Positions 1 to 64,000 of a stretch of DNA of 64,000 nucleotides are shown one piece after another; within the stretch, counting starts at the first letter, position 1; each line of letters starts with the position of its first letter. The notes beneath the pieces are model-generated. The model was not told the DNA's origin, made no database searches, and was given only the letters and a program-made list of their open reading frames with translations. Both the position numbers and the translations under genes were made by a program. The stretch is from NCBI RefSeq assembly GCF_016433145.1, contig NC_058135.1, positions 276,750,211-276,814,210 of the forward strand, read 5' to 3'. This DNA is from Gracilinanus agilis. Taxonomy: Eukaryota.

Positions 1-1930
1 AGAGAGAGCTTAGTATTCTGACTTGATAGTTCATACAAGGTTTGAATAATGAGAGAGATACTTCCAAACCCTCTATCATTTTCTTTGAATTATAATCATC
101 TCTGGGACTTCCATGACCCTTTATATATGTAATAATATTAGGTCCTCTTTATATAGGCTACTCCTGATATATATATAGATTACCACATCTCTTCAAAACT
201 TATAGGTAACCAATGCTCCTGGGAGCTCTTGTGAGAGGATGAAAAACCAAAGGAAATACCGTAATAAATGGAAGTTTGAAAAATATGTTTTATATAGAAG
301 AACATGTTCTATGTTGATGTGGGACCCAATCTATTATAAAAATATTGGATTTGAAGCAGAGAAGGGGACCAATTTTCCTGGCTATAGGAGATATGGCAGC
401 TAGAATACTGTGCAAGGAATTCTGAATTGTGGTTGGTTTGCCCAAGTTCATTAACAAGATATAAACCATGATAAGAGAACTGAAGAAATAAGAATGGTAC
501 AGAAATTAAGTCAATGTTCACCTCGGGTTCTAAGCAGAGCATGATGATAAAGATCAGAGACACAGAATATGTCATTCAGAACCTGCACTAGGAAGGTAAA
601 GGGACTTCTCTACAAATGTCTGTTAAATGGTAAGATATTAAGGCTAGAATTATAGCTGTGAGTTTGAAGAAGCGAACTAACAACCTATAATCAAATTCCA
701 ATGGGAATTGCATAGTTGAAAAATTAGCATTTTTACTCTCTTTCAAATAGTTAAATGGACAGCACTTTGTGCACAGCAATTAATTGAATATTGAAGAAAC
801 CTAAAGTGTAATAGAGGTTTAGGTAGTGAAGATTTCTATTCAAGGTTACTCTTTATTTGTCAAGGTATGTATCAGTGATTTCCTGAAAAATTATGGTTTT
901 AGAGGAGAATTGTATATTTGGGGAAGAAACCTTCAATCAAGTAGTCATGGCTATAAGCCTGGTCTCATCCCATTGTTAATTATGTTATCTTTTTCACTCT
1001 TTGTATGTGGAGGTGGTGTATGGAGGTCGAATTGGAGGTGGTAGACAGGAACATCTTTCTTCCCAGAATGTTGACAACAGGGCAATGGGAAAGGAAAAGG
1101 TAGAAGTATATGACTGATCCCTAATTCATTCAGAAAGACATGCATTTCAAAATTATTCAGTTCTGATTAAAGAATACTAAGTGATCCCAGGAAAATTTTA
1201 CAGAGGAAAGAATCATAAAGAATCAAATTCGATATTCCTGTGTTTTATAAAACTAACAATATAAATTACTTGGTGAAGTATTCCTTTTTCATAAAATGTT
1301 TGTGAGTTCTGCTAAACAGTTTAGATGAAATTAGGTATAGAATAATAACACGCTCTATAACATTAAGAAGGCACACTACCTCTGGGTAAGGAAACCTTGA
1401 GTTTGAATCAAACCTTCATCACTTAATAATCTAAGTAATTTATTCAAGCTCTGTCCCAGTTTCTGTAGGTATAAAATTTGGTATAATCAAAGCTCCTAAC
1501 ACCCAATATTGTTTTGCAGATTAAATCATGTAATACTTGTAAAGTCTCTATCACAGTAGATAGGACATAAAACATATCCTTTATATGTTATTATTAATAT
1601 TTTAATTATTATGTTTTATAAGTAATGCAAAATAGATGGATTAAGTAAAAATGATAGCAACATAAAACAAACATGAAAAAAGCAATTAGCTCTGTTTGTC
1701 AATCAGTTGACAGATATTTATGATAAAAATTCTCTATTATGAACATTGTGATACATACTGGGCATATACAAAAATGGGTAAGTGAGTAAAGGCACAAAAA
1801 TTGAAAAATAAAGTTTATAGTATTCTTGTATTCCAGAGTCAGGTCTTGATTCTAGATATTTATGATTTTAAGATCAATCTTCCATCTACCATGCAAAACT
1901 CATCACATATTATCTTTCATGCCTAATTAC

Positions 1931-2727
1931 TGGAGCCAATTTTGAAATGTGAATCAAATTTTCTTTGTCTATCAATCAGCACCTTTTAATTTAATCAACC
2001 AAAAACTGAAAACATCCTTACTTAACACTTTGTTATCCAACAAGTAAGAGAATTCGCAAGTCACTTACTTAAGGAGTTCACAACATTAGAAACTCAACCA
2101 ATCTGGAACTTGTCAATACTTTTGATAAGAATTTATACCTTCAGAGAATGAGAGGTGTGAATCCCACAGATACTGCTCACTTGGGCAGGGTAAGGTATTT
2201 TGACATCTATGATTGGCCCCTGTGAAGAGAGGAAGGGACAAAAAGCATTATAAAAATGCTGATCTTCTTTGGCTAGAGAGTCATCTTGAGCTTGAGGCTT
2301 CAATTGGTCTTTGGCTTGAATTTTCAGGTTGGAGCTTTGGCTGGTGACCTTCCTCTTGGAGATGACTCTGGGCTTGGACATGAGGTTTGACTTGAGATAT
2401 TGGCTCTTGGACTATTTCTTGGATTAGTGAGTAGCTGGCCTTCTTTTCCTGGCTTCTGGAGAGATTAGTTCCAGAGAGGCCTTTCCCTCTTGGAGGACAT
2501 TGTATAGTTGGAACATTGGGTCCTTTGGTAAAACCTAGCAAGCCCTGATAGTCTAGACATCTTCTCTAACCTCTTACATTTCTCTACCTTCATTCTTTAC
2601 AACTTTTTGTAAATAAAGCTATTTAATTCATTTTGGATTGAGGTATAATGCTTTTAAATTAGCACTTACCATATTATTTTAGAATTCTCACATATTTAGT
2701 CAAACCCTTAACCTAATTTTTTGCACA
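1931..2727 (+). mobile_element. Solo LTR
   Basis: TG...CA ends (left end uncertain, 1931 or 1948), TATAAAA 2249, AATAAA 2612, pyrimidine-rich R/U5. Confidence 0.65.
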
Positions 2728-3004
2728 ATTAACTGATAAAGAGAGAGTATACACTTTCTTAATGGATACTACAGATTATTTGTATTAATTTAACAGGTAT
2801 GATCACATAGGATATGCCCAGGAAAAGTGTGTAAACGGTGATGACATTACTACAATGAACATCTATTTTTTCAAAAATTTTACATTATGGTATAGAACAG
2901 TTCTTTGATTAGCATAATGCACACAATTTAAAGCATATTGTTGCAATTTAAGTAATAAATACTTTACAACATTGAAAAATAAGTAATATAGATGCATATA
3001 TATG

Positions 3005-3006
<2 letters not shown>

Positions 3007-3057
<51 letters not shown>
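3007..3057. repeat. Compound (CA)n(TA)n microsatellite
   Basis: Directly visible. Confidence 0.95.
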
Positions 3058-3252
3058 CTTTAATATTCTAAGGAAAAGGAAGGTCTGTATATTTTTTTGT
3101 CCTCATACAGAAGTAATGCATATCTGTAGATTGGTGATTGCTAATTCACAGGAAAAATCTCAAATGAGAGAGTGTATTATTAATTCAGTTCTAGGCAGAA
3201 TTGTAGGCAGCACTAGGCAAAGATTCAGATCATTACCCAAATTCATTGTTTT

Positions 3253-3447
3253 GTTTTGTTTTGTTTTTTTCTGAACTCTTACCTTCCATCTTGGAGTCAA
3301 TACTGTGAATTGGCTCCAAGGCAGAAGATTAGTAAGGGTAGGCAATTGGGGTCAAGTGGCTGGGATTTGTCTGTAGCCATATTTGAACCTAGGACCTTCT
3401 GTCTCTAGGCCTGGCTCTCAATTCACTGAGCTACCTAGCTGCCCCCC
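3253..3447 (-). mobile_element. SINE1_MD-like tRNA SINE
   Basis: Head ggggcagctaggtagctcagtg on the minus strand; 14-bp TSD aaattcattgtttt (3239-3252 and 3449-3462). Confidence 0.9.
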
Positions 3448-4590
3448 TAAATTCATTGTTTTCCATTGTCTTAACTCAGAACAATTACTTTTACTATTTT
3501 TATTTTCTAATCAGATCGCAGGGAAATGATACTTCATTGGATAAGGGTGCAGGGTTCCAGACAGTGAGCATTATATTTTGCATACATGAAATCATATTTA
3601 TATTTATTTAAACATTAATTAATTTTAATGATTAATTGGAATCAGAATGAAAAATATGTGAAAGCCATTGATTCTAGTTCATAATTATTATCATTTGGGG
3701 AAAAATGAAATCAATACATAAAATGAAATATTGCCTTGTTAATCACACCAAAGGAAAGTCTATATTCTTTTTCTTATTTGTTCAATTCTATTGCCAATTT
3801 CTCTTATGATTCTAAATAATGAGTTTTTCCTTTCTAAACTTTTCTAGTTTATTATTTAATGGCCACTTATTAAATTCCTGTTATTTTCTAAGTACAAGGT
3901 TAAGGGCTAAGAATTAAATGGCAAAAGCAAAACAATCTCTGCCTTCAAGGATCTTGTGTTCTCCTTGGAGGAATGAACACATGCATTGTGATAAGAAGGA
4001 GATATATTCTTCAGAAACAAAAGGCTAGAACTAGATCCCAAACCAGGCATATATGAATCAAAAATACTAATGGATTGAAAGGTCCAGAATAAGAATTATA
4101 GTGTGGTTGTTGTTTATCCAGTCTCCCTAAGTCCAAGTATTTAAGGAAATTGTGAACATTAATCATGTTAGAAGAATAGATTTTGTTTTGCTAAATAGTG
4201 GACTGGGAGAAAGGCTTTAGGCATGTTCAAAATAATTTACTGTCTGAGTCATGAAACTTGTCTCACGAAACCTAAATTTATAATTTCTAACTTTAGTGCC
4301 TACCATCTCTTATTACTTTTATTGATGTGATGATAGAGTGCATATACCTTCACTCTTTCTCACTCAGTCAAAGAAGGCATCTCTCCACCAAATTATGCTG
4401 AGTCATGAAAAATTAGAAATTGCCTAAACTGGAATGGACTGCCTCTAGATTTATGAATTCATTTTCTTGTATTATTGGGTTCTGTTTCAAATGCATATAA
4501 TAATACCTCTAAATTTATAATTTTAATTTAAATGGGCCTCATTCAAAAAGTTTTGAGTCATTCATAAAGGAAAGAAACATGTAAACACTA

Positions 4591-5310
4591 GAGGCAGCTA
4601 GACAGCTCAGTGGAGAGAGTACTCATTCTGGAGCTAGGAAGACCCAAGTTAATAGATGTCCTTTCACATTTACGGATGAGTCTCTCTTGTCAAATTATTT
4701 GTGGCTCATAGAATGGGATAAGAGGAATGTGATTGGGTGAGGAAGGTCACAGACCTACTCAAAGTCTCTTGCTGATCAGTGACAAACTTTATTGACTACA
4801 AAAAGGTACTTTTAGAGAAAGTAGGCTAAGGGATTAGGTAAGCTTTTTACAGGGACAATGGTTACTAATGATTTACAATCTTAGAACAAAGACTTAGTTT
4901 ATCTTACTGAAGCTTAGACAGAGTTTTCTATAGGATAATAAATCATAGGCAAATATGTAACCATCTAACAAAGCTTCTCACAGAATTCCTACATTAGTAA
5001 TTTCTTGGAAGAACACACAATTTTTACAAAGTACAACATGGAGTGGTTAGAAAGGCAGGGTTTGGGGGCCTCATTTGATGCCTAGGCTATGTGTCTAATT
5101 GTTTCTAAATTATGACTGTTTTAACTAAGGCCTACTCACACTACTGGGGGCTATAGTTTACTAGCTATATTAACCTGGGCTAGTCACTTAACCTTTGTTT
5201 GCCTTAATCTACAACAGAAAAAAAAGAATCCATTCCAGTATCTTTGCCAAAAGAAACCCATGGACAGTATGGTTAATAGGGTAATAAAGAATTGAATAGA
5301 ACTCAACAAC
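4591..5310 (+). mobile_element. MAR1-type SINE split by an LTR (4591-4673 plus 5156-5310)
   Basis: tRNA-like head gaggcagctagacagctcagtgg; RTE-like tail ccagtatctttgccaa...caacaac. Paralog at 55425-56140. Confidence 0.75.
4674..5155 (-). mobile_element. Solo LTR inserted inside a MAR1 SINE
   Basis: Flanked by atttac (4668-4673) and gtttac (5156-5161); TGA terminus preserved in the paralog (55508). Confidence 0.7.
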
Positions 5311-7474
5311 TATACATGGCAGTTACCAAATCATATGACAAAAATATATCTTATTTGATCCACATAACAATTATATTAGGAAGTTTTATGATTCAAAATT
5401 ATGATTATGAGTATATATGAAAAAATATGATTCAAAGTTAAAAAACCTGGAGCAGAGATTAAATGATTTTCCCAGGTTTACACTGATAATCAATGACTAA
5501 GACCACTTTTGAATGCAATTTTCTTGAGGTTAAGCCAGTGGCTTTTGCAGTTTGCCTCTCAGATTCCTAATAATTTCATTTTCTGCTCACAAAAATCCTG
5601 CCATATAAGTGCTGTTAATAGTCTTATTTTATAAGAAAGAAAAAATGGTCAAAACAGGTGAAGTTATCTGTCATAGGTCACATGGTTCAAGTGCGAGGGA
5701 AGATTTAATAGTTTTTCTTGACTTCAGAGCCATTGCTCTATCCACTGAAAAACAGATCTTCTAAAAGATTTTTAAAATTCTCTAGACAATTCAATCTATT
5801 GACCACATCCTGGTTATTTCTGGATCTCCTGCCTTCTCTCTTTGTACCATCTGTCCAAAATACAAGCACAAAATGGAAAGATTTCCATCTTGGCCAGCCA
5901 AAGGTATGTTATCATTTAGATAGTAGATATTCTTTATTTACTAGGCCTTTACTGTGTGACTGATTAAAATTAATCTATTCTGATTGACTAAAGTCCTCTC
6001 CAAGAACTTTCTGTAACATTCTTGGATAGGCAAAAACCAAAACAATATCACCTACAAAGCAGAGACTGGCAATAAAACTGATACATAATATTTCATGGAG
6101 CTGGTTGAAATTATTGACACTGTTATATATTATGGAAATTTCCTTGAGATCATCCAATCAAGTTCATTAAAGCTCATCAGTACTTTGGGGACATGGTCTC
6201 GTGGTGATTAAGAAACCCATAAAGTTTTCCTCCAGCAACTGACTTTAGGGATAACATGAATGAACAAGCTACTGATGATTCTTTCTTCCAGGTGTGTAGA
6301 TTACAGAATTATTTATGTTCATCTCATTAATTAGATTTAAAAAAATCATATTTGTCTCAAGCAATTTAGTTAAAAACTACGAAAATAATAAATACAATTC
6401 GGGAGTTTGGGGGAATGAGGAAATGTATGTGCTACATATGAATTTATTTGAATTAAAAGTGCATGAAAGTGTTGTAGAAATCTCACCACTTGAAATATCC
6501 CATCTCTGAGCAGTGTCACAAATGCTGTGTTTTTTTTTTCAGAGAAAAATCAAATGAACTAATTAAGGATCAATAATAACAGGTGAGGCCCAAAAGACTT
6601 TTGAGCTCTTTGTTATGAAAATGGACTTGTTCATGAGAACAAATTAAATAAAAATTGTTTTAAATTTTCCTTACATGTGTCTACAAATGATAGGCATTGA
6701 AAAAATCAAACTTAAGAGCCTACGTCACTTTTATAACTTTGAGGCAAAATATTATATCCCTGATTAGAGAACAGAGAAGTGAGGCTATACAGAGGGTGGA
6801 TATCCATGCTATATTCCCAGAGGTCATATGCTTCATTAATTTTGGGAGGACATAGAAAAAAGAATTGAAAGTTGACCTTTAATTCTAATAGTTCGAGGCT
6901 CTACTTAGAAGAAAATTCATCTAATTTTACCAGCTATCTGTTTGCAATTTATATTTGTAGAAAGTGGCTTAAACTACCAAGATTTTACATGACTAGCACA
7001 GCATGACCCAGAAATATTTTGCATATGATTCTGGAACCCATTTCTTCTAGACTTCAAGTACATTGTGTTAGTTACCACAACATAATGCCTCTTACATGTG
7101 TTCTCATATACTCTATCCTTCCTCAGGATCTAATTATGATGCATCTAAACACTGATTATTTAAAATATTTTAAAATTCATTCATAGTATTATAGTCTCAT
7201 TTTATATGTAACTTGAGTTAAAAGTTTCCACAATTCACTCCAAATTTGGAAAATAAAATTATAATCAATTTTAATTTTAGTAACATGATGATATGATATG
7301 ATGTATGACATAGTATGATGAAAATGATATTAATAAGTTGTGATTTTGTGGGAAAATTGCTACTCAATTTATCTGGGATGTTTCTACATACTAACAGTCT
7401 AACTGATTATGCAAACTATTATCAAAGAAGGCTTCTTCCTTTTATACACAGATTATGTATCTTGGATTGAAGAA

Positions 7475-8413
7475 ATGACAAAGCTGAATGAAACCAAAGG
7501 AAGTCAGGTGACTGAATTCATTCTCATGAGCATCACAAACGATCCTGAGCTGAAGGGTCCCCTCTTTGTTGTCTTTTTACTCAACTACATGGCCACAGTT
7601 GTGGGGAATCTGGGCCTGATCATCTTAACAAGTGTTGATTCTCACCTGCAAACCCCAATGTACTTTTTCCTCAGGCATCTGGCATATGTTGATCTTGGCT
7701 ATTCCACAGCCATTGGTCCAAAAATGCTAGCCAGTTTCATAGTAGAGAAAAATACCATTTCCTACAATGAATGTGCAACACAGTTGGGATTCTATGCAGT
7801 ATTCATCACCAGTGAATTTTTCATCCTGTCTGCCATGGCGTATGATCGCTATGTGGCTATCTGTAAGCCCCTTCTCTATATTGTCATCATGTCAAACAGA
7901 GTGTGTTGGGTCTTGGTGATTATTTCTTACCTCTATAGCATCATGGTATCCTTACTAGTAACAATTAAGATATTTAATTCATCATTCTGTGCATCAAATG
8001 TAATGAGACAGTTCTTCTGTGATAGTGTCCCTCCTTTGTACATTATTTGTTCAGACATAAGAGAGACTAAACTAATCATTAAGTTCTTTTCTGCATTTGA
8101 TTTAATTTCTTCCCTTTCTATAGTCCTTGTCTCCTACATGCTCATTATTGTGGCCATCCTTAGGATGAACTCTTCTGAGGGAAGGCATAAAGCTTTCTTT
8201 ACCTGTGGCTCTCACCTCACAGCAGTGGTTCTGTTCTATGCAACACTTCTCTTCATATACATGAAACCCCAATCTAGTCACTCTGTTGATACTGAGAAGG
8301 TAGCCACTGTGTTTTATACCCTGGTTATTCCCATGCTGAACCCTTTGATTTACAGCTTGAGAAACAAAGAAGTTAAGGGTGCCTTGAAAAGGGTCTTTAA
8401 GAAATTGATATGA
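7475..8413 (+). CDS. OR8K3-like: Olfactory receptor, OR8K subfamily-like, intact 312 aa (copy 1)
   Basis: OR motifs [57 protein letters not shown]; N-glycan sequon NET. The ORF-track ATG at 7409 is upstream of a polypyrimidine/CAG acceptor at 7449-7451, so 7475 is the likely start. Subfamily from recalled similarity to human OR8K3. Confidence 0.93.
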   Translation: MTKLNETKGSQVTEFILMSITNDPELKGPLFVVFLLNYMATVVGNLGLIILTSVDSHLQTPMYFFLRHLAYVDLGYSTAIGPKMLASFIVEKNTISYNECATQLGFYAVFITSEFFILSAMAYDRYVAICKPLLYIVIMSNRVCWVLVIISYLYSIMVSLLVTIKIFNSSFCASNVMRQFFCDSVPPLYIICSDIRETKLIIKFFSAFDLISSLSIVLVSYMLIIVAILRMNSSEGRHKAFFTCGSHLTAVVLFYATLLFIYMKPQSSHSVDTEKVATVFYTLVIPMLNPLIYSLRNKEVKGALKRVFKKLI

Positions 8414-8504
8414 CTTCAACTTCAGTTCCAATTTGAGCATGATTTTGTTATATTATTATAAGTAAAACAACTTGCTAAATTCCTTAGAAAACTTTTCTTG
8501 GAGA

Positions 8505-8514
8505 AATAAATAAA
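8505..8514 (+). terminator. Candidate poly(A) signal of OR8K copy 1 (overlapping AATAAA pair; paralog about 58793)
   Basis: About 90 nt after the stop codon and conserved in both copies. Confidence 0.45.
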
Positions 8515-9320
8515 ATTTTCTTCCTGATATGTACCAGATAATTATTTTTGTGACTTAAAAAAATTCCAAACTCCAATTAATATTAATTGTGAATGAAGAA
8601 ACTTAGGAGAGCATTTAGTCTAAATTTTCTCCATAAATTTTCCCCCTATTATATTACCAGTAGTGAGTATACCATTGTTAGCTGAAATTTTCCTTTGTTG
8701 GAGTATCAGTAAGTTAACAAAAACTTTAAAAAGTGAATCCATTTACTTAGTCAGACACTAGACATAAAAAATAAATGAAATGGTTCTTTTCATCAAGTAA
8801 TTTACTTTAGAAAGGGATAGTTAAGTATAGGAAAAGTTTCCTACATGTTATGGCACGTATTCCAATTTTGCATACCTCAGATTGCTGGAAAATTTTTACT
8901 TATAATCTCTGTAGTACTTCCATCTATTCCTTCTGGTCTTTCCCTCTCTGTGCAAGCAGAAAATATTTTTCCCTTTTTTTGTGGCAATAATTTAAATGCT
9001 TTGAGGAAAACTTCAATCCTAGCCAGACACTTTCTTCTGTCCCAAATCTCCCATTCATTTGCTGAAGTAAATAGAAAACTGTTTAATACAGCATTTGAAT
9101 CTTAAAATTTTGTTACCACTTTTTAGAGGCCTTACATATTTAGAGTTTCCGGGACTAAATGTCATATCTGCTATTTGTGATCTGTGATATTCTAAATAAT
9201 ATTTGCCCTCTCAGAGTCTAGTTGCTTTGTAAAAAATATGGATTTTATATATGTTTAAGATCCATTCCAGTTCAACATTCATGATGCTTAGATCTTCTTT
9301 GTTTTAACACCATATATTCT

Positions 9321-9540
9321 TTTTTTGTGTGTGAGTGTTTTTAAACCATTATCTTCTGTCATAGAATCACTGCTGTATATTTGTTCTAAGGCCAAAGAGT
9401 AGTAAGGGCTAGGTAGGCAATAGGGGTTAAGTGAGTTTATCAGAGTCACATAGCTGGGAAGTGTCTGAGGCCAGATATTAAGCAAGGACATCCCATCTCT
9501 AAGCCTGGTTCTCAATCTCCTGAACCACCCAGCTTACTCC
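9321..9540 (-). mobile_element. SINE1_MD-like SINE (paralog at 59608-59818)
   Basis: Diverged SINE1 body, present in both duplicate copies. Confidence 0.85.
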
Positions 9541-10445
9541 CATATTTCTTAAATAAATCGTCAAATGCCAGAATCTAATACCTCTTTACTATTTTGGTTG
9601 CCTTCTGTTCACTTTGGAAGTTATCAATGCCAATTCTGAAACATGTCACCTAAAATTGAATATAATCCTTCTAAAATGTTCTGGCCAAGGCAGAATGCAA
9701 CTAGACTATCATGGTCTATTCCTGTTGCTATGGAGACTATTTTAGCTTCTTTAGTTTCCACATATTCTTATAGTCACTTATTAAAATTGGTTTGGAACTT
9801 AAAATCAAGGTCTGCAGAGAAATCTATAAGTGGTCATGTTTGCCCTATTATTTATTTGTAAAGTTGTTTGTTTTTATTTTTAAGCCCAAATCAAATATAA
9901 ACTTTTCATTTGTCCCTATTGAATTTATTTATGTTATTTATCTCATCTTAGTACATATTATGTTTAGAAAATATCAGGAATATTTTGTTGTTAAATATGA
10001 GAATGCATCCTAGACTTATTTTTTTGTTTGTTTCACTGGCTGACTCATTAAGAAAGTTTCTATTTTGTAGATTCCAATGTCTTGAAATTTCTCTTCCTTC
10101 CTATTTCAAATATCACTCTGAGAAGATGTCATGATCTGTATTAGTCAGAAGATTATAATTCTTCATGGGTCAGAATTTCAGGCTCACCAAATATTTACTA
10201 GAATGAAAAAGTTATTTTGGGAAGATCTGGAATCAGATCCTTTTGAAAAATTTATGAATTCTGACCTCAATAGGATTAAATGCCATCATAAGACTTAAGA
10301 AGAGAAAGTATTATGGGATCAGCTAATGACTGGAAAGGAAATATGTTAAAAAATAAACTGTAAAAAATTATTCTTTTTCAGATCTTGTTCTTTGTTTCAG
10401 GAGAAATACTATAACCCAAATTATAACTCAATTTTTCCTTTGGTG

Positions 10446-11789
10446 TGATTAGAAAATGGGATAATTTTATTATTAATTGTTTTATAATAATCATATTGGA
10501 CATAAAGGTACTTTTTTATGTGGAAAAAAGTATTTGAGAGCTTTCTTCCTCAAAATTAATGCATTCTTAGGAGTTCCAAGGATCTGTGAACAAAAATAGC
10601 CCCAGAGAGTATCCTCCCCCAATGGTATCATTAAAATGGTAAAGTTATCCTTTGGGAAGAGTTTGCTTTGTATTGATGGAATTCTTGAATGTTTCCCCTT
10701 AACTACACAATTTCAGAAAGGTGATAATATCAGAATGCTTTCATTATATACATTTTAAGACTAGGCCTATGAACTTTAAGGAAAAAAATGTGACACATGA
10801 GTGATATGAATGCGTTAAGTTTACAAATAATATCTCAAGTAAGTTTTACATTAACCCCAAGAGGTAGATATAAGAATTATCAACACCATTTTACTGATGA
10901 ATGCACTAAAGACTAAGCAATGTACTGAGTTCATTTAGGCTAAAATTGTTGGAGGCAAGATTTAAACCAGGTCCTCCTTAACATAAGTCCAGAATTTGGT
11001 TCTTCTTTGCCTTATGCTGAGCTACATTTCAACTTAGGGTCATACTGTTACTTAGTGCAATCATTATCATCATGTAAAAAATATTTATTCAATAATTAAT
11101 ACTACATACTTCCATTGAATTTGGTGATTAGAAAATGGAATAATTTTATTATTAATGGTTTTATAATGATTATATTGCACAGGAAGTTATCTTCATTCAT
11201 GTGGAAAAAAGTATTGGAGAGCTTTCTTCCTCAAAATTAACCCATTCTGAGGAGTTCCTAAGATCTGTGAGCAAAAATAGCCCCAGAGAATATCCTCCCC
11301 AATGGTGTCCTGAAAATGGTAAAGTTGTCTTGGGGGAAGATTTTGCTTTGTATTGATAGAATTCTTCAATGTTTCCTCTTAAGTACACAGAATGGTGACA
11401 ATATCAGAATGAATTCATTATATGCATTTTAAGACAAAATCTAGGAACTTTAAGAAAAAAAATGTGACACATAGGTGATATGAATGAGTTAAGTTTACAA
11501 GGAGTATCCAAAGTTAATAATCCTAAGAGGTAGATACAAAAATATTAAAACAATTTTACTGATGAATACACTAAAAATTAAATAACTTACTAAGGTCATT
11601 TAGGCTAAAATTTTTCTGGGCCAGATTTAAACCAGGTCTTCCTGAAGATGAGTCCAGTATTTTTTTTTGGCCTTATACTGGACTACCTTTTAACTTAGGG
11701 TTATCTGGTTACTTAGTGCCATCATCATGATAATTAAAAACACGTTTATTTAATAATTAATACTACATACTACCAGTGCATTTGGTGAT
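10446..11789 (+). repeat. Tandem duplication of an approximately 680-bp unit (2 units)
   Basis: Units start tgattagaaaatgg at about 10446 and 11125; the array ends ttggtgat at 11789. Confidence 0.9.
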
Positions 11790-12101
11790 GTGGTAAATGA
11801 AAGTCATATGTGCTTTAAGAGGATTACCATATTTAAAGTATTATAGTGGTCATTCTGGTAGAAAATCAAAAGAGTTAAATATCCTGAAAAATGAGGTTTA
11901 GTGTCAGGCAAATAGAAACCAAATTTACATTTATTTGGAAGATGACACTAAGGAAATTAGAGAGTGATTTGAGAATTACTAGGTGAAAGGATTTCTACCA
12001 AAGGGAAACTGACTTTTAAGAATACATATTGAGACCCATAAGTAAATTTAAATGAAAAAGATAAAGGAATTTGTGAATGAATGAAAATAAATCAATTATA
12101 C

Positions 12102-12695
12102 TGTAAGGGTTAAATTAAGAAGTGTGACAAAGTGAGGAGAGCAGTTTAACATTAACTTTGTTTAATTTAAGAAAGAAGTACAGATAGTAAGATAGAAAAG
12201 ATTAACAGAGAATCTATTAATCTTATACCCTATAAATATACCTAAAGTTCCTAATAATATCTAAAATTTCCTAAAACTACCTCTGATTCTGAGGACAGTT
12301 TCTTCTGCATGTCAAGCCTATCTTAACCTACTCTAGCTATAAATTATTCACTAACTACCTTACTCCCTAAAATAATAGTCACCACTCACTCACTCCTTCA
12401 ATCGGTTTTCTACAGTGGTATAACTGTTACCAGCCAACTGCCAGTAGCCCCTTGCCTCAGAGACAGACCTTCTACTCTCTCGAGATCCCAGAGCCAAAAG
12501 ACCCCCAACTGTCAGCCTGCTGCTTCCTTATCTCCTCACTCATCATCTCCCCCTCCTCACTTCCTGTATGAGGGCCTATTAATTCTTCTCCTCAGTCCCA
12601 GTCTCACTGATAATGGAATCTTCAGCTCTGGTTAACTGACTCCTGTAAGTTCTGATCTATTTAGGCATCCTACTCTCTATCCTCTTAAGGACACA
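12102..12695. mobile_element. Solo LTR (paralog at 62398-62988)
   Basis: TGTAAGGG...ACA termini and LTR-like composition; TSD not resolved. Confidence 0.65.
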
Positions 12696-15559
12696 GAGGG
12701 AAAGAATAAGAACATTCTTTTAACAATACACTGTATGGAAAAAAATATGCTTATCACTGGGGACACAAATAGAAATGGATGATGATCCCTACTATGAAGA
12801 TGCTTATGTCCTAATAGGCAGAAGCATCAAATACACAATGTCTCAGCTATATGTCATATGAATAAACCTTGTATTACTTAATAATGAAGCATATTGTAAT
12901 TCATCTTCTTTAATGTGGTTCCAGTAATAAAATTAAAGTTGATCTAATATTGAACTGTAGTGCCAAGAATATTGCTGATATATAAATTTCATTTCTGTGT
13001 CATGTTGTGCGTCTGAGATTTCTAATAGACATATGGCATTTCAACTTTCTTGTCCATCATTGGAAGGTGGTTATCAGTGGATGTCAAGGATTTTTCACTC
13101 ATTTTAACAGTAATAGCTCCCCTCAACAATGGATTGAAGAAGCTTTCCATATCAGTGTACCAGACCAGAAAATAAGATTCAAAATATTTCAAAGCATTTT
13201 CTGACTCAGACGACTACTTAACTCCATGATCACTAGGCACTCTATATCTGATTTTGTGAACCTTGGCTTAATGTAATTTCTCACCTTCATATTTCAGCCA
13301 TGCCAATGAAACTGTGTACTCATTCCTGATATACCTATATATACTGGTAATAGAGTATTAAAGACAGAATTCTTCCAGTTCTGAAGAATATATATTCTTA
13401 GCCTCTTCCTATTGAATTTTTCATTCCTATAACTTCATTGTATGCTATGATCAGGAGATATTTTGATTGCTTTCATAATTTCAAGGTCTCATATGAAGTA
13501 TATTTTTCCTCTTTATTTATATTTAATAGTTTTGGGTAAGGACCAAGGTTATATAATTTAATTCTGAAATAAAGCTATCTTATCAAAGATGAGGGAAATA
13601 TGAGTTTCATACTGAGTAAATAATGGTTTCTTAAGTTGGTACTCAATAAATTTCATACCTAAATAAAGAGTGAGACATCTTCCATAGCCATCTCCGGGTT
13701 TTTTTTTATTTTTTTGTTGTTATGGATGCTATGAAAATATGATCATACCTTTGATCTTGATTAATCACTAGAGGTGAAATAATTCATGTCTTAATATTTA
13801 GAAGCCTCCAAGGTTCCTTATAGAGCATACCACATTTCCTCAAATCCCAAAGAAAATAAATAATGGTACAAATTACAGTATGTGGATTTAAAAATGTAGA
13901 AAATATACTAACAAAAATTATTCCAAACTTTGTATACCTTAAATAATAAAAAGCTCATAGGGAGACAACTGATTTTTCCAATATTTGGAATTGAAAAATA
14001 GGACAGGGTGCTTACTTATTTTAAGACATGATATATGTAAGATAAAAGCCAGGAAACCTCAAATTTTCTATGAATTCTATGAGTTTCTTTAATTATGTTT
14101 CATCATATGTTTTGACTATAGTGTACCCCCATGGGACAAATGTAAAATTGAGCCAGAATTATTTTCAAAATGACTTCTGGCTTTTCTTTTGAAAGTTTCA
14201 TGGATTAAAAAAATGGGTTACTTTTCAATGGTTGACTTGTTCATCTGTTTTGAGGTGATATGCTGTGGTGCACTGAACTCTCTTGTAGCATGAATTAAGT
14301 TTGAAACCTAGATACACTTGGAATTCTGGGCAGACGCATTATGATAAAAAAAGGCATTCACACAGAAAAGTTCATGTGAGAGCAGAGTTGGTAAGATTAG
14401 TCATAAGATGAAGTACTAGAGAGAGCCAAAAATGAGTCATCACTGTTGAGTTTGTACCTCGAATTAGAGAGAACTTATTACATTAGTAACACCAATATGT
14501 CTATGGCAACATAAATACATTACACACATTTTTATTGAGGATATCATTATAATTCTGTATTTGAAGAAATGTACTAACATTCTAAAGTCAAAATTCAATA
14601 AGAATACATTTTAAGAAAATAATACCTTCACAATACCAATTGAAGAGTAAAACCAACAAGACATTACATTAAAAAATTTGTACAATATTAACAAAATGTT
14701 GGACCCACTAGGATCCAATGGAGATCTGGGTGGCAGAATAGATTTCTACCTACTGGTTCCTTTTACTGGCTAATGGAAGGACCAATGAAATCCTGAGGCC
14801 AAGTTGGCTTTAGAAGACTATGACATATTTAAAGTACTAACCAGAAGTTTACTCAGCCCAACTATTATCTAATACTCATTCCATTATTGGATATATTATG
14901 ATTCCTTTTGTTTCTGTGTCTGAGAGGTGGGAGTTTGGAGTAGTGAAGAGTGGTGACTTTATTCCTGAAATCATTATACCAGTGCCATGACAGAAAAAGG
15001 AAAAGGAGCACATGTCTGATCCTTGATTCTTCTGGGGAATCAACATCATGAAAATTCTTCACTCTTGGATAAATAATTTTTTTAAGATCTTTGGAAAAGA
15101 CTGTGTAAGCAAGAATCAAGAAGAATTGGACTGATTTCTGATGTTTAACAAATATTACATGAATTATTAAGGAAAGATCAGTACACATAAGATCAATTAT
15201 TTGAGATCTCTTATTCCTTAAGAATTTTTGGAGCACTGAAAAGCATTTTGATAGAAATTAGATATAGACTAGCACATTATAACATATATCATGCAAGGTA
15301 TAAAATGGATTTATGACTTGGATATAGGAGGTTGCAATTAAACAAAAATAAATAAATAGATAAAAAACTAATAAGAAGAGAAAAATAACAAGTTACATTT
15401 TCATAGATAAGGCTATGAACCAAGCAGTTGACAAATATTTATGAAGCCGATTCTCCACTACACATTGCAATTGACATGAGTGCAAAAACAAAAATGAACC
15501 AATAAATCAATTTTTGAAGTTTAGTACTTTCAAATGTCATATAGAATATCCTGTAATCA

Positions 15560-16530
15560 CTGTTGCATATACTAGAATTAGAGGATAAAATAGAATGTGA
15601 AAAAAAATTAACCAATCACCTGCTAAAATAGATCCCCAAATGAAAACTCACTGAAATGGTATAGCTAAATTCCAAAACTCCCAAGCTGAAAAATAATATG
15701 TTCTACAATCAGTGAGGAATAAACCACTTAAATATTGTGGAGTCACTATCAAGATTACACAGGATTTGGGTAGCTGGGTAGCTCAGTGGATTGAGAGCCA
15801 GGCCTAGAGAAGGGGAGGTCCTAGGTTTAAATCCAGCCTCAGACACTTCCCAGCTATGTGACCCTGGATGAGTCACTTGATCCCCATTGACCACCCTTCC
15901 CACTCTTCTACTTAGGAGCCAATACACAGAAGTTAAGGGTTTAAAAATGTAAAAAAGAAAGAAACCAAAAAAAAAAAAAAGATTACACAGGATTTATCAA
16001 CTCCTACATTAAAGGATTAGAGGGCTAGGAATATGATACTCCAGAAGGCAAAAGAAATAGAATTACAACAAAAATAATCTAATCAACCAAACTAAATGTA
16101 ACCATTTGGGAAAAATCATATTTAAGGAAATAAAGGATTTTCAGGCATTCATGATAAAAAACATGAGTTTCAAAATTAATATCCAGTATTCTAAGTATTA
16201 TATCTAAGAATATTTATTATATCTAAGAATATTTATTAAACTAGCATAAAAACCAAGAGCAAAAAGCCACTTCTCAGACCACACATAGAGAAAAAAGAGA
16301 AAGGGGAAGCAATTACAGCAGACTTATACATAACATGACCATGCAACATGGTACAGAGATCAAAGGAATTCTTGGAAATTCTAAGAAATGCTGGGGTATG
16401 TAGTTCAAAGGCACAAAATCTGCATTCATACATACTCCCCTGGATCCTTTGGGAGACCAGTCTCCCCAATGAATATTGGAAAGTTAATCAACTTAAAACT
16501 TACAATCATTTGTGGATAAAAGGGAAATAA
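15560..16530 (+). mobile_element. Old L1 ORF1 fragment interrupted by a SINE
   Basis: atcaagattacacaggattt...ggaatatgatactccagaaggcaaaag matches L1 ORF1 C-terminal sequence. Confidence 0.65.
15768..15980 (+). mobile_element. SINE1_MD-like SINE
   Basis: A/B-box head, A tail, 17-bp TSD aagattacacaggattt (15751-15767 and 15979-15995). Confidence 0.92.
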
Positions 16531-17452
16531 AAGAGAAAAAACAAAACCAATGATTGCTATATTGACAAAAAGTCAATTTTGGGGAAGTCCACTTTGGCAT
16601 AAAAGTATACATTCCAAACAAACCCCCCATGGTTCAATTCAGTACATCCCACAGTTCACTCTGGATCTTCTGCTGAAGCCTTTGGTCTCTGCAGGCATCT
16701 TCATTGCACCTTCTCTAATCAGGTTTGCCTTCTGGATTCTGGGAGGTAGTCTCTTGTTCTAAATTAGCCTCAAATTCAAATGAAAGTTCAGAACAATGAC
16801 TTAGTCCTCTCCCCCTGAGAAGGATAATAACATACAAAGGGATCACTCAGGGATACATGGCTGTGTTATGAGGTATATGAATCAATTGCAAAAGAAAATA
16901 GAAAACATCCAAAAATCAAAATAAAAGAGAAAAACTCACCTGTGGATGAAATAAAAAAAATATCAAAGTCTTAGGTCTAAAAAATCAAAATAAAGGAAAA
17001 ATAAACCTTTAATGGGTCCTTGCATCAGGGCCCAATTAAAGCAATTTTTGTAATTATGAACTTTCCCAAAGAATAGCCAGGACTATAGAAAGTTTGTCAT
17101 ACAATGAAAGACAGAAAAGGGACTAGATTTTAGGAGCCGGGATGGCAGCCAAAGTGAGGTGGTTGATGGAGCTCATGGATGTCCCTGCCTCTTACATATG
17201 TCAAAATAGTCACAACCTCAAACCCCACACAAGTTCAAGTCCCCTTGTCTTGGCTCAAAATTTCATCAATACCACCTGGATTGGTAGGTCTCTTTGACCT
17301 TGTGTTTGATAGACATTATGCAGGTTAGCTTTGTGCTTCTTTGGCACTCTGCAGTGGTTCTTTTTTTCCTTTCTCATGGAATCAGACATAATCATTAAGC
17401 AAATTCCTATAATTTTTAAAATAATCAATGGCATCATTTCTATAGTCTAAAG

Positions 17453-17622
17453 CAGTGATGGGCAAACCAGATCCAGGCCATTGTTTGCCCATCACTGCCT
17501 TAAGTAATTCCCTATTCACTACATCTGGATGTGGGGGCATGCTGATTAGGGGATTGCTTAAGGCAGTGATGGGCAAACTATGGCCTGGATCTTGCCGGAA
17601 GGGAATAATTTGCCCATCACTG
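17453..17622. mobile_element. hAT (Charlie-type) MITE, 170 bp, four TIR copies
   Basis: TIR CAGTGATGGGCAAA at both ends; perfect 8-bp TSD gtctaaag (17445-17452 and 17623-17630). Confidence 0.88.
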
Positions 17623-18454
17623 GTCTAAAGCATTGTTTGGGGTATGCAGTGACATTAAAGTTAATGGACATTTTTAAGCTCACCCTAGTGCAAAACCAAA
17701 AAAAAATAAAAATAAAAAACAACTTAATACTGTTAACATGTGCTTTGACTTCAAAAAAGGAAAGAAAAAAGAAAACTCAAATACTGTATTGCACATGCAG
17801 GAAGAAAAACAGCAATAAAAATGTTTTAAAAATCAAAAATATATAGCTTATAATCAGTGACATACTCTGTCAGCCAAAGAAAGATAGAATACAAAGGTTT
17901 CTCACCCAAAATGAGATCCATTTCCTTTTTTAACTTGGCCATGAATAACTGTGTGAGTACAAATCATTTTCACAAGGTAACAGTTTTTATAAAACAGTAA
18001 TTAAGTAGATAATGCACATTCAAAGAACATATCAATAATTCCCCAAATTCACAATAGCCCAGTTAATAACAATAGCAACCAAAACCATTAGCATTAGCAT
18101 TTACATGAGTTTCTATACATTCACTTGCTGTATGACAGTTAAAAAACCATTGAACTGATGGATACTTGTCACAAATTCTACAAATGTAGCAAATATTTCA
18201 ACCATGACAAAGATATTTTAAACAAAGACTATTATTGCCATTTTTTCAAAATTTGGTAGAAGTGCCTAGAAAAAGAACAAATCTCTTTACTGCTGATGAA
18301 AGCCTTTTGGAGTCTAACATTACCGAGAAATCTGGATTTTTCAGGTGAAAGTAGATTAAATTGAAGAGTTAAAATATCGTACATGCAGAAGCAACTTTTT
18401 GCTTTATGCTTTATATAAAAAACTTTTGGGTATAGAAGAGAGAGAGGGGGAAGA

Positions 18455-19164
18455 GTTACAGAATTTATAAACAGAAACATAAAGACGCATGTAAACGAAG
18501 AAGGGAAAAGGAATTTTGGGATGAAGAAAGAATTCTGGGACATGAAGTCAATGTAGAAAATTATCTAACTATACCAACCAAAATAAAATTAGAGTTGAAT
18601 TGAAAATGTAACTTTCAAATGTAAGACTCCAGAGAAGCATAAAATGACCAACAGAAAAGAGAAACCATGAAGGAAATGAAAAATTTAAATGTTTACATAT
18701 ATAGATAAGAAGATGTCATTGGAACTTCTAAAATTTTTGTTTTTATTAGGTAATTAACAGTACTCAAAGAGGGAAAGCATAGGTGTGAGATGACCATGAT
18801 GGGAAGATTTCAAAAATATGAAATTAAGAGGTAAGAAAAAGGAATGCATTTAGAGAAGGGTAAGGAAGAGGAAGAATAAGGAAAATCACCTCACCTAAAA
18901 GAGTTTAAAAAATGAAGAACTTTTTTCATGGAGGAGAAGGCATAGGGTAGTGGGGAGGGTAGAGGCAATGCTTGAACTTTAGTCAGAATTGGCTCAAAGG
19001 TGGAATAACATATATGCTCTGTTGGATATAGAACACTATCTTACCCTATAGGAAAGTAGGTGTAGAATAGGATGGATAGAAAGGAAGGCAGATTAAGGGA
19101 TGTAGTGGTAATAGATGAAACAGGCTTTTTAGGAGGGAATGGTTAAAAAGAGAAAAGGTTAAAA
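18455..19164 (+). repeat. Duplication block B, copy 1 (old L1 ORF1-end/spacer sequence)
   Basis: About 90% identical by eye to 54395-55090; match ends at aggttaaaa. Confidence 0.85.
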
Positions 19165-19470
19165 GAAGCCAACTATGATGTGGGGAAATTAACATTATTC
19201 ACTGGTTAAAGTCCTTAATAAAATGGTAACAGATAACAAAATTAATTAAAAACTAAAATCTAGCAATATGTTATTTCTGAGGAACATATTTGAAAAAATA
19301 GGGGTCTGGAGTAGACTCTATTTTGCTTCATCAGAGGTTTAAAAAAAACAAGGATAGCTATCATGATGGCAAATAAAGTAAATGTAAAGAAAAATTAGTT
19401 AAAAGAGATAAGCAAGGGGAACTACATTTCCCCAGAAAGTACTTTAGACAATGAATTAATGTCAGTACTA
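18455..19470 (+). mobile_element. Old L1 ORF1-end/spacer/ORF2-EN fragment
   Basis: Purine-rich spacer followed by EN-like aaaagagataagcaagggaactacat. Confidence 0.65.
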
Positions 19471-20164
19471 TTATAGGGAAATTAAAGTACATTTTTTCAT
19501 ATAATTTGGGCTTCCCTGATGGATCTCAGAGCTTCCAATGTGGACAGATAAGGGACCGGAAATTGTTTTGGAAAAAAAAAATATCAAGCACTAAATACAG
19601 GAAATGAAGGGAACAAAGAGTAAGTAATTAAATATATATCTGGAACTAGGGTAAATGATTTGGAAATATTATTTGTTCCTCACAGCAACCATGCAATAAG
19701 ATGCTATTTTAATGCTTACTTTATAGTTGAGAAAGCTGAATGAAAGAGAAGTTAAGTTATTGGCCCCCAGGTCACATAGTTAATAAGTTTCTGAGGCCAA
19801 ATTTGAACTTAGCCCTTCTTGACTCCAACATGCCAAAAGCTGCCCCTTTTTTATGTGTCTTCATTTATATAAACAAAAAAATGTCTTTACATGGATAATT
19901 ATCTCATTACTTCAGTTGATCATTTAACAAATCTCATGTAAAGCAATTTTTACATAACAAAAATGTATCCCTCTATAACCACTTCACTTAGTCTATAACA
20001 AAGTCATATAAAAATTATACCTTTATGCAATTTTCAAAACTTACTAAAATGGAGACATTAAATACTATACCAAGGTAAATAGGTTTATGAAATGAAAGTT
20101 AAAGTTAATAACAAAGTATCCACAGTATTGTACACTAAAGTTGACAATGGTTTGCAGATTCTTT

Positions 20165-22330
20165 TCACTTCCTTTTTCCTTTAGTTTGATGACTTTGAGA
20201 TAGAGACCTAGCACTAGTATTGTTGGGTCAAAGGGAATTTACAATTTGATAGCCCTTTGGGTATCATTCCAAATTGTTCTCCAGAATATTTGGACAATTT
20301 CACAATCCAACCAATGGTGATTTAGTATTCAAATTTTTCCATATCATCTTTACCATTGATCATTTCCCTTTTCTATAATATTAGCTAATCTGATCAGTAA
20401 AAGTTAATAACTAAGAGCTGCTTCACTTTGCATTTCTCTAATTTGTAGTGATTTAGACCACTTATCTTGTGCCTATAGATAACTGATTTTTTTTTCTAAA
20501 AACTATTTATATCTTTTGGCTATTTATAAGCATGTGAATAGTATTGATTTTTATAAATTTGACTCCATTATTTTTATATTAGAAAGATGAGTTATTTTTA
20601 ATGGCTACAATTTTATTTGTTTATTTTCCCATTTAGATGTAAAACATTTAACATATTCATTATTTTAAAGTTTTGAGTTCTAAATTATCTTCCCATTATC
20701 CTTTTCTACCTCTGACCCTCTCTCCCACTTCTGCCCTGTCCTCAAAATGATAAGCAAGCTATTCGAGACTTTGCATGTGCAATCATGTAAAACATTTTTA
20801 TATATTAGTCATTTCGTGTTAGGGATCTCAAATGAAAAAGAAAAAAAAGTGTAATATAGAATGTTTCAGTCTTCAGTCAGACTCCATCAATTCTTTCTCA
20901 GAAGGCAGATGGTATCTTATACCATGACTCTCTGGGACTACCTTGGTTCACTGTATTAATCAGAATAATTAGGTCATTCAAAATTGTTCCTCAAAAAAAT
21001 AATGCTGTCATTTTGTTCAGTGTTCTTCAGGTTCTCCTAACTTCGCTTTGCATCAATTCATATCTTTCTTTTTCAATTTTTTTCTGAAATCATTGTTTGT
21101 CCATTCTTAAGGCACAATATTATTCCATCATACTCATATACCACAATTGGTTAAATTATTCCCCAATTTATAGACAACTCCCCAATTTCTAATTGTTTAC
21201 CCCCACAAAAAGAACTGCAATAAATATTTTTGTGTAAATAGGTCCTTTCTCCTTTTTTTTATGTCTTTGTTATATAGAATTAGAAATAGTATTTATGAAT
21301 CAAAGGCTATGGACAATTTTAGAGTCCTTTGAGACTCTAAATTGTTTCAAACTGTTTTCCAGAATGGTTGGATGAACTTACAATGTCATCAACAGTGTTT
21401 TAGTATCCCAATTTTCATGCATTACATCCAATATTTATCTTTTGTCCTTTTCTGTCATATTAACCATTCTGATAGGTGTGAGATAGTACCTCATAATTGT
21501 CTTAATTTGCATTTCTCTAATCAAGAGTGATTCTAGAGCATTTTATATGACTATGGATGGCTTTGATTTTTTCATCTGAAAACTGTTGATATCATTTGAT
21601 AATTTATCAGTTCAAGAATGGCTTATATTTACAAAACAAATTTGACTTAGTTCTTTATATATTTGAAAATTAGAGTATTATCAGAGATTCTTGATGTATT
21701 TTTTTCCATTCAGCTTTGTTTTTCTTCTAGTTTTTTTTTATTTTAGTAAAAAGTTTCCAAATAAGTTTTTCAAAGTTATATGATCTATATTGTCTCCTTC
21801 CCTTCTTCATTCCCCACTCCTCAAGGTGATAAACAATTCAATCAGGATTATACATATATTATGACATAAAAATATTTCCATATTATTCATGTTTATAACT
21901 GAATAATTTTATAAAACCAAAACCCCAAACATATAACCAAATGAACAACAAATATAATACATCATATGTTTCCATCTGCATTTCTACTGTAAAAGTTCTT
22001 TTTCTTAAAGTAGATAGCATTCTTTTTCATAAGTCCCTCAGAATTGATCTGGATCATTTTATTGCTGTTAATAGCAAAGTTAATCACTGTAGATCCTTCC
22101 AAAGTATTTCAATTACTATGTATAATGTTCTCCTAGTTCTGCTTATTTCACTCTGTATCCATTCATGTAAATCTTTCTAGCTCTTTCTGAATTCATCCTG
22201 TTCATCATTCATTAAGACACAATAGTATTCCATCACCGTCATATACTACAATTTGTTCAGCCATTCCCCAATTAAGGCACAGCCCTTAGTTTCTAATTCT
22301 TTGCCACCACAAACAGAGTAGCTTTAACTA
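20165..22330 (-). mobile_element. Stack of three older L1 3'-end fragments (about 20165-20590, 20595-21700, 21728-22330)
   Basis: Repeated L1 ORF2-end/3'UTR phrases such as ccattccccaatt, ccagaatggttgg and ttgcatttctcta, each with a T-rich tail on the left. Confidence 0.75.
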
Positions 22331-22406
22331 TTTTTATACAAATAATTCCTTCAAGCAGTGCAGGCTTGAATGAACCAACAAATATGGACTTCTGAACTTC
22401 ACTTCA

Positions 22407-25400
22407 TTTCATTTTAATTAATTTATTATTATTATTTTTTCTTTTTTTTAGTTTTAAACATTTATTAATATTCATTTTTAACATGGTTACATGATTCATG
22501 CTCCTACTTTCCCCTTCACCCCCCGCAATCCCCCCCCCCATGGCCGACCCACATTTCCACTGGTTTTATCATGTGTCCTTTATCAAGTCCTATTTCCAAA
22601 TTATTGGTAGTTGCATTGGTGTGGGAGTTTCGAGTCCACATCCTCAATCATGTCCACCCCAGCCCAGGCGTTCAGGCAGCTGTTTTTCTTATATGTTTCC
22701 TCTCCTGCAGTCCTTCCTCTGGATGTGGGTAACGTTCTTTACCATGAATCCCTCAGAATTGTCCTGGGTTTTTGTATTGCTGCTGGTACAGAGGTCCATT
22801 ATATTCGATTTTGCCATAGTAAATCAGTCTCTGTGTACAATGTTCTTTTGGCTCTGCTCCTATCACTCTGCATCAGTTTCTGGAGGTCTTTCCAGTTCAC
22901 CTGGAACTTCTCCAGTTTGTTATTCCTTTTAACACAATAGTATTCCATCACAAGCATATACCATAACTTGTTCAGCCATTCCTCAATTGAAGGGCATACC
23001 CTCCTTTTCCAGTTTTTTGCCACCACAAAAAGAAACAGCTATAAATATTTTCGTACAAGTCTGTTTATCTATGATCTCTTTGGGGTACAAACACAACAAT
23101 GGTATAGCTGTATCAAAGGGCAGGCAATCTTTTATAGCCCTTTGAGCATAGTTCCAAATTGCCAGCCAGAATGGTTGGATCAGCTCACAACTCCACCAGC
23201 AATGCATTAATGTCCCAATTTGGCCACATCCCCTCCAGCATTCATTACTCTCCCCTTCTTTCATTTTAGCCAATCTGCTAGGTGTGAGGTGATACCTCAG
23301 AGTTGTTTTGATTTGCATTTCTCTAATTATTAGAGATTTGGAACACTTTCTCATGTGCTTATTGATACTTTTGATTTCTTTACCTGAAAATTGCCTATTC
23401 ATGTCTCTTACCCATTTATCAATTGGGGAATGGCTTGATTTTTTATACAATTGCTTTAATTCCTTGTATATTTGAGTAATTAGACCCCTGTCAGAGTTTT
23501 TCATCATAAAGATTTTTTTCCCAATTTGTTCTTTCCCTTCTGATTTTGACTACATTGTTTTTGTTTGTACAAAAGCTTTTTAGTTTAATATAATCAAAAC
23601 CATTTAATTTACATTTTGTAATTTTCTCTAACTCTTGCTTGGTTTTAAATTCTTTCCTTTCCCAAAGATCTGATAAGTATACTATTCTGTGTTCACTTAA
23701 CTTATTTATAGTTTCCCTCTTTATATTCAAGTCATTCACCCATTCTGAATTTATCTTGGTGTAGGGTGTGAGATATTGATCTAAACCTAATCTCTCCCAT
23801 ATTGTTTTCCAAATTTCCCATCAAATTTTGTCAAATAGTGGATTCATGTCCCAAAAGTTGGGCTCTTTGGGTTTATCAAACACTGTCTTGCTGATGTCAT
23901 TTACCCCAAGACTATTCCACTGATCCTCTCCTCTGTCTTTTAGTCAGTACCATATTGTTTTGATGACTGCTGCTTTATAGTATAGTTTAATATCTGGTAC
24001 TGTTAGGCCCTCTTCCTTCACATTTTTTTTCATTATTTCCCTTGATATTCTTGATCTTTCGTTATTCCAAATGGAATTTGTTATAGTTTTTTCTAATTCA
24101 GGAAAGAAGTTTTTTGGTAGTTTGATAGGAATGGTGCTAAATAGGTAAATAAATTTGGGTAGAATGGTCATTTTTATTATGTTAGCTAGTCCTGCCCATG
24201 AGCAATCAATGGCTTTCCAGTTGTTTAGATCCAGTTTTATTTGTTTGGATGTTATGATCTGAGAAGGTTACATTTATTATTTCTGCTCTTTTGCATTTGC
24301 TTGCCATGATTCTGTGCCCTATAACATGGTCAATCTTTGTGAATGTACCATTTGCAGTTGAAAAGAAGGGTATTCCTTTTTGTCCCTATTTATTTTTCTC
24401 CACATGTTAATTAAATCTAATTTTTCTAGGACTTCATTCACCTCTCTTACCTCTTTCTTATTTATTTTTTCATTTGATTTATCTAGATCTGACAGAGGAA
24501 TATTTAGATCTCCCACTAGTATGGTTTTACTATCTCTTTCCTTCTTGAGCTCTTCCAGTTACTCCTTTATGAATTTGGATGCTATGCCACTTGGTGCATA
24601 CATATTGAGCAGTGTTATTTCCTCATTGTTTATACTGCCTTTAATCAGGATGTAATGACCTTCCCTGTCTTTTTTAATCAAATCTATTTTTACTTTGGCT
24701 TTGTCAGAAATCATAATAGCCACTCCTGCCTTCTTTTTCTCATTTGACACCCAAAAGATTTTGTTCAAGCCCTGAACCTTAAACTTGTGTATGTCCACCC
24801 GTCTCATATGTGTTTCTTGTAGACAACATATGGTGGGATTTTGGTTTCTAATCCACTCTGCTATTTGCTTCCGTTTTATGTGAGAGTTCATCCCATTCAC
24901 ATTCAGCATTATAATTATCAGCTGTGCATTCCCTGACATTTTTGTATTCTCCCCTATTCCTACCCCTTCTTCTTAACCTATTTCCTTCTAAACCAATGGG
25001 TTGCTATTAAGCTGGTATTCCTTATCCCCTCCCTTGATTGACTTCACTTTCTACCCCCTCCCTTGTTATTCCCCACGTTTTGTTTTGAAGGCCTAATAAA
25101 TTCCCTCCCCCTTCTTCTCCCCTCCCTTTTTTGACCTCCCCACTCCCCTGCTCCCCTTGGTTTATCCCTTCTGACTTTCTCAGTAGGGTTAGATAGAGTT
25201 TTATATCCCAATGGATAGTATAGCTACTCTTCCCTCTCTGAGTTGATTATGCTGAGAGTAAGGTTTAAAAATTACCTCTTGATGTTCTCTTCCTCTCCTT
25301 CTTATAATAGTATTTATCCCCTCCCCATCCCATGCCTTCTTTTTGTGTCATAGATTATCCTATTTTTCTTATTCACTCAAGTTTCTCCTGGTGTCCCCCT

Positions 25401-27300
25401 CCATTCACCCTCCTCTTTCCCACCGCCCATATCATCTTAGACCATTCAGCACTCCACCCTCTCCCCATAAATCATTCACTTAGTAGTGAATGGAGTTCCC
25501 TACAGAGAATTATACATAGCATTTCTCCACATAGGAATACAGAAAATTAGATCTTACTGAGGCCCTTAAAAAGGCAAATCTAAAAAATTATGAGTTTTCT
25601 TTCTTTCCCCTCTGTTTCTTATTTACCTTTTCATGTTTCTCTTGATTTTTGTGGTTGGATATCAAACTTTCCATTTAGCCCTGGTCTTTTCTGTGCAAAT
25701 ACCTGGAAATCTTCAATTTTGTTGAATGCCCATACTTTCTCTTGGAAGTATATAGTCAATTTTGAAGGGTAGTTGATCCGTAGTTGCAGGCCCAGCTCTC
25801 TTGCCTTTCTGAATATCATATTCCAAGCTTTGCGGTTTTTTAGCGTGGAGGCTGCCAGATTCTGTGTGATCCTGATTGGTGCTCCTTGATATTTGTCTCT
25901 TTCTGGCTTCTTGTGAGATTTTTTTCTTTTACTTTGAAGCTCTTGAATTTGGCAATTATATTCCTGGGCGTTTTCATCTGGATCAAACGTCGCGGGTGAT
26001 CTATGGATCCTTTCAATGTTTATGTTGCCCTCTTATTGTAGAACTTCAGGGCAATTTTGCTGAATAATTTCTTTTAGTATGGAGTCCAAATTTCTATTAA
26101 TTTCTCCCTTTTCAAGGAGACCAATGATTCTCAAATTGTCTCTTCTAGACCAGTTTTCTTGGTCTGTCACTTTCACATTGAGATATTTCATGTTTCCTTC
26201 TATTTTTTCAGTCTTTTGGCTTTGTTTTATTTGTTCTTGTTGTCTTGAGAGATCATTAGCTTCTAATTGTTCAATTCTAGCCTTTAAGGAGTGGTTTTCC
26301 TTTTCAATCTGGTCATTTCTGGTCTTCAGTTGACTTGCCTCACTTTCTAATTGTGAAATTCTGCCTTTTAAACTGTTATTTTCTTGCCTGATTTCCTTTT
26401 GAACTACTTCCCATTTCTCTGACCAAATCTTTTCCAACTTTCACATCATCTCAGTTTAGAACATTTCAAGAGCTTGTGACCAGTTTTGATTATCTTGGGG
26501 TGGTTTGGATATGATTGCTTGTTTTTCTCCTCTTCTGATTGCTTGGTAGTCTGGATTTTCTCTGTGTAAAAGTTGTCCAGTGTTAAAGATGTCTTCTTCT
26601 TGTTGTTAATCTTTCTCTCTTTCTTCTGGACTTCCGGGATCTGGGTAGCCATCTTTAGCCCAGCAGCTTCTCAGCTTTATCCTCGCACTCAGGGTCTGTC
26701 TGCGGTCTTTTGGTTCCTGAGGTCTGAGGTCTGGTTTTTTCCAAGGTCAAGCCCCCTGGTGGACCCTCTTGCTTGATCCTCTGCCAGAGGCTCCTTTACA
26801 AGTCTCAGGGCACTGCTTCCACAGTCGTATACCCATCTGCACTGGTTCCCCACTCAGGGTTTCAGAGCCTTTGCTCCCATCTGTGTCCACCTCCGTCCGA
26901 GTTTCCACCCGTGCCTGGGCTCAGAGTCTGTGTGTGTTCCTCAGCTTTTTGGGGTCCTAAATCTTGCTGCTCTCAGTAACAGGCCCTGGAGCTGCCAATG
27001 ACTCGATGGGTGCCCCAAACTTGCTCTATTTCTTTTGACCTGGCTTAGGCGCTGCAGGTGGTGTGTGTGGGGAGGGGGAGGGGAGGGTGGTTGCTCAGCC
27101 TGCGATTTAGTGAGTGCTGTTTTACCCCTTTATAGCATGGAAATGTCCCGATTCCACATACCTTCCACACTGCACCCCGTTGTGGGGTCCCTCTGTTTGA
27201 CTGGGTTTGTTTTTATGCCCCCTTGAGAAGTCCTATATGTTTCGGTCAGGAGAGGTTAAGCACTGCTTTTTACTCTGCCGCCATCTTAACACGGAACTCC
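22407..27300 (-). mobile_element. LINE-1 (L1_MD-like) with intact termini, decayed ORF1/ORF2 and an internal deletion of RT
   Basis: 5' end GGAGTTCCGTGTTAAGATGGCGGCAG at 27300; ORF1 coiled-coil and RRDNLRIIG fragments (25631-26652); EN domain NVNGMNSHIKRK...LQETH (24559-24939); C-terminal ORF2 ([14 protein letters not shown]); G-rich 3'UTR and A/T tail; 15-bp TSD ctgaacttcacttca at 22392-22406 and 27301-27315. Confidence 0.95.
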
Positions 27301-27315
27301 CTGAACTTCACTTCA

Positions 27316-27690
27316 GACTAGTGCCAGGGCTTGGGTCTTGAAGGGATGGGTCTGGTTTTTGGGATGCTCTGTTGTTGGTGTAGGCACAGTCCTGGTCCCA
27401 AGATGGGCCTATGCCTATGTCCAGGCTCAGAACCTGCTGCAGTAGGTGGAAGAAGAGTGGTTGGCTAACACTCCTCTGTGTACAGTTTTGCTTCTGGTTC
27501 CCCTTTAACCTTTGAAAATTGACTCTGTCTACTTTTCAAGTTGTATTCAGTAGGAGAATTCTCTCATTCTGTCTTGGTGTTAATTGTTGACTCCTGATAT
27601 TTTAATGCACTTTTAAAAGATTCCTTTGGTAGGATCCTCAATGTGGTTTCAGTTTTCACTGCTACTAAACTGCCATTTTGACTCCACCCC
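27316..27690 (-). mobile_element. Older L1 5'UTR remnant, interrupted by the younger L1
   Basis: Ends ctgccattttgactccacccc, the reverse complement of an L1-type 5' start GGGGTGGAGTCAAAATGGCAG. Confidence 0.6.
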
Positions 27691-27719
27691 ATCTCCTTAC
27701 TTTTCAACCACTTAATTTC

Positions 27720-29012
27720 TGTATTGGGATCAATATTCTATATTGGTTCTTTTAAGGGAGAAACCAGGGAAAGTGCCTTAAACAGTAAATATGGGTCCAG
27801 GTGGGTGTGTGGGAGACAGGAATGACAGGAAGGGGCCAAACAAGTAGGGAGACTGGGTTATAATGGCTGTTTGAATGTCTGTAACAGAAATGGCTGTTGG
27901 CCTCCAACTGCCACCCAGCATCAACAAGACAGAGCCTATGGAAGCTGATAAGTAAAGGCNNNNNNNNNNNNNNNNNNNNNNNNNNNNNNNNNNNNNNNNN
28001 NNNNNNNNNNNNNNNNNNNNNNNNNNNNNNNNNNNNNNNNNNNNNNNNNNNNNNNNNNNNNNNNNNNNNNNNNNNNNNNNNNNNNNNNNNNNNNNNNNNN
28101 NNNNNNNNNNNNNNNNNNNNNNNNNNNNNNNNNNNNNNNNNNNNNNNNNNNNNNNNNNNNNNNNNNNNNNNNNNNNNNNNNNNNNNNNNNNNNNNNNNNN
28201 NNNNNNNNNNNNNNNNNNNNNNNNNNNNNNNNNNNNNNNNNNNNNNNNNNNNNNNNNNNNNNNNNNNNNNNNNNNNNNNNNNNNNNNNNNNNNNNNNNNN
28301 NNNNNNNNNNNNNNNNNNNNNNNGTCTGTAACAGAAATGGCTGTTGGCCTCCAACTGCCACCCAGCATCAACAAGACAGAGCCTATGGAAGCTGATAAGT
28401 AAAGGCAAGAGTTTAACAACACATTTTAATCAGGGACAAATTAAGGTAAAGAATGGGAATAGAGTTTTTCTACACTAACAGACTACAGGCAAACCACAGG
28501 GTCAAGGGAAAGGGAATTAACTACACTCTTCTAAGATCTAAGCAAGACAGGGCCCAAAGAAAGCAGTACTGGAGTCACAAGGGGAAAGTTCCTCCCAACC
28601 TGGTTCCAGCCAGGTTTGGTCAGCTTAGCTAAGGACCTGAGGATGGCTTTACTTGGGATCTCATGGCTAATCCAGGGATGGTTTCAGGATGCCAGGAGTC
28701 AACTCCTCCAGAACAGGTGATCCAAGGTAGGGAGAGAAAGTTTGCAATGCTGTCCACCAAATCACAAAACACTCCCTACTCGGTGCTACTCTGCAGGTCT
28801 AATGTCCTCTGCTGTAAGCCTTCACCACTCTCCAGGATCCCAGAGAATCTGGATACAACTCCCCTAGCTCTGAGATCTCCCAGGGTCAGCCATAGTTTTT
28901 GTCCCAACACCCATGGTGTCTCTCTCCAGCAAAAGCCACTTCCTCCTTCCCCTGCATTCCATTCAGAATGTCCATGACCTTCAGCTAAGGCTTTCCCTAG
29001 TCTGCTTATACA
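27720..29012. mobile_element. LTR-like element spanning the assembly gap
   Basis: TG...CA-bounded GC-richer island; ends approximate. Confidence 0.55.
27960..28323. other. Assembly gap (364 N) with 83-bp identical flanks
   Basis: 27877-27959 is identical to 28324-28406. Confidence 0.97.
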
Positions 29013-29199
29013 CCTACTTTTAAACTTATGCCTATTAGAGTTCCAAAGCAGAAGAGTGATAAGAGCTATTCAGTGGGGGTTTAAGTGATTTTCCATGGTT
29101 ATCCAAGAAGCATCTGTGGTGAGAATGGAAGCCATGACCTCCAATATCTACCTCTCAATCCCCTGAGTCACTTAGCTACTACTTCTGCTTTCCTTCTAA

Positions 29200-30150
29200 T
29201 CTTAGTTGCATTTTTTTGTTTGTACAAAATATTTTTAATTTAATATAAAAAAAACTATCAATATTATGTTTTATAATTCTCTTCATCTCTCCTTGGTCCT
29301 TCATCCATATATATCACAGATAAACTATTCCATGCCACCCTACTTTGTTTTTGGTATTATCCATTATGTTTAGATAATTTACCAGTTGATCTTTTCTTGC
29401 TATAAAATGAAAGATGTTGAACTATTCCCAATCTCAGCCATACCATTTTTCCATTTCCCCAACAATGCTTTTTTTTTTTTTATCAAATAGTGAGTGTTTG
29501 TTCCAAGAGCTTGAATCCTTTGATTTATCAAATCCTATATTACTAAGTTTTGTATCCCTAACTATTCTACTGATACACTATTCTATTCCTGAGCCAAAAA
29601 CAAATTGTTTTGGTGATTACTGCTTTGTAATATAGTTTGAAATCTGGTTCTCCTGAGATGTCTTTCTTTACTTTTTTTTCATTTATTCCCTTGATATTCT
29701 TGAGATTTTGTTCATCCAGACAAATTTTGTTATTATTTTTTTCTAGTTCTGTATAATTTAGGGGATGTATGCTTGGTATGGCACTGATTTAGTGGATGTG
29801 TATAGGTAAAATTTTAATATTTCTTCAGCATACCCACAAGTAATTCATATTTTTCTACTTGCTTGGATCTCAATTTGTTTCAAAAGTATTTTGTAACTAA
29901 GTTCGTACTATCACTGCCTTTCATTTGGCAGGTATATTTCTAAGTATTTAATTTGTATGGAAATTCTTTTTCTATCTTTTACTGCTGGACTCTATTGATA
30001 ATATCTAAAAATGCCTATGAATTGTATGGGTTTATTTTATATGCTACATCTTTTCTAAAGTTGTTAGTAATGTAATTTTTTTTGTTGATTCTCTAAGATT
30101 CCCTAAGTATACCATCATATCATTTGTGGAAAGTGGTGTAATATTGTATT
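29200..30150 (-). mobile_element. Old L1 ORF2 fragment
   Basis: Degenerate match to ORF2 sequence of the L1 at 23550-24240, e.g. ttgtttgtacaaaa and ccttgatattcttga. Confidence 0.7.
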
Positions 30151-32508
30151 TTATCAAACTCTTTTTTGAAAAAAAAAAAACATGGACCTTCTGGGAAGTT
30201 GTCCTGCTGCAGTTGGTGGAGGTGGGGATAATAAGGGTTAGCAGTAAGAAATGGTGCTTTAAAATCTTAGAAATTATTTTAAACCTTTGTGTGTGTGTGT
30301 GCTTTTAGATCTTATGCTTTGTTACATGATGAGTAAAATTGCCATATCCCATGTATAAATGCTCCCATTGGAAATTTGACAACAATTTCTACAGAGGATG
30401 TTTTAGTTGAACTCATTGTCCTACTGCTTCTGATTTGATATTCTATGATTATAGGAACTATAAGGTAACATATAAAATGGTTATCAAGAATTAATCTGTC
30501 TTCTTTGGTAGAGCGTGCTAGAAACAGTTTTAACCCCTTGTAGGAATTGATTATTAAATTTTCATTGTGAGTTTTTACACCTCAGTAATTGAAAATATTA
30601 GTTTATTGTTTTGTTGATTGTCTAGACTTAAGAAATATTAATAATGCAGATGAAACTTAAAAATGACTGCATACTTTTTTCAAGGAAAAAATATATATGC
30701 ATATATATGTATTTACTAGCATTTTTATTTATGATTGATTGAGCTCACTGGAGGCATGGGTACTATTCACTATTAAAAATAAGAACTCTCATTTATATAG
30801 CGTTTTAAAGTTTGCAGAGTGCTTTGGTGTGTTATCACATTTAAACATGACAACAAAGTCTGATTCTTATTCACAAAATCAGAGAATCTGGAGTTGAAGA
30901 TGATAAAAAGAAGGAAAACAAATTAACCAACACCCGGAAATAATATATAATATTCAAAAAGTTCATTTAGAAGTACATAAGTTATTTGTAACCTGTAGTT
31001 AAAATTTCATTTAGATATTTAGGAAGAAAAATAATTTTAAAAGTTTCCTTTGATCAAAATTCAGGTATTTCACGTCTTAATGCCATTTTTAAGTCAGATT
31101 TTAGTGCTATAAGTAAAGTTGTCAGATTAGAAAAAAGAATACTTGGAAAACTGTGAATGCTTAAGTGTCCTGAACCTGAGTTGAATTCCAGAAAGATTCT
31201 TGGTCTAATATACTAAAAATAATTTTTAAAAATCTTGCTTAAACCTGACAAGAAAATTAGCAATAACATAAGAAATAATAGCAGATAAAAAAATAAGAAT
31301 TTATTATATTTTGATATTAATATTTCTTAAAAATTTGATGTAATCTGGCATAGTTTTAATATAAATATTATTAATAATTCAAATTACACATATAATTGTT
31401 TTAAAAATTGAAAGAGAGATTCTTGTGTAATACAAGTGTTAAGAAAGGACTTAAGAAATCTAAATTTTTCTTGAAATTCTACTACTTACTGGAGATTTTT
31501 TTAAGACTTAACCTATAGTCCTCAATTTCCTTTTCTGTAAAAGAGTAATGTAAGATTGAGTGAAGTTTATAGTCTTTTACAGATTCAAAAATCTATGATT
31601 ATAGCTGAATATATCATTAAAAATAATTGAATGGATCAATGTTATTTAATTTTCCAGACAACTATACCTATCATAAGACCAGCTATTAAGATTAGAATCA
31701 TAACCAAGCATCATTACTCACATGGTATTAGTACAGTGTAGTTACCAGTGAAATACATAGGTGGCAACTGAAAGTAGCTTTGGGATTTCAACTCTATTAG
31801 GATATAACTCTATACAATGATGCAACACAATTGACTAAATTTTAAAAGAAGCACAAAAATTTAGTGGCATAAACTTCTTAAAAAGAAGAATTGGTCAATT
31901 GGAAAAAAGAGTTCCATAAACTCACCCAAAAAAATTTATTAAATTATATAATACAACACTATACAATTTCAATACAATGCAGTTGTTACTTAATCCAACT
32001 TATATATGAAAGGGAATCCTTACTAAGCAATTTTCACAATATAATCAATATTTTGGCATATTCAGCTTCTCTTGAAAACCTTCAATGCAGAGGAACTCAC
32101 CACTTACTGAAAGCAGACTATTTCAATTTTGAATATGTTAGAAAATTGTTGTTAATTCAAAAGTAAATTCTCATTAAATATCAATGATTAAAAAATAAGG
32201 AATCACATAATCATCCTTTAGATAAGTAACTTCAATTATGACTTTAGAAAAAGTTAGATTTTAGAGTTAGACCCAGTTAATAGATTGTGTATAAGATAGT
32301 AGTTATAATAATATAACGTTAACCATTATAGTAAAAAGATAGCTATAGTGAGAGGTATTTGAATATTCTGAAATATTTGAATATTGCTAACAATAACATT
32401 AAGAGCTTCTGTAACAAATTTGGAATGTTAAGTGCACAGCTTGACTTAATCCTGATTCCTGATAAATATAATAGAAAGAATCATTGAGTCAGTAGTAGAA
32501 ATCAGAAA

Positions 32509-33004
32509 TGTATTACAAAGACATGATGGTATTGCTTTTATTAAGACATGGGAGGCCAATAAGAGAAACAAGTCTCAAATAGATAAAAATCTGAGACTCC
32601 TCTTTTGACCCCTTTTATGATCCATACCTTTTCTTATTGAAAAAACATTATAGCCTTATTAAAAAGCTTTAAGTTCCTAGCAAACCAGCTGTTACAGAGT
32701 TAACAATTTCTCTCCTTGATAATTAAGAAGCCTGAACTCTAAAAAATATTACTTAGTCAAGGTCAAAACAGGACAAATCTAGACAAGACTTTATCTGACC
32801 AGATGCAATCCTGTAAATCAAGAGTATAGGACTCAATTTATTTAGGATATCTATGAAATGTAGTTACTTCCCTCCTCTCCCCCAAATTAACCTCCTGCTA
32901 ATTGGGGGCTGGAATTTGGCCTTTGACCCTGAACCTATCTTTCTACTTTTAAGCCTCTAATGGGTTTTTATATAATTTATAACACCTACACAGTTGTAAA
33001 GTTT

Positions 33005-33073
<69 letters not shown>

Positions 33074-33222
33074 TGGGTTTGGTATACATTATATAAATAA
33101 AATCCTGAAGTCATAAAAGAGAGACACAGCAGCACAATGAGCTGACAGAAAGACATGTCCACTTTCTTATCAACTAAGCCATCATTATCAAATTATCTGC
33201 AGATGATAAAAGGATCTCGAGA
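32509..33222 (+). mobile_element. Solo LTR, same family as 49423-50134
   Basis: Shares ctcaaatagataaaaatctgagactcct and cttatcaactaagc with 49423-50134; contains a TC/TG microsatellite. Confidence 0.65.
33005..33070. repeat. Compound (TC)n(TG)n microsatellite
   Basis: Directly visible. Confidence 0.95.
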
Positions 33223-34192
33223 TGAAGGATTTATATTCACTATAGATTCCTCAGAGTTAATGGCTCAGCCAGGCTTTGGTTTATTTTTAAGAGTGAGTTA
33301 AGTCTGATTATGTCATTCTATTATTTCTAGTAACAATTAGAGATGACTGAAAATTACATCCTGATCGATTTGTTCAGATATTTTTGTTATTATTAATTTC
33401 AAAACTACAGTAATGAATGATGCTTGTGATATACCATAAACCATACATTCTAGATACTGAAATATTTAACAGAGACCCTAGTCTTTGTAAATCCTTCTGA
33501 TGTTCAAACAAGAAGTCATATTTGGAGCTAAATCATCAGAAGGACGAGGGCAAATGGGGGCTAACTGTCTTAAAACAATATTTGGAATTTATTAACTTTC
33601 TTAGCAAATGCTTCCTAAACTTTAGTAACATATTGGGTACATCTACTTTTATTAACCACTTATGTTAACTGACTGCCAAAAGCCTGTAAAACATACTTTT
33701 GTACTTCTAGATGAGGTCTTTCTTCATTGACTGACTATGATGAGACTGACTACTGACTATATTTACTCACACATAAAGTCTGTTCAAGCTCATAATGGTG
33801 GTCCAGCTTTTTCCCTGTTTGCAAACATTGTTCTTATTTTCACTGATGTCAAGCCTAAACTTACTTTCCTGTAAATTCTGCCTAGCAGACCTGATTCTCC
33901 CTTAGTTTTCTTTTCTCTCTATTAAGCATTCTCAGTTCTTTAAATTCCTCATAAAATGATATGGACTCAAGATCTTTACTACAAACTAATACCCCCTTTC
34001 TGAATGCTCCAAAGTTTAATGATGACCTTAAATTATGGTACTTGAAATTGAACACACATATACATGTGTACATACCTACTAGATTATGCGATCATTTATT
34101 TTACATATAATGTATTAATTCTTATAGCAGGGCCCTGGCATAGAAATGTTCCAAATACTGTATATTAGACAGAATTACCATATTTTCTGTGT

Positions 34193-34551
34193 TGTGTGAC
34201 AGAAATTTGCCCCCCACCTCCCTTCTGGAGTCATGCAGGTGACCTCAATCTGGCCATCATCTAAGTAGACCTGCCTACATAAACATGAACTTGAACTTGA
34301 CCTGGAGGTGAAAAGCAGGAGAAAGAGGAGCCAGGAGTAAAAAGGGATTAAGCAGGAAGTTTTCATTGCCTCTGTCTCTGACATTCTGCCAAGGAACTTC
34401 CCAGCTGGGATCTGCTGGGGAAGCCACATGGGTAGCTAGATTAGGCCTCCTTTCTCTATCTTTCTATCTCTTTCTCTTCTTCTACCTATACAAGTAATTA
34501 TAAGAAACTTTATTAAAACCTAAGGACCAGAGATCTAATTTAATTAAAACA
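34193..34551 (+). mobile_element. Short solo LTR (ERV1-type)
   Basis: TG...CA ends with a 4-bp TSD gtgt/gtat; ATTAAA near the 3' end. Confidence 0.65.
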
Positions 34552-36438
34552 GTATCTCGGTCCTGGGTTAGAGAGTCTATCCAGTCTGTTTAATTTTTGC
34601 ATTTTATTTGTCCTCAGAAATTTCAAAGAAAGCCTTCCATCCTAACTAATTCAGTTAATAAATGAAGGAGACAGAGTTTTCTTTTTTGTGTACATGTTCC
34701 TCATGACACAGGAATGGGGGGTATGGATAGTTGCATGAACCATGTCTTAATTAGCTATTAACCAAGTAGAAAAGTCTTAGGGTGTTCAAAGGAGGAGCTG
34801 AATAATGAGCTCCTAAAACTTTATTTATTGATCTGTGTGAGTTAGCTTCAGGGTCTCTAGTTACCAAGAGGGCCACTGGCCTTTGGTTATAATTCTGGTC
34901 TAATCGATAAACTGATATATTCATAAACTTATATTCTACTCTAAAAGCAGTCCCTCAAGATTTTAATAAGAATTGGTAAAAATTCATGTATGCATGCCAA
35001 TCTATTGATTTATCTATATATTTATATCTATATCTACCTATAATTTGAGTACATATGTATATGCCTAGATATACATATATACTATATATACGTATACATA
35101 TACATATATAATATATATTTTTGCACCTAATGTGTATGTGGATGGTAATTGCAGAAGGAAAGAGTTAACATTTGGGTTAGAGAAATGTCATCTCAAGAAA
35201 AAAGTATTTATACCAAAGTCTTCCCTAGCTTTCTTGATAAAAAATATTCCCCTGGACAATAAAGTTGATACTATGACTGGTTATATAAAACTCGAAATCA
35301 CTACAAAAATAATGTAGATGTAAATTTATCCTCAAAAGACACATGATTTCCAAGATTTGCTTGAAACCTCATCTTGAAGCTGAATTGGTTATTATGGACA
35401 GCTGATTTCACGGAAATGTCTTTTAAAGCAGAAAGTATTTAATGTTTTTAGTATTTTCACCAATGTAAAAAAATGGCTACATAATATATGATATTTTACC
35501 TGTTGTGTGGAATTAATATACTTCAAAAGCACTTTTATATTCATTTTCTCATTTTTCTCTTAAAAATAAAAACATGAGTTTAGTAGAACAATTACTATTT
35601 TTCTCCTCTATTCACAGAGAGAACTAGGAATAACTTTTCGATGAAGTGTGAGCTAGTTAATGCCAAAGATATGATCATTTTCATAGTAAATACTTGCTCA
35701 GTAAAAATGAGTCATTCTTTGATGGAGGAATTCTGAATATTGTTCTTTCTGTCTACTGTTCCATCATTACTGCTTTATTGGGTCACTGAAGTAACCTAAG
35801 TTCTTAAATATATATATCAGGTAGATTTATGCTCTTAAAAGTACTCCTGTGTTAAAATGGGATCAAAAATTAATTGTATGACCCCACTTAGCATGATCTC
35901 TACCTGAAAACTGGCCTAGCTAAGTTCTATCAAGTGAATCGTGATCATCAATCTATTGTATAACCAGAAGGGACTCTAAGTGCCATTTCTTTTAACCTCT
36001 ACAGGTAAGGAATCAGAACTCCATGGAATATGAGGGAAATGTGCAAATAAGGCAAATGAAAACAATGAGAGGTGGGATTGCAGTGCAGTCTTCTGAAACA
36101 GGAGTCTATTCTTTGGACTGTATTCCCAGGTATATTAAATAGTTATAACTTTTATTTAGTCATAGACCTTTTCCAGATTACCTGTTAAATTAAAAATGAA
36201 GCAATATTCATAATATCATGGCTTCTTGTGTCACTGAAATGACAGACAACAAAGGTAGCATTTTGGTGCCTCAGTGACACTTTTGAGATATCACAACCCC
36301 CTGCAGAGTTCAGGGTTACTCTTTATCAAGACAAAGTCTTAAAATGATAGACTCAAATGTATGAGTGACAGAACTCGGTTTTCTAAAGGTAATCATGAAA
36401 AGGAAACTGTCCTCTCAATTGCCTTTCAAACATTGTCT

Positions 36439-37396
36439 TCACTTTTGGGACTGAAGCATTTTTAGTATTTCAGATCCTTTACCTCGAGCCTTCTTCAGGG
36501 CTTCTTTTACTTCTTTGTTCCTTAAGCTGTAAATTAGAGGGTTCAACATGGGAATCACCACTGTGTAAAATACGGATGCCATATTGTCTGTGTCCAGGGA
36601 GTGGTTCGATTTGGACTGCAGGTACATGAAGATTAATGTACCATAGAAAATTGTAACAGCCACCATATGAGAGCCACAAGTAAAGAAACTTTGAGCCTGC
36701 CTTCTGCAGAACGGATGTGCAAGATGGCAGCAATGATGAAAATATAGGAGATAAGGACAATTGATGAAGAACAAATCATATCGAACCCAGCAAATGCAAA
36801 TATCAACAACTTTTTGTGTGAGTATCTGAGCAGGACAGGGCCAAGAGGGGAATATCATCACAATAAAAATGATTGATGACATTGGGGCCACAGTAAGATA
36901 AGCAGAATGTGATGATGGTATGGAATAAGGCAACTAAAAAACTATATATGTAGGGAACAGCAACTAACTGAATACAGACTTTTTGAGACATAATGAATGA
37001 ATAAAGCAATGGATTACAAATAGCTGCATAACGATCATAAGCCATGGAAGATAGAAGGAAACATTCTGTGATCATAAATGTCAGAAAACATCCTAGTTGG
37101 GTGGCACAGGCATTGAATGAAATGGTATTTTTCTCCAGTACAAAATTTGCCACCATCTTGGGTGTGATTGCTGAGGAATAGCAGAAGTCAACAAAAGCTA
37201 AATGACTAAGGAAGAAGTGCATAGGTGTATGAAGTCGAGAGTCAATCCTGATTAATATAATTAGCCCAAGATTTCCTACCACTGTTACTATGTAGATGGC
37301 TGAGAAAATTTTAAAGAGTTGTGCCTGGAGTTCTGGGCAATCTGTAATCCCTTTCAGAATAAATTGAGTCACTTGAGTGAAGTTGAATTTTGCCAT
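36439..37396 (-). pseudogene. OR8U3-like: Olfactory receptor pseudogene, OR8U3 (OR5R1)-like, two 1-nt deletions
   Basis: The N-terminal frame runs to SCSDTHTK (about 36811). A middle frame reads [40 protein letters not shown] and a third reads [17 protein letters not shown]...[15 protein letters not shown]. -1 shifts at about 36811-36815 and 36688-36689. Confidence 0.88.
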
Positions 37397-38217
37397 TTAT
37401 TCCATGGGCATAATCTCTGGGGGAAGAGGAATGGAAATGCTACATAAATGTTGGGGAAATGATCTGTAGATGAATAAGTACTGTTCCCTGGCCATCCAAC
37501 ATTTATAGGATGAAAGTTTGGTAGTAGTGATCTGGTGGAAAGAGTTCTGGACTTAAGAGTTAAATTTGGATTTATCTTCTGCATCAGCTGTCAATTGACT
37601 GTATCACCACGAACATGTTTTCTTACATGTTTGTGATTAAAATGAGGTGACTGAGTCAACAATATTTTTTGGTTCTGAAATTCTCTAATTCTGTGACAAA
37701 GACTCCAATTAGAAACATTTGAGCAGTTATAGTTCTGAAGATATTTTATACTGAAAACCAGCTTTCATTCCTGGCTGCCTTGGGAAAGGAAGTGGCATGG
37801 CATAAATTATAAAAAAATGGTTTTGAAACCTAGAAAATCCTGCATTTGTCACATACTGCCTGCTTAACCCTGAACAAGTTACTTAAACTCTCACTGTTCC
37901 AGGGAACTATCCAAGATGATAAGTTGCAGAGAAGATAACCTATTTTAGAAGGAGTTTCCTTATCTAGGAAGTTCTCATAGAAATGAAATTATGGTTTCAA
38001 TCTCTTATTTGTGGAAATATTTATGTATCTGGGGTGCTTTTTTAAAATAATGGATGTTAAAGTATTTTTGCCTCCATTGAGTCATTTAAGCATCACTTAT
38101 CACCCATTCGGCACTCAGCACTGACTACATTAAAGGAATTAAGAAAGGTGATCTCTGCTTTGAAGAAATGATATATTTAGAGCACTTGTAAATCTTAAAG
38201 TGCTATAAGAAACAATT

Positions 38218-38241
38218 CATCATCATCATCATCATCATCAT
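38218..38241. repeat. (CAT)n microsatellite
   Basis: Directly visible. Confidence 0.9.
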
Positions 38242-39179
38242 TGCTGAAAAACTAATTATTAACTGGAGGGGAGGGGGAAAGCAAGTATTAAGCACCTACT
38301 ATGTACTATATACTGTGAAAAGTGCTTTAAAATATCTCATTTAATGCTCACAAAATTTTGTCAAGCAGATATTGTTGTCATCTCCACATTAACCCTAAGC
38401 TACCACAGAAAGATGTTCAGTGCAACTGTTAATATTCTATATCATTTTCTTCTTTTTTCTTTTTTTTTGTTTGAGATCTCTTCCACAAAATTACTAATAT
38501 GGAAAAATGTGTTACATAATTGCACAAGTAAAATACATATCAGATTGCTTACCATCTCAGGGAGAGAGTAAAAAAGGGAGAGTAGGAATGAGGAAAAGTA
38601 TTTGAATTCAAAATTTAAAAAAAACCTGAATGTTAAAAAATGTTTTATGTGTACTTGAAGATAAGTAAAATATTGTTATTAAAATAAATTCACTGATTTT
38701 TCATAGTCACACAATGAGCAAATGTCTTGAGCTCAATTTGAACTCAAGAAGTAGTTATATATTGAAAATAGCAGACAGAGAGGTGATGTGCTGCTCTGTA
38801 ACAAAGATATCAAGAGAGCTAGAAGAAGGTCCCTGACATTTTCATGGGGCTTCAAGGGTGTGAAAAATCTGTGAAAGGGTAAGAAAATGATTGTAAAATG
38901 TAATGTAGGAAAAAAATGACAACTCAGGATAGCTAATTAACTGAATATGGCAGGGGAGCTGGGTGAGGGAAAATCAAAAGTCAATGGTGATTCTTAGGTT
39001 GTGAATCTGGTTTACAAAACGGATAATGGTCTGCTGAATAGAAAGAAGAACACCTATGAGAAATATGAGTTTGGTGATCAAGAAAATTATTTCCATTTAA
39101 AGCATATTGAATTTTAGATACTCACAAACTTGTGATGGGGAGAAATGATCCTACAGGATGTGAGTATGTTGCTATTTAA

Positions 39180-40370
39180 ACCACTGGAGGAAGTAGCGAT
39201 TTAACTGAGGTCAGAGATCCATTAGAGAATTTAGAAAGTCTTTGCTTAGTAAAGTTATTTTCCTAAGCATAGGTTGGTGAGCTATATACAATGAAGTTCT
39301 ATATATTTTGGTTGCAAAGTACTCTAATGGTAAATTATTTCTTAAGGGAGACAGTAGAAAGAAGGGAGCCAAACAAACAACTGTTAACATAATCCAGGGG
39401 AAACTATAAAATGAAAACAAAACAAATTTTAAAAAAAGTTGGAGTAGATAATATTGATTACATATTTCCATATAATTTTATACTTTCCAGCTAATTTCCC
39501 CACTACTAAAAAGATCAAATAAGGTAATACTGTTTAAAAAATACTTAATGTATTTCAATTGGGCACTCTATAGGAGTATATTCCCTCTCTCCTATCCCAT
39601 TTCATAGATAAGGAAACAGACTGAGAGAGGTGACAGATTGTGAATCTCAGAGCAAGAGCTCAAAACCTGGTCTTTGGATTCCAAATTGAGAGCTCCTTCC
39701 AATCAATGACACTTCTGATCAATAATTTTTCTTCCCTCAAACTCCAGGGCTCAATGACTCCTTCTTAATCATCCTTAATCAAAGAAACTGAAGTACTTTC
39801 ATTGTTTTTACATAGAGTATTGGTGATTTTCTCTTGACTGGAATATTCACTGTGTATTGAGAGAAAAATCTAAAGGAGAGGAAAGAGAAACAAGAATTAT
39901 CCATTCTGTCTGACCTACCTGTTCAAAGACAGATTGTTCTGACTCAGCATGGGAATATTCAGAAAAAAAATATGAGTGACTTATTATTACTTCTCAAATC
40001 CCTTTGGGCCCAAATATGAAACCCTTCATAGGTTAAAAATATATCATAATAGTCCTCAAGGGAGGAAAGAACACATCTTCTTTTAATTGTATCTGCACGC
40101 CTTAAAATCATTAAGAAACAAGACTCCAATTCATGCTCTTTGAGAAAGAATTCCATTTGTCCCTAAATTAATCAGTCATAGTAGAATAGTTATGGAAAGA
40201 GTATTGATCATGAAGTTTAGGGACCTTGGTTGTATTTTCCCTTTCTGCCTTTAATCATATATATGTGTTTAGGCAAACTTCCATCTCTTTGGATTTCACC
40301 TGAAAGATAAGGGTAATTATTCCTGCTTGTTTATCTCACAGGACTATTTTAGCAATTAATTTAGCTTACT
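39180..40370. repeat. Older paralogous block C, copy 1 (upstream of the OR8U3-like pseudogene)
   Basis: Alignable with 52880-54155 at roughly 75-80% by eye. Confidence 0.85.
39913..40089 (-). promoter_or_regulatory. Putative OR promoter/exon 1: O/E-like TCCTCAAGGGA (40053-40063), TAATTG (40084-40089), donor CAG|GTAGGT (39921-39913)
   Basis: All three motifs are conserved in the paralog at 53704-53875; the combination is typical of OR promoters. Confidence 0.5.
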
Positions 40371-41559
40371 ATCAAAAGAGTAATGCTTAATACAGCTGTA
40401 ATTGACTCTCATTTATTGTTGTTTTATTACTGAATTAGAGGAGTCAAGAAATTCACATTTAAGGTTTATTTATGCTCCAGTCACTTGGCTAGAACCCTGG
40501 GATACAAAGATCAAATTTACAAAGGCCTTTCCCTTCAGGAACTTATGTTCTATAAGGAAGAAAGGATGTAATAATATTTAAATATAAAATAAGAAAGTTG
40601 TGGGTAACTGTCCTTTTATCTAAGGTTAGAGTGGGGCAGAATCAGGAGAAGTCTGATGCAAGAGGTGGTAGTTAAAATAAGCTTTGAGTTCAAAGTGAAG
40701 AAGGTATGTGTTGTAAGTAAGCATGACCACCTCCCTTTATGATTACATGGAGAGAACAAAGAAAATATTTTACAGAAGAACAACAAGGAAACCAATTTGA
40801 CAAGTCTACATGGTTTATTAAAAAGGAAGATCTCAAGAATCAGGAATGAGATACTTTAGAGCTGTTAGGATATTTGAATGCAGCTAGTTGACATAGCGGT
40901 TAGAATAGGGCAAGTGAAGTCACCAAGACCAAAACCCAAATTCTTCCATAAGTCATACAGCAGCAAGGAACCTTGAGAGAGAGACAGGAAGCAGTTTATG
41001 TCAGATGACTCAGACCATCAACACTACAGACTCTACCACTTTCCCTGGCAGCTGTATGATGACAACCCAGGAACTTGAACTCCTGGTTACCTCTTCAGTG
41101 AACCAAACTTAGAGTGGCTGTAGTTAGAGGTACTGAAGACCCAGAAAATAAAGTCTTCACCACTCAAATCCTTGGCACTGTCAAATGATTAAACATTAGA
41201 ATCAAACATCTTTTATGACATACTTTATGACTAACCATTTGCTCAGCCATTAGACCCTTAAGAATATAAGACCACAACTTCCTGGTGACTGCATATCTTA
41301 TAACTGTGGAATTTCCCAAGGATCTTCCATTTGCAGGAAGTGCATAGTTACTCAGAATCATATCCTTAGTGTCATCCTTGACTCCTCTAAGTCATCCCTT
41401 GTTTGAAGTCTTCACTATTATGACACCTCACAGAATGATGATTTCTCCCATTCTGAAGAACAATCCTTTCCAGTCATGCTCACTCGTTTACTCCTATCAT
41501 GCCTCTACTCCTGGCTTTTTGGCCCCTATACTATGCTTTAAAAACTGATACCTTCCTTT

Positions 41560-41730
41560 TTTCTGCTCTATATTTCTAGTTCTTATTTAATACATTTTCT
41601 TTCCCTGATAGAATGTAAACTTCTTGAAGGTAGAAAAGTCTTTATTTTTTTTTCTTTTATAGGCATTTCTGGAACTTAGCTTGGTGAGTGGCACATAATA
41701 AGCACTTAATACTTGTTGATTTAACAAAAA
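41560..41730 (+). mobile_element. L2 3'-end remnant
   Basis: agaatgtaaacttcttgaaggtag...ggcacataataagcacttaata...ttgttga, the typical L2/MIR tail. Confidence 0.6.
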
Positions 41731-43117
41731 TGAAATGGACTGTAATAGGTAGTAGCAGTTTTCCCAGAACATGAAGTGTTCAGAAAGGTTCTGTTGGGCC
41801 TTAGTTATTAGAAGACATTCTTTATATGATATTTGATTGACTAGCTGGTTTATGAGCTTCCAACTTGAGAATTTTGTGAAATAATGGATGATAAAGAGGT
41901 TGGGAAAAAATCCATGAAAGGAAGAGAAGACAATAACTATTAATTGATTACTATGTGCCCATCATTGACCTAATTAATTTTGCAAATATTATCTCATTTT
42001 TCTTCACCAAAACCTGCAAAGTATATGATAATATGCACATTTCATAGTTGAGGAAAATGAGGTAAACAGATATTAGGTAATTTTCTCAGGGTCCCACAAA
42101 CAATATGTCTTGGAGGTCAAATTTGAACTTAGATCTTCACTCCAGAACTAGTATTGTGTCCATTGCTCTATTAGCTGCCTTATACAGGTCAATAAAAATG
42201 CCTTTATAAAATAAAAAAAAAACTATTCTAATGTTCATTTGATTGCTCCATAAGTGATCTTGTAATCTTAGATGCTACAGAAGTGCTTCCCACAATTTGG
42301 CAGCTTCTGCTTGGATGGAAATCATTAAAGTGTAGGCTTCATGAATGAATTTGGTATTCATCAAACTAAATTTGGAATGGCTTTTTCTTAGCTTGGGGTC
42401 ACCTTATGGTGATGTAGGTAGGTACACTATATCAAGATAAATGATATGTGCAGTAAATGATAGCTCCTTAGTCCTAGAAATCAGGAAGATATTAGTTCAA
42501 TTCTAGCCAGAGACACATACTAGTTATGTGATCCTGGGTGATTCATTCAGTTTCTCTTGCTTCAATTTCTTTGATTGTAAAATGGAAAAAATTGTACAGA
42601 CCAAATGAGTTGGTATTTGTGAAGAACTTAGCATGGCATCTCATAGCAGGTGCTCAATCAATATTTCCTTCCTTCCTTTCTTTCTTTCCCTTCTTTTCTC
42701 CATTCCTTTCTTTCCTTCTTCTTTCATTCCCTTCCTCCTTTCAATATCTTACCTCCTCTGAAAGGTCAGCATTCACAGACAAGTCCAATCTCACTGCTAA
42801 TCAAGATGAATCCTTCTATTAACTGAACTAGTTAGCCCTTTCTTAGGTCTTTGGATCTGACATTATCTTTCAGTTATACATCTATGATTTAATAATCCAT
42901 GATTAATATAAATCCTAAGATTCCAAAAAGTTCAAATAACTAATTGGTGGCAAAGCCAAGCATTAATTCTATACTGTCAGCTGAGGATAATTTTCTCAGA
43001 ATTGCCTGCTTCTATTTTAAAAGTTGTCATCTTCAATTATTCACATTTTTTCTGATGGACTACCAGAGATCAGTACAAGCCCAAATAAAGCTGCTTTGTA
43101 GATTGGGTGGGGCTTAT

Positions 43118-43255
43118 ATAATAGAAGAATAATAGAAATAATAATAGAAGAATAATACAATAGAAATAAATAATAATAGAAGAAAATAGATTAATAGGGG
43201 CTTAAATAATAATAGAAATAATAATAATAGAATAGAATTAATAATAATAATATAG
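43118..43255. repeat. AAT/AATAG low-complexity tandem array
   Basis: Repeated taatagaa/aataat units. Confidence 0.8.
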
Positions 43256-43700
43256 CACTTTGAAGGTTCAAAAGCACTTTACTCATTCTATCTCATTTTC
43301 TCAGTACTCCTATGATGTATGTACTATTATAATATTTATTTTATAGGTAAGGAACTTAGAGAAATCAAGTAAGTTTTGCAATGTTGCAAAATTAGAAAGA
43401 GTTTAAGAAAGAATTTAAAATTGTCTTCCTAAGTAAGCATATATTATTCTACTCACTGCACCAACTCCCTTCTTCCTAAATGCATTTATTTCACAGATAT
43501 CTTCAATTCAGATTTAGAAAAATAGCAAAATTAAGAAGTGAAGATGAATGCCTCCATTTTATTGAGGACTTAAGAAATCATTTCAAGACATAGAAACAGT
43601 TGTGACATCTTTTTTTGCACAAATTAATGTAACCTTGTCTTGTTTACAACAGGCTTTTAATAAATATTGTTCTAATGAATGAAAATAAAAATATATTATG

Positions 43701-43880
43701 GGGGGCAGCTGGGTAGCTCAGTGGAGTGAGAGTCAGGCCTAGAGACAGGAGGTCCTAGGTTCAAAACCCGGCCTCAGCCACTTCCCAGCTGTGTGACCCT
43801 GGGCAAGTCACTTGACCCCATTACCCACCCTTACCAATCTTCCACCTATGAGACAATACACCGAAGTACAAGGGTTTAAA
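43701..43880 (+). mobile_element. SINE1_MD-like SINE in the 3' flank of the OR5AL1-like gene
   Basis: 14-bp TSD aaaaatatattatg (43687-43700 and 43880-43893). Confidence 0.92.
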
Positions 43881-43950
43881 AAAATATATTATGAACCAAG
43901 CCATTACAAGTTATAATATTGAAGCATGTTCTGCTACCACAGGCAGTTAT

Positions 43951-44910
43951 TCATTTGTCTAAGAGTCTCAAATGAGCAACTGACCAGGTATTTCTCAGAA
44001 TTTTCCTGACAGCCTCTTTTACCTCCTTGTTCCGCAAGCTGTAAATTAGTGGGTTCAACATGGGAATTACTATTGTATAAAACACTGATGTCATTTTATC
44101 TGTGTCCAGTGAGTGTTTAGACTGTGGCTGCAAATACATAAAGGACAGAATGCCATAGAAAATGATAACAGTAACTATATGAGAACCACAGGTGGAGAAG
44201 GCCTTGAGTCTTCCCTCTGTTGAGCGAATCCGCAAGATGGTGGCAATGATGAAGACATAGGAGATGATGACAGTCAACAAAGAGCAGATCATGTCAAATC
44301 CACCAAAGGCAAATATCAGGATTTGTTTAACATGAGTATCTGAGCAAGAGAGGGCTATGAGAGGAATGTCATCACAGTAGAAATGGTTAATGACATTAGA
44401 GGCACAGTAAGAAAAGTGGAATGTGATGATAGTTTGCAAAACTGCCACAGAGAAGCAGTATACATAGGGAACAGTTACAAGTTGCCAACAGAGCTTATCT
44501 GACATTGCAACACGGTAGAGCAAGGGGTTACCTATGGCTACATACCGATCATAGGCCATCACAGCCAAGAGAAACAACTCAATTGTTTCAAATGATATGA
44601 AGCAATACACTTGGATGGCACATGCATAGAAAGAAATAACATTGATTTCTTGTACAAAGTTAACCAGCATGTTGGGGGTAATGGCAGAAGTAAGACAAAA
44701 ATCCACAAATGCCAAGTGGCTAAGAAAGAAGTACATGGGTGTGTGCAGGTGAGCACTGACCTGGATAAGTAGGATTAGGCCGAGATTTCCCACCACACTG
44801 ACAGAATATATGACGAGAAATATAATAAATAGGACAACCTTCAGCTCTGAATGGGTGGTGAGTCCCAAGAGAATAAACTCAGTGACTTCAGAATGGTTGC
44901 CTCTAGCCAT
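43951..44910 (-). CDS. OR5AL1-like: Olfactory receptor, OR5AL1/OR8U-like, intact 319 aa
   Basis: Complete 7TM ORF: NHS sequon, [60 protein letters not shown] and YACAIQV resemble OR5AL1 as recalled. Confidence 0.9.
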
Positions 44911-45306
44911 TTCTTGGACTTGAACTTTTATATAGGATCCAGCTCTGAAGATATGTGATGATCATGAAATTAAATTTTGTTTTTTTTTGTTGTTGTTGTT
45001 GTAAGGACTTAGATGTGACATATCTTCATGCCACAGTAAATTTTCAGGAAAAAAAATAGTTGCGGATTAGAAACATTCTGCTAGATAACAGCTTTGATGG
45101 AAGTTGGGGAAATGATTCCTCAATATTGTCTGGATCTCTTCTCTTATTCTGAAAAACAAGATACTTGTAATTAATCATAAATTAAAAATATCATAACTGG
45201 AAATTATTCATCACAAGTACACCATGATTTTTCTCTTTGTTTTTAGAACAAAATTCTGTATTGGTATGATTAAAACTCAAGCAACAAATATTGTTAAAGA
45301 ACTCAT

Positions 45307-45860
45307 TGATGTAAGCTGGCAGTGGGCAGTAAGGGGCAATTATAGGAAGGGGACCTTCATACTTTGAAATCTTGTATTTCTCACTAGTTTGCCCTAGTTA
45401 ATCATCAACGGCAACACCTACAGGTTAGTCAAACATGAATTGTAGATTGTTCAATTATCCACTCTGTGATATTAGATCTGTAACATTCTTTACTAGGCAT
45501 CAGCGTTGTACCTCTGATAGTGTTCTTAGTAATATTTAATTACCTATAGTCTTCCTCCAAAGTACTTCATCCCCTTCCCATGATCCCATCTGGAAGGGCA
45601 GCAAGACCTTTCCCTGACAATGATGACAAGGTGGACAATGAAAAAACATTGAACCTGTGTGATCAGAACTCTGGCATTCCAGAACCCCCCCATCTTGCAT
45701 ATGCTTCTTATTTCTTATGGTAATATACCCAAATCATACCTCCACCTGATTTTGGAAAGAGTGATGCTAAGCTACTAGACCCCAACAAATACACCAACCC
45801 TGATCAATAGTATGTTGAAGCTCAGCTCCCCTAAGGAAGCTGTCACCCTATGACAGGTTT
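45307..45860 (+). mobile_element. ERV1-type 5' LTR (3' part not recognisable)
   Basis: Starts TGATGTAAGCTGGCA; alignable with the LTR at 51976 for about 550 bp. Confidence 0.7.
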
Positions 45861-46269
45861 TGGTACAGAACTCAAAAGTTAGTGGGCAATGGAGGGGGTG
45901 CATGGCTAGGAAGGGTAAAGAAACTTCAGAGTCCAATGTTTTAGAAGATCCTATCCTGACTCCAGTCCTATTTTCTTCCCCTAACTGTTCATGCCATTCC
46001 TCCACACTCATTCCCACACCTAGGACCCTGCTGTTCTGTGCCTGTTTCATCTGTCTTCTCTGTTCCCTCTTCTCCCTCTCCTTCCACCTTGGAAGAAACC
46101 TGTCTTCAGTAGAAGAACTTTCTTCCAGCTTCTGTGGCATCTGTTCCCTCCATTTCACCTGCCTTATGCCCTTATTTGCCACCTCCTCCCCCTCCTCTTC
46201 TAACTCCTCCCAGTCCACTCCACACCATAAGTTGCTTGTCTTAAGCACCATCTCATCTGACCTGCCCCC

Positions 46270-47490
46270 TTAGGGAAGTGGGTATAGGGAACAGGAGGGT
46301 GCAAGTTCATGTCCCTTTTATCCATAATTCAAGGAGAAATTATGCAGGTATCATGAAGATCTCACCTATTTCATTGACGTGTTTAAAGCAGTCACCTTGC
46401 AGTTTGATCTTACCTGGGATGACATTAACATCATCCTGTCTAATTGTCGTTCAGTGGCTGAAAAGTGGAGAATTTGGGATCTGGCTTAGCAAAAGGGAAG
46501 AGAGTTAGCAACCAGTGACTCAAATCTCCTTCCCTCCATGTGCTACAGCACTTCCCACATCTGACTGGGGGTAGAAAAATCAGAATGTTAGAGAGAGACA
46601 GAAGAAACCATGTGCTGAAGTGTTTGATTGAGGGAATGTCAAAAGGAGTAGGAAAACAACTGAATTATGAGAAAGTAATAGAGAGTACCCAAAAGATGGA
46701 GGAAAACCTTGCCATGTTTCAAAGAAGGTTAGTATAAAGTATGAAGAAATTTACCAACTTAGATTCTGAGTCTCAGGAGGGAGACCCTCCTTAGTATCCA
46801 TTTCATTATTCAAATAACTCCTAATATTAGAAGGAAGTGGCAGAGATTGGAATTTGGCCCCCAAATACCCAGCTCCAAGCTACATGATGATGCCTTTACG
46901 GTATTTAACAACAGGATCCTGGAAAAGGATGAGAAAAAAGGACTATAAGGTATGTGCCTGTTTCAAGGAATATGCATTTTTTTTTTTTTTGTAAATGTCA
47001 TGTCCAACAGAGACCCTCCCATTGGAAACCAACTCCAGACAAAATAGTGGTGTCCTGGAATTTGGAATCAGCACCCTCCTCCTAAGTCAAGGGTCATCAA
47101 ACTGCTTTCAGTGGGAAAGAGGGTCCCTGGTCTCATAGGTGCCCTGAGAACTGTGACAAATGAAGTTTGCCACTAGCCTTTGTCCCTCCTGTGGGGAAAA
47201 GGGGCATTGGAAGAATGAGTACTCTAAGAATTGTCTGAGATCTCAGCTTCCAGCACTTGAGTTCTGTGACTCATAGTAACAGGGCCCAGGACCTGGCCAG
47301 GCCCCCACTCTTTCCATCACAATGGCCAAGCATAGGGAAACATTGGATGGGGCAGACAAAAAAAAATAAGTCTCTTCATTGATATGAGGGCCACTTACTC
47401 TGTCTTTCCCCAATTCTCTGGTCCCACATCCTCAGTGGTGGGGATAGATGGTCATCAGCAGGGCTGCTTAGAGACTTTGTCTCCACCCTG
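46270..47490 (+). mobile_element. ERV1 (gamma-like, HERV-H-type) gag-protease remnant
   Basis: Fragments REVGIGNRRVQVHVPF, FKAVTLQFDLTWDDINIIL, MHR-like LNYEKVIESTQKMEENLAMFQRRL, two decayed Cys-His knuckles (about 47100-47220), and protease-like FIDMRATYSV. Confidence 0.85.
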
Positions 47491-48057
47491 GAGATTTGGG
47501 AATCACATGCTTATTATTTTAATAGAATTTTCTAAATTATGTCTATCTCAAAATTAGAAAGTACATATGCTATTTGGGAAGTAATATCTTAATTCTTAAT
47601 TGTGCTAAATTTAGAAATTTTGTGAATATGGCATCAGAATTCAGTGTATATGCTGTGTGTGTTGTTGTTACCCTGTTTGCAAATCTTTGTGACATTCTGA
47701 GGTCTGCAGTTTGAAAAACTCAAACTTTCCTCAGAAAATAATCAACCTGCTGGTTAAAGCCATAAATCTAGCACCCAGCATGCTCTTTGATCAGCAGAGA
47801 GTGAAAAGGTTTTTTTTTTTGCTTGTTTTGCTTTTTTTTTCTGAGATCAGCAAGCAACCAACAAGTGAGTAAGAAGCCATCAAGTACTAAGATTTTTTAC
47901 AGTCAAGGAGAAATATTTGCAAGCTTCTTTACATAACTAAGATACTAGTATTAAAAAGAAGAAACTTTTAAAACTGTACATTTAGGATGAAACATCTATT
48001 AGAGTGAAGTTTATTTGGATTATGAAGCAAGAAGGAACATTAAGAGCTAAGAGAGAA

Positions 48058-48270
48058 GGGGCAGCTGGGTAGCTCAGTGGATTGAGAGCCAGGCCTAGAG
48101 ACAGGAGGTCTTAGGTTCAAATCTGCCTGAGATACTTCCCAGCTGTGCTACCCTGGGCAAGTCACTTAACCCTCATTGCCTAGCCCTTATAACTCCTCTG
48201 CCTTGGAGCCAATATACAGTATTGACTCCAAGATGGAAGGTAAGGGTTTAAAAAAATTAAAAAAAAAAAA
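48058..48270 (+). mobile_element. SINE1_MD-like SINE (long-tail subtype)
   Basis: TSD aagagctaagagag/aagagttaagagag; A tail. Confidence 0.9.
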
Positions 48271-49422
48271 GAGTTAAGAGAGGAAAGTGCACCCAACTTT
48301 AAGCAAAGGATTTGAAGGTAAAAGGTGGGAATGTTTTGAAACTAAGAGAAACCAACTAAGCATTTTCCTCTTCTCTCAGTATAGAAACAACTGCAAGTTG
48401 AAGCCAACATTAATGAATGTGATGTTAGTGGAAATTAACTCCCTGTAAAATTATTAACCCTTTTTCTGATTCAATGTAAAAGGGAGAAGATATATGAATT
48501 GGGAAGAACTCCAGATACTTTAAACATTGTAGTGGCATGGAAAAAAATCCTGTCAGGGCCATTATTAAGTGATGAGATTCAGAAAGGATAGAAAAATATT
48601 GGGATGGAAAATTGGTATTCATTATTTGGGGGGGAAAAACAACACCTTGTACATTTTCCATTATTTGTAACTTTTCGTCTGTGTGATAGTCACCAGCTCT
48701 GCAAAATTAAAAGGTTGTTTGAATTATAGAATTTCTAAACTATGGAATTGTATCACTAAGAATATACAACTCTGTTTATAATAGAGGAATCATTTTTAAT
48801 AATTGATCTTTATACCAGGATGTTAACAATAAGAAGAGAAGAGAATCAAGTAACAATTGTAATATCTTCATTATGTGTGAATCCTGGAAAATTTTCAGCT
48901 CCAAGATGTAATTGGTAAGATTTGCCATTTGAAATAAAAGCTTTTGGAATTGCTACTAATATTATTTTGACTTTTGAATTCAGATATAGTTGTTTGATGG
49001 ATAATTGATCAGTATATTGTAAGCCACCATTCAAAAGAAAATGTACAAGGTACTCAGATGGAGTGTGATCCTCAACTTTCATAGATGGAGATCCATAACT
49101 GGAAAAGTTGAGGGGACAATTTCAGCATAGCTGAGATGGTATTGTTCCAAATAATGTGAATCCCACCTGGTTATTGCTGAACTTGGCTGTGAAGTATACT
49201 TTTTACCATATAACTGATTAATAAATGTGACTCTTACATGATTTACCAGATATTGAAGTCAAAAATTGTTATAATACTTTCCCTGCTTCATCATTCCATA
49301 GTAAATTTCTATAATCAAAGCAAATGGCCAAGGGAAAATGAGTATAAGGCCAATGGTAAGATGTGACTTATTTCACTCTTATAGGTCTGTCTATATCCGA
49401 TACAATCAAGTGAATTGGTAAT

Positions 49423-50134
49423 TGAAGCCCCTGAAATTTGAAAAAGCACAGCAATGAAATATGTCCCACTAAATACCTAAGTATCTATACCCCATCCCAA
49501 GTTTTTCTTTCAATTGGTGTGGGAAGCCAACAAGAGAAACAGAGCCTCAAATAGATAAAAATCTGAGACTCCTATTTTGACCCCTTTTGTGATCCACACC
49601 CTTTCTTGTTGAAAAGCAATGTGGTATTACTGAAAAGCTTTGAGCTCTCAGCAAACCAACAGTCAGGAGGTCAACATTCTTCCCCTTTGGTCAGGAATGT
49701 AGCTGCTTGGTAAAGACAAGGCTGAAACCTTAGCAGGGGCACTTTGCCCAGATTTAGAATAAACTGATGTGTCTTAAAAAAGTTGAGATAATCAAGGCTG
49801 AGAAATCCAGGGGCTTTCCATCCTACCAAAATATTCCCCAACTTGGCTTTCTGATAAAAACTCAGGCAAAATTCAGCCTAGGCCTTGTTCTGTTTGGAAG
49901 CCATTGAGAATTTTTGTGTTTTGATATGACATAATTTGTAACTTCTGTGCAAATGCGAAGGTACAGGGTGTTCTTTTGTGTGAAGTGAGTCTTAAAGTAT
50001 ATATAATAAACTCCATGCTGCCAGGGACAGAGCTGGAAGCATGAGCTAAAAGATCTTCGGTGTCTGTTACTTCTTATCAACTAAGCTGAGCTGTCCTTAT
50101 CAGATTATGTGGAGATGATTGATAGATCTTGACA
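49423..50134 (+). mobile_element. Solo LTR nested in the ERV interior
   Basis: TGAAGCCC...TGACA, AATAAA near 50006, homologous to 32509-33222. Confidence 0.65.
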
Positions 50135-50599
50135 AATTGGAGTACAATTAATATGTTATAAGTTAATTCATTTGTGTAATCACTGAACATATGATGAAGA
50201 AATCTATATGCAAGAATTTTATAACTTTGTGTTTATAAAAGCGACATTAATGTGTATTAAGATCTGCTTTGTAAAAGACTTTAACAGGAAGATCTAAAGA
50301 ATCATTATAAGCAGCATGGAACCAAAGAAGGAAATTTACAAAAGAGAGACCTATCTCTGTCAGAAATAAGATGTTCTTTTAGAACTCAGATAACTACATG
50401 GCACATGTGAAATCTGAGATGAAATTTTATTGATATTGGGGATAAGCTTCTAAAATGCAAAGAAGCCTGATGTTAGGTAATGTGAAGTTGCTGTAGTATC
50501 ATCTTTGCTTTCTGAATCAATATATCTGCATACGTATTTCATCTGTATTACTACCAGGGACTTCAGATCAGGATAGTGACACCTTGGGCTAAAATCCAT

Positions 50600-51975
50600 C
50601 TTAACTAGTTTAATATTTCACCTCTACCTCTCTCTTCACAAAGGAGGTTAGAGATTCACTAATTTGTCTGTTCATCAGGAAGGGTGGGGCACGTTTAAGC
50701 CATAATGAAAAAGTTTTCCTGCAGGCTCTCACCAGGACCAACATCATCTTGTGATCACCTTCTACAAGTCAGGACAGTGCCAAAGGAAGATATACCTGCA
50801 AACTTGGGATCCCCATGGAGCTCCTGCTTATTTTCCATCCTGAGCCCCCTCCTGATTCTTCTAGTGATAATATTCTTCCTCCTGATTTTTTTGGTTCCTG
50901 TCTCCTAAAAATTCTTACTAATTTTTGTTTCTTCTCAGTTACATACTATTAGATTTCAGGATTTCCAGGCTAAAATGGCTGCAGAGTAGAAGAAGCTTCA
51001 GCACTCTCCCTACTACTGATCACAACAAAGCATCTCAAAAGGACAAAAATCAAAATCAGATGAGTGAAGGGAATCTGACAAAGAGCACAGCCTTGATGGT
51101 AGGCAGGATTTGGCCATTTCCATGCTATAAGGGGGTAAAATTGCACCTACCGAAGTGTGAGCTTATCACTCTCATCAGAGTCAGAGTGAGGGTCAAGGGC
51201 TGGGGTAATCTCTAAATTCTTGGGGGCTGGCTGAGGACACCACATTCTTACCCTTGAGAATGGTGCAAAGTGTTGGCAGCAAGACTTGGGACCTGAGACT
51301 GAGGAGCATGGAGCAGAGAAGCAGAGATAGTGCAGAGACAGGCTGCCCATAGCAGAAGCTATAGAGACTAGAAAAATAGCCTCAGGGCAAAAAATAGCTC
51401 TGTAGCTTCCTACACCAAGAGCTGCCTGCCCTCCTCACTCTCAGACTTATAGCTAAGAAGGAAAGATAAAATTAACACAACAATGGCCATCAACACCCAA
51501 GAACTACAATCTGCAAGTACAAAAAAAAAAGATGCAACAGAGAAAGCCTCTGACATTGGATAACTTCAATGGAGAAAAGGAGCAGAGTACAGAGGTGACA
51601 CCAAAGAGTGACAAACAAGCAAACATACACACTTTCAAAAGAAAAATGGAAATTGGTCACAAACTCTTGAAGAACTCAAAATGGAGTTCAAGAGCCAAAT
51701 AAGAAAGATAGATGAAATTTGGGAAGAAAGCTAGGAAATAGAAATGCAAGTAATTAAAAAAGAAAATAATATACTATTAGATTTCAGATGGTATCCTCTA
51801 TTGCCAGCCCACCTGCAAGCACTCTCCAGCTCATGGATCAAGCCCACAGATCATTTCAAGAGACACAACTAGGGCCAGACCAACTTTCCAACTCAGTTTG
51901 AAGAAATTACAGAAGTCGAGACCTTCATTTATTCTCCCTAGTATTATTAATTTCTAGGCTTTGGAAAGGGGGAAA
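50600..51975 (+). mobile_element. ERV env TM remnant, 3' internal region and polypurine tract (split by the L1 fragment)
   Basis: Hydrophobic SILSPLLILLVIIFFLLIF; removing the L1 restores FVSSQLHTIRFQMV (gamma-env cytoplasmic tail motif); PPT ggaaagggggaaa immediately before TG at 51976. Confidence 0.75.
50960..51770 (+). mobile_element. LINE-1 5'UTR plus ORF1 start only (3'-truncated), with 17-bp TSD
   Basis: Begins gatttccaggctaaaatggctgcagagtag, resembling the L1 5' end; ORF1-like atggccatcaac...; TSD atactattagatttcag at 50943-50959 and 51771-51787. Confidence 0.85.
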
Positions 51976-52874
51976 TGATGTTGGCTGGCACTGGGTAATA
52001 AGGGTTAGTAATAGGCACAACATCCTCATACTCTGAATATGGCATTTTTCACTAGTTAGGACTAGTTAAACATCAAATGCAACATGTGTAGTTTCATCAT
52101 TAGATAAGTATAAACTGAAGATTATTCCGTTATCCATTCTGTGTTTTAGACCTGCAACATTCTGTGCTAGGGTTCAGCTTTGTACCTTCTCCATTCTATT
52201 ACTTTCTTATATTGTTCTTAGAAATAATTAATTACCTATAATGGTCTTCCAATATACCTGATCCCCTCTCTATGTTCCCACTCTGCAGCAATATCAAGAC
52301 CTCTCTATGACAAATGATAACAAGGTAGACAAAGGAGGAACATGGAACCTGCACATAGGGGACTGTGACATTTCAGAAGAATTGCCCAATCTTGGGCATG
52401 CTCCTTATTCCCTATGGCAACAACCCCAAAACATACCCTCTGCCTGATTTTGGGAAGGGATATGCTAAGCTACCAGATCCCAATAAACATGCCAACTCTC
52501 CTCCACAGGGTTTAGAAGCTACCACCCCACAATGGAAGCTTCCTCCCCAGAATAGAAGCTGCCATTCTTCAGTGCTGGTTCCACTCCTCAGAGGAAGCTG
52601 ACACCCTATAGCAGAGTTGTTATTTCATGCTATCAAGCTCAAGGAGGCTATTCTTCAAGTCCCTGGGCTCACCCATCAGCTCCAGGGCTACCTGATTAGC
52701 CACCCGCCCCACCACAGGACCCTTCTATCCCACCAGCTTTTATGTGATTATACCACCAAAAAATGCACCACTTCTTCAAATAAAATTAATTTCTTACTTC
52801 TGGATTGAATGGAGTTTGAATATTCCATTCTTGGGGTAAGACCTTGCTATAGACTTAGATCTGTTTCTCCCACA
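51976..52874 (+). mobile_element. ERV1-type 3' LTR
   Basis: Starts TGATGTTGGCTGGCA after the PPT, AATAAA at about 52779, ends ...cccaCA. Confidence 0.78.
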
Positions 52875-52879
52875 TCTGA

Positions 52880-54155
52880 ACCACTAGGAGTACCCATATA
52901 ACTGAGGTCAGAGACCCATTGGAGTATTTAGAAAGTTCTTGCTTACTAAACTTATTTTCACAAGTGCAGGGAGTTGAGCTATAAAAAGTGAAGTTACCTT
53001 ATACTTTGGTTGCAAAGGGTCATAATGGTAAATCATTTCCTTAGTGAGAAAGTAGGAGAAAGAAAGTCAATCAAAAAGCTGCTAACATAATCCAGGAGAC
53101 AATATAAAATTGGGGTTGGGGGAGGGACCATACTTAAAGAGATTTGGAGTAGATAACATTGGTGATCTATTTCTACAGAATTTTAGATTTTCCAGGTAAT
53201 TTCCCCACTACTAATGAGATCAAATGAGATAATTATAAAAAAATTCTTGGTACATTAAAAGTTATCACTCTGTAAATATTTATTCTCTTTCTCTTTTCCT
53301 TATAAACTTGTAAGGAAGATAACAATAACATTATCATTATCACTTTAATTTGATAGATAAGAAAACTGAAGCTGAGAGAGATGATATATCTTGGACAGGG
53401 TAAGAAAAATAATGAGTCTCAGAGACAAATCTCAAATCCTGATCTTTCGACTCCAAGTTGAGAGTTCCTTCTACTCAACCACACTACAAATCAATAATTT
53501 TTCTTTCCTCAAACTCCAGGATTCCATAATTGCTTCTTAATGGCTACTCTGTGTTTGGATCATTCTTACACAGAGAAACTGAAGAACTTTTGTTGTTTTT
53601 TCCTAGAGTATTGATGATTTTTTCTTCACCAGAATATTCACTATGTACTGAGAGAAAAATCTAAAAGAGAGAAAAGAGAAGCAAGAATCACCCAGTCCAT
53701 ATGACCTACCTGTAAGAAGATAGATTGTTCTGGCTCAGCACAGAAATATTCAGAAAAAAATCTGAGTGATTTATTAAACTTCTCATTCCCCTTTGGGTCC
53801 AAAGATGAAACTCTGTGTAGGTTAAAAATAAGTTATAATAGTCCTCAAGGGAAGAAAGAAGACATCTTTTAATTGTATCTGCACTCTAAAATCATTAAGA
53901 AACAAAAGCCCCAGCCCTGTGCTCTTTAAGATCTAATTCTATTTGTCTCTGGATTAATCAATTTTAGCAGAAGTGTTTTAGAAATAATATTGTCATTGAA
54001 AATTGAGACTTTTGTTGTACTTTCCCTCTCAGTCTTTAATCATAGACATAAATTTAGGCAAACTTCCATCTCTTTGAGTTTCACCTATCAGATGATGATA
54101 ATTATTGCTGTTTATTTCATAAGACTATTTTGATGATTAACTTAGATTACTACTA
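52880..54155. repeat. Older paralogous block C, copy 2 (upstream of the OR5AL1-like gene)
   Basis: Paralog of 39180-40370. Confidence 0.85.
53704..53875 (-). promoter_or_regulatory. Putative OR promoter/exon 1, paralogous copy
   Basis: TCCTCAAGGGA 53842-53852, TAATTG 53870-53875, donor CAG|GTAGGT 53712-53704. Confidence 0.5.
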
Positions 54156-54230
54156 TGTGAAGTAGAAATAGAGGAGACATTGAAAATTTCAAAATGCACC
54201 CTATTTAAACACTATTAAAAATATGACCGA

Positions 54231-54381
54231 GGATCAGTTCACAACTCCACCAGCAATGCATTAATGTCCCAGTTTTGCCACATCCCCTACAGCATTCATT
54301 ACTCTCCCCTTCTTTCATTTTAGCCAATCTACTAGGTGTGAGGTGATACCTCAGAGTTGTTTTGATTTGCATTTCTCTAAT
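54231..54381 (-). mobile_element. 151-bp internal L1 ORF2 fragment without tail or TSD
   Basis: 5 mismatches in 151 nt versus 23177-23327. Confidence 0.9.
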
Positions 54382-54394
54382 GATACAGAATAAT

Positions 54395-55090
54395 GTTACA
54401 GAACTTATAAACAGTAACGTAAAGACACATGTAAATGAAAAGGGGAAATGAATTTTGGGATAAAGAAAGAATTCTGGGAGATGAAATCAATGTACAAAAT
54501 TCTCTAACTATACAAACCAAAATAAAATTAGAGTTGAATAGAAAATGTAACTTTCAAATATAAGACTCCAGAGAAGCATAAAATGACAAACAGAAAAGAG
54601 AAAACACGAAGGAAATGAAAAGTTTAAATGTTTACATATATGGATAAGAAGATGTCATTTGAACTTCTAAAAAATTTGTCTTTATTAAGTAATTACCATT
54701 ACTCAAAAAGTGAAGGCATAGGTGTGAGATGACCATGATGGGAATGCATTTGGAGAAGGGTAAGGAAGAGGAAGAATGAAGACAATCACCTCACCTAAAA
54801 GAGGTAAAAAAATGAAGAACTTTTTTTAATGGAGCAGTAGGCATAGGGTAGTGGAGAGGGTAGAGGCAATGTTTGAACTTTACTCTCATCAGAATTGGAT
54901 CAAAGATGGAATAACATATATGCTCTGTTGGATATAGAACGCTATCTTACCCTATAGGAAAGTAGGTGTAGAATGAGATGAGAGAACAGGAATAGGATGG
55001 ATAGAAAGGAAGGGAGATTAAGGGATGTGGTGGTAATAGGTGAAACAGGCTCTTTTAGGAGGGAATGGTTAAAAGAGGAAAGGTTAAAAA
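54395..55090 (+). repeat. Duplication block B, copy 2, fused to the start of block A
   Basis: gttacagaacttataaacag...aggttaaaa followed immediately by block A sequence. Confidence 0.85.
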
Positions 55091-55507
55091 CTTGTCCCAA
55101 GAAACTTAAATGTATAACTTCTAACTTTAGTGCCTACCATCTCTTATTACTTTTATTGATGTGATGATAGAGTCTATATACTTTCACTCTTTCTCATTCA
55201 GTCAAGGAAGGCATCTCTCCACCAGGTTATGCTGAGTCATGAAAAATTAGAAATTGCCTAAACTGGTATGGACTGCCTCTAGAGTTATGAATTTATTTTC
55301 TTGTATTATTGGGTTCTGTTTCAAATGCATACAATGATACCTCTAAATTTATGATTTTAATTAAAATGGGCCTCATTCAAAAAGTTTGGAGTCATTACTA
55401 AAGGAAAGAAACATGTAAACATTAGAGGCAGCTAGACAGCTCAGTGGAGTGAGTGCTTAGTCTGGAGCCAGGAAGACCCAAGTTAATAGATGTCCTTTCA
55501 CTTTTAC

Positions 55508-55997
55508 TGATGAGTCTATCTTGTCAAATTATTTGTGGCTCATGGAATGGGATAAGAGGAATGTGATTAAATCAGGAAGGTCACAAAAGAACTCAAAATC
55601 TCTTGCTGATCAGTGACAAACTTTATTGACTTCAGGAAGGTACTTACAGAGAAAGTGATGTAGGCTAAGGGATTAGGTAAGCTTTTTACAGGGACAATGG
55701 TTACTAATGATTTACAATCTTAGTACAATGACTTAGTTTACCTTACTGAAGCTTAGACAGAGTTTTCTACAGGATAATAAATCATAGGCAAATTTGTAAC
55801 CATCTAACCAAGCTTCTCACAGAATTCCTACATTAGTAATTTCTTGGAAGAACTTACAATTTTTACAAAGTACACCATGGAGTGGTTGGAAAGGAAGGGG
55901 TTGGGGGGCCTCATGTGATGCCTAGGCTAAGTTTCTAATTGTTTCTAAATTATGACTGTGTTTTAACTGGGTTTTACTCATGCTGCTGGGGGCTATA
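55508..55997 (-). mobile_element. Paralogous solo LTR inside MAR1
   Basis: Duplicate of 4674-5155. Confidence 0.7.
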
Positions 55998-57769
55998 GTT
56001 TACTAGCTATATTAACCTTTGTTTGCCTTAATCTACTGCAGAACAAAAAAGAAATGAAACCACTCCAGTATCTTTGCCAAAAGAAACCCATGGACAGTAT
56101 GGTTGATAGGGTAATAAAGAAATGGATACAACTCAACAACTATACATGGCAATTACCAAATAACATGAAAAAAACATATCTTATTTGATACAAACATCAA
56201 TTATATTTGAAGTTCTATGATTATGATTATAAATGAAAAAAGTATGATTCAAAGTTAAAAAACCTGGAGCAGACAGAGATTAAGTGATTTTCCAAGCTTC
56301 ACACTGATAATCAATGAACGAGATGACTTTTGAATGCAATTTTCTTGAGTTTAAGCCAGTGGCTTATGCACTCTGCCTCTTAGAGTCCTGATAATTTCAT
56401 TTTCTGCTCACAAAAATCCTGCAATATAAGTACTGTTAATAGTCTTATTTTACAAGAAAGAAAAAATGGTCAAGACAGGTGAAGTTACCTGCCATAGGTC
56501 ACATGGCTCATATGCAAGGGAAGATTTAATAGTTTTTCTTGACTACAGGGCCATTGCTCTATCCATTGAAAAACATACCTTCTTTTAAAAGATTTTTAAA
56601 ATTCTCTAGAGAATTCAATCTATTGACCATATCCTGGTTATTTCTGGATCTCCTGCCTTCTCTCTTTCTACTATCATCCAAAATACAAACACAAAATGGA
56701 AAGATCTCCATCTTGACCAGCCAAAGGTATGTTATCATTTAGATAGTAGATATTCTTTATTTACTAGGCCTTTACTGTGTGACTGATTAAAATTGATCTA
56801 TTCTGATTGACTAAAGTCCTCTCCAACAACTTTCTGTAATATTCTTGGATAGGCAACAACCAAAACAATATCACCTACAAAGCAGAGACTGGCAATAATT
56901 ATACTTATTATTTCATGGGGCTGGTTGAAAATATTGACACTGTTATATATTATGGCAATTTCCTTGAGATCATCCTATCAAGTTCATTAAAGCTCATCAG
57001 TACTTTGGGGATATAGCCTCATGGGGATTAAGAAACCCATAAAGTTTTTCTCCAGCAACTGACTTTAGGGATAACATGAACAAACAAGCTACTGATGATT
57101 CTATCTTCCAGGTGAGTAGATTACAGAATTATTTATGTTCATCTCATTAATTAGATAAAAAAATCATATTTCTCTTAAGTAATTTAGTTAAAAAGAGAAG
57201 AAAAATAAATACTATGTGGGAATTTAAGGGAATAAGGAAATTTATGTGCTATATACGAATTTATTTAAATTGAAAGTGAATGAAAGTTTTTTAGAAATCT
57301 CACCACTTGAAATGCCCCATCTCTGACCAGTGTCACAAATGCTATGTTTTTATTCAGAGAAAAATCAAATGAACTAATTAAGGATCAACAATAACAGGTG
57401 TTCTCATATACTCTATCCTTCCTCAGGATCTAATTATGATACATCTAAACACTGATTATTTAAAATATTTTAAAATAATTCATACTATTATAGTCTCATT
57501 TTATATGTAACACATGATTTAAAACTTCCCACAATTCACTCCTAATTTTGTAAAATAAAATTATAATCAATTTTAAATTTAATAACATGATGATATGATA
57601 TGACATGCTATGATGAAAATGATGTTAATAAATTGTGATTGTGTGGAAAAATTGCTGCTCAATTTATCTGGGATGTTTCTACATACTAACAGTCTAACTG
57701 ATTATGCAAACTATGATCAAAGAAGGCTTCTTCCTTTTATACACAGATTATGTATCTTGGATTGAAGAA

Positions 57770-58708
57770 ATGACCAAGTTGAATGAAACCAAAGGAAGTC
57801 AGGTGACTGAATTCATTCTCATGAGCATCACAAACATTCCGGAGCTGAGGGGTCCCCTTTTTGTTGTCTTTTTACTCAACTACATGGCCACAGTTGTGGG
57901 GAATCTGGGCCTGATCATCTTAACAAGTGTTGATTCCCACCTGCAAACTCCGATGTACTTTTTTCTCAGGCATCTGGCATATGTTGATCTTGGCTATTCC
58001 ACAGTCATTGGTCCAAAAATGCTAGCCAGTTTCATAGTGGAAAAAAATACCATCTCCTACAATGAATGTGCAACACAGTTCAGTTTCTATATCATCTTTA
58101 TCACCAGTGAATTTTTTATTCTGTCTGCCATGGCATATGATCGCTATGTGGCTATCGTTAAGCCCCTTCTCTATATTGTCATCATGTCAAACAGAGTGTG
58201 TTGGGTCTTGGTAGTTATTACTTACCTCTATAGTATCATGGTATCCTTACTAGTAACAATTAAGATATTTAATTCATCATTCTGTGCATCAAATGTAATG
58301 AGACAGTTCTTCTGTGATAGTGTCCCTCCTTTGTACATTATTTGTTCAGACATAAGAGAGACTAAACTAATCATTAAGTTCTTTGCTGCATTTGATTTAA
58401 TTTCTTCCCTTTCTATAGTCCTTGTCTCCTACATACTCATTATTGTGGCCATCCTTAGTATGAACTCTTCTGAGGGAAGGCATAAAGCTTTCTTTACCTG
58501 TGGCTCTCATCTCACAGCAGTGGTTCTCTTCTATGCTACACTTCTCTTCATGTACATGAAACCCCAATCTAGTTACTCTTTTGATACAGAGAAGATAGCC
58601 ACTGTGTTTTATACCCTGGTTATTCCCATGCTCAACCCTTTGATTTACAGCTTGAGGAACAAAGAGGTTAAGGATGCCTTTAAAAGGGTCTTTAAGAAAC
58701 TGATATAA
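57770..58708 (+). CDS. OR8K3-like: Olfactory receptor, OR8K subfamily-like, intact 312 aa (copy 2)
   Basis: Same motifs; 19 aa differences from copy 1 by manual alignment; [10 protein letters not shown] (C to V); acceptor CAG at 57744-57746. Confidence 0.92.
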   Translation: MTKLNETKGSQVTEFILMSITNIPELRGPLFVVFLLNYMATVVGNLGLIILTSVDSHLQTPMYFFLRHLAYVDLGYSTVIGPKMLASFIVEKNTISYNECATQFSFYIIFITSEFFILSAMAYDRYVAIVKPLLYIVIMSNRVCWVLVVITYLYSIMVSLLVTIKIFNSSFCASNVMRQFFCDSVPPLYIICSDIRETKLIIKFFAAFDLISSLSIVLVSYILIIVAILSMNSSEGRHKAFFTCGSHLTAVVLFYATLLFMYMKPQSSYSFDTEKIATVFYTLVIPMLNPLIYSLRNKEVKDAFKRVFKKLI

Positions 58709-59607
58709 GCCTTCAAATTAAGGTCCAATGTAGAATATGATTTTGTTATATGTTATAAGCAAAACAACTTGCTAAACCCCTTTTCTTGAAGAAATAAATA
58801 AAATTTTCCTCCTGATATTTACCAGATAATTATTTTTGTGACTTCAAAAAATTCCAAACTCCAATTAATATTAATTGTGAATGAAGGAAATTAGGAGAGC
58901 ATTTAGTCTAAATTTTCTTTATAAATTTTCCCCTATTATATTACCAATAGTGAGTATACCATCTTTAGTGGAAATTTCCTTTGTGGGAGTATCAGCAAAT
59001 TAACAAAAACTTTAAAAAGTGAATTTATGAACTGAGTCAGACACTAGACATAAAAAATAAGTGAAAATGGTTCTTTTCATCAAGTAATTTACTTTATAAA
59101 GGGATAAATAAGTACAGGAAAACTTCCCTTCATATTATGGCAGCTATTTCATTTTTGCATACCTCACATTGCTGGGAAATTTTTACTTATAATTTCTCTA
59201 CAACTTTCATCTATTCCTTCTGGTCTTTCCCTTTATGTGCAAGCAGAAAATATTTATTCCTTCTTTTTGGTGGCAATAATTTAAATGCTTTGAGGAAAAT
59301 TTCAATCCCACTGAGACACTTTCTTCTGTCCCAAATCTCCCATTCATTTGCTGAAATAAAAAGAAAACTGTCTAATAGAGCATTTAAATCTTAAAATTTT
59401 ACTACAACTTTTTAGAGGCCTTGCATATTTAGAGTTTCTGTGACTAAATGTCGTATTTGCTATTTGTGATCTGTGATATTCTAAGCAATATTTGCCCTCT
59501 CAGATTCTAGTTCCTTTATAAAAACTGTAGATTTTATATATATTTAAGATCCATTCCAGTTCAACATTTATGGCACTTACATCTTCTTTGTTTTAATACC
59601 ATATATT

Positions 59608-59818
59608 CTTTTTTTTTGTGTGTATTTTTACACCATTAACTTCTGTTGTAGAATCACTGCTGTGTATTAGTTCTAAGGCCGAAGAGTAATAAGTCAATAG
59701 GGGTTAAGTGACTTGCCTAGAGTCACATAGCTAGGAAGTGTATGAGGCTAGATATTAAGCTAGGACCTCCCATCTCAAGGTCTGGTTCTCTATCCACTGA
59801 GCCACCCAGCTTCCTCCC
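59608..59818 (-). mobile_element. SINE1_MD-like SINE, duplicated copy
   Basis: Orthologous position to 9321-9540. Confidence 0.85.
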
Positions 59819-60718
59819 ATTTTTCTTAAATAAATTGTCAAATGCCATAATTTAATACCTCTTTACTATTTTGATTGCCTTCTGTTCACTTTGGAAGTTA
59901 TCATTGCCAATTCTGAAACATGTCACATAAAATTGAATATAATCCTCCTAAAATGTTCTGGCCAAGGCAGAATGCAACTAGACTATCGGTCTATTCCTGT
60001 TGCTATGGAGCCTATTTTAGCTTATTTAGTTTCCACATATTCTTATAGTCACTTATTAAAATTGGTTTGAAATTAAAAATCAAGGTCTTCAGAGAAATCC
60101 ACATGTGGTTATGTTTGCCCTATTATTTTTTTTGTAAAGTTGTTTGTTTTAATTTTTAATCCCAAATCAAATATAAACTTTTTATTTGTCCCTATGGAAT
60201 TTCTTAATGTTATTAATCTCATCTTAGTACATATAATGTTTAGAAAATATCAGGAATATTTTGTTGGTACATATGGGAATGGATCCTAGACATTTTTTTT
60301 TATATTTCACTGGCTGACTAATTAAGAAAGTTTCTATTTTGTAGATTCCAATGTCTTAAAATTTCTCTTCCTTCCTATTTCAAATATCACTCTGAGAAGA
60401 TGTCATGATCTGTATTAGTCAGAATATGTAATTCTTCACTGCTCAGCATTTCAGGCTCACCAGATATTTCCTACAATGAAAAAGTTTTTTTGGGGAAGAT
60501 TTGGAATCAGATCCTTTTGAAAAGAATGTATGAATTCTGATCTCAATAGGATTAAATGACATCATAAGTCTTAAGAAGAGAAAGTATTATGGGATCAGGT
60601 AGTGACTGGAAAGGAAATATGTTAAAAAATAAACTGCAAAAAAATTATCCTTTTTCAGATCTTGTTCTTTTTTTCAGGAGAAATGCTATGAACAAAATTA
60701 TAACTCAATATTTCCTTT

Positions 60719-62082
60719 GGTGTGATTAGAAAATGGGATAATTTTATTATTAATTGTTTTATAATGATCATATTGGACATAAAGGTACTTTTTTATGTGG
60801 AAAAAGTATTGGAGAGCTTTCTTCCTCAAAATTAATGCATTCTTAGGAGTTCCAAGGATCTGTGAACAAAAATAGCCCCAGAGAGTATCCTCCCCCATGG
60901 TATCATTAAAATGGTAAAGTTATCCTGGGGGAAGAGTTTGCTTTGTATTGATGGAATTCTTGAATGTTTCCCCTTAACTACACAATTTCAGAATAGTGAT
61001 AATATGAGAATGCTTTCATTATACACATTTTAAGACTAGACTTATGAACTTTAAGTAAAAAAATGTGACACATAAGTGATATGAATGAGTTAAGTTTACA
61101 AATAGTATCTCAAGTAATTTTTACATTAACCCCAAGAGGTAGATGTAAGAAATATCAACACCATTTTACTGATGAATGCACTAAAGACTAAGTAATTTAC
61201 TGAGTTCATTTAGGCTAAAATTGTTGGAGGCAATATGTAAACCAGGTCTTCCTTAACATAAGTCTAGAATTTGGTTCTACTTTGCCTTATGCTGAGCTAC
61301 ATTTCAACTCAAGGTCATACCGTTACTTAGTGCAATCATTATCATCATTTAAAACACATTTATTTAATAATTAATGCTATATACTTCCATTGAATTTGGT
61401 GATTAGAAAATGGAATTATTTTATTATAAATGGTTTTATAATGATTATATTGGACATGAAGTTACCTTCATTTATGTGAAAAAAAAGTATTGGAGAGCTT
61501 TCTTCCTCAAAATTAATGCATTCTTAGGAGTTCCTAGGATCTGTGAGCAAAAATAGCCCCAGAGAGTATCCTCCCCAATGGTGTCCTTAAAATGGTAAAG
61601 TTGTCCTGGGGGAATAGTTTGCTTTGTATTGATAGAATTCTTGAATTTTTTCTCTTAAATACACAATTACAGAATGGTGATAATATCAGAATGCTTTCAT
61701 TATACCCATTTTAAGATAAGACCTATGAACTTTAAGAAAAAAAAAGTGAAACATAGGTGATATGAATGAGTTAAGTTTACAATGAGTATCCCAAGTTAAT
61801 TTTACAATAACCCTAAGAGGTAGATACAAGAAATATTAACACCATTTTACTGATTAATACAATAAAGATTAAGTAACTTACTGAGGTCATTTAGGATGAA
61901 ATTTTTCTGGGCCAGATTTAAACCAGGGCTTCCTGAACATAAGTCCAGCATTTGGTTTTTTGGCCTCACACTGGACTACCTTTTAACTTAGGGCCATCTG
62001 GTTACTTAGTGCCATCATCATCATCATTAAAAACACATTTATTTAATAATTAATACTACATACTTCCAGTGCATTTGGTGAT
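60719..62082 (+). repeat. Paralogous copy of the 680-bp tandem duplication
   Basis: Same two-unit structure within block A copy 2. Confidence 0.9.
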
Positions 62083-62397
62083 GTGGTAGATGAAAGACAT
62101 ATGGGCTTTAAGAGGATTACCATATTTAAGGTATTATTGTGGTCATTTTGGTAGAAAATCCAAAGAGTTAAATATTCTTCTGGAAAATGAGATTTAGTAT
62201 CAGACAAATAGAAAGCAAATTTACATTTATTTGGAAGGTGACACTAAGGAAATTAGAGAGTTATTTGAGAATTACTACATGAAAGGATTTCTACCAAAGG
62301 GAAACCAACTTTTAAGAATACATATTGAGACCCATAAGTCAATTTGAATAAAAAAGAAAAAGGAATTTGTGAATGAATGAAAATAAATTAATCATAC

Positions 62398-62988
62398 TGT
62401 GAGAGTTAAATTAAGGAGTGTGACAAAGTGAGGAGAGCAGTTTAACATTATCTTTGTTTAATTTAAGAAAGAAGTACAGATAGAAAGATAGAAAAGATTA
62501 AAAGAGAGTCTATTAATCTAATACCCTATAAATATACCTAAAGTTCCCAATACTATCTAAAATTTCCTAAAATTACCTCTGTCTTCTGAGGACAGTTTCT
62601 TGTGCCTGGCATGCCAAGCCTATCTTAACCTACACTATCTATAAATTATTCACTAACTCCCTAAAATAATAGTCACCACTCACTCACTACTTAAATTGGT
62701 TTTCTTCAGTGGCCAAACTGTTACCAGCCAACTGCCAGTTCCCCTTACCTCAGAGACAGACCTCCTACTCTCTGGAGATCCCAGAGCCAAAAGACCCACA
62801 ACTGTCAGCCTGCTGCTTCCTTATCTCCTCACTCATCATCTCTCCCCCCTCACTTTCTGTATGAGGGCCCATTACTTCTTCTCCTCATTCCCAGTCTCAC
62901 TGGTAATGGAATCTTCAGCTCTGGTTAATTGACTCCTGTCAGTTCTGATCTATTTAGGAATCCTGCTCTCTAGCCTCTTAAGGACACA
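62398..62988. mobile_element. Paralogous solo LTR
   Basis: Duplicate of 12102-12695. Confidence 0.65.
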
Positions 62989-63392
62989 GAGGGAAAGAAA
63001 AAGAAAATCCTTTTTTAACAATACACTCTATGGAAAAAATATGCTCATCACTGGGGACACAAATAGAAATGGATGATGATCCCTACTATCAAGAAGCTTA
63101 TGTCCTAATAGGTAGAAGCATCAAATACACAATGTCTCAGCTATATGTCATATGAAAAAACCTTGTATTACTTAATAATGAAGCATATTGTAATTCATCT
63201 TCTTTAATGTGATTCCAGTAATAAAATCAAAGTTGATCTAATATTGGACTGTAGTGCCAACAATATTGATAATATATAAATTTCATTTCTGGGTCATGTT
63301 GTGGGTCTGAGATTTTTAATAATCATATGGCATTTCAACTTTCTTGTCCATCAGTGGTTATCAGTGGATGTCAAGGATTTTCATTCATTTTT

Positions 63393-63577
63393 TTTTAATT
63401 TTAAACCCTTAACTTCTGTGTATTGACTTATAGGTGGAAGATTGGTAAGGGTAGGCAATGGGAGTCTAGTGACTTGCCCAGGGTCACACAGCTGGGAAGT
63501 GTCTGAGGCTGGATTTGAACCCAGGACCTCCTGTCTCTAGGCCTGGCTCTCAATCCACTGAGCCACCCAGCTGCCCC
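63393..63577 (-). mobile_element. SINE1_MD-like SINE, specific to duplicate copy 2
   Basis: 15-bp TSD ttttcattcattttt; empty site in copy 1 at about 13091-13105. Confidence 0.92.
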
Positions 63578-64000
63578 TTTTCATTCATTTTTAACAGTGA
63601 TAGTTCCCATGAACAATGGCTTGAAGAAGCTTCACATATCAGTGTAACAGACCAGAAAATAAGGTTCAAAATATTTCAAAGAAGTGTCTGACTCAGACGA
63701 ATACTTAACTTCATGATCACTAGGCACTCTATATCTGCTTTTGTGAAACTTGGCTTAATGTAATTTCTCACTTTCTTACTTTATCCATGCCAATGAAACT
63801 GTGTACTCATTACTGATATACCTATATGTACGGGTAATAGAGTCTTAAAGATAGAATTCTATCACTTCTGAAGCATATATATTATTAGCCTCTTCCTATT
63901 CAATTTTTCATTCCTATACCTTCATGGTATGCTATGATCAGGAGATATTTTGATTGCTTTCATAATTTGAAGGCCTCATATGAAGTATATTTTTCCTCTT

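What the first reader, a model, noticed from the sequence alone, without database searches (positions are those of the whole stretch)
54231..64000. Circularly permuted duplication of an OR gene: candidate eccDNA-mediated OR birth
In the source locus the order is A (4254..) ... B (..19164). In the copy, the end of B (aggttaaaa, 19164) is fused directly to the start of A (aaacttgtc, 4254) at 55088-55090 with about 2 nt of AA microhomology, and only the last ~710 bp of B precede A. A 15-kb circle (4254-19164) closed at that junction, reopened near 18455 and re-inserted ~35 kb away would produce this arrangement. Circular-intermediate duplication is known for other loci (cattle KIT colour-sided alleles), whereas OR expansion is usually attributed to unequal crossover. 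The alternative is an A-B|A-B tandem later truncated by a deletion; the young L1 patch at the left breakpoint is compatible with that. B is L1-derived, but its ~90% identity matches that of A, arguing for co-duplication.
Basis: partly seen in the sequence, partly recalled or inferred. Interest (0 to 1): 0.8.

Follow-up and report, generated by a model that had tools for sequence, protein, structure and literature searches.

The report
Permuted duplicate of an olfactory-receptor unit
A smell-receptor gene of the agile gracile opossum was copied about 50 kb downstream, and the copy carries a piece from the far end of the source unit joined in front of its first base; this points to a circle or other head-to-tail intermediate, a route already described for human and cattle duplications and not proven here.

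Summary
A1 (4254-13513) and A2 (55088-64000) are about 92% identical, and both carry an intact OR8K1-like gene (dN/dS 0.22). B2 (54395-55089) matches B1 (18455-19164) and is fused to the first base of A2 with a 2-nt AA overlap. A sequencing run of the same species holds both sampled 31-mers that span this junction.

New here: B is not an L1 3' end. It is an internal L1 piece, the ORF1 tail plus the inter-ORF spacer. In copy 1 the same L1 runs on past 19164 into its ORF2 endonuclease. So B2 is cut at both ends, is not a retrotransposition product, and almost certainly descends from the B1 locus.

Left of B2 lie 242 bp of filler: 78 bp of unknown origin, a 154-bp antisense internal L1 fragment, and 10 bp.

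The mechanism is open. The junction is head-to-tail, as expected from a circle, a backward template switch or a tandem intermediate. The deciding feature, the right end of copy 2, lies beyond the window and could not be fetched.

The family has at least three copies of similar age plus two older ones. At least one other copy crosses the proposed reopening point.

Permuted duplications of this kind are published for human and cattle, so this is a new member of a known kind.

The parts
4254..13513 (+). A1: visible part of the source unit. Homology to copy 2 starts exactly at 4254.
   Evidence: Self-BLAST and MAFFT statistics: about 92-93% substitution identity to 55088-64000.
7475..8413 (+). OR8K1-like gene A1 (312 aa, P0002), intact.
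   Evidence: ORF list, translation, protein search with 7tm_4.
13514..15571 (+). 'mid': low-copy continuation of the unit. Several paralogous versions exist in the same species; three other organisms hold one version each.
   Evidence: summed depth is 130-320 against about 20-47 per single contig, with up to 7 contigs carrying alternative letters; in the control part, three of the four listed alternative letters are those of copy 2.
15572..16200 (+). L1-a: a separate L1 fragment (ORF1 C-terminal part with its own ORF1 tail), interrupted by a SINE at 15768-15980 that has a 16-bp target duplication.
   Evidence: tblastn with ORF1 of the minus-strand L1, frame translations, sequence.
16201..18454 (.). 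N: block of high-copy repeats. It includes a palindromic element at 17448-17632 that is high-copy only in this species. It ends in a 23-nt polypurine tract just before B1.
   Evidence: Depth of 10^4-10^5, self inverted match, sequence.
18455..19164 (+). B1: internal L1 segment, the last ~50 codons of ORF1 plus the inter-ORF spacer. It ends at about the ORF2 start.
   Evidence: Collinear with the minus-strand L1 at 25743-25109. ORF1 tail ...KLELN.KCNFQ..DSREA* is visible.
19165..19470 (+). 'post': the same L1 continues into the ORF2 endonuclease, so 19164 is not an element end.
   Evidence: tblastn of an endonuclease fragment hits 19276-19470, E 3.7e-6. BLASTN matches 19218-19469 to 24879-24608, E 1.9e-9. 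An X4 contig crosses 19164 (record 28).
24403..26440 (-). Reference L1 on the minus strand, used to place B: ORF1 coiled coil, ORF1 dsRBD-like domain, ~694-bp spacer, ORF2 endonuclease.
   Evidence: Pfam Tnp_22_dsRBD, Exo_endo_phos, tblastn.
52879..54152 (+). C2: older (72-77%) paralogue of 39179-40371, the upstream region of a minus-strand OR. Homology to C1 stops at 54152. This is the acceptor side.
54153..54230 (.). 78-bp filler with no source in the window.
   Evidence: blastn-short.
54231..54384 (-). 154-bp internal fragment of L1 ORF2 C-terminal region, antisense, cut on both sides. It is 96% identical to 23177-23330.
   Evidence: Local alignment and flanks. Antisense orientation was assigned by comparison with the human L1 sequence recalled from memory; it agrees with the negative AT skew of 20-28 kb.
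54385..54394 (.). 10-bp filler 'acagaataat', which resembles the first bases of B2 ('acagaacttat').
   Evidence: Sequence. The resemblance is my own reading.
54395..55089 (+). B2: copy of B1, cut at both ends.
55086..55091 (+). Head-to-tail junction: source position 19164 joined to 4254 with a 2-nt AA overlap.
   Evidence: Junction 31-mers are held by run X4.
55088..64000 (+). A2: derived copy, running off the window end.
57770..58708 (+). OR8K1-like gene A2 (312 aa, P0001), intact. Against A1: dN/dS 0.22, 20 differences across the 334-aa ORFs.

Best explanation
Copy 2 is a dispersed segmental duplicate of a ~15-kb OR8K1-like unit in Gracilinanus agilis, about 8% diverged from its source.

Shown: the two ends of the source unit, position 19164 inside an L1 and position 4254, are joined head-to-tail by non-homologous joining on a 2-nt overlap.

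Inferred: the joined form was a closed circle of the unit. The circle was opened about 0.7 kb before the closure point, next to a polypurine tract, and was integrated at the edge of block C2. About 240 bp of filler DNA was captured at the left integration junction. The copy carried the gene with more than 3 kb of upstream sequence, and both genes have since been kept by purifying selection.
For: - Permuted direct-orientation homology.
- B is an internal L1 piece, and the L1 continues past 19164 in copy 1. Copy 1 therefore keeps the ancestral state and the B2|A2 junction is derived.
- Homology to copy 1 begins exactly at the junction, and there is no homology between the joined flanks.
- Junction k-mers occur in a sequencing run.
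- The copies are 35 kb apart. Older genes lie between them, and copy 1 keeps both of its original flanks. A simple tandem event does not fit.
- Filler at the integration junction and microhomology at the closure junction match what is described for published circle-type duplications (PMC7450558).
- Both ORFs are intact with dN/dS 0.22.
Against: - The right end of copy 2 is unseen, so the defining prediction is untested. A circle predicts that the copy ends at the 18454 equivalent and that total copied length equals unit length.
- The family has at least three similar-age copies, and several paralogous sequences cover 13300-15500. One other copy runs across 18455 (record 27). Nested or repeated events are therefore possible.
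- Three separate filler pieces at the left junction fit serial template switching at least as well as circle insertion.
- Authors of the human cases warn that close, same-chromosome, multi-copy families can mimic the pattern (PMC7188851).
Confidence: 0.42

Rival explanations
1. Serial backward template switching during replication (FoSTeS/MMBIR), with no free circle. The nascent strand left C2 at 54152 and copied two short unrelated templates (78 bp and a 154-bp L1 piece). It then copied 18455-19164, jumped back 15 kb to 4254 on an AA microhomology, and copied the unit onward.
For: There are four successive junctions within 940 bp, with short inserted pieces and 2-nt microhomology. The 10-bp filler resembles the adjacent B2 start, as in templated insertions. 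Donor and acceptor are only about 36-50 kb apart. The human study itself invokes MMBIR for integration.
Against: No source for the 78-bp piece was found in the window. The L1 piece cannot be assigned to a nearby template, because a 96% match is expected for a young L1 family. The pattern equals the circle pattern unless the right end differs.
Confidence: 0.28
2. A tandem or concatemeric intermediate. Either the unit first duplicated in tandem at the donor site (pre-A-B|A-B-post), a piece spanning the junction was copied to the C2 site, and the donor tandem later collapsed by unequal crossover or is missing from the assembly. Or copy 2 is the second unit of an array at the acceptor site whose first unit was mostly deleted.
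For: A head-to-tail junction is the hallmark of tandem duplication. There are at least three similar-age copies, one on an unplaced 5.7-kb contig. There is an assembly gap at 27960-28323. Another copy crosses 18455. An older ~13.8-kb periodicity links 636-1776 to 14533-15496.
Against: It needs three events. Copy 1 is gap-free and keeps both ancestral flanks. An array formed at the acceptor site would require its tandem breakpoint to coincide exactly with the left end of the first dispersed copy, because homology to copy 1 starts exactly at the junction.
Confidence: 0.2
3. B2 is an unrelated L1 fragment captured at the junction, like the 154-bp piece, and the permutation is an illusion.
For: B belongs to a multi-copy L1 family: summed depth is 600-11000 against about 25 for single-copy sequence, in all four runs. 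Another captured L1 fragment lies next to it.
Against: With at most a few hundred copies at least 82% alike in a ~3.4-Gb genome, the chance that one lies within the source unit is under 1%. This is my estimate. The divergence of B equals that of A. The only other L1 in the window that covers this segment is 66% identical.
Confidence: 0.04
4. Assembly mis-join at 55088.
For: The region holds paralogues, a gap and an unplaced contig.
Against: B2 is 9% diverged from B1, so it is a distinct locus. There is no N near the junction. Both junction-spanning 31-mers are in read-derived contigs.
Confidence: 0.02

Closest known systems
Circular-DNA-mediated segmental duplication pairs in human (Chicote et al. 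2020, PMC7450558) and eccDNA-mediated duplications (Takahashi and Innan 2020, PMC7188851)
   Same: The order flip gives two parallel direct diagonals. The ends of the ancestral segment are joined inside the derivative with 0-2 nt of microhomology. Breakpoints lie in interspersed repeats. Short indels or fillers sit at the integration junctions. The copies are not tandem. Whole genes are copied.
   Different: This unit is much smaller (~15 kb against 22-3918 kb) and much closer to its source (~50 kb against 0.09-58 Mb). It lies in a multi-copy OR family. Only one end of the derivative is seen. The filler is longer (242 bp in three pieces).
Cattle colour-sided KIT translocations via circular intermediates (Durkin et al. 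2012, as described in PMC7450558)
   Same: A 2-bp microhomology at the circle-closing junction and a permuted segment order.
   Different: Those are inter-chromosomal, hundreds of kb long, recent and polymorphic, with both ends and the serial steps documented. Here the event is old (about 8% divergence), local, and half is unseen.
Complex duplications by FoSTeS/MMBIR
   Same: Several junctions with microhomology, short templated insertions, and segments taken from nearby sequence in non-collinear order.
   Different: Those are usually described as de novo or pathogenic human copy-number variants. Here the event is fixed and ancient, with a functional gene copy.
OR family expansion by tandem duplication and unequal crossover
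   Same: The result is a new intact paralogue in the same cluster and orientation, in an L1-rich region.
   Different: There is no extended homology at the breakpoints. The copies are separated by older genes. The segment order is permuted.

Membership tests
Circle-mediated (permuted) segmental duplication | Block order flipped (A-B/C-D to B-A/D-C) with both blocks in direct orientation | tested here: met
   B (source 18455-19164) precedes A (source 4254-13513) in copy 2, and both are direct.
Circle-mediated (permuted) segmental duplication | The two ends of the ancestral segment are joined inside the derivative without homology (0-2 nt microhomology) | tested here: met
   19164|4254 with an AA overlap. 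Copy 1 is ancestral at 19164, because the L1 continues there.
Circle-mediated (permuted) segmental duplication | The two ends of the derivative are adjacent in the ancestral locus, so that copy 2 ends at the 18454 equivalent and the copied length equals one unit | not testable with these tools
   Copy 2 runs off the window at 64000. The look-up of encoding contigs returned no DNA for this assembly.
Circle-mediated (permuted) segmental duplication | The acceptor site is contiguous in an outgroup that lacks the derivative | tested here: inconclusive
   Monodelphis has one close orthologue against five G. agilis paralogues. Three other organisms hold 13388-15331 as single contigs. The acceptor site itself was not seen in any outgroup.
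Circle-mediated (permuted) segmental duplication | Two copies only (single reintegration) | tested here: not met
   There are at least three similar-age gene copies (A1, A2, unplaced A3), and up to 7 contig variants over 13300-13800.
Simple tandem duplication / unequal crossover (NAHR) | Copies adjacent, with extended homology at the breakpoints | tested here: not met
   A 35-kb spacer with two older minus-strand ORs separates the copies. No homology links the flanks of 19164 and 4254.
L1 retrotransposition or 3' transduction as the origin of B2 or of the copy | L1 3' end with poly(A) and a target-site duplication | tested here: not met
   B2 is the ORF1 tail plus spacer and stops at the ORF2 start. 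The 154-bp piece is internal and cut on both sides.
FoSTeS/MMBIR complex rearrangement | Multiple junctions with microhomology and short templated insertions from nearby templates | tested here: inconclusive
   Four junctions lie within 940 bp and one has 2-nt microhomology. The templates of the 78-bp and 154-bp pieces were not identified.

The most novel reading that the evidence does not exclude
A free or rolling circular copy of a 15-kb OR unit was made in the opossum germline and reinserted nearby. The lineage-specific burst of this OR8K1-like subfamily (five copies against one in Monodelphis) was driven partly by such circles rather than by unequal crossover. That would make circular DNA a recurrent source of new olfactory receptor genes.
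Probability: 0.3. Interest if true: 0.55.

Novelty: new member of a known kind. Interest (0 to 1): 0.4.

Why it matters
OR repertoires are the largest mammalian gene families, and their growth is usually put down to tandem duplication by unequal crossover. This duplication is breakpoint-resolved, non-homologous and permuted, and it produced a second intact gene under selection. It shows that end-joining or replicative routes, possibly through circular DNA, also add OR genes. It also extends a pattern so far documented in primates and cattle to a marsupial. It does not change the picture unless the circle is confirmed and found to recur in the family.

Tried and rejected
- Fetching DNA beyond base 64000, or for the other paralogues, with the look-up of encoding contigs. 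Only gene tables came back, no DNA, because the assembly file is too large. P0004 is not on record.
Word searches gave no neighbouring-window notes.
- The search of protein representatives, used to obtain a full-length L1 ORF2 protein for mapping, returned only short endonuclease fragments. These were still enough to place the endonuclease at 19276-19470.
- A permissive nucleotide alignment meant to find the 5' end of the L1 that holds B scored no better than shuffled sequence and was discarded. tblastn with ORF1 did not detect B's frameshifted ORF1 tail. That tail rests on BLASTN collinearity and on visual reading of translations.
- My first idea was that B is an L1 3' end whose natural terminus merely abuts A2. 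I rejected it because B is internal and the L1 continues past 19164.
- I first read the 154-bp patch as sense-strand. I corrected this to antisense after comparison with the human L1 sense sequence recalled from memory and with the AT skew.
- I also considered that 16150-18454 is a nested insertion splitting one L1. I rejected it because L1-a and B each carry an ORF1 tail.
Full report
**What the window is.** A protein search with the ORF at 57704-58705 returned 100%- and 94%-identical 312-aa olfactory receptors listed as the window's own. The next hits are named 'olfactory receptor 8K1-like [Gracilinanus agilis]' and lie on a 299-Mb record of assembly GCA_016433145.1. The window has one N run, at 27960-28323.

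**Checking the observation.**
- A1 4254-13513 matches A2 55088-64000 in three collinear pieces.
- B1 18455-19164 matches B2 54395-55089.
- All matches are direct.

After MAFFT alignment, substitution-only identity is 92.0%, 92.9% and 91.2% for the A pieces and 91.2% for B. K2P for B is 0.094; 700-column windows of A average 0.078 (SD 0.019, maximum 0.128). The 84% that BLAST reports for B comes from five indels.

At the junction, copy 2 reads ...aggttaaaa|acttgtcc. B1 continues ...aggttaaaa|gaagcc. A1 is preceded by ...tcatg|aaacttgtc. The overlap is two A's, and there is no other homology between the joined flanks. A 62-nt query centred on the junction gave two sampled 31-mers, and run X4 of the same species holds both. 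X4 may be the sample the assembly came from, so this excludes a chimeric join but is not independent population evidence.

**What B is.** It is not.

A decayed L1 on the minus strand at 24403-26440 provides the reference order:
- an ORF1 coiled coil;
- the ORF1 dsRBD-like domain (Pfam PF17490, above its cut-off);
- a ~694-bp spacer;
- the ORF2 endonuclease (Pfam Exo_endo_phos; tblastn).

BLASTN shows this element is collinear with four stretches of copy 1:
- 15572-16149;
- B at 18524-18698;
- B at 18961-19057;
- the sequence after B at 19218-19469 (E 1.9e-9).

An endonuclease fragment hits 19276-19470 on the plus strand (E 3.7e-6). Translations of B1 and B2 show the end of ORF1...KLELN.KCNFQ..DSREA*, matching ...RPGLNGKFDIQPQKSRET* of the reference.

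So B is the last ~50 codons of ORF1 plus the inter-ORF spacer, and in copy 1 the same L1 runs on into ORF2. Position 19164 is an arbitrary internal point. Copy 1 has the ancestral state there, and the B2|A2 junction is derived. The L1 fragment at 15572-16200 has its own ORF1 tail, so it is a separate element.

**Is B2 a copy of B1 or just another L1?** I laid contigs of four runs on 13300-19299. Single contigs of the same species have depth of about 20-47. B1 bins sum to 600-11000. B therefore belongs to a family of tens to a few hundred copies at 82% likeness or more, and the family is also present in three other organisms.

With that number in a genome of about 3.4 Gb, the chance that one lies inside the source unit is below 1% (my estimate). 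The only other L1 in the window covering this segment is 66% identical. B2 is cut at both ends and lacks any 3' end, so it did not arrive by retrotransposition. I conclude that B1 and B2 descend from one insertion and that the permuted order is real.

**The left side of copy 2.** Homology between the older blocks C1 (39179-40371) and C2 (52879-54152, 72-77%) stops at 40371/54152. Three pieces follow before B2:
- 78 bp with no source in the window;
- a 154-bp piece, 96% identical to 23177-23330;
- 10 bp, 'acagaataat', which resembles the start of B2.

At 23 kb, L1 sequence continues on both sides of the 154-bp match. At 54 kb it does not. The patch is therefore an internal fragment cut on both sides. 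Comparison with the human L1 sense strand (from memory) and the negative AT skew of 20-28 kb show it is antisense ORF2 C-terminal sequence.

Its 96% match does not identify a local template, since a young L1 family gives such matches anywhere. In the source, B1 is preceded by a 23-nt polypurine tract. That is a possible break-prone site, but this is my speculation.

**How far the unit extends, and how many copies there are.** Over the control stretch 13300-13513, three of the four listed alternative letters in run X4 are exactly those of copy 2. The fourth belongs to neither copy. The same pattern continues past the window-end equivalent. Up to 7 contigs carry alternative letters over 13550-13800, with fewer further on. 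Summed depth stays at 130-320 up to 15500. Several paralogous versions, very probably including copy 2, therefore extend at least that far. From 15500 to 19100, high-copy repeats swamp the signal.

One X4 contig, 94.6% identical, spans 18315-18537. It runs straight across the left edge of B1, so at least one other copy of the unit passes through the proposed reopening point (record 27). Whether that copy is the tail of copy 2 cannot be told.

At the protein level there are five G. agilis paralogues against one close Monodelphis protein. A1, A2 and a third copy on an unplaced 5.7-kb contig form a clade, with 18-19 pairwise differences. In three other organisms the stretch 13388-15331 is held as single contigs at about 86% identity. 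The amplification therefore looks lineage-specific.

**The genes.** Both ORFs are intact. They differ at 52 of 1005 nt and 20 of 334 aa across the full ORFs. Over the 312-codon annotated CDS, dN/dS is 0.22. Copy 2 carries 2.7 kb upstream of the CDS, so a functional gene was added.

**Mechanism.** Homology to copy 1 begins exactly at the junction, and copy 1 keeps both original flanks. The two ends of the unit must therefore have been joined before, or while, the copy was placed at the C2 site. Three routes give this result.

2. A backward template switch during replication. This fits the chain of short fillers at the left junction.
3. A donor tandem duplication from which a junction-spanning piece was copied, followed by collapse of the tandem.

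An array formed at the acceptor site is unlikely, because its breakpoint would have to coincide with the left end of the first dispersed copy.

The routes differ in where copy 2 ends, and that lies beyond base 64000. I could not obtain that sequence. I rank them:
- circle 0.42;
- template switching 0.28;
- tandem or concatemer 0.20;
- unrelated L1 capture 0.04;
- mis-assembly 0.02.

**Comparison with what is known.** The order flip, the 0-2 nt microhomology at the closing junction, breakpoints in interspersed repeats and small scars at integration are exactly the criteria used for 24 human cluster pairs (PMC7450558) and 3 further human cases (PMC7188851). The cattle KIT case is cited there. 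Takahashi and Innan warn that close, same-chromosome, multi-copy families can imitate the pattern through nested events. That caveat applies fully here. A full-text search found no paper linking eccDNA to OR gene birth.

**Verdict.** The eccDNA reading is plausible but unproven. This is a new example of a published kind of duplication, in a marsupial OR cluster.

Noticed in passing
window 6586-7093 versus 57400: Copy 2 lacks 508 bp that copy 1 has just upstream of the CDS. The edges share GTG. In copy 1 the stretch starts with a donor-like cag|gtgagg and ends shortly before an acceptor-like ...ccttcctcag. Copy 2 seems to have lost most of a 5'-UTR intron, keeping only about 35 nt.
   Followed up: partly
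window 636-1776 versus 14533-15496: Two collinear matches of 59-65% identity, offset by about 13.8 kb, in low-copy sequence. The stretch before A1 looks like the distal part of an older upstream unit, which suggests an older tandem periodicity of the cluster.
   Followed up: partly
window 17448-17632: A palindromic element (arms about 79% complementary) with summed depth of about 89000 in the same-species run and only 57-506 in three other organisms. It looks like a lineage-specific, hairpin-forming, MITE-like repeat.
   Followed up: no
unplaced 5.7-kb contig of the same assembly (protein P0003): A third intact copy, 94% identical to both A1 and A2 and mosaic between them at diagnostic residues. 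It may belong in the gap at 27960-28323 or elsewhere, and it shows that the assembly of this family is incomplete.
   Followed up: partly
window 63392-63577: A SINE insertion present only in copy 2, 85% identical to the SINE at 15768-15964. It arrived after the duplication.
   Followed up: partly
window 10445-11802 and 60722-62082: A ~680-bp internal tandem duplication is present in both copies (82% and 87% between the halves), so it is older than the A1/A2 split.
   Followed up: no
window 7475-8410 versus 57770-58705: Synonymous divergence of the two genes (dS 0.145) is nearly twice the divergence of the flanking non-coding sequence (K2P about 0.078). The sample is small (27.5 synonymous changes) and the difference is unexplained.
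   Followed up: no
window 24940-25633, minus strand: The reference L1 has a long (~694-bp) spacer between the ORF1 stop and the ORF2 start. B shows the same layout.
   Followed up: partly
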